Shown here in pieces: positions 1 through 64,000 of a stretch of DNA of 64,000 nt. The stretch comes from Amphiscolops sp. MND2022 (Eukaryota). Within the stretch, counting starts at the first letter, position 1. Every line of letters begins with the position of its first letter. The position numbers and the translations under genes are program-made. The notes under the pieces were generated by a model. It saw only the letters and a list, made by a program, of their open reading frames with translations, had not been told where the DNA came from and did no database searches. The stretch covers positions 30,568,001-30,632,000 of the forward strand of contig OZ076409.1 of assembly GCA_964187785.1 (NCBI GenBank), written 5' to 3'.

Positions 1-661
1 ACTCAAAAAATCATTAGCGGCCAATGATGATCCATTTTTGGCTCTCCTTACATTCCGTGGATCACCGAAGTTCAAAGAGGAAATTAATCTTGATTCTCTT
101 ACATTTAACAGGCGTGATTGTTCTGGAAAGTTTAGAGTAGGAGATCAGGTCAACGTTTTTGATCATCGTGCCAAATGTTTCAACAAACAAGGACTTGTGA
201 AGTCGATTGATGCCCCGAGATCAGTCACTGTCGACACTGGCGAACTATCAATTCGCAGAAATCAACAACTGATACGACAGTCACAAGGTCCATTGCCAAT
301 TCTTCCAAAGGAATCATCTGACTTATATGAGTTATCATCACCCGGTGAGGGGGAGGAGCGGATACCGGAACCTACACCAGTTGAAAGCATTGGTGTACCA
401 TCGCCACCCGACAATTCACCACCACAAGTGACTGGGAAACAAGTTACAACACGATGTGGTCGACAGGTGCGAAAACACGCTAGGTATCGATAAACTGTGC
501 CATGTTTGTCACCACGATGCCACGAAACGAACTGAGGGGAGTTGTCATAGATTATGTGTTTTTATATGTTGTCTTTGACAATCAATACTTAATTTGTTGT
601 ATTTTCAGTTATCTGATGTGTTAATCTGCCGTTAGTATATCGTCTTGATATTGACCTAACA
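1..661 (+). mobile_element. 3' end of a Ty3/Gypsy-type LTR retrotransposon (integrase tail, PPT, short LTR ~543-661)
   Basis: ORF 38-493 has an integrase C-terminal pattern (F.VGD.V...PRSV.V...IRRNQQLIR...TTRCGRQVRK..RY). It is followed by a purine tract GAGGGGAG (~535-541) and a TGT...ACA bounded segment 543-661. Confidence 0.65.
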
Positions 662-1160
662 ACTATTTTACAATTGTTGTTTTGCACCGAGCTATTACAC
701 CATACGATTCGATCGAAAATTTCTACAGTCCTTTTCTGCACCATAGTATGGTCTGTGTGCAATTTCAATAATTTCTTATAACTGGGATTGGAGCGAGTCA
801 GAAGGAAAAAGGCCTAAGCCGACTCCTTTACCGTATATGCGGCTCTGGTTCTTCGTGAGCATGTTCATTTTCCAGTTTGAGGATCGGTTTCAGTGAAATA
901 CCGCTTCACTATAGATTTAACGTCTTGATATTTTCAACATCTCGAATGAACATACAGTGAGAAGCCAGTATTTCTAAGAAATATTCGAGTGATGCATTGT
1001 GACAATAATTTGCATTATTTGCACTTATTATAAGTTGCACTTGTTTTTCTCAGGAATAGTTAGTATACAATTAATTGCAATTAATTGTTGAGGTTGCAAT
1101 CAATTATTTGTAATTGCTCTGGCCTTGCAATCAATTAATGATCGCTGATATTTGATACTT

Positions 1161-1308
1161 CAATCAAATGACACTATAATTTTCATTTCAGAGGGTAATC
1201 TGAGATGCGGGCTTTTTCAGAGGTGCGAACTCAGGTCAGGACAGTCGGTTCGCCAACGAGCAGTCCAAACTCAACAAGGGCCTCGAGCGCAAAGTTGACA
1301 TGAATAAG
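1161..1308 (+). pseudogene. Degenerate partial copy of SRRM1 first coding exon plus its upstream acceptor
   Basis: Aligns by eye to 14811-14984. ATG is changed to ATC, there is an internal deletion of ~19 nt, and it is truncated after gttgacatgaataag. Confidence 0.85.
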
Positions 1309-1319
1309 AATAACCAAAC

Positions 1320-1935
1320 TTGGAAAAGTTTTCGCCCAATCTCTATCCTGCCGAAGTGCTCCCTTGTGTTCGAACAATTTATCTAAAAAATGATCCCTTC
1401 ATACGATCTAAAATTGCTACGTGTCAATATGGTTTCATTGATAGACGTTCAACAATTACTCAACTTATTGCGTAAAATGGGCTTTGGAGGATCTCTTTTG
1501 AAGCTTCAGCTCCTATTTGACATATCGAAAGCAATGTGCGGTTGTTAATACTGTTAAGACGCCTTTTTCCAGATACTATTGGAGTTCCACAGGGTTCAAT
1601 TTTAGGTCCTTTTTTCTAGTTTTCATCAATTTAATACCTGATAAATTTACATTAACAACTGCTTTTTTGTTTGCAGATGACCTGAAACTAACGTAACCGA
1701 ATGAAGTCGATAGATGTGGAACCGGAAAGAGTCCTCCAATGGCTATCTCTCTCATAGTTTGGAATTAACTATGACAAAACAGTTCTTTTCACGTATCCTC
1801 GTGCCATGGTTGAGTTCAATTTTGGGGACTTTAGTGAAATCCTCTTCATCAGTCAAAGATCTAGGTATGGTAGTTGACAATTCGCTATCTGGAATCCCGC
1901 ATTTTGATAGAAGATGCGAACATGCTTCTAGTGTA
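1320..1935 (+). mobile_element. Non-LTR retrotransposon (CR1/L2-like) reverse transcriptase remnant, 5' part
   Basis: Frameshifted motifs FRPISILPKCSLVFEQ, QYGF..RSTITQL, GVPQGSILGP, LFADDLK, VKDLGMVVD. Confidence 0.8.
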
Positions 1936-4216
1936 TGTCGTATTTCCTGCGGATCAAAACATGGTGCAGTGAAAGCTAGTATTCACTGGAAGGCACATAC
2001 CAATGGGACATGGACATCTAAAATAAAGCAAATATCGATTACAGCTATATATAATAGACCTTCAAATCAGTGTATAAATCACATCATCCCCTTCAAGAGT
2101 TCTCATGGCTACTTGCAAATTGAATCTCGAGTTCGTTTTCCGACACGTGCAGACCTAATCGGAATCTCGGGAGTAGTAGAAGACTCTACAACCAAAGATG
2201 TGTCTCTGCTAGAAACGCAAGTCGAAATTCGTTCCGCCACTCCCGTGGTCGTAGCCACATCTGTCGTTGATATAGCCGTCTCTAGATCAGTAGCAACTGT
2301 AGTTGGACTGGCAAAGGGAACAATTTGGCTAGTACTTGCTAGAATTGTTCCTTCAAACCCGTCTAAAGTTTCCTGAGACATGCTGTAATATGGCCCTTCC
2401 GAACTACATACTTCGCAGTGAGGTCCAGCACATAAGAGCACACGATCCCTGATGGGATCATTGATGACAGCAGGGAGTCGCATTTTCCTTCCAAGCACAA
2501 CTTCCAAGGGACGGAAGGAGTGCATGGGTTGTGCAGAAATGCATGGAAACTGACACGGAGAGACAAGTTCTATGCTATGGCCGCATTGTTTTCATTACAG
2601 TCTGCACAGCTCGTTCGGCAAGTTCATTACTCCTTAGATTGCAGATCGGACTCTCTAATCTCGTGCAACTTTAAGCATGTGACCGCGTGACAACTTCGTT
2701 GTTGATAAATTCCTTGAAGTTGTTGGAAACTAATGTGCGAGGGACCCCAAATCTCCCACAAATGGCGGGCATAAAAAGTATGACTTTTTCCCAGGGGCGT
2801 CGCCGCATATGAACGCTTCTATCCAACCAGAACCAGCGGCGACAATTATGAAAATGTTGCCTACTTTTTGGAGATAAGCCCAATCCATGTATAGTCTCCC
2901 ATGGCTGTGCATCTGGCCAAGTATCGACCAATTTCTCAGTTCGTGGTAGGATTTTCGCACATTCGGAGCAGGCACTTATGATTTCTTCAACATCTTTTCC
3001 GAGCCCAGGCCACCAAGGCATTAGGTTCACCGCGTTCTTAGTCGCCTGGACTTCAGGATGCATATCATGAGCTCGTTCAATGACTATGTTCCGCATTCTT
3101 GATGGATTGTGAGGTCTAGTTCCGTTGTATAGCAGCCCGTTCTCGACTGTGAGGAATCTAGATACTTTCTCGAAAATACTCTCTGCTTGAGTACATGCTT
3201 TCCAATTGCCATGGATTACACGCCTGATAATTCGCTTTGCCCATTCATCGCGTTCACATTCACTCCTCAACTCTTCGAATGGAATGAGATTATGCTCCGC
3301 AAAGTGAACACAGACTTCATCAAGATTGGGACTTGTGTAATCGACTACATTGCACTCGTCGTCGTCATCTTGATCGGAATTCAGTCTGCGCATGGCGTCG
3401 GCATGAGAAATCGAAGATTGTCAATCAAAGGGCATGAGTGAAATTGTCCGTCTTTTGAATCTTGCTGATGCGGTTTTTGGGAGTTCGTTGTTCGGAGCAA
3501 ATATGAATTCCAGAGGATAATGATCAGTTTCGAATTTGAATTTCCGGCCAAGTAAAAACTGCCTCAAGCGTTTTACCACAAAAACAATTGCCAGGGCTTC
3601 ATGCTCAACGTTAGAGTACTTTTGCTCAGTTTGAAACAATGTCTTTGATACATAATTTACAGGGTGCCCTTCCTGAGATAGGACTCCGCCAATAGCTCTC
3701 AGACGCATCAGTTGTGATCGTTACTTCCTTTTTCAGAGAGTAGCGCTGAACATCAAGTTCCGATGCTAACTCAGACATCAGTCTTTCGAATGCATGTTGA
3801 CATTTTCAGTCCACTGGAACTCAGTCTCCGACCTCTTCCTCAGATCAGATATAGGTTTTTTGAAGTGAAGTTCGGGATGAACCGGCCGTACGAGTTGACC
3901 AATCCACAAAACTGTTCCACTTCCTTAACACTTTGAGAAGGATGGAGAATCGTGATTTTTTCGACAAGGAGATCATCGGGCTCAAATCCGCTTCCTGAAA
4001 TGGTGAATCCGAGAAGAGTGATTATCTCCATGATATTTCCAGACTTGATTCCGTGAATTGTGAACCCATTGTCTTTCAGGCGATCCTGAAGCGCCCTCGA
4101 ACGCTTCTCATTTTGACTTATTGTTCTTCCGTGTAACAGTACGTCGTCCTGAAAACCGATTGTTCCAACCAATCCTTTGAGAGTTATCGATTGTTCGCTG
4201 GAACATTCCGGATGCG

Positions 4217-6056
4217 TTTTTAGTCAGCGCCTTTTCCCTTAAGGTAAAAGCCCGACTATTACAGTGGGTAGTTTTTTTCAGCCTACAATCTCACCCTGAA
4301 TGGTCCACTTTTCTTACAATTTTCATGAGTCATGATTTCTTGCTTGCGAAGTACTTTCTATTTTTCGAAAGCTTGCAAGTATTTTTGCATCATCTAAGAA
4401 ACTCAACGGGGTAATGGGTACTCCCTTAGAGCATTTTGGCTCTGTGAGACTTTTTTCGAGAAAATCACCAAAGCGTCCCCTTGAATTTTTGGTGTTTTCC
4501 GACAGAATGGATGTTAAAAAGCCCAAAGGGTCCCTTTCAGTTTTTTAGGAGTCGGAAAAAATTTTCGACTACTTATGCAATCGTGCTGTTTTTTTTTGTT
4601 ATTTTTTCTCCCGACCTTTTCATGAAAATTTCAAATTTCTCAAAAACTGTCCATACGATTTTCACGAAATTTTGCAGTCATTCTACACCCAAAGGGGCCC
4701 CTGCGTGTGCAAAGGCATCAAAATCGTATAGCTGGGATGTGAGAAACATAGCCAAAATTAGCCCAAAAATTGCCAAAAAACAGCCATTTTTCGACTTTTT
4801 TCGATTTTCTCAAAAACTGTCCATACGATTCGAACAAAAATTTCTACAGTTATTCTACACCATGTTAGAGTCCTATATGTGCAATGGCATCAAAATCGTA
4901 TGGCTGGGATGTGAGAAACATAGCCAAAAATAGCCGAAAATGGCCAAAAAACAGCCATTTTTCGACTTTTTTCGATTTTCTCCAAAACTGTCCATACGAT
5001 TCGAACGAAATTTTCTACAGTTATTCTACACCATAATAGAGTCCTATATGTGCAATGGCATCAAAATCGTATGGCTGGGATGTGAGAAACATAGCCAAAA
5101 TTAGCCCAAAAATGGCCAAAAACAGCCATTTTTCGACTTTTTTCGATTTTCTCAAAAACTGTCCATACGATTCAAAAGAAATTTTCTACAGTTATTCTTT
5201 ACCATATTAGAGTCCTATATGTGCAATGGCATCAAAATCGTATGGCTGGGATGTGAGAAACATAGCCAAAATTAGCCCAAAAATGGCCAAAAAACAGCCA
5301 TTTTCGACTTTTTTCGATTTTCTCAAAAACTGTCCATACGATTCAAAAGAAATTTTCTACAGTTATTCTTTACCATATTAGAGTCCTATATGTGCAATGG
5401 CATCAAAATCGTATGGCTGGGATGTGAGAAACATAGCCAAAATTAGCCCAAAAATGGCCAAAAAACAGCCATTTTTCGACTTTTTTCGATTTTCTCAAAA
5501 ACTGTCTATACGATTCGAAAGAAATTTTCTACAGTTATTCTACACCATATTAGAGTCCTATATGTGCAATGGCAACAAAATCGTATGGCTGGGATGTGAG
5601 AAACATAGCCAAAATTAGCCCAAAAATGGCCAAAAAACAGCCATTTTTCGATATTTTTTCGATTTTCTCAAAAACTGTCCATACGATTCGAACGAAATTT
5701 TTCTACAGTCATTCTACACCATATTATGGTCCTTTATGTGCAATTTCATTAAATTCGTATGGCTGGGATGTGAGAAACATAGCCCAATTTAGCCCTAAAA
5801 TGGCCAACAAAAACAGTCATTTTTCGATTTTTTCGATTTTCTCACAAACTGTTCATACGATTCGAACGAAAGCGAGTCAGAAGGAAAAAGACTTAAGCCG
5901 ACTCCTTTACCGCATATGCGGCTCTGGTTGGCATTGTGAGACTTTTTTCATTTTTTCATAAAAGAGGTCCCTAATTCACCAATACTTTGACATTTTGAAG
6001 TCTTGCTATTTTTGAGCTTCAGCCATGGCGCCGACTTGTGCCGCTCCCGGCTTGTT
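4217..6056 (-). mobile_element. Non-autonomous Helentron/HINE-like repeat (family A) inserted in the Gypsy RT
   Basis: Splits RT motif LPRGMK|NASGMFQ at an AA/TT site. On the minus strand it begins AACAAGCCGG..AAGTCGGCGCC and ends ACTACCCACTGTAATAGTCGGGC plus a hairpin. Related copies at 40256-40775, 44285-44815 and 24720-24789. Confidence 0.65.
4541..5929 (+). repeat. Helentron/HINE-like repeat (family B) containing ~7 tandem copies of a ~172-bp unit
   Basis: GCTGGGATGTGAGAAACATAGCC recurs at 4731, 4903, 5074, 5245, 5416, 5588 and 5762. Subterminal inverted repeat AGGAGTCGG (4547) / CCGACTCCT (5898) and 3' palindrome CCGCATATGCGG (5910-5921). Inserted in a T-run. Partial copies at ~700-850, 31930-32230, 52066-53120 and 53401-53665. 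Confidence 0.8.
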
Positions 6057-7080
6057 CATTCCTCGTGGCAGTCGAAGTAACTTTAAGAGACCAAGCGTTG
6101 TGTTGATGACACAAATATCATGCGTTGCATCATCCAGCATTAATTGGTAATAAGCAAATGATAAGTCAATCTTGACAAAACTTTGATCCTTCTCGCTGGT
6201 GAAATATTGTTTCCATGTCGGGAAGCGGGTAGTCTTCAGTCATGATCTTATGGTTAACTTGAAATGAACTTTGAACTCTGCACAAAACCTAAAAGATTTT
6301 CGTGTGGCGTCTTCCTTTGCCACACGACTTGCACGATTTTCATGACTGGGTCATTGAATCCATGTGCCTGAACTTTCGCCAATTCAATCTTGACCTGGTC
6401 TTCCATGGCAAGTGGAACTTTCCGAGTGCGACAAAAAAGCCGGTTTTGCGTCACGCTTCAGTTTGATAGTTTCCTTAACTCCTTTAATGGCTCAAGACTT
6501 TTACATCAAATAGACACATTGAGAATGTGATCAACTCGGGTCACGTCTCTGCCGATGAATCCGAATTCGTTCTCGGACTCGATAACTGCCACTTCAACGC
6601 CATGATTTTCTTCCCATGGGATCTAACACTTTAGATGGCGAAGATACTGCATTATGTGTCCTTCGTACGCTTTAATCCATCGGGGATTAGTGCTCAAGGT
6701 TAGAGAGCCATTCCCCCGCCAAAGTTTTTTTGTGATGAAGGTCACTGAAGAACCAGTGTCGTGCTGCATTCGAACGCCATGACCATTTTACTTGATGCTA
6801 TGAAAAGCAGCTTTGCTTCCAATGTGATGACCTCTTCTACAGTCGCGACTTGTTCTGCATAATACATGGTTTCTTCAGATGAGAAGGGATCTTCTGATTT
6901 GTGTTCTTCACAAGCATGGTATACTGATGCATTTGATTTTTGAGATTTTTTCCACATCTGTTCCCGAGGCTTCTTGTTTTTGCACATGACGAAGTCAATG
7001 TGCATTGCAGTCCAGCTAACTAAGTTTTTTTTCCACAATAGTCAACTTCATAATGAGCGCTTTTTAGATAAAAGCCAAAA

Positions 7081-7149
7081 CCCCAGAGAGATTCGAACCT
7101 GTAGCCTCCCGATTGCACGGCATAAGTGTTGACCACTGTGCCATAGGGA
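7081..7149 (-). pseudogene. tRNA-like relic / tRNA-derived SINE head
   Basis: Minus strand has an A-box TGGCACAGTGG and a B-box GGTTCGAATC at tRNA spacing, but acceptor and anticodon stems pair poorly. Confidence 0.5.
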
Positions 7150-8061
7150 CGTTTTTGAACAAAGTTGAACTGTTGAATATATACGCATGCGATTAATATA
7201 ATATATACGCATATTAAAATAATCGATGTCTTCGTCATGTGTTGCGAAGCACCGCTTCGCCTCTGTGTTTAGTTTTGCACATTCTGGAGTAGTGTCCTTG
7301 CTTCGAGCAATTGTGACAATTATCATCCTTAGCAGGGACTCATAAATAGGGTGGAATAGCTTTCGTCCACTTTTTCCACACTGCTCTGGCTTCTGACGGC
7401 GCCTCAGATCTTTTTTACTTTTGGGGCCACGTTTTTTCGCATATGCAACTACACTTGAAGTTGACTTGTGATATAATCTCAACAAATCTCTTGGCCTGGG
7501 TTCTGTATTGAAAGAGCTGAAGGAGTTGTCCTTGCTCTGTCAAGTTGTCGTTTGCTCTGAGTGCCTGAGTAACTTCTCTTCGCTGTCTCGTAGTCCGGTG
7601 ACAAATTGTAATCGGATCATTTTAGCTTCAGGATCCGGAGAAGCTTTGAGATCGACAAACTTGCAATAACGCGCAGCCTCTCCAAGCCTTGCAATGTACT
7701 CGGTTTCTGCTTCTTCTCCCCCTTGAGACATCTGAAGGAAGCCAGTGCGTTCTGCAACCACCAGTCTCTCTTGTGGCTTCAAGTGATTTGAAATCCTTAC
7801 GGATGTCTATGAACTTCATATCCTTGATGTTTCTGGGAGCGACGAGGCTACTGCGCTTGATCACCGCTTCGACGCCGCTTTGGCTCATGAAGAAATTAGT
7901 CACTTGATAATCATTAGCCATGGCAGCGACAGTAGCGTCTTGAGCCACATAAGTGCTTGATCGGGTTCCTCGAGGTTCAATTCCGGTTTACCTTTTGATT
8001 TTGGCGATGACTATTTGAAAAACACGATTCGAACAATTTGCCTTTTAATGGCTAAGAATTA

Positions 8062-8680
8062 CTAACGGGGCTTTGAATCCAAGGCTGAAAACTCATCTTT
8101 AATTCGAAAAGTTATTATGAGGTAACAACAGTGGCGCTGAGACCGAGACTCTGGAAGCTCGCCTTTAGTTGACTCTTTTCGCTTAGCCTCTCTGTGCTGC
8201 TCGTGAGTTCTTCGCTTTGTGCCTCGTGTTTCCACGATCTTTCGCAATTTCGGGTAGTAATGTAGGACTGACTGAGATCTGAGTTCGCGATCGCTGAATT
8301 GATCCAAATCTTTGTATTTCTCAACGGGAACTTAACAGCGCTGCTCTGACTTGCTCAAAAAATCTGTCGTGACTTGGGTGATTGGGCAGTCCACTGTTCT
8401 CAGGTCTTCAAAGATATTCGGTGACCCTGTACGTTGACAATATACTATGCCACATAAGTCAGTGAGACTTCGCAATGAAGCCAACAGGTGAGTTACACTT
8501 TGAGGTTGATAGTTGTTACTTCTGCGGGGTGTGATAGCATTGTTAATCAGATCGTGCCACATGATTATTCTCGTCTTTTTCAGTCTTCAGACTTGAGATA
8601 GTTGTAAACGTCTTTCGATTCGTTCACGAACTCTGGGTTCAGGCTGAAACCGGGATCGGCATGGACGAGTTCTCGTAGTT
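8062..8680 (-). pseudogene. 3' part of an extra ORF (possible SGNH-hydrolase-like) upstream of Gypsy gag; 5' part at ~13556-13640
   Basis: Removing the Copia and one TSD rejoins KIIDASSLYNSIEDLQISLSKQ|LRELVHADPGFSLNP in frame. It continues IIMWHDLINNAI...CGIVYCQRTGSPNIF, with one frameshift and internal stops. Confidence 0.45.
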
Positions 8681-11600
8681 TATTGGGGCCTGAGCTCCTT
8701 CTGGTCGTAGCTGGGTTGTCGGAATGATGAAGATTGGTTATTGTCAATACTTAATTTTGAGATGTAAAATGAGAACGTGATTCAGTCAAGTGAAGATGAA
8801 AATAACAGGTACATGTTTACAAACAACAATAATAAACTAATTTAGTTCAGTCTGGTATAGTCTGAGTTGGTTGACCTTTAATGGTCCTTTGACCTTCATC
8901 GGTCTCTAACACCCCCGCTCGATGAGAGACTCCGAGGGTTGTTGTTGGTTGATGATGGCGAACCACTGTGCTTGACCATCTGTCGTGTCAAGACAGCGGT
9001 TGAGAGGGCTCTGTCCATCAGTTGAAGAGAAGCTGAAAGTCGTCATAGTTCCAGTGATAACATAAACACAATAGTGGGTAATGTAAAATAATTGAGTCGT
9101 GAGGGAGGCGAGGGTTAAGTTGATGATTGAGGTGGCTAAATGACAAAGAGTTACGATGAGAGCTAATTGAAGGCAGGCTTGGGTAGGATCTTGGTGAAGA
9201 TATCAGCCAAGTTGTTGTTTGTGGAGATATAAGACAGTTGAATGCGTTTGTCCTCAACCAGTTGACGGATGAAGTGGTGTTGGGTTTAGCCCGTTTGTGG
9301 GCGACAGGGTTGCTGGCCAGTGCGAGTGCGCCTTGATTGTCACCACACAACAACAGGCGTGTCCACCGTCATCAAGCAGAAGAATGTGAGCAAGCCTTGC
9401 AAATAGACTGCTTCCTGTGCAGCCAAAGCCAACGAAACATTCTCGGCTTCACAAGTTCTAAGTGCCACACACACCCTTGCTTTTTGGACGCCCAAGAGAC
9501 AACACTACCAAAACGACTTAGTTTGAAGCAAAAACCCGAAGTTGACTTGTAATCGTCCTTGTCGGTGGCCCAATCCGAGTCCTAAAAACCAAAAGGTTTG
9601 TGATTTTCAGAGCGGTTATACACAAGAGATAGAGACTCCGTGCCCTTGAGAAAACGGAGAAGGTGTTTCAATGCACACCAATGGGCTTTACTAGGATTTG
9701 ATACAAATTGTGCTAAGTTATAGACAGCAAAGCAAATATCGGGGTGACTAACAACGGACAAATTCCAACTAAGCTACGATATTGTTTCTGTTCGCAAATA
9801 TCAAGTGACTTTTCACTACGTTCGATGCGGCAGTTCCATTTAGACTGTTTCGTATGGGGTATAACTGGAGTACTGACTGGTTTACAATCAGACATATGAC
9901 TTTTGCGCAAAATGTCCTTTATATATGACCGCTGGCTAAGAGAAATGCAGCTGTGTGACTGTTCAACATTGCATCCCAAAAACCAAGTCATTTTCCCACG
10001 ATCATCGATGCTGAAGGCATCGCTGAGTTTCGCATTGAAATCATGCAGCATTTTGTCGTTGTTTGAAAAGTACAAAATGTCGTCGACCCAAACTAGTACA
10101 AAAAGTTGGGAACCATTAGTCCCATCGCAACGAAAAAGACAACGATCCTCCGCAGACTGTACAAATTCGTTCTTCAAAAACCACTGGTTTAAAGTTTTGT
10201 TCCATTCCATCTCCGCTTGCTTCAAACCGTAAAGGCATTTTTGAAGCTTGCAATAAAGTGTTTCACCATTAGCCCCCGCTTGCGCGAAGCCTTCTGGCTG
10301 TTCTATATAATTTTCATCACTGAAGTTCGCATTGAGGAAGGCTGAACGGACGTCTAGCTGAAAAACAAAAGTCGACCAAGAAGCAGCGAGCGCGAAACAA
10401 AATCTCAAGGTACAAAGTTTGGCAGTAGCCGCAAAAGTTTCGTCGTAATTGCTCCCAAAACCTTGCGAAAACCCTTGGGCTACGAAACGAGCCTTGAATT
10501 TCTCACTAGTTCCGTCGTCGTGTCGCTTTATTTTGAAAACCCACCTGTTTCCAATTGCTTTTCGGCCCGGGGGAAGCGGAGAAAGCACCCGGTCTTGTTC
10601 TCAATGAGCGCATTGTACTCCTTTCGAGTAGCTTCGATCCATTCGCTTCTAAGCGATGACTTCATTGCTTCACGACAAGTTAGATTCTCATCGCTGTCAT
10701 CCGTTAAAAGAACGTAGTCGTCGATACGCAGGTTTGATACCTCTCCCACTTCGAGACCGCGAAAAAACACTACTTCCAATGGCATCAATGTTTTCAGATT
10801 GAACAACATCAACGGGGGAAGGAGTTGTTTCAGTTTTGAAATCATTCATTGTTTCAGTCGGTAAAATAGGAATTCGGTAAAATTCGCAAAAATGTTTCTG
10901 TGTTTCAGGCAAAACTTGTTTCGGTGTCGGCTTTTCGGTTGCAAATGCTCGGATGTTTTGACTTGGGTGCTGAGCAAAAAAGTCAAAAGAAGTCTCATCA
11001 AAGGAAAAGTTGCGAGAAAAGGATTGTACAGAATGTGTACTTCGGAATCATCAGAATTACCAACAAAACTTCTTTGGTGGCTTTATTGGAAAGTTTGTCT
11101 TGATGCGTTTCAATGTGTTTGAAAGCACTACCAAAAACTTTCAAATTGGGTTTTCACCAAAGAACATTTCGAAGGGCGTTTCACCTTTTGGTAAACTAAC
11201 TGTGAGGCAACGGTTTGAAATGTAAAAAGCAGAGTGAGGCCCGAATCCAAAATTCGTTGCCGAGTTTGGCTGTTTTTAGCATGCAGCGAGCCATTTCGAC
11301 TGTTGTTCGCCAGCGACGTTCACTCAAACCATTTTGTTGAGGCTAATAAGGGGCACTATGCTCAAGTTTGATTCGGTTTGGTATACAAAAACTTCGAAAA
11401 GACTTGAAAATGTACTTTCCCATTATCAGAACGGATTGATCCAGGCGTTCCCACTTGCGCACAAAAAACTTTGAATTTATCTAGGCACTCCTTTTTCGAT
11501 TCAAGGAAATAAACCGCTGAGTACCTGCTGTAGCTATCCGTAAAAGAAATAGCGTATCGATTGCCACCAAGCGAAGTAGTTGGCGTCGGTCCCAAAATGT

Positions 11601-13550
11601 CAGTGAAAACGAGATCAAGTTTCGAAGGTTTTCTTTTTTCCATTTTTCGCGATACTGGTTGCCGTCGTGACTAAGAAGTTTTGCAAACTTCACAACAACA
11701 AAGTTTATCAAAAGCACTGTGTTTCAAGCTCATACCCGAAACATGATGAGCCAAACGTTTCACATTTTTGAAATAGTTGTTACCAAGGCGATGATGCCAC
11801 AGCACCGCTTCTTCGTTCTCATCGGAAAAAAAGATCAAATGTCTTTCCTTTCATAACGTAAAGATTAGCGTGCTCTTCAAAAGGAATAGTTGCTCTTCCA
11901 TTGACAAAAATGCTCTGAGATTTTACTAAGTTCACTTGAGCCCCGTTTTGTCTCAACTTGCTAACGCTGATCAGGTTATGAGAATGATCAGGAAGAAAAA
12001 GACAGTCGGAAATTGTCACAACGTTCGATCTCCGTTGTCCAAAAGTAAAAGAAACTTTTCCAACACCCTCAACTTGCCAAAGTCCCATTCGCATTTTTTA
12101 CTTTGCGTTGTGTTTCTTCGCTGAAGTCAAAGAACAGAGAACGGTCAAATGACATATGCGGAGAAGCACAAGGGTCGATGACCAAAGTGTGCTCCTTCAC
12201 CTCGCATTTTTGGCCAGTGAGTGCGGTCTCACTACCATCGCAAAAGAAAACTAAGTCCTCAGCTAGGTTTGACTCTCCTGTCTCAGCACTTGACCTAGGG
12301 CTAAAAGAGGGCTTTTCTTGAAACATTTATTCTCTTCATGGCCAAAACGCCTGCAAAAGTTGCACTGGGTTACTCTACAAGTGGCTTGTTTATGTCCACT
12401 TTTACCGTAACGCCTACACTTCCCAGTGAACTTTTCAGGTTCACGCACGGAACTTTTCGCAACAGTTCCTTTGGATAACAAAGCAACATTTTCTTTCCTA
12501 GCTTTCGCAGTATGTAGGTTACGAGAACTTTCGAAATTTTTCAATGCTTTCTTTACTTCCGCAAAAAACGCCCTATTTTTCGAAAAATCGTGCAGTTTTG
12601 AAGTAGTCTTTTTCTGAAGGCAAGCCCTTAAGAACTATCGAAGTTAACATGTTTTCAGAAATTTTCTCACCAGCGAGCTCCAACTGCCTACTCACATACT
12701 CCGCTCGAGTCAGGTAGTCAACCATGCTCTCCGTTTGCTCCAATCGCAGGGTTGTGAACTTCTCCAATAGGTTTACCAACCTCTGTGTTTCGGTGCTGTT
12801 GAAGTGGTCCCGCAGTTGTTGCCATGCCTTCGGACCATCACCCTTGCAGTCGTTGGTCAGCATCAGGATACTGTGGCTGTCGATACACTGTACCAAGACA
12901 CGAAATACTAAGTACCCAATATCGTGCCCAGATTTCGTACTTCGTCATTCGTGCCAGCATCTATTCCATTCAGCACGTTCAGCAGCTTCTTCGTCAAACA
13001 GAACCCCTCGAATCGCTCCTGTCACACAGCTAAGTCTTCTTCTTTGCTAGAGAACTGGAGATACTGCAAAGGTCGATCCATCCCTCACAAACTCCAACAA
13101 AAGCCCGAAACAGGCAGAAGGAAGTAACTGAAACAAAAATGGGGGCAGCAAAACAGGAATTCCCACGAAGAGAAGCTACAAAGTTAACGGAAGCGAAACG
13201 GCGGTAACGGGCGGCATAAATAGCAAAAATTGTGGATATCCGAGACGCAAAAAGCAAAAATGGAGAGCGAAAATTAAGATCAGATGAGCCTAGTGAGAGT
13301 AAGCAGAAAAAGTTTTTTTTAAAAAAAGAAAAACTAACCAAAATGCTGGGCCCATAACCTATTGGGGCCTGAGCTCCTTCTGGTTGTAGCTGGGTTGTCG
13401 GATTGATGAAGATTGGTGATTGTCAATACTTTATACTTTGAGATGTATGTTTTGTTTACAAACAACAATAATGAACTAAATTAGTTCAGTCTGGTATAGT
13501 CTGAGTTGGTTGACCTTTAATGGTCCTCTGACCTTCATCGGTCTCTAACA
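8681..13550 (-). mobile_element. Full-length decayed Ty1/Copia LTR retrotransposon
   Basis: LTRs 13360-13550 and 8681-8911; 5-bp TSD TAGTT (8676-8680, 13551-13555); PBS 13344-13359; PPT 8912-8920. Domain order is gag 12896-12263 (knuckle CNFCRRFGHEENKC), protease, integrase 11800-11000 (LWHHRLG, IRSDNG), RT 10588-9713 (FKARFVAQGFSQ, QLDVRSAFLN, LYGLKQA, WVDD), RNase H ~9590-9200. Confidence 0.95.
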
Positions 13551-14149
13551 TAGTTGTTTACTCAAACTGATTTGGAGATCTTCAATGGAATTGTACAGTG
13601 AACTGGCATCAATGATTTTGAGAATGCTAACCTTGAAATGTCTTCTGGTCTGGACACCGATTGTATTTCCTGCGGATCAACACACCTTTCAATGAAATCT
13701 AGTATTCACGAGAACGCGCACACCAAAGGGACATCGACATCTACAATAGAGCAAATATCAATTACAGCAATAATAAATACATTCAAATCAGCGTATAAAT
13801 CACATCGGGGTACTGCTCCAACTAAAACGCAATGGGGACTATTCAATTCGTCGAACATTCAATTTGTCGAACACGTAATAATTTAGCGAGCATGGTATGA
13901 CATAATGGAATGAACTGATTTCGGCCAACCAAATTCGGACATTCAAAATTACGATAACGTAGTCAGCTAGGTTCACATACTCCTAGTGCCCTAAATGCAG
14001 GAGCGGAGCGACGTGCCATTTGGCCATGCCTCAATATTGCTACTTGGCGAAGGGAGCGAAGCTTATGGAATTCTTTTGACGCATTGACTAGTTTTTTATT
14101 TTTCAAGGACTTGAATGGTCAACGAATTGAAGTTGCACCAAACGCAATA

Positions 14150-14460
14150 TATGCACCAAACTGCGACTTTATCCCATCTACGTTCTACCGGTCGCTCTCT
14201 ATGGGTGTCAGGTGCTGCCCTACTGTGTTATGATATCAGCAGTCTGAATAAGCTTGATAGACTACAATCTAGGGCCACACAGTGGATGCTTCCAAATGAA
14301 AAATGTTATATGAAACGCCTACCACACCTTAATCTCCTTCCAGTATCATCGAGGCTTCAACTCAATGATTTTTTTTTCAACAATATCTTGAATGGGAAAT
14401 AAAGCTGTAAAATACGACTAAGTAATCAGAGAATCCATTTTCCTTCCGTGTCACCTCTTC
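14150..14460 (+). mobile_element. CR1/L2-like LINE ORF2 C-terminal remnant (probable continuation of 1320-1935)
   Basis: YVLPVALYG and LNKLDRLQSRATQWML...Y.KRL..LNLLP motifs typical of the post-RT region. Confidence 0.6.
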
Positions 14461-14856
14461 GGCAAATAGAATTCACAAGACCTCCAATTGCTTACTGTTC
14501 GACCGTCCTCATTATTTCAAATTTTCACTTGGAATCCTATGAATCTTTTGGCTGCAATGGATTTTTCATTTGCCTCTGCATCACCTGGAACATGCTTCAT
14601 CTTTAACCTATGCTTTATTGTTTTTTTAAAAATTTGTACTTTTACCCAAATGTATCTCATTAATCTTAAAGATTCATTCTTTTCACTACTACTACCCAGT
14701 AAGATTGAAAGAAGCTTGATGAATAATCACTACTAAAAACTTTCAAATCGCTCTCAAATAGTTCCGACGTCTTTTGCGTCACGAGCGGTGATCGTTGAAA
14801 TTTAATATTTCAATCAAATGACACTCAATCAAATCAAATTTTCATTTCAGAGGGTA

Positions 14857-15096
14857 ATGGGAGATGCGGGCTTTTTCAGAGGTACGAACTCAGACCAGGA
14901 CAGTCGGTTCGCCAACAAGCAGTCCAAACTCAAGTCGCAGCTCCGTTTCGACAAGTGCCTCGAGCGCAAGGTTGACATGAATAAGGTCAATGTAGACTTT
15001 CTGAAACCCTGGATCACCAAACGTTGCTCAGAGATACTCGGATTCGACGATGACGTCGTCATTGATTTTGTTTTCAACATGCTGGACTCCGACAAA
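14857..15096 (+). CDS. SRRM1: Serine/arginine repetitive matrix protein 1-like, exon 1 (PWI domain)
   Basis: MGDAGFFRGTNSDQDSRFANK...KVDMNKVNVDFLKPWITKR..EILGFDDDVVIDFVFNML. Donor AAA|GTCAGT, phase 0. Confidence 0.95.
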
Positions 15097-18000
15097 GTCA
15101 GTTCAACATTCACTGCAAAATCAAAAAGTCTCTTCAAAAGTAGATCTTTTGGCGTGTGTTTTCATCGGGAGAATGAATAGTCGGTTTGAACTCATGGCGG
15201 TATCCCACTTTCGGCTTTAATGTTTCAAAATTTTCAATAACTTGATGGGGGTCATTTTGGACAATAATAGATTCTTCCTTTTCCTAATTGTAACCGAAGA
15301 AGCACTTGTTGCATGCGTTGAATACTTAAAACGGGTATTTGATGAATTATTTTTGAAAAATATTGCAAATTGGCATTCAGCGTGCAGCTGGAGAAAGAAA
15401 TCCAGTTGAAACACCTGTCAATTGGCATCCCTGGGTTTTTCACCATTCTAGGACTTAGTTTTTTTGTAGAAAGAGCAGACTATAGTAGTGGCTTTTCTAT
15501 TGTTATGCATCACATACAAAAGCATTTGTGAATTCAAATTTTCTAATAATCATTCCATTGAGTTTTATATAGCACTAATTAAAGACACGTGCTATTCATT
15601 GACATTATTATCTTGTTCACGTATTTATTATATTTACTTTTTTTTCTTCTCCACACTGTATAGTTGCTGCCAATCTACAAAACCAAAGTCAATTGACAAA
15701 AAACACTTTTGCTCTTCGAAAATCATCATAGTTGAAACATTTATTGGTGCATAGCGATCCGGGAACAATCAGAAATGTCTTTGTACGATGGAAAAACACT
15801 TCCACAACTCAAGCGATCTCGTTCTGCAATCACAGGATTGATAACTAAGACGCTAACCATAACACAACCAATCATGAACAAAGATAAAAACGAAGTGACA
15901 AACCAAGAAATAGCCGATTTGGAAGTCAGGCAATCCTTGTTTGAGAAAAAACTAAGCGAAGGTGAATTTCTGAATGCAGTAATTCTGGAGCAGATCCCTG
16001 ATACAGACGAAGAGGTACAAGACGAGTTCATCACTGCTTAGATATCACTTGAGCTTGGAAAAATAGTCAAATTTCTGGAACAATTCAACAATTCTGGTCT
16101 GAGTCTTGAAAATGCTAATTCTGCAATGGTGAGCAATTCTTCTAGTAACCTCAAGATGCCAAAATTCAATCTGCCAAGTTTTGATGGAGAATATCAGAAT
16201 TGGACGCCATTTTTTGAACAATTCATGGCATCTGTAGACGGTTCCACAACATTACCGGATATACAGAAATTCAACTATCTCAAGTCCTCTCTCGTGGGCG
16301 AAGCTTCCCAACTCATTTTGTATTTACGTTTTTAAACACAAACTAAAAATAGCTTTGAAAATTTTGATCGATTATGACAACCAAAGACTCATAGTGAATA
16401 CTCATTTGTCAGCAATTTTCAATTTGAAACCACTCCAAGGCGAATCAGCGTCAGGATTGCGGAAACTCATTGTCGCAATCGAAGAGACAGTTCGAGTTAG
16501 ATCATCCGGGAAAAGATCTACAGACATTGCAGCAACTAACAGATTTCATCAATCGACGAGTTCGGGCATTAGAGGTCTCGGATCTTCGTACTTATAGACC
16601 AAAAAATGACAAGGCGAATGCTAATACAGGGCGCATTCCTCCAAAGCAGAATTTCCAGAATCCAATTCCGCAAAACTACAAAGCTACAGTTGAGAAATGC
16701 TGCGTATGTTCGGCAGATCACAAAACTTTCAATTGACAAATTTAGAGCATTAGATTTCAAAGCCAAGAAGACACTTGTTTTCAATTCCAAATTGTGTTTC
16801 CATTGTCTCCAGGCAGGACATCTAACAAAGGACTGCAAATCCAAAAGTACATGCAAAGTTTGTAATGCCAAGCACAATTCATTACTTCACAATGAGAATG
16901 CTACTACTCGCAGTGAAAGTACCCTACAGTCGTCTCTGGACAAGCACTCACACCTTCTAACATAGGCATTTTGCCAACAGCGCTAATGTCTATTGAAGAT
17001 GATTCGAGCCAAATCATCAAACGCCGTGCACTCTTGGACAGTGGCTCACAGATGAGTCTTATCTGAAGAAGCAGTTCAACGCATGAAGTTGAAACGTCAT
17101 AAACATTCACTCACTGTGAACGGAATTGGAAACGTTCAGAGGACCTACAATTCCGGAAGGGTTCAGTTAAGATTGAGATCGAACGCAGGGAAAATGCTTG
17201 AAGTCCAAGCGTTATCCCTCCAAATCTCACAGCGAAGCTCTTTGACCCCATTGGTTGGTTTGGACCGATCATAGTACAATTCAAAATTTTGCTACGAGAG
17301 CTTTGGGTTCTTGGAATCAAATGGGATGAAATTTTGCCACCGGAGATTCAAGAGCAATGGAATCAGATGCGAGCAGACCTAAGATCTCTGCAGGACTTCA
17401 CATTGCAGCGATGCATCATTCCTTCAGGTAAAATTCGAACGGTCCAACTGCATTTGTTTACAGATGCATCCGAAAAAGCTTATGCCGCGGTAATCTTTGC
17501 ACGAATGACCGACACTAATGGTTTCGTGTGTGTCAACCTCATAGCTGGAAAAAAACGAGTGGCGCCGATGAAAACAGTATCGTTGCTGCGTTTGGAATTG
17601 TGTGGTGCTCATCTCGGAGTGAAACTAATTGTAAAAATCAAGAAGTTCTCGCAACGAATCTACCGCAACAAAAAATTTCGGATGGACCGACTCTACTATT
17701 GTCCTTCACTGGCTAGCCCAACTTCCACGAACTTGGACAACCTTCGTAGCGAATCGTGTGGCTGAAATTCAAGGATTTTCACGTTTTCAAGGAAGAATCC
17801 AATTGGAATCACGTCTCTTCAACAAACAACCCTGCTGATTGCTCTTCACGTGGAGCAACACTGGAATTGCTTCAATCTTCATGTCTTTGGTGGAATGGAC
17901 CCTAATGGCTACAACAATCACAAGATTTGTGGCCAAAACTAAGTCTTCAAGTTGAATCAATTCAAGCCAGGGGTCAAAATTCAAAAGAAACACCACAATC

Positions 18001-18655
18001 CCTTTCTCTCGCAGTCACACAATCAACTGCTTTTTCGGCACGATCAATATTCAAGCTTTTCCAAATTCTTTCGTGTAGCTGCAACAGTCCTACTCGCTGT
18101 AGACAAGTTCAGAGGAATCAACAGTTCTTCAGTCATAACTTCAAATGACCTAGCATCCGCAAAATTGAGAATACTTCAGGAACACCAAATTGAAAACTAT
18201 GCAGTTGACTATCAGACATTAAAATTCGCCAAAGAACTGTCAAAGCAGAGCAGGATTCTCAACCTTATTCCATTCTTCGATGACGAAAGCGAGACCATTC
18301 GAGTGGGTGGACGATTAACTCAGGGTCAATTCAGAGAGTTCAAAAAGTTTCCATTGCTCGTCAGTCAAGATTCGTTACTGGCAGTTCTCATACTTCATCA
18401 CTTTCTTGAAGCTACGCCTCATGGCGGGGCGGAGCCGACTGTGAACTCCAGTCGCGAAGAATTTTGGATTCTAAATACCAAATTTTGGTGAAAATGATCA
18501 AACAATGCATCAAATGTCGTTTCGAGAATAAAATACCATATCAATTAATGGCTGATTTACCAGCTGAACGGATAACGCCTGCAAAACCATTCGAGACATG
18601 TGGCTTGGATTTGGCAGGACCAATTTACACTAAACCAGGAGTGAAAACGTACATC

Positions 18656-21600
18656 GCCATTTTCGTTTGCTTCGTGATTAAAGCTGTCCACATTGAATTG
18701 GTAACAGATCTAACGAAGGAGTCATGCATTTTAGCCATCAAACGATTCATTTCCAGACGCGGTCTACCCAGAAAAATTCCAGCGACAACGGAAAGAATTT
18801 CATTGGGGCTAGGAATGACATCATCAAAGGGCAAGAGATTTTTGCCCTGGAAAAGAACAGCAATTCAATCGGAAGTTTCATATCCCAAGAAATGATTGAA
18901 TGGAAAATGATTCCTCCAAGGTCACCGCATTTTGGAGGATTATGGGAAGCGGCAGTGAAAAGCATGAAGCGTCATTAGCGCAGAACCGTTGGTGTTCAAA
19001 TCCTTTCATTCGAAGAACTCAACACTAGTAATTCAAATAGAAGCAATTCTGAATTCTCGACCATCGTCAGCAATGTCCAGCGGCCCGAATGACCTTCAGC
19101 CAATTACTCCAGCTCATTTTCTTTTGGGAAAATCTGCGAAAGATCTGCCTACGGCCCGTCAATCTGATGACAAAGTTGGTCTCAGTTAAACTAATTGAAG
19201 GATCGAAAAGGTCATTTTGGAAGGCATGGTATCGTGATTATCTAGTGACTCTGCAAATACGCAAACGATGGCTTCAATCTGGTCCTAATTTCCAACTGGG
19301 TGACCTGGTTTTGGTATCAGAGGACAACATGCCGCCTTTGCGGTGGAAAATGGATAGAGTCGAGCAGTTGGACTCTGGAAACGACGATATAAATAGAGTT
19401 GCGAAACTAAGAACATCATCTGGTCATATCATACGTCGCATAGTAAAGCTCAAAGCTTCCTGTCGATTCAAGCGCCGAATAACCAACCAAACCCTCTACC
19501 AGCAGCAAGTTCCATATCATCATATATTTCCCAGATTGATGTCTCCAAGGAGTCGATTTTTTACTTCTCGATTTCACGCTAGTTACTCGAAAGCTATGAA
19601 ATTGCGCGTGCATATACCTGGTATGATCTTACATCATTTTCGTTCGCTTCGTGATTAAAGCTGTCCACATTGAATTGGTAACAGATCTAACGAAGGAGTC
19701 ATGCATTTTCGCCATCAAAGGATTCATTTCCAGACGCGGTCTACCCAGAACAATTCTCAGCGACAACGGAAAGAATTTCATTGGGGCTAGGAATGACATC
19801 ATCAAAGTGCAAGAGACTCTCGCCCTGGAAAAGAACAGCAATTCAATCGGAAGTTTCATATCCCAAGAAATGATTGAATGGGAAATGATTCCTCCAAGGT
19901 CACCGCGTTTTGGAGGATTATGGGAAGCGGCAGTGAAAAGCATGAAGCGTCATTAGCGCAGAACCGTTGGTGTTCAAATCCTTTCTTTCGAAGAACTCAA
20001 CACTAGTAATTCAAATAGAAGCAATTCTGAATTCTTGACCACCGTTTGCAATGTCCAGCGGCCCGAATGACCTTCAGCCAATTACTCCAGCTCATTTTCT
20101 TCTGGGAAAATCTGCGAAAGATCTGCCTACGGCCCGTCAACCTGATGACAAAGTGATCTCGGACAAACTACTTGAAGGATCGAAAAGGTCATTTTGGAAG
20201 GCATGGTATCGTGATTATCTAGTGACTCTGCAAATACGCAAACGATGGCTTCAATCTGGTCCTAATTTCCAACTGGGTGACCTGGTTTTGGTACCAGAGG
20301 ACAACATGCCGCCTTTGCGGTGGAAAATGGACAGAGTCGAGCAGTTGGACTCTGGAAACGACGATATAAATAGAGTTGCGAAACTAAGAACATCATCTGG
20401 TCATATCATACGTCGCATAGTAAAGCTCAAAGCTTCCTGTCGATTCAAGCGCCGAATAACCAACCAAACCCCCTACCAGCAGCAAGTTCCATATCATCAT
20501 ATATTTCCCAGATTGATGTCTCCAAGGAGTCGATTTTTTACTTCTCGATTTCACGCTAGTTACTCGAAAGCTATGAAATTGCGCGTGCATATACCTGGTA
20601 TGATCTTACATCATTTTCGTTCGCTTCGTGATTAAAGCTGTCCACATTGAATTGATAACAGATCTAACGAAGGAGTCATGCATTTTCGCCATCAAAGGAT
20701 TCATTTCCAGACGCGGTCTACCCAGAACATTTCTCAGCGACAACGGAAAGAATTTCATTGGGGCTAGTAATGACATCATCAAAGTGCAAGAGATTCTCGC
20801 CCTGGAAAAGAACAGCAATTCAATCGGAAGTTTCATATCCCAAGAAATGATTGAATGGGAAATGATTCCTCCAAGGTCACCGCATTTTGGAGGATTATGG
20901 GAAGCGGCAGTGAAAAGCATGAAGCGTCATTAGCGCAGAACCGTTGGTGTTCAAATCCTTTCTTTCGAAGAACTCAACACTAGTAATTCAAATAGAAGCA
21001 ATTCTGAATTCTTGACCACCGTTTGCAATGTCCAGCGGCCCGAATGACCTTCAGCCAATTACTCCAGCTCATTTTCTTCTGGGAAAATCTGCGAAAGATC
21101 TGCCTACGGCCCGTCAACCTGATGACAAAGTGATCTCGGACAAACTACTTGAAGGATCGAAAAGGTCATTTTGGAAGGCTTGGTATCGTGATTATCAAGT
21201 GACCCTGTAAATATGCAAACGATGGCTTCAATCTGGTCCTAATTTCCAACTGTGTGACCTGGTTTTGGTACCAGAGGACAACATGCCGCCTTTGCGGTGG
21301 AAAATGGCTAGAATCGAGCAGTTGGACTCTGGAAACGACGATAGAGTTGCGAATTTAAGAACATCATCTGGTCATATCATACGTCGCATGGTAAAGCTCA
21401 GAAAGCTTCCTGTAGATGCATCGCAGCCGATTCAAGCGCCGAATAACCTACCAAACCCCCTACCAGCAGTAAGTTCCAATTCATCATGAGTTTCCCAGAT
21501 CGTTGTCTACAAGGAGTCGATTTTTTACTTCTCGATTTCACGCTAGTTACTCGAAAGCTATGAAATTGCTCGTGCATATATCTGTTATGATCTTACATCA
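18656..21600 (+). repeat. Three tandem copies (~977 bp) of the BEL integrase core plus 3' flank
   Basis: ORF pairs are offset by 977 nt (19651/20628, 20051/21028). Junction TTACATCATTTTCGTTCGC at ~19630 and ~20607. Confidence 0.95.
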
Positions 21601-22437
21601 ATCTGTTGAAACCAATTTTTGAATTTCTAACGCTTTTCAAGAAAAATCAAAAATTTACAATTTTTCACAAATCGGAAAAGCAAGAATTGACGGAACAAAA
21701 CTCTTCTCGATTTAGATTCAACTAGCGGGTTACGCTTACGTGCATTCAATGCAGAATTGTCAGCTTCACAAAATGGTTGAGCGGGATTTTTCGATTTCGT
21801 TAGTTACTTCGAGATTTTTCAATTTTGTTATTGTTGGCACATGTCGGAAGTAAGACTATTCCTCAGTTGGCGACAAAACACTTCTCGATTTATGTTGTGT
21901 TACAATACAGCCTTTATCATGGTCTCATTCGACACCTAAAAGGCTTATCTACAAAATGTTTGAACGGGGTTTTCGGATTTTATTCAAATTTCGACATTTC
22001 AAGGACTTACCCCCTTTTGACTTACCGAAATCCTGCATGTTTTCACATTTTAATACTTCAATCGTGTATTTTCTTACCTGGATTCCTCATTCATTGCATT
22101 CAAGCACATGTCCCAGGTGATTTCCGATTTCGGAATTGAAGCCCCGAAGCAGCTTAAATTTATAATAATTACGAAAAACAATACAGAACAAAAACGAGAA
22201 ACAGAAGTGGATTTCTCACGTTTTGCGTTTATTTTCTTTGTTTATTTGAAATTCTGATGCTTTGGTTCGATCAGAACGAGCAGGCAATCCCTATCTGATC
22301 CTTTTTCAATTTTAGAAATGCAATTTATCAGCTTTTGTTACTCATTTACCGTTACTATCATCTCCGGACTTCATCATTTTACAATCTTGAGCAGAAGACT
22401 GGTTATCATTCAATAAATGACGATTATACTGATTATA

Positions 22438-23776
22438 TCACTGCTGAATGACTCTCCTCGGATAATACAAAGGAATCTTTCGCTTTTCAACGATCTTCAA
22501 TTTCATTGATTTATGATTATTAAAGTTCATCGAAGTGCTCTTTTTACAGGAAAAGGGAGGAGTAAACTGACAAAGGGACATGTTCGTCTTCCGAGTCGGG
22601 ATAAGGTAGTTCAGGAACAACTACACATGAAGAAGCCTTTGCTTGCTTAATGTTAGAGAGCCGTGACCTTTTATTGCGATATGGTTTTCGTTTACGTTTA
22701 TTACGGTTCTCAAAGCTGCATGACATGTCATATCCAACGATTTTGAGTGCTTCAAGATGATTTAATACGACACTCGAGAACCTCTGCAGAGCTGAAGACA
22801 CAGCAGAGTTTGGGGAATCAACTGATTGGACACCAGGCACAGAGCTAGAAGCGAGACTTGTTCTCCATTTTTCAAGGCTCGTTTCCGATTTCGATGCCGG
22901 ATGCGATCAATCAATTCGTCCAATCCATTCTTTTGTATCCACTCCTCTACATAGTCCTGACCTGAGCCGAAGCTAAATCTTCCAAAAACTCGACTCCCCC
23001 TTTTCAAATCGCTGATGTTAACGCCTTCCCATCCTTGCACAAGGGACCACCTTGACATTCCATCGGAGGTCAAAGAACGACCGATAAGGACGCAATGTGC
23101 AAAGAGAGGAGGCTGAATTAACACATAACCAGGTTCGGCCAAATGATAACGCAGCCCTCTACACAATTTCGTCTCGTTCCGATTGATGCTCTCAGGCCAC
23201 ATTAAAAGACGATAAATGCTGTTGAAGTCAGTAATGTTCAACACGAATTGTGAAGAGACGAGATTAGTGTAAATGATTCAAAGTTTGCGCCCGGATGCTA
23301 GTTTTGCTATACACGCGCCTCCAGCAGACTCAATATGCCCAGCAGTTAACCAATGGCCCTTCACTGCCAAAAGATCCTTGGAAGTCACAGTGATGTAGTC
23401 AGGGACAAGCGTAGTAACATCTGTCAGGATGGGCAAACGAGCAAGTCTTTTGAAGGCTTGGAAAGAACATGAACCGGACCTCCAGGCCTTTTCAACTCTT
23501 GGCGAAAAAGAACAGTTTTTTCGCAAAAGAACCACGAACAACAAGTGGCATCATCGGAAAAGATACCAACCAATTCAGCATTTGGATTACCAAAACTGGC
23601 AGTATTCCCCTCCTGCGCCACTTGAGACCGCCATTCTTTTTTGCTTCAAGGGAAATTTCTTCGACTTTCTCTTCGATTGCTACTTCCGGAAGTACCCACT
23701 CGCCTTCACTCTTCTCGGCAACTTCTCTACTGATTCCTTTCTGAAAGTATTGAAGACTATTCGGTGTATCCTTCAA
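22438..23776 (-). pseudogene. JmjC-like Fe(II)/2OG oxygenase cargo gene, antisense inside the BEL element
   Basis: One frame 23544-22762 with a single TGA at a Trp position: WLTAGHIESAGGACIAKLASGRKL*IIY...YHLAEPGYVLIQPPLFAHCVLIG. H at 23335-37, E at 23329-31, distal H at 23095-97. N- and C-terminal extensions are frameshifted. Confidence 0.7.
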
Positions 23777-23983
23777 GGCGGGTGGATTGTTGATGCATCA
23801 CATACAAAAGCATTTGTGAATTCAAAATTTCTAATTTTCATTCCATTGAGTTTTATATCGCACTAATTAAAGACACGTGCTTTTCATTGGCATTATTATC
23901 TTGTTCACGTATTTATTATATTCACTTTTTTTCTTCTCCACACTGTATAGTTGTTGCCAATCTACAAAACAATAAAAGTCAAA

Positions 23984-24411
23984 GGCTCTTTTCTGTTTTC
24001 CCCCCCCCACCACCAAAATTTTTGGAAGTAAATTTCTTTAAAAACTTTAGACTACCCTAATTAAAAGTAAAACCTTCTTTCATAATGGGAAGATAACGTC
24101 TATTGGAACGTCTAATGGATTAGTTTTTTGCTTGAACAAAACATTGTTCACGCTTTTTGGCTATAATTATGTTCGCATTAAGTGTTTATTGATTACTCAA
24201 AACAGGAAGCTGTTGATTTCTTCATCAAAAATGCGTGACTACATATTGAAAAAATGTGAACAAAGTTTGTATCTGAATCCTAAACTGTCACACTAAGAAT
24301 AAATGTAACTTTGAAGTTTTCTGATTTGTATTCAAGTCTTTTTGTTATTAGATTTTCACTAATTTTTCAAAAAATTTTCTGGTGGTGGGGGGGGGGAAAC
24401 AGAAAAGAGCC
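23984..24411. mobile_element. MITE (GG...CC termini, 8-bp TSD; Merlin- or MULE-like) inserted in the BEL 3' LTR
   Basis: TIR GGCTCTTTTCTGTTT(T)C-run-ACCACCA at both ends. TSD AAGTCAAA at 23976-23983 and 24412-24419. Confidence 0.9.
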
Positions 24412-25360
24412 AAGTCAAATGATAAAAAACACTTTCGCTCTCCCGAAAAAAAACATAGTTGAAACACTATTTTTGAGACCGAAGTGACAGATTTTATAAA
24501 TATCTATAAAGTTTGTTCATTCTGTTCAATTTGCAGACAGGTGAACTACGGATCCACAAAACGTACTAGAACCTCGCAAACATGTCATTTCTCGTATATC
24601 GTTGTCGATTTTTTCCCACAATTTCACATAATTTGCGTCCAATGTAAAGTTTTAGGGTCAGGTTTGCAGTACTATAAGACTTTTTGGATTTTTGGAAAAT
24701 CTTTATTCAACATTTGAACTAAAACCACGTCCCCCGGTACACTTTTGTGCCTTGAGCGGGGCGCCCACTTGGGCCGTTCCGGGCTTGTTACCAGTTTCGA
24801 TTATGTCATATCGCGTTATGCTGCCGGTTTGGGTGAAAATTGAGCGCTTGTGCTGAAGCCGAAAAGAAAAAATACGCATAAATACTTTCACTAAAATTCC
24901 GTCTGAATTTTGGTGAAGAAAATTTTGATCATTGTTTTTTCCCGTCTGAATTTCTAGATGAAGTTTTGCTTAAAGTGGAATGCCTCCGTTGGGTTTAGAA
25001 CATTAAGAAACCACCCAGCTAAGACCCCAGATCGAACCATGTAAGCCGTTCGCTGTTTTCTCTTTCGAAGTATTTATCTGAAATCAATCTTGTTTTATCA
25101 GGTAAGGATCCGTTGACATCGACACGCTATAAGTCGGATCCCCTTCAATGTTGCCATTACCTTCGTTATTTCATAATAATGATAATCTGCAAATCTTGAA
25201 GAAACCTTTAATAATAATAATAATTGAAAAAGCATCTTTTGGCTTGGAATGAATGGATGTGGAATCATAGTAGCCATTTTATGAAAATAACATCTTGTTC
25301 AGTCATTGTACACTTTATCACTGCCGTTTCTTCAATTGTTTTGTATTGGTGTTGTTCCAG

Positions 25361-25557
25361 GTTGACCCCAAAGAGTGTCAAATAAACCTGACTGGATTTT
25401 TCGGGGCCCGACAGGCAACTAACTTCATGGCGGAGCTCTGGGACTTGATGCTGTCTGCTCAGGAGAGCGAGTCTGGCATCCCACAGAAGTTCATCGACGC
25501 CAAAAAGGCAGAGATCAAAAGCAGGGAGAAGGAAAAGGAGGGCTCCCTTCAAAATAG
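25361..25557 (+). CDS. SRRM1: SRRM1-like exon 2 (PWI domain C-terminal half)
   Basis: TTCCAG|VDPKECQINLTGFFGARQATNFMAELWDLMLSAQESESGIPQKFIDAKKAEIK. Donor AG|GTTATC, phase 2. Confidence 0.92.
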
Positions 25558-25779
25558 GTTATCATCCATTGTTAGGACTTCGAAAACGTTTTGAAGTACT
25601 ATTCGCGTTGACAAGTTTTTTCCACTATAAACAGTTTTATGTATATTTTTCTGGCTCCGCAAAGGTTGAATCAAATTCAAAAAATATATAACACTTGCAG
25701 TATGCTAATAGCATATATATGGTAAATATGCTAATAAATAATGGTAAATATTAGCATGGTAAATATGCTAATAGTATGC

Positions 25780-28700
25780 AAATAACATAAGAGCGAATAA
25801 TATAAAATTAGCTTCAAATAACAAAATTGAAATTAGTTTCTAATAATATAAAAATAAAACAGAGTAACCGGTTGAACAATCGAACTCAGAAAATTAAATT
25901 TCTCAAGCTGCTGACGACAATTCAATTCTCGTGCGATGGAACGAGCGAGCGGTAATTATGCATTCGTACGCTGACGTCATTGAGATGAAGCGAATGAGTG
26001 TTAATTATTCGTTCTCGGAGAGCTTCGCCTGCATTCAATTGCGAATGCGAAACTTCGTCTATCCTTAGTAGTTATATTTGCTTTAGTCCGAGATTTAAAG
26101 GCGGTATAAACTGGTACCGTGATAAATGATTACGTTCCAAATAACATAACAAAATTAGTTTCATATAACAAAATTGAAATTAGTTTCAAATTACATAAAA
26201 ATAAAACAGAGTACCCGGTTAAACAATCGACCTCAGAAAAATAAACTTCTCCAGGTGCCGATAACGATTCGATTCACGTGCGATGGAACGAGCGAGAGGT
26301 ATTTATGCATTCGTACGCCGAATTCATTGAGATGAAGCGCGCAAATGTTTGCAATGATGCTTTAGTACGCCGAGTTATTGAAACGAACCGAACGAGTGTT
26401 AAATATTCGTTCGCCGAGAGCTTCGCGTGCATTCGAATGCGAAACTGCGTCTACACGTAGTAGTTAGATTTTTTTGTCTGAAGAATTAAAGGCGGTGTAA
26501 ACTGGCAGTGATTAATTGTGCGCTATATAAATGATTCAGATATGCTTCTATTATTAAACATGAAGCCTAGAAGCAGAAATAGTACTGTGCCCCGCAGGGA
26601 CCTATTTTTTGTTATTTCTGCGGTAGCAGGAATATTATTGAAATCTGAAGATGTCTACTTTTTTCAGTAAAATTCTTCGCTTGATACTGAATAATTCAGA
26701 TATTTTGTGCGCCAGTGACTGGAAGCGTGAGAATTAAATTTCTCAAGCTGCCGACGATAATTCAATTCTCGTGCGATGGAACGAACGAGCGGTAATTATG
26801 CATTCGTACGCTGACGTCATTGAGATGAAGCGAATGAGTGGTAATTATTCGTTCTCGGAGAGCTTCGCCTGCATTCAAATGCGAATGCGAAACTTCGTCT
26901 ATCCTTAGTAGTTATATTTGCTTTAGTCCGAGATTTAAAGGCGGTATAAACTGGTACCGTCATTAATGATTACGTACCAAATAACATAGCAAAATTAGTT
27001 TCATATAACAAAATTGAAATTAGTTTCAAATAACATAAAAATAAAACAGAGTACCCGGTTAAACAATCGACCTCAGAAAAATAAACTTCTCCAGGTGCCG
27101 ATAACGATTCGATTCACGTGCGATGGAACGAGCGAGAGGTATTTATGCATTCGTACGCCGAATTCATTGAGATGAAGCGCGCAAATGTTTGCAATGATGC
27201 TTTAGTACGCCGAGTTATTGAAACGAACCGAGCGAGTGTTAATTATTCGTTCGCCGAGAGCTTCGCGTGCATCCGAATGCGAAACTGCGTCTACACGTAG
27301 TAGTTAGATTTTTTGTCTGAAGAATTAAAGGCGGTGTAAACTGGCAGTGATTAATTGTGCGCTATATAAATGATTCAGATTTGCTTCTATTATTAAACAT
27401 GAAGCCTAGAAGCAGAAATAGTACTGTGCCCCGCAGGGACCTATTTTTTGTTATTTCTGCGGTAGCAGGAATATTATTGAAATCTGAAGATGTCTACTTT
27501 TTTCAGTAAAATTCTTCGCTTGATACTGAATAATTCAGATATTTTGTTCGCCAGTGACTGGAAGCGTGAGAATTAAATTTCTCAAGCTGCCGACGATAAT
27601 TCAATTCTCGTGCGATGGAACGAACGAGCGGTAATTATGCATTCGTACGCTGACGTCATTGAGATGAAGCGAATGAGTGTTAATTATTCGTTCTCGGAGA
27701 GCTTCGCCTGCATTCAAATGCGAATGCGAAACTTCGTCTATCCTTAGTAGTTATATTTGCTTTAGTCCGAGATTTAAAGGCGGTATAAACTGGTACCGTG
27801 ATTAATGATTACGTACCAAATAACATAAGAGCGAATAATATATAATTAGCTTCAAATAACAAAATTGAAATTAGTTTCTAATAATATAAAAATAAAACAG
27901 AGTAACCGGTTGAACAATCGAACTCAGAAAATTAAATTTCTCAAGCTGCTGACGACAATTCAATTCTCGTGCGATGGAACGAGCGAGCGGTAATTATGCA
28001 TTCGTACGCTGACGTCATTGAGATGAAGCGTATGAGTGTTAATTATTCGTTCTCGGAGAGCTTCGCCTGCATTCAATTGCGAATGCGAAACTTCGTCTAT
28101 CCTTAGTAGTTATATTTGCTTTAGTCCGAGATTTAAAGGCGGTATAAACTAGTACCGTGATTAATGATTACGTTCCATATAACATAACAAAATTAGTTTC
28201 ATATAACAAAATTGAAATTAGTTTCAAATAACATAAAAATAAAAGAGTACCCAGTTAAACAATCGACCTCAGAAAAATAAATTTCTCCAGGTACCGATAA
28301 CGATTCGATTCACGTGCGATGGAACGAGCGAGAGGTATTTATGCATTCGTACGCCGAGATGAAGCGCGCAAATGTTTGCAAAGATGCTTTAGTACGCCGA
28401 GTTATTGAAACGAACCGAACGAGTGTTAAATATTCGTTCGCCGAGAGCTTCGCGTGCATTCGGATGCGAAACTGCGTCTACACGTAGTAGTTAGATTTTT
28501 TTCTCTGAAGAATTAAAGGCGGTGTAAACTGGCAGTGATTAATTGTGCGCTATATAAATGATTCAGATATGCTTCTATTATTAAACATGAAGCCTAGAAG
28601 CAGAAATAGTACTGTGCCCCGCAGGGACCTATTTTTTGTTATTTCTGCGGTAGCAGGAATATTATTGAAATCTGAAGATGTCTACTTTTTTCAGTAAAAT

Positions 28701-31700
28701 TCTTCGCTTGATACTGAATAATTCAGATATTTTGTTCGCCAGTGACTGGAAGCGTGAGAATTAAATTTCTCAAGCTGCCGACGATAGTTCAATTCTCGTG
28801 CGATGGAACGAACGAGCGGTAATTATGCATTCGTACGCTGACGTCATTGAGATGAAGCGAATGAGTGTTAATTATTCGTTCTCGGAGAGCTTCGCCTCAT
28901 TCTGCATTCAAATGCGAATGCGAAACTTCGTCTATGCTTAGTTTTTTTTTGCTTTAGTCCGAGATTTAAAGGCGGTATAAACTGGTACCGTGATTAATGA
29001 TTACGTACCAGATAACATAAGAGCGAATAACATAAAATTAGCTTCAAATAAAATTGAAATTAGTTTCCAATAATATAAAAATAAAACAGAGTAACCGGTT
29101 GAACAATCGAACTCAGAAAATTAAATTTTTCAAGCTGCTGACGACAATTCAATTCCCGTGCGATGGAACGAGCGAGCGGTAATTATGCATTCGTACGCTG
29201 ATGTCATTGAGATGAAGCGAATGAGTGTTAATTATTCGTTCTCGGAGAGCTTCGCCTGCATTCAAATGCGAACGCGAAACTTCGTCTATCCTTAGTAGTT
29301 ATATTTGCTTTAGTCCGAGATTTAAAGGCGGTATAAACTGGTACCGTGAATAATGATTACGTACCAAATAACATAACAAAATTAGTTTCATATAACAAAA
29401 TTGAAATTAGTTTCAAATAACATAAAAGTAAAAGAGTACCCAGTTAAACAATCGACCTCAGAAAAATAAATTTCTCCAGGTACCGATAACGATTCGATTC
29501 ACGTGCGATGGAACGAGCGAGAGGTATTTATGCATTCGTACGCCGAATTCATTGAGATGAAGCGCGCAAATGTTTGCAATGATGCTTTAGTACGCCGAGT
29601 TATTGAAACGAACCGAACGAGTGTTAATTATTCGTTCGCCGAGAGCTTCGCGTGCATCCAAATGCGAAACTGCGTCTACACGTAGTAGTTAGATTTTTTT
29701 GTCTGAAGAATTAAAGGCGGTGTAAACTGGCAGTGATTAATTGTGCGCTATATAAATGATTCAGATTTGCTTCTATTATTAAACATGAAGCCTAGAAGCA
29801 GAAATAGTACTGTGCCCCGCAGGGACCTATTTTTTGTTATTTCTGCGGTAGCAGGAATATTATTGAAATCTGAAGATGTCTACTTTTTTCAGTAAAATTC
29901 TTCGCTTGATACTGAATAATTCAGATATTTTGTTCGCCAGTGACTGGAAGCGTGAGAATTAAATTTCTCAAGCTGCCGACGATAATTCAATTCTCGTGCG
30001 ATGGAACGAACGAGCGGTAATTATGCATTCGTATGCTGACGTCATTGAGATGAAGCGAATGAGTGTTAATTATTCGTTCTCGGAGAGCTTCGCCTCATTC
30101 TGCATTCAAATGCGAATGCGAAACTTCGTCTATGCTTAGTAGTTTTTTTTGCTTTAGTCCGAGATTTAAAGGCGGTATAAACTGGTACCGTGATTAATGA
30201 TTACGTACCAGATAACATAAGAGCGAATAACATAAAATTAGCTTCAAATAAAATTGAAATTAGTTTCTAATAATATAAAAATAAAACAGAGTAACCGTTT
30301 GAACAATCGAATTCAGAAAATTAATTTTTTCAAGCTGCTGACGACAATTCAACTCCCGTGCGATGGAACGAGCGAGCGGTAATTATGCATTCGTACGCTG
30401 ATGTCATTGAGATGAAGCGAATGAGTGTTAATTATTCGTTCTCGGAGAGCTTCGCCTGCATTCAAATGCGAACGCGAAACTTCGTCTATGCTCAGTAGTT
30501 TTATTTGCTTTAGTCCGAGATGTAAAGGCGGTATAAACTGGTACCGTGATTAATGATTACGTACCAAATAACATAAGAGCGAATAACATAAAATTAGCTT
30601 CAAATAACAAAATTGAAATTAGTTTCTAATAATTTAAAAATAAAACAGTAACCGGTTGAACAATCGAACTCAGAAACTTAAATTTCTCAAGCTGCTGACG
30701 ACAATTCATTTTTCGTGCGATGGAACGAGCGAGCGGTAATTATGCATTCGTACGCTGACGTCATTGAGATGAAGCGAATGAGTGTTAATTGTTCGTTCTC
30801 GGAGAGCTCCGCCTGCATTCAATGCGAATGCGAAACTTCGTCTATCCTTAGTAGTTATATTTGCTTTAGTCCGAGATTTAAAGGCGGTATAAACTGGTAC
30901 CGTGATTAATGATTACGTACCAAATAACATAACAAAATTAGTTTCATATAACAAAATTGAAATTAGTTTCAAATAACATAAAAATAAAACAGAGTACCCG
31001 GTTAAACAATCGACCTCAGAAAAATAAACTTCTCCAGGTGCCGATAACGATTCGATTCACGTGCGATGGAACGAGCGAGAGGTATTTATGCATTCGTACG
31101 CCGAATTCATTGAGATGAAGCGCGCAAATGTTTGCAATGATGCTTTAGTACGCGCCGAGTTGTTGAAACGAACCGAACGAGTGTTAATTATTCGTTCGCC
31201 GAGAGCTTCGCCTGCATTCGAATGCGAAACTGCGTCTACACGTAGTAGTTAGATTTTTTTGTCTGAAGAATTAAAGGCGGTGTAAATTGGGAGTGATTAA
31301 TTGTGCTCTATATAAATGATTCGGATATGCTTCTATTGATAAACATGAAGCCTAGAAGCAGAAATAGTACTGTGCCCCGCAGGGGCCTATTTTTATTATT
31401 TCTGCGGTAGCAGGAATATTATTGAAATCTGAAGTTGTCTACTTTTTTAGTGAAATCCTTCGCATGATACTGAATAATTCAGATATTTTGTTCGCCAGTG
31501 ACTGGAAGCGTGATTAAATTTCTCAAACTGCCGACGACAATTAAATTCTCGTGCGATGGAACGAGCCAGCGGTAATTATGCATTCGTACGCTGACGTCAT
31601 TGAGATGAAGCGAATGAGTGTTAATTATTCGTTCTCGGATATCTTCGGCTGCATTCAAATGCGAATGCGAAACTTCGTGTATCCTTAGTAGTTATATTTG

Positions 31701-31860
31701 CTTTAGTCAGAGATTTAAAGGCGGTATAAACTGGTACCGTGATCAATACCTACCAAATAACATGAGAGCGAATAACATAACAAAATTGGTTTCAAATAAC
31801 AAAATTGAAATAACATAAAAATAAAACTGAGTACCCGGTTAAACAATCGAACTCAGAAAG
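25780..31860. repeat. Complex satellite array: 15 related monomers (~345-360 and ~490 bp) in higher-order arrangement
   Basis: Core GTGCGATGGAACG at ~25931, 26278, 26771, 27118, 27610, 27969, 28314, 28798, 29158, 29503, 29996, 30358, 30715, 31061 and 31551. Confidence 0.95.
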
Positions 31861-32674
31861 TTTTACCTGTAATTTGCACACTTTTTTTCAGTGAATCTTT
31901 TGAATTGTAATTGCTTTTGTGCTTTTTTTCCTATATGTGCTATGGCATCAAAATCGTATGGCTGGGTCAGTGGGGGAATCCCCAAAAATTGTCCCGAGGG
32001 ATCGGTAGGGCCCCTATCCCGAGATCGAGGTGAAGCTAAATAACAACCATATTCAAAACACGCACTTCTGAGTACGATCTTGAAAACTGTACGTATGATT
32101 CGAACGAAATTTTCTACAGTCATTCTACACCATATTAAAGTCCTATATGTGCAATGGCGTTTAAATCTGGTATGCGGGTATATGGGTATGGCTGGAATGC
32201 GAGAAACATAGCCAAAACTAGCCCAAAATGGTTTTAAGAAAAGAGCCAATTTTCGACTTCGAATTTCGCCCAAAATTTCAAAAATACAATCAAAATGGGT
32301 AAATTCTGCCCAAATTCGTGCCAATTTGGTCCTTTTGCCGCTGTTTCAGCGTTCCAGCATTCCCCGTTGAAAAATGACGAGACCTCAAAATATTCAAAGA
32401 AAAACTTTTTCAACTCCAATTTTTTTCCAACTTCAGGCCTCCCAAAGTTAAGAAACGTCCCCACAACTAGGATTAGAAGTGGATGCATGTGGAAAGTACT
32501 CGAATAGACGAGAAAAATGCGCTATAGTAGGTCTCTGTATCTTGACCTGACGTTGACTTATGATGTTTTGAGTGTGAGCTGGATAAGGGGTTAAAATGCC
32601 AAAATTGGAAATGGAAATATAAGTCTCATCCAAAACTCATCGGAAGACGTTCAATTAACCCCAAAGGTGTTCAA

Positions 32675-34216
32675 TTGACGTTGTTTAGCGCACCAAAACC
32701 ATGCAAAGTCAACGTGGAACGCTTCTCTAAACCTTCTCGTCTCCTTCGGACTACTGTATTTGTTCTCAGAGCAAGGAACATCTTTCTTTTGGCTTTGAAG
32801 AAGGAAAGGCGTCCTTTCTTGAAAGAAGTAACATTCGAAGAATTGCAGAATGCTAAATTCCTTTTAGTTTCGCAATTGCAAAGAAATCATTTCTCGAAGG
32901 AATTCAAGCAGCTACAGCAGCAGAAGCCATTGGATCGCAACAGTTCGATTCTCAATCTCACCCCGTTCTTTGATTCCGATTACGACGTCATCCGAGTTGG
33001 TGGTCGTTTGGGATATTCTTCATATCGAGAAGATAAAAAGTTTCCATTACTTCTTCCAAAGGAATCAGACTTCACAACCCTTGTTATTCGCAGTTTTCAT
33101 GAAGCTTCCCTCCATGGGGGAGGGCAGCTAACGCTAAACTTGATACGCGAAGAATATTGGCCAATCGCAGGAAAGGTTCAAGTTAAAAGCATGATCCGAC
33201 AGTGTATAAAATGTAGAAGATTCGATGTAAAAGCCCCTATTCAAATGATGGCTGATCTTCCAACAGAAAGAAATACACCCTCCAAACCCTTTGCCTTCAC
33301 TGGAATTGACTTCGCTGGACCCATCATTACTTTGCCAAACGAAAAAACATACATCGCAATTTTCGTTTGCTTCGTTGTTAAGGCAACTCATCTCGAATTA
33401 GTTTCGTCATTGACGAAAGAAGCGTGTCTCAACGCCTTACAACGATTCGCTTCGAGGAGAGGAGTACCACAAAAAATTGACTCGGATAATGGAAGGAATT
33501 TCATCGGTGCCAGATGCGATCTGAAGATTCAAGATTTGATGAGCAAAAACAGCGAAAACACCATCACTAATTTTGGAACAGAGTTGGGAGCAAACTGGAT
33601 AGTTCTTGAAAATCATGAGAATCCGGAGTGGAATATGATACCTCAACGAGCTCCTCATTTTGGAGGGCTTTGGGAAGCCGCTGTTAGAAGAATGAAACAT
33701 CACCGTCGACTTTCCCTAGGAAGCCAGATCCTGACCTATGAAGAGCTTCTAAATTACGTTACACAAATTGAGTCGATAATGAACTCTCGACCATTATATC
33801 CACTATCTACAGATCCAAACGACTTAGATCACTTTCTCATTGGACAACCCTTTTGAGCCTTGCCTCTACATGATCTTCCGGAATCATTTCCATTGGATCA
33901 ACGATTTCGTCTCTTACAAGATCTTATTTCTTCCTTTTGGATGAAGTGGAAAAGGGATTACTTGGTACATTTACAGATCAGGAAAAGGTGGTTCAAAGAT
34001 GGGGAAAGGGTCAGCGTTGGTGACATGGTGTTAGTGGCTGAAGACAACCAACCCCCTTTATGTTGGAAACTGGGACGTGTCATAGCAGCTTTCGAAGGAA
34101 ATGACAATGTTAATCGCGTTGTTAAGGTCAAGACGATCCAGAGCGCGATTGTTAGACCCGTTGTAAAGCTGAGAAAGTTGTTTTCAGAAGAAGAAGTAAA
34201 TCGCTCAGTACCTTAA
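32675..34216 (+). mobile_element. Second BEL/Pao element, pol 3' part (integrase), 5'-truncated
   Basis: LNLTPFFD..IRVGGRL, H..LHGG...CIKC zinc motif, GIDFAGP, SDNGRNF, APHFGGLWEAAV, WKRDYL..LQIRKRW, RPVVKL. Clearly related to, but diverged from, the first BEL. No LTR recognised. Confidence 0.92.
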
Positions 34217-34618
34217 CCAGGTTATCAAAGAGATTGTCAATGCCATTTAGCTCTAACTGCAATTATCCAGCATTTTTTACTGATAAAAAGTGCACCCCAA
34301 GTTCATTTTTTGGGATATTCCAGAAATTATTTGCTGTATTAACGCTTCCTTCATACTTACAGCTTCTACAAACGTCGTAATGTATATGGACAACTTTTCA
34401 ATTGTTTTCTACTGTTCCGATGGTCTACTTGATAGACTCAAATTCTTGTTTGGTCCATAAAAAGTGCACCCTCAAGTGCTATGTTCGTGATAGAAAACTC
34501 CATATGGACTCAAATCGTTCTTAGCAATGCTGCTTAGCCTACACTGAAGATATAGCTTCCTACTCTTAACAAATATTCTGCTAATCTGATGTTTTACTTC
34601 AAATTATTAAACTCACCT

Positions 34619-35482
34619 TCAATATTCCCTTCTATGCCCAACTGCTGTCATTGAGTTGGCACGATTATTGGCCGCATTGATGCGATCGGTATCTGCCCTG
34701 ACGTCAACTGATACCATACAGGAGGGTCGATCATCGCAGAATGTGATAACCGCGTGACCACACCCATATGGCATGTACAGAGTCTCGCCAGCCCTTACCT
34801 CGCACCAACTGATTTTCTTTTTCATTGTGGGGGACAGTCTTTGTAGATGTTGTAGTAGATGCTATATGGCCTGTTTATCGTCCATGGCGCCGCACTGCTT
34901 GACCAGATCCGCTGCTGCCCGGCTCATGGGGCAGAACAACCAGATCTTCTGCCCAGATAACAGCGTCATAACCTGGTCACCAGCTGTCTCCACAGCGGAC
35001 AAGTCAAAATGCCACGGACGATAGCTGGTTCCACCAACAAAGAGAAGATATCTGAAATCAAGCCTCATACTCATTGTATTCAAGGCAATTTTCGCATTAT
35101 ATCATATGAAAAGAATTGATTCATACCCATAGTTGATGGAGCCAAAACTTCCAGGCTAATCACACTTGACGCTTCCCTTTTGTTCTTTCAAGAAGTCATC
35201 CAAGACATCAACCGGCAGATCGGGAGTTGATGTCCTTTTGCTCGTGTTCTTCTTGAAGGAAGCGTCCGACAAATCCCCCACCTCTCGGGCCTGAAGAAGC
35301 TCCTCGGCCGACTTCCCCTCGATCTTGATCGAGAAGCCCTCAATGACAGCAGGTTCGTCTCGTCTTGACCGCACCTCAGCCAACAACAGTCTGGAAACCT
35401 GCGGAAAGCTTCCCGCCAACAAGCTACGGATTGCCTCCAGATCTGCCATTGGAGAGGTGCTAGTGCTTCGCCGAAGACTCAT
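34619..35482 (-). pseudogene. JmjC-domain gene (~287 codons, three in-frame stops), convergent with the second BEL integrase
   Basis: The three listed ORFs share one frame (stops at 35156-58, 35102-04, 34862-64): LFVGGTSYRPWHFD...MTLLSGQKIWLF...EVRAGETLYMPYGCGHAVIT. H at 35009-11, D at 35003-05, distal H at 34754-56. Confidence 0.82.
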
Positions 35483-36575
35483 GTTCAATCTGAAAATTCG
35501 CATAACAAGGAGAGGAGTTATGTTGAAGAACACTTAAAAACCGTGAAACTTTGTTCTGACTCATTTTCATAAACGATGATTGCCGCATTTATTTTGTTCA
35601 TGCTTACTTCACACTTGTTGAAAAAATAGCATTGTGGTTTCTCTTCAGCTCATGAACAAGTTGTTTCTTGATTTCAACTTTACCGCCTTTTGTCAAAAAC
35701 TAGTTTCACTTTTCAAATTGTTAATTCAATCTGTTTTGTAAAGTACATTTTCAACTACTAAACAGAACAACCTACAACGCCTTCCAATTGGAAAATGTAG
35801 TTTTCCAGTTAGAAAAATTTCAGAATTACCAAAAAAATTACCCGAAAAAATCCTGAAGTTTTGGACGTTTGTATTCAATTTTTGTAAAAAAAAATTCGAA
35901 TTTCGTGTATTCGAATGGTGTACACAAGAGATGCAGTTTCTTGTTTGAACAACGCGTCAAAATGACCCTAAAGTAGTCAAAAATATCAATTTTTAAGATT
36001 TTTAGTGACTTTTTGCGGAAAAAATTTGGTAGGTTAGATACTGGTATCCACTTAGTGCAACAACAAAAATCGGTACTTAGCGTATTCTTAAATCATAATC
36101 AGGTTTTTCCTTTAAAGATTAATCAAAATGTGTCAAAACTTTGATTCTTTCGAACTTCTATGCACTTTCACATTGCATTGGCTACTCTTGAGCCTTAAGA
36201 TTGTCGTAGTAGAACAGTTTGGGGCAGAAACCATCCCGCTGGTCAGTGGGTGTCTTGTTACATTACGACTGATGATTTTTTTCCTAAAGGCGTCTTCTAA
36301 CAGTATACGAAAATTATCGCAGTTGTCTGCGCCTCTGAATTCTTATCCAAAAAACTACTTCACAAAGAAGTGTTGTTGCACCAAAACTTGCTTGACATGA
36401 TTTTGTTGAAAAAGATTTCTTGAACATTATCTGCTGTATAAAAAATGCAATAGACGCTAATTAGATAAAAATTTAATCCCTCAGACTTCGATTGTAAAAC
36501 TATTTCGATGTTTGAGAATGAATGTTATTTGGAATAACAAACTCGTGGTTTTTAATTGGTGAATAGTTGCTACAG

Positions 36576-36901
36576 GGTTAAAACGTCCGCTGGTCGAAGT
36601 GCAAGTACTGGAACCACAGAAAGGAGCCCATCCAAAGAAGACGCTTCTAAGAAAAAAGACGTCATTCCTAACGAGGTGACAGAGGAGGCAGAAAAGATCA
36701 GAAGGGCTATCGAAGATACCAGGAAGGGAGTGAAGAACGCGGGACAGAAAAGCCCTGCCAGTGAAAGAGCAAGTGAAAGGGGTGCGCCTATTGCGGCTGC
36801 AAATGATACCCCGCCGAAGGAGAAGGTGATTCCAGCCTCCTCAAGATCCAGTCGCAAGTACAGACAGAGGTCTTCAAGCAATAGCTCCTCAGGATCGGAA
36901 G
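36576..36901 (+). CDS. SRRM1: SRRM1-like exon 3
   Basis: TACAG| ... G|GTTGGT; phases 2/1 match the neighbours; S/K/R/E-rich. Confidence 0.8.
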
Positions 36902-37124
36902 GTTGGTCGAAGTGTTACATTTTGAGTTTAGGCTCTGGAAAATGAAGAATTACAGCAATACTGATTGGCGTGAATGGAATAGAAACGACAGTCGGTTTGA
37001 CCTCGATTTCAGCTAATTGATTCTAGCTTGATTCTAATAGCGGAACCTGTAAAAGTTTTTGAACTCAGAAGCTTTTTTGTTATAATTTCACATCGGATGA
37101 AAGGTTATGCCCTATTTTGTACAG

Positions 37125-37272
37125 CAGCTAGTGAAGAGGAAAATAGAAGATGTGTATCTCCCAAAAATCAGCATGGAAGTCCCAGTCGATCCCCGGTGCC
37201 AGCTAGACATCGGTCGAGTAGATCTCATTCTGACTCCAAACGCAGACGGCCAGTAGAAAGATACGCCTATAG
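37125..37272 (+). CDS. SRRM1: SRRM1-like exon 4
   Basis: CAGCAG tandem acceptor (start 37125 or 37128); AG|GTGAGT donor; phases 1/2; SPSRSP...RHRSSRS. Confidence 0.82.
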
Positions 37273-37504
37273 GTGAGTTCATTTTCTATAAAATGAGGAA
37301 TTTGTGATAGTTAAGAACTGCCAGATTTTTCCGAAGTGGTTCAATCAAATTTTCTGGATTTGCAGTGCAATTAATGACAGTGGAATCTTTTCTAATTTCA
37401 TTTTCTGTCAAATGCTTTGGTTTATTTGTTATGTGTTTAACTTATTGGTTTTCGTGAAGTTGAAAGAAGCCTCTAGAAAATCAGTATCGAAAAATATGCT
37501 GTAG

Positions 37505-37672
37505 GTCTTCCAGACGCTCTCCTTCATACGAACCCTACTGCAATAGGTCTTCCAAGTATAGGAAGCGAAGTAGCAGCAGACAAGACAGTCGCAGCAGAAA
37601 GGAAGAGGATCTCAGTCGACGAAGTCCATCCGACAGAAATGCGCCAAGGAGAAGACGAAGCTCTAGTACCAG
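37505..37672 (+). CDS. SRRM1: SRRM1-like exon 5 (copy 1)
   Basis: GTAG| ... AG|GTTAGT; 168 nt, phase 2/2, open RS-rich frame (SSRRSPSYEPY...RRRSSST). Not in the ORF track. Confidence 0.8.
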
Positions 37673-38263
37673 GTTAGTATTGATTCTTATAAAGTCATTC
37701 TACTTTGCTGTGATCGATTTCCATTTCGGAGTGGAAATTGTCATGTTTCAAAAAAACATGCCTTTGTAAGAGTCGGCACATTTCTTACAAAAAGCGCCGA
37801 GTAACAAGCTCAAAACTTTTGAATGTATTCGAATAATAGAATATGCTTTTAGGTTGAAACGCAAAGTTTCGAAATCATAATACGTAGAGAAATGGTGGTC
37901 GGCATTTGCTGTAATTTTCGTCATAGAATTTTTGAAAACGCATCAATTTGTTCCCATAGCATTTGAAACCTTCAAAAACAGGAGTACGAAATGTTTATTA
38001 CAATATTGTATTTCATGCATAAGTTCCAAGCATAGTCAATTCTTTGAAGTTTTATATTCAGTAGAGGCAATGGCGGTTTTTTCAAACTCTAGAGTTTGAA
38101 GTTAGATCGTGTGCCATATCGTGCAAAATCTCGAAAAAATTTTTGGATGTGAAGTAAACACGGAATGTTCATAAAGTAGAAAAGCATTAGAAAGTGATTT
38201 TTCCCTGGAAAGATTTTTTCTCTTCTACGCTAAGAAAACTACACTAATGCGTGTCATTTGCAG

Positions 38264-38574
38264 AAGAGACAGTCGGTCTTACGACAGAAGTAACAATCGC
38301 AAACCTCGAAGTGGCTCCCCTGAAAGAAATGAGCGTCGTCCTCGGAGCATACCTAAAGAGCGAGACAGGAAAGACGCCAAACGTCAGGCAAACGAATCAA
38401 CAGAAAATAAAAGGAAACAACATAGTCAGTTTAGCGAGAAGCAACCAGTTCCTAAACTTAGAAAAGCGAGTAAATCAACAGAGAGGCACAAAAACGGCGA
38501 CAGAGCTGCTTCAAGAGAGAAAATTGGAAAAACCGCTCTTAAGAAAAGAGAGCTGTCTAAAAGTCCCAGTCCAG
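38264..38574 (+). CDS. SRRM1: SRRM1-like exon 6 (copy 1)
   Basis: TTTGCAG| ... CAG|GTAGCA; phase 2/1; RDSRSYDRS...KSPSP. Confidence 0.8.
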
Positions 38575-38616
38575 GTAGCATATACTTAATTCACCAAAAA
38601 TTGAACATGAGCCTTC

Positions 38617-41479
38617 AGTAGTGAAGAAAACGGCCGGGTTTGCGACGGGGTAGGATTCCCACCCTGCCGCCGCGTTTGCAACGGTAGAATTCTTCCATAA
38701 AAGGACATTTAGGAGCCGCTCCTTCTGGATTGAATTTCATTCGGCGGTCAGAATGAATATCGGAATTGATCAGGCGCTCGGGAAAAACGTTCTTTTGACA
38801 CTCGGAAATGGTTTAGGATTCGACGCTTGAAATAAATGTTTTTTCCAAATATATTTCAAAAACCTATCAAATTATAAAGTTCATGTAGAAAAAGCGTAGA
38901 CATTCTTACTATTTGATTGAATGTCTTGAATGTTTGCAAGAACTAACCTTGACATTTTGCTGCAAGTGTATTGTAACGTGGTGGTGTATTAACTAATACT
39001 TCCAAGTTTGAACAAGCTGTACAAAACTTTCCAAACTTGGTATCAACTATTGAATGGTTTTATTTGCAACGGTGGTTAGTTGAGAGGAAAATTCTTATCG
39101 CCTCACGTTCGCGAAAAGTTTTGGATTGAATTTCATTCGGCGGTCGGAATTGATTCGGCGCTCGAGGATTCGGCGCTTGTTTCACGTCTCGAGGAAAAGC
39201 GTTCCTTTTCATTTGGCGGTGGAAACTCAATATACAAGTTGTTCGATTCATCTTTCACTTGAACGTTTTATACTAAGCTGAATTGTTGGCTGTTTTTGAA
39301 GAATGGTTCAGACTCGAAAGGAATAATGAAGTGAAAAAATAGATATGATCGAAGTGCAACAAGTATTCTACAGATTACCATTTGGGAAAACTAACAAATT
39401 TGAAATTTATTGAAACTATATGATCAGCTTTTGCCTAGTTCAACAGAGAAATACAAATTTGAACCTTACTCCAGAACAATAACAAATAGTGGTAAGGGAA
39501 CAACCTGAAATCTGTTGTGGGTGTTTGTACAAGTATAGGAAATTGTACAGACTGCTTGTAATTGTTCGTGACGCACGAAAAGTGCTTAAAACTTTTTGTG
39601 ACTGTTGGGACAGAAGAATGAATTTTCAAAAATACCGGCAAGCTACACTTCCTCCACTGTGGAGCATTTTGAGGTTTAAATTTTTCCAGCAGTCACATTG
39701 GTTCAAGTTGAGTGAAGAGTGTTGTGTAAAGAATCGGTGAAATGGATACCGACAACAATCGAATGTGCCTATCGTTGACTCCTCAATTCAGTGTCTGTTT
39801 GGTACTATCAAATAACAGGCACTGTATAACCCAACCAAAGACGAGTACATTGCAGTTGGTGATGTTACAAAAAGAGGTGTGATACAATTAAATCTATCAG
39901 AATATTCCCTACTGAAATCAACGTTTGCTGTTGTGGACGCAGGAATTTTGGAAAGAGTATGTCAACCGAATCTGCGACACGTGAGACAAAACTTTCAATG
40001 ATGAAAAGGAAGTTACCACCTCTCAAAATACCCCCAATTCAAAAACCCCCAGATCCATTGGAAATTCCTAAAGAACAACCTAGTATTCCTGAAAATGTTC
40101 GAAGAAATTGTGGAAAAGAACCAAGGCCTCAGAATTTGGTACTTTTGTGGATTATGTAGAAGACGTCATTGCTTCAAAATCGATTTGCAGTGGAGATTTG
40201 GAATGGAACTCCTTCATTTACACACCTCCAAAGAATTTGATTGCTTCAAACAGTAAACAGCCGAGAACGGCCAAAGTCGGCGCCATATCTAAGGCTCAAA
40301 ATTTAAAAGGGGGACCCTTCGGGCTTTGTGAAACTCCAGCTGGTTGCAAAAAATTTGAAAATATTGAAGGGGGAACCCTTTGGAGACATGAAAAAATTTC
40401 CCAAAAAAATTTTTTTATGAGATTTTTGAACAGTGTCACAGTGCCGAAAAATGTAAAAGGGGGACCCTTTGCGATTTTTTGACATCCATTGTGTTGCAAA
40501 ATATCGAAACAAATGAAGGGGGACCCTCTGGTGCAATCCAAAACTTCAAAAAAAAGTGCTGAAAAAAAGTGGGGCTAAGGTGTGTTTTCCAGGTTGTGGA
40601 CGTCTGTTTTGTTTTTTCTTTTCGTTTTGGACGCGCTTCTGAGGTTGGAGTTGTTGAGGTTTGAAGTTGAAGTTTGAGGTTGTTGAACAAATGAACAAAA
40701 AAGTGGACCTTTCGTGTCTAAAAAAACTACCCACTGTAATAGTCGGGCACATTTTCTAAAATGTGCCGACTAAAAACGATATTAACTTGTGCTTGCTTAA
40801 TTTTGTATATAAGTTTTCCTCTTGGCAACAAAACAAGAACAGATTTCTTGCTTCAGCTTACCTGACTTCTCAACATTGTCAAACGGAAAAAAACTATTGT
40901 GTACAACAAACAATTTCATTCACATTTTGCTGTATTTTTGAACAGTACGGAATTTTCTATTCTTTTCTATTAAGCCTGCTGCTTTGATTGATTTGTAATT
41001 CCAATTCACATACTTTATTATGTCATTTTTCAAACCATGCAGTCAGAACCAGTTGATTCGCCAGATGCAATAACTAGTCATGAAATTATATACCTTTTTG
41101 TGCCCCTGAGAATCTCAAAATTCAAAAGCCTTTTCTTCATTGACCTGTTGCTTTTATCTGAGTATATTAGTTATTACCTTTTGATCGTTGATTTGAAAAG
41201 TTTTAACATCTTGAGAATAAAGCAAAGCCGATCAAGGCATGAGATTTGCAGAAACTGTTTCCATGTTTGTAACTCAATCAGGAGTTTGGAAAATCACCAG
41301 GCCAGTTGTTACGCGTATGAGGCCGCAGTAATAATTTTACCTGAAGAAGAGAGAAAATTTCATCGATTTAAAAAAACGAGCTATTTGGTTTGTGCCCTTG
41401 GTTATTTATCTTGATACGGAAGCGCTTCTTGTTCCGATTGACTCTTGCACAACTGCCCCCCATGTTAGTAGTGGAACAA
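38617..41479 (+). mobile_element. Duplicated left part of the Polinton/Maverick derivative
   Basis: Copy of 42647-45517 that ends at the duplication junction. Confidence 0.85.
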
Positions 41480-41534
41480 GTTGAACAAGTTGAAAGAAGC
41501 CTCTAGAAAATCAGTATCGAAAAATATGCTGTAG

Positions 41535-41702
41535 GTCTTCCAGACGCTCTCCTTCATACGAACCCTACTGCAATAGGTCTTCCAAGTATAGGAAGCGAAG
41601 TAGCAGCAGACAAGACAGTCGCAGCAGAAAGTTAGAGGATCTCAGTCGACGAAGTCCATCCGACAGAAATGCGCCAAGGAGAAGACAAAGCTCTAGTACC
41701 AG
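41535..41702 (+). CDS. SRRM1: Duplicate of SRRM1-like exon 5
   Basis: Splice sites intact, frame open, a few substitutions versus 37505-37672. Confidence 0.6.
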
Positions 41703-42293
41703 GTTAGTATTGATTCTTATAAAGTCATTCTACTTTGCTGTGATCGATTTCCATTTCGGAGTGGAAATTGTCATGTTTCAAAAAAACATGCCTTTGTAAG
41801 AGTCGGCACATTTCTTACAAAAAGCGCAGAGTAACAAGCTCAAAACTTTTGAATGTATTCGAATAATAGAATATGCTTTTAGGTTGAAACGCAAAGTTTC
41901 GAAATCATAATACGTAGAAAAATGGTGGTCGGCATTTGCTGTAATTTTCGTCATAGAATTTTTGAAAACGCATCAATTTGTTCCCATAGCATTTGAAACC
42001 TTCAAAAACAGGAGTACGAAATGTTTATTACAATATTGTATTTCATGCATAAGTTCCAAGCATAGTCAATTCTTTGAAGTTTTATATTCAGTAGAGGCAA
42101 TAGCGGTTTTTTCAAACTCTAGAGTTTGAAGTTAGATCGTGTGCAATATCGTGCAAAATCTCGAAAAAATTTTTGGCTGTGAAGTAAACACGGAATGTTC
42201 ATAAAGTAGAAAAGCATTAGAAAGTGATTTTTCCCTGGAAAGATTTTTTCTCTTCTACGCTAAGAAATCTACACTAATGCTTGTCATTTGCAG

Positions 42294-42604
42294 AAGAGAC
42301 AGTCGGTCTTACGACAGAAGTAACAATCGCAAACCTCGAAGTGGCTCCCCTGAAAGAAATGAGCGTCGTCCTCGGAGCATACCTAAAGAGCGAGACAGGA
42401 AAGACGCCAAACGTCAGGCAAACGAATCAACAGAAAATAAAAGGAAACAACATAGTCAGTTTAGCGAGAAGCAACCAGTTCCTAAACTTAGAAAAGCGAG
42501 TAAATCAACAGAGAGGCACAAAAACGGCGACAGAGCTGCTTCAAGAGAGAAAATTGGAAAAACCGCTGTTAAGAAAAGAGAGCTGTCTAAAAGTCCCAGT
42601 CCAG
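42294..42604 (+). CDS. SRRM1: Duplicate of SRRM1-like exon 6
   Basis: Splice sites intact, frame open, L>V change (KTALK to KTAVK). Confidence 0.6.
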
Positions 42605-42646
42605 GTAGCATATACTTAATTCACCAAAAATTGAACATGAGCCTTC

Positions 42647-45600
42647 AGTAGTGAAGAAAACGGCCGGGTTTGCGACGGGGTAGGATTCCCACCCTGCCGC
42701 CGCGTTTGCAACGGTAGAATTCTTCCATAAAAGGACATTTAGGAGCCGCTCCTTCTGCATTGAATTTCATTCGGCGGTCAGAATGAATATCGGAATTGAT
42801 CAGGCGCTCGGGAAAGACGTTCTTTTGACACTCGGAAATGGTTTAGGATTCGACGCTTGAAATAAATGTTTTTTCCAAATATATTTCAAAAACCTATCAA
42901 ATTATAAAGTTCATGTAGAAAAAGCGTAGACATTCTTACTATTTGATTGAATGTCTTGAATGTTTGCAAGAACTAACCTTGACATTTTGCTGCAAGTGTA
43001 TTGTAACGTGGTGGTGTATTAACTAATACTTCCAAGTTTGAACAAGCTGTACAAAACTTTCCAAACTTGGTATCAACTATTGAATGGTTTTATTTGCAAC
43101 GGTGGTTAGTTGAGAGGAAAATTCTTATCGCCTCACGTTCGCGAAAAGTTTTGGATTGAATTTCATTCGGCGGTCGGAATTGATTCGGCGCTCGAGGATT
43201 CGGCGCTTGTTTCACGTCTCGAGGAAAAGCGTTCCTTTTCATTTGGCGGTGGAAACTCAATATATAAGTTGTTCGATTCATCTTTCACTTGAACGTTTTA
43301 TACTAAGCTGAATTGTTGGCTGTTTTTGAAGAATGGTTCAGACTCGAAAGGAATAATGAAGTGAAAAAATAGATATGATCGAAGTGCAACAAGTATTCTA
43401 CAGATTACCATTTGGGAAAACTAACAAATTTGAAATTTATTGAAACTATATGATCAGCTTTTGCCTAGTTCAACAGAGAAATACAAATTTGAACCTTACT
43501 CCAGAACAATAACAAATAGTGGTAAGGGAACAACCTGAAATCTGTTGTGGGTGTTTGTACAAGTATAGGAAATTGTACAGACTGCTTGTAATTGTTCGTG
43601 ACGCACGAAAAGTGCTTAAAACTTTTTGTGACTGTTGGGACAGAAGAATGAATTTTCAAAAATACCGGCAAGCTACACTTCCTCCACTGTGGAGCATTTT
43701 GAGGTTTAAATTTTTCCAGCAGTCACATTGGTTCAAGTTGAGTGAAGAGTGTTGTGTAAAGAATCGGTGAAATGGATACCGACAACAATCGAATGTGCCT
43801 ATCGTTGACTCCTCAATTCAGTGTCTGTTTGGTACTATCAAATAACAGGCACTGTATAACCCAACCAAAGACGAGTACATTGCAGTTGGTGATGTTACAA
43901 AAAGAGGTGTGATACAATTAAATCTATCAGAATATTCCCTACTGAAATCAACGTTTGCTGTTGTGGACGCAGGAATTTTGGAAAGAGTATGTCAACCGAA
44001 TCTGCGACACGTGAGACAAAACTTTCAATGATGAAAAGGAAGTTACCACCTCTCAAAATACCCCCAATTCAAAAACCCCCAGATCCATTGGAAATTCCTA
44101 AAGAACAACCTAATATTCCTGAAAATGTTCGAAGAAATTGTGGAAAAGAACCAAGGCCTCAGAATTTGGTACTTTTGTGGATCATGTAGAAGACGTCATT
44201 GCTTCAAAATCGATTTGCAGTGGAGATTTGGAATGGAACTCCTTCATTTACACACCTCCAAAGAATTTGATTGCTTCAAACAGTAAACAAGCCGAGAACG
44301 GCCAAAGTCGGCGCCATATCTAAGGCTCAAAATTTAAAAGGGGGACCCTTCGGGCTTTGTGAAACTCCAGCTGGTTGCAAAAAATTTGAAAAAATTGAAG
44401 GGGGAACCCTTTGGAGACATGAAAAAATTTCCCAAAAAATTTTTTTATGAGATTTTTGAACAGTGTCACAGTGCCGAAAAATGTAAAAGGGGGACCCTTT
44501 GCGATTTTTTGACATCCATTGTGTTGCAAAATATCGAAACAAATGAAGGGGGACCCTCTGCTGCAATCCAAAAAACTTCAAAAAAAAGTGCTGAAAAAAA
44601 GTGGGGCTAAGGTGTGTTCTCGAGGTTGTGGACGTCTGTTTTGTTTTTTCTTTTCGTTTTGGACGCGCTTCTGAGGTTGGAGTTGTTGAGGTTTGAAGTT
44701 GTTGAAGTTTGAGGTTGTTGAACAAATGAACAAAAAAGTGGACCTTTCGTGTCTAAAAAAAACTACCCACTGTAATAGTCGGGCACATTTTCTACTAAAA
44801 TGCGCCGACTAAAAACGATATTAATTTGTGCTTGCTTAATTTTGTATATAAGTTTTCCTCTTGGCAACAAAACAAGAACAGATTTCTTGCTTCAGCTTAC
44901 CTGACTTCTCAACATTGTCAAACGGAAAAAAACTATTGTGTACAACAAACAATTTCATTCACATTTTGCTGTATTTTAAACAGTACGGAATTTTCTTTTC
45001 TTTTCTATTAAGCCTGCTGCTTTGATTGATTTGTAATTCCAATTCACATACTTTATCATGTCATTTTTCAAACCATGCAGTCAGAACCAGTTGATTCGCC
45101 AGATGCAATAACTAGTCATGAAACTATATACCTTTTTGTGCCCCTGAGAATCTCAAAATTCAAAAGCCTTTTCTTCATTGACCTGTTGCTTTTATCTGAG
45201 TATATTAGTTATTACCTTTTGATCGTTGACTTGAAAAGTTTTAACATCTTGAGAATAAAGCAAAGCCGATCAAGGCATGAGATTTGCAGAAACTGTTTCC
45301 ATGTTTGTAACTCAATCAGGAGTTTGGAAAATCACCAGGCCAGTTGTTACGCGTATGAGGCCGCAGTAATAATTTTACCTGAAGAAGAGAGAAAATTTCA
45401 TCGATTTAAAAAAACGAGCTATTTGGTTTGTGCCCTTGGTTATTTATCTTGATACGGAAGCGCTTCTTGTTCCGATTGACTCTTGCACAACTGCCCCCCA
45501 TGTTAGTAGTGGAACAAAAATCGAAGAAAATGTTGCTTGTAGATATGCCTTCGCTGTTGTAGAACATGGAAAAGACAAATTGTGTCTCTCATGATAAAAC

Positions 45601-48012
45601 GAGCCCCCAAATTGTTTGGAGGATCTAGTTATTGAATTGGAAAAAACTTTTAACCCCTTAGCGAAACAAACTTTTGGCCTCTTCATTGATGCAAACAACT
45701 GGTACGGTGGAATCATGGAGATGTTTCCAGTGCCGCTTAAAAGTTTTATTCTGAAAAAGCAGGAAGAAATCGATTTGCAAAAATTCTCAACACTTCAGAT
45801 GATCCACTGTTGGATATGTTTTAGAAGTTGACCTTCATTATCCAGACCGTTTACATGATTTACACCCTTGGCACCAATAAAAGAAGAAATTAATTATTTC
45901 TGGCTCGGGAGTGTCAGACTCGTATGTTGGAAAAGACAGGGTCTGCCGCATTTTCCACAAAAAAAAACTGAAAATTGATACAGACGCTATATGACGAGCA
46001 ACTACACATTACATTATCTTACTTTGAAGTTATACTGTGAATTGGGACTATAAGTCACCAAAATTCACAGAGTGCTTCAATTCGATCAAAATGGCTTCAA
46101 CCGTACATTCAACTAAACACACCAAAGGGAAGCCTCTTCAAATTAATTTGAAGAAAGCTTTTACAAATTGATGAGCACTTCAGCTTTTGGTGAAACAATG
46201 GAGAGTAAGAATAAACGATTACATGTCGAAATTGTTCGTACAAGAGAAGAGTTGCTAGCGCAAACAAATAAATTGTGCATGAAAACGTACAAGATTTTTG
46301 ACAATCAGCTGACAGCTTTCATTTAATCAGCGCAAAATTTACTGAGACAAGCCAACAATAGTAGGTGCTACTGTTCTGGATTTGTTGAAGCGAAATCTGT
46401 ACTGGTTTCACTACAAATACAAGAAACCAAACTTCAAAACACTGGTTCTTCATTCAGATACTGATTTCCTGATTTATGAGATCGAATCAGACGACTTGTA
46501 CAGAAACCTGAATAAGAAAATCAATATTCGACGAATTTGACTTCTCAAACTATAGAGAGAATAATCAATTGCATTCGGAAAGCCAAAAATTCGAGACGCT
46601 CAAATTTAGAGATGAACTTGGTGGAAACATTGTGCCTAGTTTTGTAGCCCTCAAGTCGAAGTTGTATTCACTGGCAGACCTGCATGAAATGTCAGCGAAG
46701 GGAACTACTAAATTTGCACAAAAAAGTTTACAGCATGCTGTATTCTACCGAGTTTTTGCCAATGGAACTCTGTTGAGAACGTTGAATTACACAATTCCGA
46801 AAGACACAGACAAAAAATATTGACCTTGCAGACCAATGAAGTTTAATTGAGGATATTTCATTTAATTGAGGAAATTCCCATAAAGGTTATATAATGTCGA
46901 ACGGTGTGGATACACTGCCGTATGGGCATTTTCCTTGAAGGAAGACGTAGTTTTGAAGAGAAATCAGCCAAGACGTGGAATGGGAGGAAAAGGAGGAGGA
47001 GGATACTCAGAATAATCAATCCTCGTCCACGCGGATACCTTCAAACATAGTAGACTCTACACCCCCTGATCCTGGTTTCCTACAAACTGCAGTGGAAGAA
47101 AGTGACATTCAAGATGTAATTGAAATAATAGAACTGTCAGATGTAGAAACGGAACTATCAGTTGATGAATCAAACATGTTTTTAGACTTGGAAACAATTG
47201 AAAACCCTACCCCTAATCCTCCTCCTCTCAAAAAATGTCGAAACATTAGTAACTAGTTATTTTGATTATATAAAAGTCATTTGTATTCAACCATAAACTT
47301 TGAATGAAGTAATGTTTTGCTAGTGCTTTCTTTTAACAAAAGTGTTTGAGAATAAATACCAGTTTCAAAGTAGGCGAATCAAAGATAACAGCGTTTTGGC
47401 TAAACATGAAAATTTATACCTTTGCAAAGTTTGAAAGGAAATATTTAGGATTTGAAGAACTTCACAACCGGCAGTTCAGTCAGGTAGAGCTTTCCGATTC
47501 ACCCGAGAACTATTGCGAACGTGAGGCGATAAGAATTTTCCTCTCAACTAACCACCGTTGCAAATAAAACCATTCAATAGTTGATACCAAGTTTGGAAAG
47601 TTTTGTACAGCTTGTTCAAACTTGGAAGTATTAGTTAATACACCACCACGTTACAATACACTTGCAGCAAAATGTCAAGGTTAGTTCTTGCAAACATTCA
47701 AGACATTCAATCAAATAGTAAGAATGTCTACGCTTTTTCTACATGAACTTTATAATTCGATAGGTTTTTGAAATATATTCGGAAAAAACATTTATTTCAA
47801 GCGTCGAATCCTAAACCATTTCTGAGTGTCAAAAGAACGTTTTTCCCGAGCGCCTGATCAATTCCGATATTCATTCTGACCGCCGAATGAAATTCAATCC
47901 AGAAGGAGCGGCTCCTAAATGTCCTTTTATGGAAGAATCCTACCCCGTTGCAAACCCGGCGGCAGGGTGGGAATCCTACCCCGTTGCAAACCCGGCCATT
48001 TCATTCACTACT
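42647..48012 (+). mobile_element. Polinton/Maverick-derived non-autonomous element with decayed protein-primed DNA polymerase B
   Basis: ~497-bp TIRs (42647-43142 / 47515-48012) with AGTAGT...ACTACT termini; flanks GCCTTC/TCCTTC (5 of 6 match, TSD-like). pPolB motifs IDANNWYGGIM, LEVDLHYP, FYKLMSTSAFG, SDTD and KFRDE..FVALKSKLYS over 45680-46820; zinc finger CRNC..H...C at ~45285-45350. Confidence 0.9.
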
Positions 48013-48067
48013 TCCTTCCGATCCCTTTGTTGCGTATATAATCTCATTGCAAATAGTTTGTCTTTAG

Positions 48068-48433
48068 TTCGAAACAGGAAAGAGAAATCACCTAAGGAAA
48101 GGAGTGAATCAGACAATAGCGAAAGTAACGACGGAAAGAAGAAAATTGCCCAATTTAAAGACTTGTCCAGAAAGCGTAAATCGCGTTCAAGAGACAGAAC
48201 CAGCAGTGCCGATTCCGTTAAACGCGAGCCTAAAAATATGCCAGCTAGAAGACAGCACAGCAGTGGGTCCTCATCTGAAGGTGAAGAAAAAGTGGATTCC
48301 ACTCGAAAGAAGAGAGATGCACCTCGAGGGTCAAAGCAAAGCAAGCAAAAAAATCGAAGCAGTGATGCTGGCGAAGATTCACGCGCACTGGAAGCTAAGA
48401 AAGCAGCAATAGTGAGGCAACTCAAAGAACAGG
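48068..48433 (+). CDS. SRRM1: SRRM1-like exon 7
   Basis: CTTTAG| ... G|GTAAAT; 366 nt, phase 1/1; RKRKSRSRDRTSS. Confidence 0.82.
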
Positions 48434-48929
48434 GTAAATGCTGTGTTTACTTCAGGTTTTCATTATCAGCTCTATTTCGTTCAAAAGTTCAAGAGCTGAT
48501 TAGCAGTGTTTTTAGTCCGCACTTTTTAGGAAGGTATGGCGACGATGAATGGTTATTTGTACAACAACAAACTGTGTTTTCCCCCGTAATTTTGCTGCAA
48601 AAAGATTTGAATGAGACCAGAAAAGGTGAAATACTTGGAATTTTTGGGCTTTTCGAAATTTTTAAACAATTATGACGGACATTTTCCGAGTCCTTATCAG
48701 GCACATCTACACACTTTATTTCTGAGAAATTAATGCTGAGGGGTTGGTTTAAATGTCCATTAGTTTGAACACTAAGCCTAATGTACTTGATTTATTTGTA
48801 AAATAGTTGCTCATGCCACATTTTACATTTGGAAAAGTAACTGAAATTTGGATAAACTACCATGAACTCGTCTTAGTAAAATCTTGAGTTTTGTAAATTG
48901 AGATCGACATCATCAGTTTTGTTTTTCAG

Positions 48930-50674
48930 GTAGAAGAAGCCCTTCGGATTCAGACAGATCAAGCTCTGGATCGAAAGAACGAAAGCATTCCAAAGATAGA
49001 AGAGTGGTTCCAGCTAATGTCAGCTCATCTCCGAAAGGGAGCCGTAATAGAAGGTGCAGTAAATCTGACGATAAAGTGAGAAAAGATATGAAATCAAAAG
49101 ACTCGAAACATTCAGAGATGCCAAAACGAAAGCGAGCTGAGTCTTCTTCGTCTCCGCAAAGAAGGCCTCCAAAAGCTGAATCGAGCAGTAGTAAGAAATA
49201 TGACATGAAATCTATTAAACGCACGGTGCGAAGAAGTCCTTCTGAGGATAGAGCAGTGCAATGTGATGGCAAACATCGCCAACGGTCGAGTCGAAGTCAC
49301 AGCCGCTCAGCGTCACTAAAACCGTCGGCCAAGAATGTCGATCACAAAGGCAGACCTATGGCAGTTGTGGCACCTGTGCAAAAGAAACGCGACTCCTCTG
49401 GTAGCGCCAGTCCTGAACGAAGAAAACAACCGTCTGAAAATGATAGGGTGTCTCGCGAAACGCCCCCTCGACGAACCAGCAATCAGAGAAGTAGCCGAAG
49501 ACAACCTATTCCTTTGCAATCAGAAAACGAAAGCTCCAACGAAGATGGAAGGAGTTGTGTTAAGAAACGAAAAATTTCAGGAAGGGGTAAGGACAATAGC
49601 TCCGTTGATGAAAGGAAGAAAAATAGCCATACTCCGGTTTCAAAGCGGAGTGAACAGCAGGTCGGAAGAGATCGTGGCAGGGAAAGAAGTGCATCCAAAT
49701 CTAGCGATATAGAATGGAAACAAGATAGAAAACAGCGTCAGAGCAGCTCTGAAAATTCTTCGCCTGAAAGAAGTAAAAAGCAGCGAGGAGCTGTGAGGCC
49801 ATCGGAGACAGCAAAATCAAGGGAACCCATAAATGGAAAGTCTCACAAACAAAGCAAACGCGAAGTCACCCCGAAACAAAGCCCAAAGAGGAAACAACAA
49901 GAAACTTCCAGTTCCTCCAGTTCTCACTCAGAACCTGCTAGTCCGAAACGAGGCGTCAATGCCAGAAAAGAGTCCAAATCTCCTGTTAGATCGCACAAAC
50001 GAGGGGGCGCTAAGCAGGATAAATTGCAAGGACGGCAAAGTTCTGTTGATTCCAGTGATGATGAAAGACGTGATCGCAAACTAGTGGAGAAAGTTAAGCT
50101 AGTTGAAAGTGTCGAGAAAAGGCGTCAACGTAGATCTGCTAGTCACTTGCTTCGGCGCACCACTGTTCCTGAGAAAAGGAAAGACAAACCTCAACTTGAT
50201 CATAATTCTCGAAATAAAAGAAAAAAAATGTCGTCATCAGAAGAAAATTCTTCCTCAGATGGTGAGAAGGTAGAAAAACGCAAGGAGAGAGAACCTCCGA
50301 AACTACGAAAGCCTGAATTAACAAGACGGAAATCGTCTTCCGAGAGCCCAAAGCGCAATAACAAAAACGTCAAACTTGCAAAGACCAGTCGAGCGGGGGA
50401 TGAAAAACGAAGAAAAAGTAGATCCGAAAGCCACAGTGGGCAAAGTAGCTCATCTGAGGATGAATCACCTAGTCCTCAAAAACGGACTGATCGCACAGAT
50501 GACAAGAAGCAGGATTCTCGGTCATTTGTGGGCGCAAAAGTTGAAGCTCGAGCCAGAAATGCGCCGAGGAGACGAAAGCACTCGAGATCCACATCTACCA
50601 GCAGATCTGCCTCTTCATCTGAGCGCGAAATGGAATCTCTACGACAAAAAGCTTTGAAAACTATACACAACTAA
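48930..50674 (+). CDS. SRRM1: SRRM1-like last exon (long RS/K-rich tail)
   Basis: TTTTTCAG| phase 1, in frame with ORF 49004-50674. Ends ESLRQKALKTIHN*, resembling the SRRM1 C-terminal LREKAL motif. Confidence 0.9.
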
Positions 50675-52185
50675 TGTAAGAAATAATTGACTTAAATAAA
50701 CACCAGTTGATAAGTTGGTGATATTCATCTATTGGAAGTCAACCTGATAGCTATCTTTGCTTAATCAATACCTTTGTAATTTTCATGCAGTATCTTCGTT
50801 AGGCAGTTTTTCGGAGGTGTTTTCTTTCTTATGGATGATGTGGAATAATAATGTGGTCCATCGAAGTCAAACAGTTACACAGATAACGTTGCAATATTAT
50901 GCTTTGATCTATAATTGTTAAATGACAAATATCGTGTGCACCACGTGGTATCTTGTTGATGTTTTACAGTCATAGCTTCGGTTTTTCCATTTAAATTGAC
51001 AATGCTTCGTTTATCAGTCTGTTGATGTGTGGTCCAATGATGGAGGTTATATTAAATATCTTTCATTGTTGAAAATTGATTACCTTGATTTAGGTTTCAT
51101 CAAATGTGTTTTGCTTTAATTGAATGTTTTGAATATCAGTCTTATATAAACGACTTCCATTGCCTCTTCAAGCAAAAGCTGCTTCGATGCCATGCAAGAG
51201 TATGTCCAGTCTGATAACACAGTGTTGAGCAGGAAAGTAATGGGCTTGTTGAAATTGAGACCTGACAGCAGGGTTACCACTTTGTCTCTTTCAAAAGACT
51301 TAGTATCTTTTTGGTCTCATTTTGAAAAGTGTCTTTTCGGAAGAGAGCTGGTCTCTTTTGATCTTTTATTCTTACCGACACGATTTTTCAATTTTTTTGT
51401 ATTTTAGAGATGGGTAAATGTAAAGCGACTGAGACGCTGTTGAGGCCTTTCGAAGGCCGGAAGTCGCCGAAGTGCTCTTCGTGCGGAACGAGATGCGCCA
51501 TCTACGTCATTTATCTGAATTTTATTTATATAAGGCTTGAATTGAATTCGAGTTTCGCTGTATATAACGTTTTTGAAGAGTCCTTAGGTCTACATCCGGT
51601 CTCTTTTTCCACAATAATAACTGGTCTTTTTCAAAATTAAATAGTGGTCAGTCTGCCTGACAATGGAATTCTATGTATGGTCCGCTCACTATATTTTAGA
51701 TTAAAATTGATCAAAGCGTTCAATTACTTCAGTTCATCAGAGCTGATAAAGACCTGAAGGCCCGTATTTCGTCTGCATCGGCCGCTGCTGAGATTTCTAG
51801 CTGTTTTGCCACTGTAGGAAAAATGCTCGTATTTCGGGCTTTTAGTCAACTAGAAACTGACTAAAACTACCTCATGAGGGTTTTTTTACTGAGCGCTAAA
51901 GTTGCATCACCGTTATTCCATGAAGCAAATACCGCGAATGGAAGCAGTGATTGCATCGGTTTGTCAACTGACGGCTGGTCAAACTACAGTGGGGAAATAA
52001 CAGAAAAGACCAACCATATTCAGAAAAATTCCGCGAGCCACATTAGAACAAAAAGTGATCTGAATTTTTAGGAGTCGGAAAAGTATATCGACTACTTATT
52101 AACTCGTACCTTTTTTCTCCCAACCTCTTGAAAAAGTTTTAATTCAAAAACCGCATACAATTTTTATAAAATTCAACTCATTCTA

Positions 52186-52932
52186 CAGTAGCGTTCTAAA
52201 ATATCGCAACTCCAATGCTTAAAATTGCAAATTCCAAATCCAAATTTCTTGAAAACTGTCACAAATACGAAAAAGTGTCAGCTAGGAAAGTTTCTTAGAA
52301 CTTTATCTAGTTTACAAAAATGTTTGTTTGAAATTTCTGCGACAAAAATTACAAAAGTTAGAAATTGGAAAATTTGACAAATTTTAATCAAATTTGTATT
52401 TTTTCTGGATTTTCACAAAGTTGAAAATATATTTTTGAAACATTTTCAGTCAATCATTTGCCCCAAATCTGAGGATGCTGATATAATTTGATCGGAAAAC
52501 TTTTTCGATTTCAAATAAAAATCAATTTTCTAAATACAATTCTTATAGCCTATCTTAATACATGTACTTCAGTGCTCATAGACACAAAATATAGTGTATT
52601 TTTCAGATTCGAAAAAAATCTCGATCAAAACAATTCAGTAGGTTCGGGAGATTTTAGGAAGTTTCCCAATGAAAAAAAAAAAAAAACTTTATTCTAAGTT
52701 ACTCAATTTTCGAAAAAACTCAAATTTCAATTAAAATTTACTAAAATTTGCAATTTCAAACTTTTTTGGTAACGGTCGTAGAAATTTCAAACAAACATTT
52801 TTGTAAACTAGATAAAATTCTAAGAAACTTTCCTAGCTGGCAAAATTTTGTATTCGTGACAGTTAATGAGATATTTGGTTTTGAATTTTGCCATTTTATG
52901 CTATGAGGTTGCGATATTTTAGAACGCTACTG
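52186..52932. mobile_element. Tc1/mariner-type MITE with long imperfect TIRs
   Basis: TA|CAGTAGCGTTCTAAAATATCGCAAC...GTTGCGATATTTTAGAACGCTACTG|TA, with ~170-bp inverted arms. Interrupts CATTCTA|CACCC of a family-B repeat. Confidence 0.88.
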
Positions 52933-53794
52933 TACACCCAATAGTGCTGTGTGCGCAATGACATCAAAGTATTATGACTGGGATCTGAGTAAGATAGCAT
53001 GAATTAGTCAAAAATCGACCAGATTTCTCAAACTGTCCAGAGCGTCCTATATGTGCCATGGCATCAAAATCGAATGATTGGGATCTAAAACATCCAAAAT
53101 TAGTCCAAAAATGACCAAATGACGTAATTTATTTTCCAATATTTTTATTCGTTTTCGGTTCTGGTTTTAAAACCCAGTCCATGTGGCAAATTAACACTGA
53201 GCAGCAGACTCTGAAGAGAAAGCAAAAGTTATGTCAAGATGCAGAGATTTATCGTTGAACGGTTTAATTATTAGAATTAGAGCGAACGATTTTTAAAAAA
53301 ATGCGGTAGATTCGAACACCACTAGCAACAGCTGTGCCTGTGGATGACTGTTTCTGACGAATTATCAGAACAAATACGGTGAACGTTTAATCAGGTGCGT
53401 TTTTTAGGAGTCGGAAAAAAATTTCGACTACTCATCCAATCGTGTCGTCTTTTTTTCTACACCCAAAGGGGCCCCTGCATGCTCAAAGGCATCAAAATCG
53501 TATGACTGGAATGTAAGAAACATGGCCAAAATTAGCCCAAAAACAGCCATTTTTCGACTTACGATTTTCTCAAACTTTCCATACGATTCAAACGAAATTT
53601 TTTAGTCATTCTACACCATATTAGAGTCCTATATGTGCAAAGGCATCAAAATCGTATGGCTGGGTGAGTGGGGGAATATCAGCCGCAAATGTCCAAATCG
53701 ATGCAAGAGCATATCATCCGCGATGATATTCCAATCGGTGCCTTTCAACTAAACAAATACAGACCATTTTCCAAACCTTCATAACAAAGCAACA

Positions 53795-54390
53795 TTATCG
53801 GACCCAAAACACAGCTAAACTTACGTTGTCCGCATTGTCTTTAGCATGTGGCAGCCCAGTACATCGGATGTACGGCTTTATCGACGGCCAAACTTCGATC
53901 AACTCGCCCAGTAAGTCACGTAAGTCACCGAAAGACACAGCCCCCTTCTGAATGCAACGACGCAAAACAATCGTGTCCTCCGTCCACTCCTCGTACAAAG
54001 CACTTTTCATACGACAGACGATGTACTCAATCAAGGTGACCAATTCCACCATGCCGAGCACATCTTGATGTGCCTGACGAAAGCACTGAAGGAAGCTGTC
54101 AGCATCAAACGTTTGGAAAACAACAAATTGGCGCGAATCACTGCGATTCTCACTCAGCACACGGAGCAACAACGGACTGCAACCACGAATAGCAACTGGC
54201 AGCGGTCCCGCTTCTACACTCCACAGCACTCTAGCGATAGGGATCAATTCAGTATCCGGGAATTTCTGATCCAGTGGCTAACTATCGATGCAGACCTTCT
54301 TCAAGTGCTCCTCTTCCCAATAAACAAGGTGGCAATATTCAATGCCGTCAGTCTTTACGAACTCCACGCTGTACTCACGGGACAATGACA
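53795..54390 (-). pseudogene. Unassigned ORF relic (~195 codons, one internal stop)
   Basis: ORF 53795-54247 extends upstream in frame past one TAG (SREYSVEFVKTDGIEYCHLVYWEEEHLKKVCIDS*). GC-richer than its flanks. Confidence 0.35.
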
Positions 54391-57300
54391 AATGGCCCAG
54401 AACTACACGAAGAACCCACGGAGCAAGGCCTTGACAAAGAAACGCCTGAAATGATTACCAACTAATTTGGCCCTAGCAGATAAATCAAAAGAAACAACAA
54501 TCTCGCAAGAACAAAATACCAAAGGACAGTAATAAAAGATCCCAACAGATATATAACAAAAACGGAAATGACAACCAGATTTCAGAAAGAAATCTAAAAG
54601 AAAAGGAATAATCAAAAAAAAAGTTACGTTTTGTGAACGTAACCACCAAAAAGAATAAAACAACGTTATCCTACGTATTTGGAAAAGATGTATATTCTTC
54701 AACTTCACTGCAAATCCAATTACGGCATTGACGGGAACAAAACGTTTCCAAAAACTCTACACATGAAATAAAATTCATCAAGAAGCTCTGGAGAAAGTTT
54801 TCAAAAGCCATCAGGAAAAGTTGATGACGTCATAACGACGTAGTTGAAGGAAACGAAGATTAAAACAAAAGTTTTCATTTTTTATCGACCAATCATAGTG
54901 AAGATGGAAGTTTATCACCTTTAAGAGGTCGGTGCGGACCGGAACGAAAACAGGAAAGCTAACCAATAAAACTTCAATGAAAATTACGATGAAAAAAACT
55001 AAAACGGTCATTTGTCGTCCAATTTCAATGGTAGCTTGACCAGCTTAACGTAAAACTTTCTAACACTATTCTTATACTCTCTAACTTTCTTGCAATCTAA
55101 GCATTTCTCTCCGATCTGAAGCACCTCGGAGATGAACGGATATTCGCTGGTAATAGACATCTCCTCTGATGAGGATAATGTTCGTCACACTACTCCCATC
55201 AAAACACTACACCCAAATATGATCGGGGCACTAAATATTAAGGGTTAATCAGTTGAAGCCTGGTGCGGCAGTGACCCGGAACTAAATTCGACCTTTGAAT
55301 CTGGCTGCTCTCTCAAAAGAATCAGATTGACTCCAAAGAAGAAAAAGTCACGTTTGAACTGCCACCTGCCACCAAAACTCAGAAAACTAACACAAACTCC
55401 GATACTGATAACTACTATGAAGAGCCGGACACACCCCGGGAACAATCTCCATTAAAGCCTTCCCAATCGGAGAACGTGCACGCAACGGAAAAAAATCAGC
55501 AAGGGAGTACCTAAACGATCTAGACGAACCATCAGCGGTCGAACTGGAGGCAATGCTAAATTTAAAACTGGACGAAAGAGACGTCTACATGTCAGTTGGA
55601 CGAGAGCGTGGACCACACATGATAAGAAACTACTCTAAGCAGCCCCCAATAAAGATTGTTAAAGAAATGCCTCATTGTCACGGCCTGCCCGTACTCCTCG
55701 CCACAAGAGGGGCCCTGTCACGACCCGCTCCCGGTCGTAGCTGTGATTGGTGTTCCGCAATTGGAAGAGGACGTGGCTGTGGGTATTGTAAATATCATTA
55801 AACTATTAAAACTATCTTTAAACTGTCCCATCCTACTTACAGTACAGCTGAAACATTTGTGGATAATTTTCTGAACACAAAATCTAACGTAAGCCTTACG
55901 GAATATTTTTGAAAACAATTTTAGATTAGTTAAAACTTCCGATCTAATGTTTTCACACGTAAAGCTATTCTCTATTTCCGGTTTCATCTTCCAACATTTC
56001 CATACTAAGCTAAATACAAAAACAAGAACATTTTCCAAATGGGATCTTTTTCTCATTCTCCACACTAAAACGAAACATTGAAAACAACATTTAACTCCGA
56101 GATCCCAACGGAGTTTTATACGATCTAAAATGAAAGGAACATATAAATAGTGTAGTGGAATTGTTTTTCAGTATCGACGTAGTTGTCAATATTCACTCAA
56201 GATTACCGTCAAGTAATTTAAGCGAATGTTTACAACGATATGACAGCGTCACTCAACTAGGCTAGTGATAGGTGTTTCTATTTTTACGGACCAATAGCGT
56301 CGTTCCTCAACTGAATCATTTGAGCCCCGGCTAATAGAATTGTACTTGGTTGCCGTAGCAACGCCAACTAGCTAGAAAAGAAAGAATGAATCGCCTACGC
56401 TTCTCCGCTTCCTCCCTGCATACCGCCTTCAACTAATCTTAATACGTACGGGGCAACTACGGAGCCAATTGTAAAATCGCATTCTGCTGTTCAGTCATAC
56501 CTAACCTTAACACGTACGGAGCATTTACGGAGCAAATTGTAAAATTGTAGCTCTAAAGTATTGGCTTAAACGAATTCCAAACGAGGTTTTTCTTGAATCA
56601 ATGCACCTAAAAGAATTTTGGACCTAAATATTCATACAATGAAGGCTGTACTGTAAGGGAGAATTAAGAACTGTGTTTCTAACACCAAAGATATTATGCC
56701 CGAATAATAATCTCATAGTAACGTTTACTTTACGTTGCACTAGGATCTTTTTTATGTTTAGTATCAATTAACCTATCACAGTGGTAATCTGCAATTTAAC
56801 AACCAATTCAGAACTCAACGTGAGGTCATTGTTATTTCTCTGTTTTCCAGCCGATAGTAATGGCTGTACTTGTACCAACAACAATTATGTCAATGATTGA
56901 AATGTGATTGTACCCTGATGAATCTTAAAGTTATTGTGTAAACGGTTGAAGTTAGTTTTCCATTCAGTACCTCAAATATGTTATATTCAAGTAATTTGCA
57001 GTGTTTATTGTCGTTGTTTTCCGTTAAAGTTTCGTTTTGGATTTAATTTTTGTTTCAATATGTATGATGTAGCATACCATTAACAGGTAACTCATGCGTT
57101 CAAATTTGGATTTATCGTTCCATCATCGTTTGTTCCTTTTACCAGCAGTTGGATATTTTTCTCCGTTTCTAAAGTTCTTTGCTCCGTTTCATTTCCGTTG
57201 CCATTTTTGCGAGTCAAACTTTTGCTTCGAATATCAGCTATCTAAGTTGGCAATTGACTAACTGATCACGCCGGCGTGCCTACGCTGATGAAAGTGTCAG

Positions 57301-57669
57301 CTAGACGTTCATTTTACCGCATTTCCGAAGCTCAGACAGGAAATGGAATTGCCTGAAGAAAAATGATTTCAACAAAGTCTTACGGAATAGCGACGTAACT
57401 AGAAATTTCGATACCTGATTTTACGACGCGAGACTGAAATAATTTGAATCCTTAGCGCTTTTTGATGAACAAACCCGATTTTTATGATACCTAGGAAATT
57501 TTAGGTGAGGGACAAATGATGCTAGAAAATTATAAATATGTAATGACATGTAAATTAGTGAGTCAATCTTGTAATCGTTTTGCTTTCAATTGTTCCGTTG
57601 TATCAACGAAATCTTTCTTTGACGAACTCACCAATTCCAAAGACTTTTTTTTTCTTCTCCGTTCTAAAA

Positions 57670-58620
57670 ATGACAACTAGAAGCCAAAATAGGAAAGCTG
57701 TATCTGAGCTAGTTCCTGAAGAATTTGAAGCTTCTGTAGCTGAGAATAACTCATCGAAAAGTCTAGTAGCTGGGCCTAGCAAAACTCTTCGAGTCGAACC
57801 TGAAAACTTAGATGAAATAAAAACATCTTTGAGAAAAGTAATCTTGTCTGATTTAACAAAGATGTTAGCTGAAAACCAAAAAGAAATGCTTAAACTGATA
57901 GCATTTTTGAGTAAAAAACGCCCAATCCGTCTAGGAGACCAAGATACTGATTCCGAGTCAGAAAACATCTCCGTAGCCAGAACGTCAACACCTGTAAAAA
58001 CAACAACTGTGACTAATTCCAAAACAATTCTTGATAAATAGTCGTAACAGTCAATCTCTTCAAACTCAGAGCGCTTAAAGAGACATTCCCGACATTCAAC
58101 ATTGCTTGATTGAACATCTTGAATGAACGTATAGAAATTGGTGTAGTTTGCCATATTTTTTCATGCAGAAGCATTGTGAGTTAATACCTGCTGATCGACA
58201 ACTTGAATCATCTGGGGCTTATCGATTTTTTTTCGGCCAACAACGATATTGGTTGACTTGCTATCGAAGTCACAATTTTCTGTGCAGGATGCTACTTTGC
58301 TTGCTATCTTCTTGCTCTGACTTTTACCGACATTTACATAGAATACTATACAGTAACAAAATAATACATACAGTATTTCTTTTGCCTTCGTCCTCGCGAA
58401 ATCCAATACGTTTCGGAAAAATTTATTGACGATTCGGACATAAGACACCTTGGTGTTTTACGTGTTTATCGCAGAGCTCTTTTATTTTTATCCAAAGCAT
58501 GAAAACACTATCTGTTCAGCAACGTCTGTCTACAGAACCAACTGAAAATCCGGAAGAAGCATTGCGTTTTGCAAGAGCATTGGAAAATGGAATGAAGAGA
58601 CAGAAAATTTTCGACAATCA
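57670..58620 (+). mobile_element. Fragments of LTR-retrotransposon gag-like sequences
   Basis: MTTRSQNRK.. coiled-coil ORF 57670-58041 ending near CGTAACA; IFIQSM...QQRL..E...EEALRFARALE at ~58485-58590. Confidence 0.4.
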
Positions 58621-59348
58621 GAAAAGTTAGACCACAAACGATAGACTGTGAATAAGGTTGTGGATTGGACTTTAAAGCAAATTCTTTGTAAGCCTGTAAG
58701 GCATAAGTCGAGTTACTAAGCCAGTGCAACACTAGAATAGGATTCACCCATGAAATTAGTCTTGTTACGTCTGTTGCTCGGTGTAGTTTTGGAACTAGTC
58801 GCATTTGTTTAGGACCGGCTATAAGGTTCTAAGGTTCATCGACGAAGTCAAAAAGGAGTAAAATCCAATGACAAATCTGAGAACAGGTATGATGAAAACG
58901 ACTCCAATAGAGATGCCAATGTTTTGTATTGCTGTATGCAGAAGGACGACAGTCTTTTTTACTTCCTGTTACAGCTAAGCAGTGTAACTTTCGCTTTGTT
59001 GGCGTGACGATCCGAAGTTGTCGAAATCGTGTTCGCTCAGTTCTGACTGTTCTGAGTCTTCCCTAGCTGGTCGATTGTGATTATTGAGTTTGAAATCTAG
59101 TTTCGAAGGATATCGCTTTATTTCCCTTCTATATAAAACTCCGAGGCTCCTGTGTAGTCCAACGGACTGTTGATCCATGTTTGATTATAATGTGATGCCA
59201 TGATGCATGTCCTCAAAGATTCTATAATCTTGAAATAGACCTGAACTCTCAACCCAAGTAATTAATGAATGTAATTCTATTTGAAAGCTAATTACCTCTG
59301 AAGAAACTTCACTTAATACATCGTGTGACAAGCTTCGCAGATCTATCC

Positions 59349-62300
59349 TGTTATTGTCATTTCTTATTAATGTAAATGATTATAACCCACCCTAGTTTGA
59401 TAGAGTATATCTACTCGGAGAAAATTAGAATCTAATCTGAAATACGGTCTTCCTCTTCAGTCGAACTAACTGAGATCTCAGAGAGATAAGACTTAGAAAT
59501 ACCTAGCTAAACTGACTTGAAATAAGACGACTTTGCTGTTAAATCTTAGACTTCTTATGTCTGTAATAAAACATCTAAAAGAAACAACACTCTACATTTT
59601 TAACAGCTCAAATGGTGCGACCAAGAAAATTCTTCTTTATCTCCCGCTCAATTCACAACTCTACAACTTTTGTTTCTCCACCTCTCAACATTGCCTACCG
59701 TTATTAATTTCAAACGTTGCAACCAATTTCTATAAGAAATTGATTCGTGTTGCTATGGTTCTGACTACGTCTTTCAACGTAATTCCTGTCAGTCACATTT
59801 CTTGGTTCTGACTGCGTTCTCCAACGTAATTCCTGTCAGTTACTTTTTCGTTCCAACCACATCTGAGTGAATTCGTGTTGGCATTTTCTCATTTCTCCGT
59901 TCCAATCGCAGATGGCGATACGTGTTGGCCTTTCTACAGTGCTATCCAGTGATTCCTGCTAGTAAAATACTTTGGTTCTAGTCGCTCGGATCAACTTTAA
60001 AGTTGGCAGACTTATATAATATACATACTCTTCAATCACAATATTTTAGTACATCTCTTTTCCATACTCTATATAGTACACTAACATATAAAACTCTTTC
60101 AAAACCAGTTAACGGATCCAAATATATAACAAATAATTGAACACCAACTTTTATAACTTAATTGAACCCCAACTTATATAACTTCAAATAATTGAACACA
60201 AACTTTTATAACATTCGAGTTTTCACATACTTGTACAAAATATCTTACACAATTTTATAACATAATCTTGATAGATTATCATTATACATGTCGCCTTCAG
60301 TAGATGATGTAGTTAAATCATTGTCTGCTTTTGGTTTTCTTTTGCACTCCTTGCTGGTCTTGCACTTTTCATTGACAAATTTCTAATACTTTTTATACCA
60401 AAATATTAAAATATTACTTTTCTATGTTAACAAGTATAATACTGCCTCTTTTTGGACTACTTAGAGTTTATCATACCTTTTGTACTCTCCTACAATATAT
60501 ATAAAACCCACTTCTTCTTTCCTTCTGTACAGTACTTACAATACTCCTACAGGTTATATTTATAGATCAAATCTTACCATATAACTCCCAATTTAATACA
60601 ATATATCTTCTGTTACAGTACATTTATCCCCTATGGCAATCCTACCAAACTGATTAATCCTTGCAACATATAATGCTTCCTCCTCCGTTTGTTTTATCTA
60701 CAGAAAAAAGACAAAACCGATCTTTTACACAAGATGTAACACCTTCTTTAAACTACATCATCTTTCAGAACACAAACCCACTTCCATTTAAAACAGAACC
60801 CCATACGATACATACTATTCCATTGGCAAGAGAACATTGTGATTCTTATCTATATTACATTCGATATAAAACACTTGAAATAACACAATCGCAAAACCCC
60901 TTTCAAGTTATTTTTAACCCAGTTAAAAGAATAAGTACTGGAACATACTATAGAACAATACATCCACATCCACAAAACATTACACTCTCTAATCCACAAA
61001 ACATTACACTCTCCATACAAGATGTTTTCTTTACTTACATGCAAAAACTTATTGAATTTAATGAATACCAAGGTGCACCACTCTATCTTCCTTCTCACTT
61101 AGAAGACCTGAAACACAAATTTGAATATTTTGAGGTCCCAGACCTTGAAACAAGAATTCAGAGACACGATAACCCTCATTATTGGTTACAACAAGATATA
61201 TTACAAGTGAAAAACTCCTAATACAGATTTTTTAACAGTATTACCCTTACTGACGACACTATTCTTGAAGTCAAAGTCTGCACTCAATTTTTATTAATGT
61301 TTTTCAGATTCAACTATCAACTGCTTTGGGAACAACAAGATCATTAAGCTTACATTCATTTTCCTCAAATACTAACACAAACTGAACTCTCACCGTACAT
61401 AATTAAAAATGAAAATAGACATTTACAATACAGAGATCCTACCTCATTTAACACCACTTATTTTGAACAGATCAATCTGGATCACAACTTTATAACTGAA
61501 TATTCTGAAACATCAGGTATCAGACCTTATATTACATCTACCATTTCCCCTGAAACAACCCCAGAAAAACAAACCTCTAATGTTGTACCTCAATATATTA
61601 GACAACATTCCGTACAATCAGATCAAGAAGACCTACCTAACTTTTTTCAAAATCCAGAACCTCACCAATTAAACCCACTATATCCACAATTACCACAAGC
61701 TTCTGATATACAACAATTGAATCCTTCTGAAACTGCTACAATACAAAATGCATCAGAATTCTCTGAAGAAACTGTACAACCTGTACAAAATACACAAAGT
61801 CTTACGATAACTAATGATTCAAATCTTATACGAGTTCCTACCCACAATATCACACAAGACGAAACTAATAACCAAAACCAAGACAACACTTCAAGTACAA
61901 CTCAAGATAACACCTCTGTTTTAGTTACATCTCATACTCATGTCACACAACCATCTCAAACACAAAGATCCCCTCGTCAAATTTATGACCCACCTTCTAT
62001 TCCACCTCAATTCTCAACTCAAATTCACACTCATAATTTTCCTCAACAAGGCTCTTCTAATACACAACACACTAATACATGCATTTTCAAACACCAACTC
62101 CACCATCACCTCCTGAAATACAAACTTCAACTTATACTCCAGCTCAAAGTAATCCAGTACAAAATGTACAAACTAGTTTAAATATTAACACTATTCATTC
62201 AAACCCACCTTTCAATTACACAACTTCTAGACATCTTTCTAGACCTCCGTTGCAACCCATATTAACTAATCCATTATCATACAATGTTACAAGCACAAAC

Positions 62301-64000
62301 TTGAGTCATACACAACAATCTTCGACAAACAATAACCGACCCAATTCCTTAAATACTTTTCCTCCTCCACAAACGTCTAATACAATCACACCTATAATAC
62401 AAAACTCACAATTCCAAATACCAAACCCTCCTTCAACAAATATTAGAACTAATCCCCACTTTCATAATACACCTACCACCTCTTTTACAAAAATTTCAAA
62501 TGTTCCTACATACACTACAGTACCACCAACTACAACATCTCAAAGTACCATTTCACAACCGACATATATAAACTCTTCTACTTCAATATGAGAACCTTTA
62601 AAACCTTTTGATGGCTTAGATCATACTTATATACCTGAAGAATTTTTACAACATATTGAAGCACGTGTCACGATTTTCTTAGGATTACAACCAACTTCTG
62701 AACATGAATATAAATTCTAGCACGCCCGTCGCATGGCTTTTATACAATGTTCCTTAACAGGCACGGCTCTTAGTTGGTACATTCGTTTAAATGATACTTA
62801 TAAACAAGATTGGCACGCTTTCGTACAAGCTTCCAAAAAACAATTCTCGTCTCAAAAGAACGCTTACTATGCTCAAGTTGAAGCCCTTAACCTCTCAAAA
62901 AAAGACAATGAAACGGTACGTCATTTTGCACTTAAAGTTCAACAGCTGGTTGAAAAAGGCAGGTGTAATGAGAATGCATCTACCATCAATCTCAAATGTA
63001 ATGAAATGTTTACAAAAGGACTCCCAAAAAACCTCAAAGACTTTGCAAGCAAAAGACAAGTAAAACACACTTCTACTGTCTTAGAAGCTTCTATTCCTTT
63101 TCATACATTAGTAAATTTTGTTGATGCTGAAGATATTGCAAATGACAAAATTAGAACACATGATCTTGCACTTGAAGTCAATAACATTACGAAACAATTA
63201 CACACCCAAATTCTTGAACCTTCATCACAAGAACAACTTGTGTTTACCCAACCAAAAGACCCAAATAACAAAAATAAAACTTGCATATAAAAAATATTGT
63301 TCATATTGTCACAGAACAAATCACTCCATCTCTGCTTGTTTCAAAAAAAAACGAGAGGATGAAGACAAACGAGATTCATAAGCTCGATCAAAGTCTCCAC
63401 AAAAATCATTTGTACAGTACTTCCGTTCCCCTTCTAATGAAAGAACAAAACATTATGATAATCGATATAGAAGTCGAAGTATCTCACGTAACAACTCTCA
63501 CAACAAGACCTATTCACAAAATTGATACCGTTCTACATCTAGAGATAGATTTAGCTATGACAAAAGTACTACTCCTCCACAATACTCTAGATCACGATAT
63601 GATACTTATAAACGCGATCCACGGTCTTATCGCTCTCCATCCAGATCTTCGTATAGATCTCCTTATAGACACAACTCTCGCCCTAGATATAGATCACGCT
63701 CCTATTAAAGAGACAATAATTTTACAAAATACACAAATTCATACAGACCACCCTTTAGACCAAGAGATTCTAGATTTTCTAGATCCCGTTCACACTCCAA
63801 TTCTAGAAACAAATCAAATCGATACAACCACAAGACCAATTTGAACCTATGAAATTTGAAGTACACATGTATCACCCAACGGCAATGGCAAATGCTGTTA
63901 CATCTACAAGTTGGTTTCATACTCTATATGTTCATACACCATCAAGTATAACAAAAAGAGATAACCCATCCAGACTTGAAATTGCATTCCTTTTAGATAT
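59349..64000 (+). mobile_element. 5' half of a Ty3/Gypsy LTR retrotransposon (LTR, PBS, long decayed gag, start of protease)
   Basis: Candidate LTR TGTTA...TAACA 59349-59605 with AATAAA; TGGTGCGACC PBS at 59613. Gag motifs PFDGLD..PEEFLQHIE, LTGTALSWY...W..F...KKQF; knuckle CSYCHRTNHSISAC; FLLD at the window end. Confidence 0.8.

Follow-up and report, generated by a model that had tools for sequence, protein, structure and literature searches.

The window, the whole 64,000-nucleotide stretch of Amphiscolops sp. MND2022 DNA analysed here, holds exons of a host gene and two BEL/Pao elements, each with a JmjC gene (here called its cargo) on the opposite strand. The following features were located, with positions counted from the first letter of the window.

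14857..15096, + strand: host SRRM1-like exon with a PWI domain, upstream of element 1
15501..15739, + strand: element 1 5' LTR, TG...CA
~15740-15757: putative primer-binding site of element 1, just 3' of the 5' LTR
15766..17223, + strand: element 1 gag and protease region, with stops and frameshifts
17229..21417, + strand: element 1 RNase H (Peptidase_A17) and integrase, broken
~22550-23722, - strand: cargo 1, JmjC gene of the HxE clade, pseudogene, motif HIE...H
23788..24466, + strand: element 1 3' LTR, split by an insertion
25361..25556, + strand: next host exon, between elements 1 and 2, 3' boundary approximate
32564..34216, + strand: element 2 integrase (H2C2, rve, DUF5641)
34619-35449, - strand: cargo 2 as a whole, motif HFD...H
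35127..35449, - strand: cargo 2 exon 1, interrupted by one stop
35052..35126, - strand: cargo 2 intron, GT...AG, 75 nt, phase 2, 31% GC
34619..35051, - strand: cargo 2 exon 2, containing the JmjC core (HFD...H, G.K.W) and interrupted by one stop
35450..35769, + strand: element 2 3' end, common to related copies, last bases AACA, LTR boundary approximate

The host exon end at 15096 and the exon starts at 25361 and ~36576, with splice sites that we read, place elements 1 and 2 in neighbouring introns. This confirmed the preliminary description of this DNA, in which each of two BEL/Pao elements in adjacent introns carried a JmjC gene antisense to, and 3' of, its integrase. Element 1 extends from 15501 to 24466. 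Its LTR pair, which starts with TG and ends with CA, is 94.6% identical across 183 bp; a 428-bp inverted-repeat insertion at 23984-24411 divides the 3' LTR, and a purine-rich tract lies directly upstream of the latter. TG...CA ends were also observed in the BEL/Pao LTR pairs of L041/42 and L043/44. BEL/Pao target-site duplications are 5 bp long; in our test, four bases (CTAT) were common to both flanks of element 1, and the flanks of L043/44 agreed at 4/5 bases. When intact BEL pol was compared with element 1 by tblastn, residues 1-231 were matched and the next match began at residue 671; reverse transcriptase (RT) has been deleted from this copy, after the gag and protease region. Its integrase end is present as three copies, in 977-bp units (18658-21600). 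Element 2 is 5'-truncated, and comparison with related copies put its end at about 35769 instead of the 35482 given earlier. Peptidase_A17, rve and DUF5641 were found in the window elements and RT in neither, while their relative L041 shows the full PR-RT-RH-IN order with Peptidase_A17 and DUF5641. The relatedness previously noted for the two integrases was borne out by tails that are 52% identical.

Both window cargos are pseudogenes: cargo 1 has a stop codon within its G.K.W strand as well as frameshifts, and cargo 2 has two stops in its exons. In the reading frames first described, the intron of cargo 2 had been missed. At the same site, relatives of cargo 2 have an intron of 71-82 nt, whose boundaries could be located in 15/19 copies, with a non-GT donor in one. 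Since the genomic RNA is of the opposite strand, an intron in antisense position would persist. Cargos 1 and 2 have little in common, as had been remarked, and showed no BLAST similarity (E 0.86). The HIE and HFD cargos are members of two deep clades, HxE and HxD, which match profile to profile (P 95.5%, E 1.4e-8). In the Pfam search that had been proposed as a check, cargo 2 stayed below the curated JmjC cut-off of 24 bits (22.1 bits, E 2e-4) and cargo 1 gave no match; L058 cleared the JmjC_2 cut-off (22.5 vs 22).

The proposed structure prediction was carried out on L041 and L106, intact relatives of the broken window copies. Both AlphaFold models (pLDDT 78.9 and 79.1) had the JmjC double-stranded beta-helix fold. 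The top 50 Foldseek rows were all JmjC oxygenases for both models, VIA gave Z-scores of 14-15 against JmjC structures, and the ESM Atlas returned JmjC-type clusters without a subfamily. The candidate of an env remnant was rejected by this fold.

We then considered the copies across the genome. Searches with the two window cargos gave at least 143 and at least 150 matches, both lower bounds, and these numbers, together with the profile match of the clades, indicate that the window pair is more than chance. They also led us to reject a single-copy host gene. HxD/E, G.K and H.V.T were all retained in 63/73 copies, so that the HxD/E...H iron ligands and the lysine that binds 2-oxoglutarate (2OG) are present in the family. 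In the HxE clade, H162, E164, K179 and H243 were invariant in 30/30 sequences, and H.V.T at the third ligand showed little or no variation in either clade. Pairwise dN/dS among subfamilies was mostly 0.1-0.3: it was 0.09-0.36 for unsaturated pairs, except those involving L110, 0.08-0.27 where dS exceeded 1.4, and, between cargo 2 and L005, ~0.15 for one exon and ~0.12 for the other. Near-identical pairs gave ~0.3-1.9, near-neutral values that decay after insertion leads one to expect in very young pairs, and this pairwise test showed no sign of positive selection. The JmjC accessory gene is real and under purifying selection. That part of the earlier picture of a long-standing, fast-evolving module stands, but rapid divergence from one ancestor found no support.

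Functionless fragments of host genes, captured and then multiplied with the element, would fit the broken window copies, the dN/dS of near-identical pairs and the lack of the gene at most BEL ends (see below). However, the low dN/dS at high dS, open frames of 300-470 codons that persist between clades only 20-50% identical, and the failure of genome searches to find a close single-copy host source all argue against such a neutral passenger, which we rejected as largely refuted by dN/dS and to which we give almost no credence.

The JmjC genes had been proposed to be linked to BEL integrase. This held for 39 of 60 hand-picked cargo loci; a further 16 lay in Gypsy elements, 1 was carried by a PolB element with inverted repeats, and no probe matched at the other 4. 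In whole-element views, the cargo was within a BEL LTR pair in 6/10 cases and its reading frame began in or beside the 3' LTR. It was antisense in every LTR element in which a pol or gag probe gave the orientation, and lay inside a terminal repeat, between integrase and 3' LTR or, in Gypsy, between integrase and an additional ORF on the sense strand. This Gypsy ORF, which occupies the env position, matched no informative family in the libraries searched and is therefore not called env with certainty. When BEL ends were picked by their integrase, only 4/14 carried the cargo and 10/14 had none within ~3.2 kb, indicating that it is dispensable. The PolB carrier (L055/56, L086) has ~4.5-kb inverted repeats of 99.5% identity and B-family polymerase motifs, read by eye; the family libraries matched only endonuclease VII, and no RT was seen. 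Since no integrase, capsid or packaging ATPase gene was seen among its listed ORFs, we name it only a PolB element and not a Maverick/Polinton. A second JmjC-like ORF, apparently without the ligands, lies within its repeats. A separate multicopy element carries a clearly KDM2/7-like JmjC gene (KDM2A, E 2e-18) beside a weak SET-domain match.

Cargo and pol trees were in conflict (AU p 4e-5 to 8e-66), which indicates that cassettes have been exchanged between elements. In the first cargo tree, a quick tree without 2 short rows, cargo 1 was sister to L061; the first integrase tree was made without 3 short rows, window element 1 among them. The single BEL/Pao clade with JmjC cargo envisaged at first was not borne out, given the Gypsy and PolB carriers and the conflicting trees, and descent of the cargo with one BEL clade was rejected on the latter. 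A pool of JmjC oxygenase genes circulates among unrelated mobile elements of this genome.

The consistent antisense position and the start of the frame in or beside the 3' LTR could also suit a self-limiting regulator, in which the gene or its RNA dampens the element; antisense ORFs are known in plant LTR elements and HTLV (PMC7264820). We consider this very improbable: it leaves the conserved catalytic ligands and the inverted-repeat DNA carrier unexplained, and any intron-bearing cassette would need the antisense position to survive retrotransposition.

As to the JmjC subfamily, identity with solved JmjC proteins was only 8-16%, and the VIA Z-scores of KDM2/7, JMJD5, FIH, TYW5 and JMJD6 differed by only ~1-2 units. 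VIA aligned 220-259 residues with PHF2, PHF8, KDM7 and KDM2A versus ~190 with JMJD5; the alignment to KDM2/7 extended into the C-terminal JHD helical region, with no PF17811 match on the cargos. H.V.T is common to cargos, PHF8 and KDM2A and absent from this genome's KDM5, KDM6-like and JMJD4 genes, and GG after the first two ligands was confined to the HxE clade. Against PDB sequences, the HxD profile best matched PHF8 (E 0.002) and KDM7A (E 0.009), and the HxE profile gave no match at E up to 1. Within the genome, the HxE profile was closer to the KDM2/7-like L137 (E 7e-4) than to JMJD4 (E 0.13), whereas the HxD profile tied (4.1e-6 vs 5.6e-6). In the cargo tree, which has few outgroups, the root among host families was not settled and KDM5 fell inside on a long branch. 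Taken together, these comparisons of sequences and models suggest a lean toward KDM2/7 and not a result.

TYW5, which acts on tRNA, was the first Foldseek match of the HxE model, as would suit an enzyme that modifies nucleic acid, be it the tRNA primer, RNA of the element or bases in DNA. Contact with such a substrate could be made by basic tails: 12-mers with at least 5 K/R were found near the C-terminus in 32/36 long ORFs, a count made with no control. The AlkB-type RNA demethylase of orchid Gypsy elements offers a precedent (PMC9289625). TYW5 was nevertheless unremarkable in VIA (ranks 14 and 33 in the two models), and the same cargo clade occurs in the PolB element, with no RT seen there; we thus find this reading improbable.

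JMJD5, JMJD6 and FIH are models for the modification of non-histone proteins. An enzyme of this kind might hydroxylate or demethylate silencing proteins, for example methyl-arginines of the PIWI/Tudor pathway. JMJD5 came first in Foldseek for the HxD model and in VIA for the HxE model, FIH ranked high in Foldseek for the HxE model, and another BEL cargo, L139, was weakly nearest to JMJD6 (E 0.4). The cargos, moreover, lack reader domains (no Pfam match to PHD, CXXC or JHD (PF17811) on any scanned ORF), and a small-RNA target would also account for sharing between element classes. Both H.V.T and the longer structural match, which takes in the C-terminal helices, favour KDM2/7 over JMJD5-, JMJD6- or FIH-type enzymes, and we regard a silencing-protein substrate as unlikely.

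PHF2, a JmjC protein with an atypical site, was at or near the top in VIA. Together with the apparently ligand-less ORF in the PolB repeats, this would agree with a non-catalytic anti-silencing or decoy protein that binds heterochromatin factors, as has been reported for fission-yeast Epe1 (PMC7192584). The invariant HxE residues and the motifs kept in 63/73 copies speak against a decoy, and we give it only a slight chance.

Elements may use an enzyme of their own from the JmjC family, to which histone demethylases belong, to undo host silencing of their DNA. That a DNA-replicating PolB element has the cargo too suggests a difficulty faced by retroelements and DNA elements alike, such as chromatin silencing. 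The likeliest role of the cargo, to which we give an even chance, is that of a reader-less, KDM2/7-derived demethylase directed against such silencing, with a predicted substrate. KDM2/7 enzymes act on H3K9me2, H3K27me2 or H3K36me2. The cargo would be transcribed apart from gag-pol, probably by a promoter that faces antisense and lies within or close to the LTR, and yield a compact catalytic domain, without histone-reader domains and often with a basic tail, that is most likely nuclear. There, this KDM2/7-like demethylase would remove repressive histone lysine methylation, and erasure at its own element family would keep the copies transcribed. One point against it is that a diffusible enzyme would also benefit elements without cargo, and no targeting module was found on the cargos. 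More tentatively, and at somewhat less than an even chance, we propose that the mobilome has an exchangeable kit of histone demethylases of its own: KDM2/7-derived JmjC cassettes, some spliced antisense within the LTR, would move among BEL, Gypsy and DNA elements, removing repressive methylation one family at a time. If true, this kit would be the first retrotransposon-encoded histone demethylase. VANC of plants is a non-enzymatic protein, to which the kit would then also be an enzymatic counterpart, in a genome of animal type.

Few enzymatic examples of retrotransposon resistance to host chromatin silencing are known. Here, a conserved JmjC enzyme gene is common to several element classes, with many subfamilies and matches that number at least in the hundreds, and the family shows that BEL, Gypsy and DNA elements exchange genes. 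One genome holds families with and without the cargo, which can be compared with each other, and proteins this small can be assayed directly. Even with a non-histone substrate, a divergent JmjC family under purifying selection in LTR elements would count as a novel accessory function.

The preliminary description knew of no BEL/Pao clade with JmjC cargo, and our literature search likewise found no JmjC gene in an LTR retrotransposon. Of five pattern matches in viral contigs none was confirmed, and word-index protein searches gave 7, 8 and 2 matches, none of them named, with no informative name for 10/10 checked representatives. Among host proteins, KDM2A, PHF8, KDM7A and PHF2 resemble the cargos in fold, H.V.T, GG after HxE and the match into the C-terminal helices. 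The cargos differ from KDM2/KDM7 in their ~10-14% identity, the lack of PHD, CXXC and F-box, HxE for HxD in one clade, and an activity that is predicted. Among mobile elements, the TET/JBP genes of fungal DNA transposons are likewise a 2OG oxygenase gene pool that moves between unrelated superfamilies with a proposed anti-silencing role, but they act on DNA bases and lie in DNA transposons, whereas the present genes are JmjC, antisense and mostly in LTR retrotransposons; TET-bearing retrotransposons were remarked there as lacking (PMC12730594). KDM4-like JmjC genes of endogenous giant viruses in Amoebidium, proposed to evade host chromatin silencing, are also reader-less, in mobile DNA and in some cases intron-bearing, but belong to giant DNA viruses and derive from KDM4; those described here lie in BEL, Gypsy and PolB elements, lean toward KDM2/7 and are far more diverged (PMC11244446). 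The orchid Ty3/Gypsy m6A demethylase ORF similarly adds an Fe(II)/2OG oxygenase to an LTR retrotransposon as a fixed extra ORF, but is of the AlkB family, with an RNA substrate and in one recent Gypsy family, and the available text mentions no JmjC (PMC9289625). The ORF3 pool of bdelloid retroelements (DEDDy, GDSL) also consists of enzymatic extra ORFs traded between distant retroelement types, but of other enzymes and, in the available text, with no clear departure from neutrality, in contrast to the clear purifying selection here (PMC5408684). Finally, CopiaMBD of arthropods (PMC6673714) and VANC of VANDAL elements (PMC5735166) are, like the proposed demethylase, transposon-borne chromatin factors, the latter with family-specific anti-silencing, but the former is a methyl-CpG reader and neither is a JmjC enzyme.

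Two BEL/Pao elements were found in neighbouring introns of an SRRM1-like host gene (PWI), each with an antisense JmjC gene after its integrase. This arrangement, proposed in the preliminary description, stands with corrections, among them that both cargo reading frames are broken in the window and that cargo 2 contains an intron. The features are as follows.

15501-24466: element 1, BEL/Pao, in an SRRM1-like intron
~22550-23722, minus strand: cargo 1, JmjC gene with HIE...H, after the integrase of element 1
~32564-35769: element 2, BEL/Pao, 3' fragment only
34619-35449, minus strand: cargo 2, JmjC gene with HFD...H, after the integrase of element 2

The LTRs of element 1 share 94.6% identity across 183 bp, its RT is deleted and its integrase end is present in triplicate. 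Its 3' LTR is interrupted by a 428-bp insertion (window 23984-24411) with 40-50-bp terminal inverted repeats. Elsewhere in the window, the region before the host gene holds Copia-like gag sequence in fragments, with zinc knuckles (12263-13422, minus strand, read by eye). Two tandem arrays were also observed, a 171-bp one (4540-5870) and a complex one in the second of the two introns (25690-31960). The RS-rich host exons lie within a 4-kb tandem duplication (99%; 37457-45517), accompanied by an inverted 500-bp copy (47508-48012).

Structure prediction on intact natural relatives of the window copies indicated that the cargo family is a JmjC oxygenase. Two alignments were built from these relatives, one for the HxE clade (cargo 1 type, n=30) and one for the HxD clade (cargo 2 type, n=20), named by iron-ligand motif, and the two profiles matched each other (P 95.5%, E 1.4e-8). 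AlphaFold models of relatives reached pLDDT 78.9 and 79.1, the HxD run being confident in the best 1 of 5 models only. With both models, all top-50 Foldseek rows were JmjC oxygenases, and VIA structure comparison gave Z 14-15. Moreover, HxD/E and G.K were kept in 65/73 cargo ORFs (loci L041-L120), and H.V.T, at the third metal ligand, also in 63/73.

Nei-Gojobori dN/dS over 159 cargo pairs, many of them saturated, indicated that the family is under selection. Pairs with finite dS >1.4 gave 0.08-0.27, and unsaturated subfamily pairs gave 0.09 (L044/L064), 0.18 (L079/L083), 0.20 (L075/L082), 0.27 (L058/L103) and 0.36 (L091/L094). The exceptions were pairs with L110, whose ORF is frameshifted (0.48-0.94). 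Values for near-identical pairs scattered from ~0.3 to 1.9, as expected from post-insertion decay. Window cargo 2 compared with L005 gave 0.017/0.114 and 0.016/0.132 per exon.

The intron of cargo 2 is a 75-nt GT-AG intron. Boundaries were located in 15/19 copies examined (71-82 nt, 28-32% GC; one copy has a non-GT donor), and site and phase are the same in two subfamilies whose proteins are ~55-63% identical. Since the intron is antisense, the cargo gene would be made from a transcript separate from the element's genomic RNA.

In the 1.07-Gb assembly, the two window cargos had at least 143 and at least 150 matches. The top cargo-2 loci occupy 16 distinct non-self places, with a BEL integrase convergent within 1.5 kb in 15; the remaining one is the upstream repeat of an element with such an integrase. 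A further 60 matches were hand-picked over both rankings; the sample is not random, since distant hits were preferred when their open frames were long. BEL elements account for 39 of them, 38 with the gene convergent to pol and 1 with it convergent to gag only. Of the rest, 16 lay in Gypsy elements and 1 in an inverted-repeat DNA element with a B-family polymerase (PolB element); at 4 no probe matched. In 11 of the Gypsy loci, the antisense gene has integrase on one side and, where env would sit, a long sense ORF on the other. Of ten loci viewed at 20 kb, six were BEL elements enclosing the gene in a direct-repeat pair, one of these six having it mostly within the 1,018-bp direct repeat itself. 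In one Gypsy it lies in both terminal repeats (each at least 3.3 kb) and in the PolB element in both inverted repeats (~4.5 kb); one view showed no pol match around the gene, and in the remaining one (L050) the gene stands outside a Gypsy LTR pair. For the converse view, 6,215 candidate BEL ends were available, of which 150 were scored, and 14 were picked with DUF5641 as the sole criterion; 4 carried an antisense JmjC gene, of two further subfamilies, and 10 had none within ~3.2 kb.

Further arrangements were observed at individual loci. L111:2977-5444 holds three JmjC copies in tandem, ~1,047 bp apart, with integrase-end sequence interleaved with each. The inverted repeats of the PolB element contain a second JmjC-like ORF (L055:4719-5348, L056:3717-4343, L086:2854-3481), seemingly without metal ligands (weak profile match, 20.7 bits). 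A different antisense cargo occupies the same position in one BEL element (L146:767-1666, minus strand; 300-aa ORF, weak OTU protease match, E 0.037). At L050, outside a Gypsy LTR pair, an HxE-clade JmjC gene (5846-7051, minus strand) and an ORF with a weak SET-domain match (7496-9355, plus strand) are arranged head to head, and the Gypsy of L049-L050:10000+ has three antisense ORFs between integrase and 3' LTR (L050 1364-2605, 2853-3521 and 3448-4341, minus strand).

Comparison of the cargo tree (39 rows, LG+G4) with the pol tree (21 rows) revealed conflict, arguing that cargo genes were exchanged between carriers rather than co-descended with them. In one cargo clade (support 100/99), genes from Gypsy, from two BEL groups and from the PolB element stand together with sequences from metagenomes. 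On the cargo tree, AU tests rejected single clades of BEL-borne HxE genes (p 3.9e-5), of all BEL cargos (2.6e-7) and of Gypsy cargos (8e-66); on the pol tree, the carriers of two well-supported cargo clades were rejected as clades (2e-7, 5e-8). The groups put to these tests had been defined on the cargo tree when a quick integrase tree was already known; the model used was the simpler one, and some branches are long. The difference between the two window cargos thus goes back to two old cargo clades rather than to fast drift of both from one BEL ancestor. The fast-evolving BEL/Pao module first suggested is partly supported, as a JmjC gene under selection in BEL elements, and is broadened to carriers beyond a single BEL line.

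Sharing between retro and DNA elements points to an obstacle common to both, of which chromatin silencing would be the obvious one. A histone demethylase acting as an anti-silencing factor is the reading to which we give about half of our confidence. Its affinity leans to KDM2/7 (KDM2A, PHF8, KDM7A, PHF2), given the best profile matches, the longer structural overlap, the H.V.T motif and the HxE profile comparison. Several points count against this: identity is only 8-16%, the Z-scores are tied, Foldseek ranks JMJD5 and TYW5 first, the HxD profile comparison ends in a tie, and neither a reader nor a targeting domain was found in the cargos scanned. The enzyme might instead modify proteins of the silencing machinery, which we consider unlikely, or nucleic acid, which appears less likely still. 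A non-catalytic role and a self-limiting regulator are each slightly less probable again, and neutral cargo is the least credible.

A separate multicopy element (L133-L138, with L153 and L154 as flanks of L137) carries an unmistakably KDM2/7-like JmjC (KDM2A E 2e-18; ~39 similar matches among 62). Retro pol probes had no match on it, so it is possibly a DNA transposon. Weak SET and BRCT matches, ~298-bp tandem repeats and long unclassified ORFs are among its other features. A single JHD-domain locus was found in the host; a near-identical pair of JMJD4-like loci (L129, L130) lies on different contigs.

Outside this genome, the HxE profile matched 442 representative proteins at E <=0.001, and 10/10 looked up had no informative name. 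Six metagenome loci were 42-65% identical to the nearest copy here, indicating that the family exists in other samples. In one, the JmjC gene converges on a long ORF that has a weak Macro-domain match at its end, like a Gypsy pol here; elements with a JmjC gene show such weak matches in Gypsy pol or in pol-like ORFs (L054:3-2549, L123:1091-2152).

A literature search found no description of LTR retrotransposons that carry a JmjC gene, although subscription journals and Repbase Reports, beyond its coverage, may describe one. Among the papers compared, as far as their accessible text goes, JmjC genes of mobile DNA are treated in PMC11244446 alone, for giant viruses. As a kind, epigenetic enzymes carried by transposons are already known, for instance TET/JBP, AlkB and SET. 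The cargo described here differs from these in enzyme family, in carriers and in its antisense spliced layout, and also in its exchange across retro and DNA elements.
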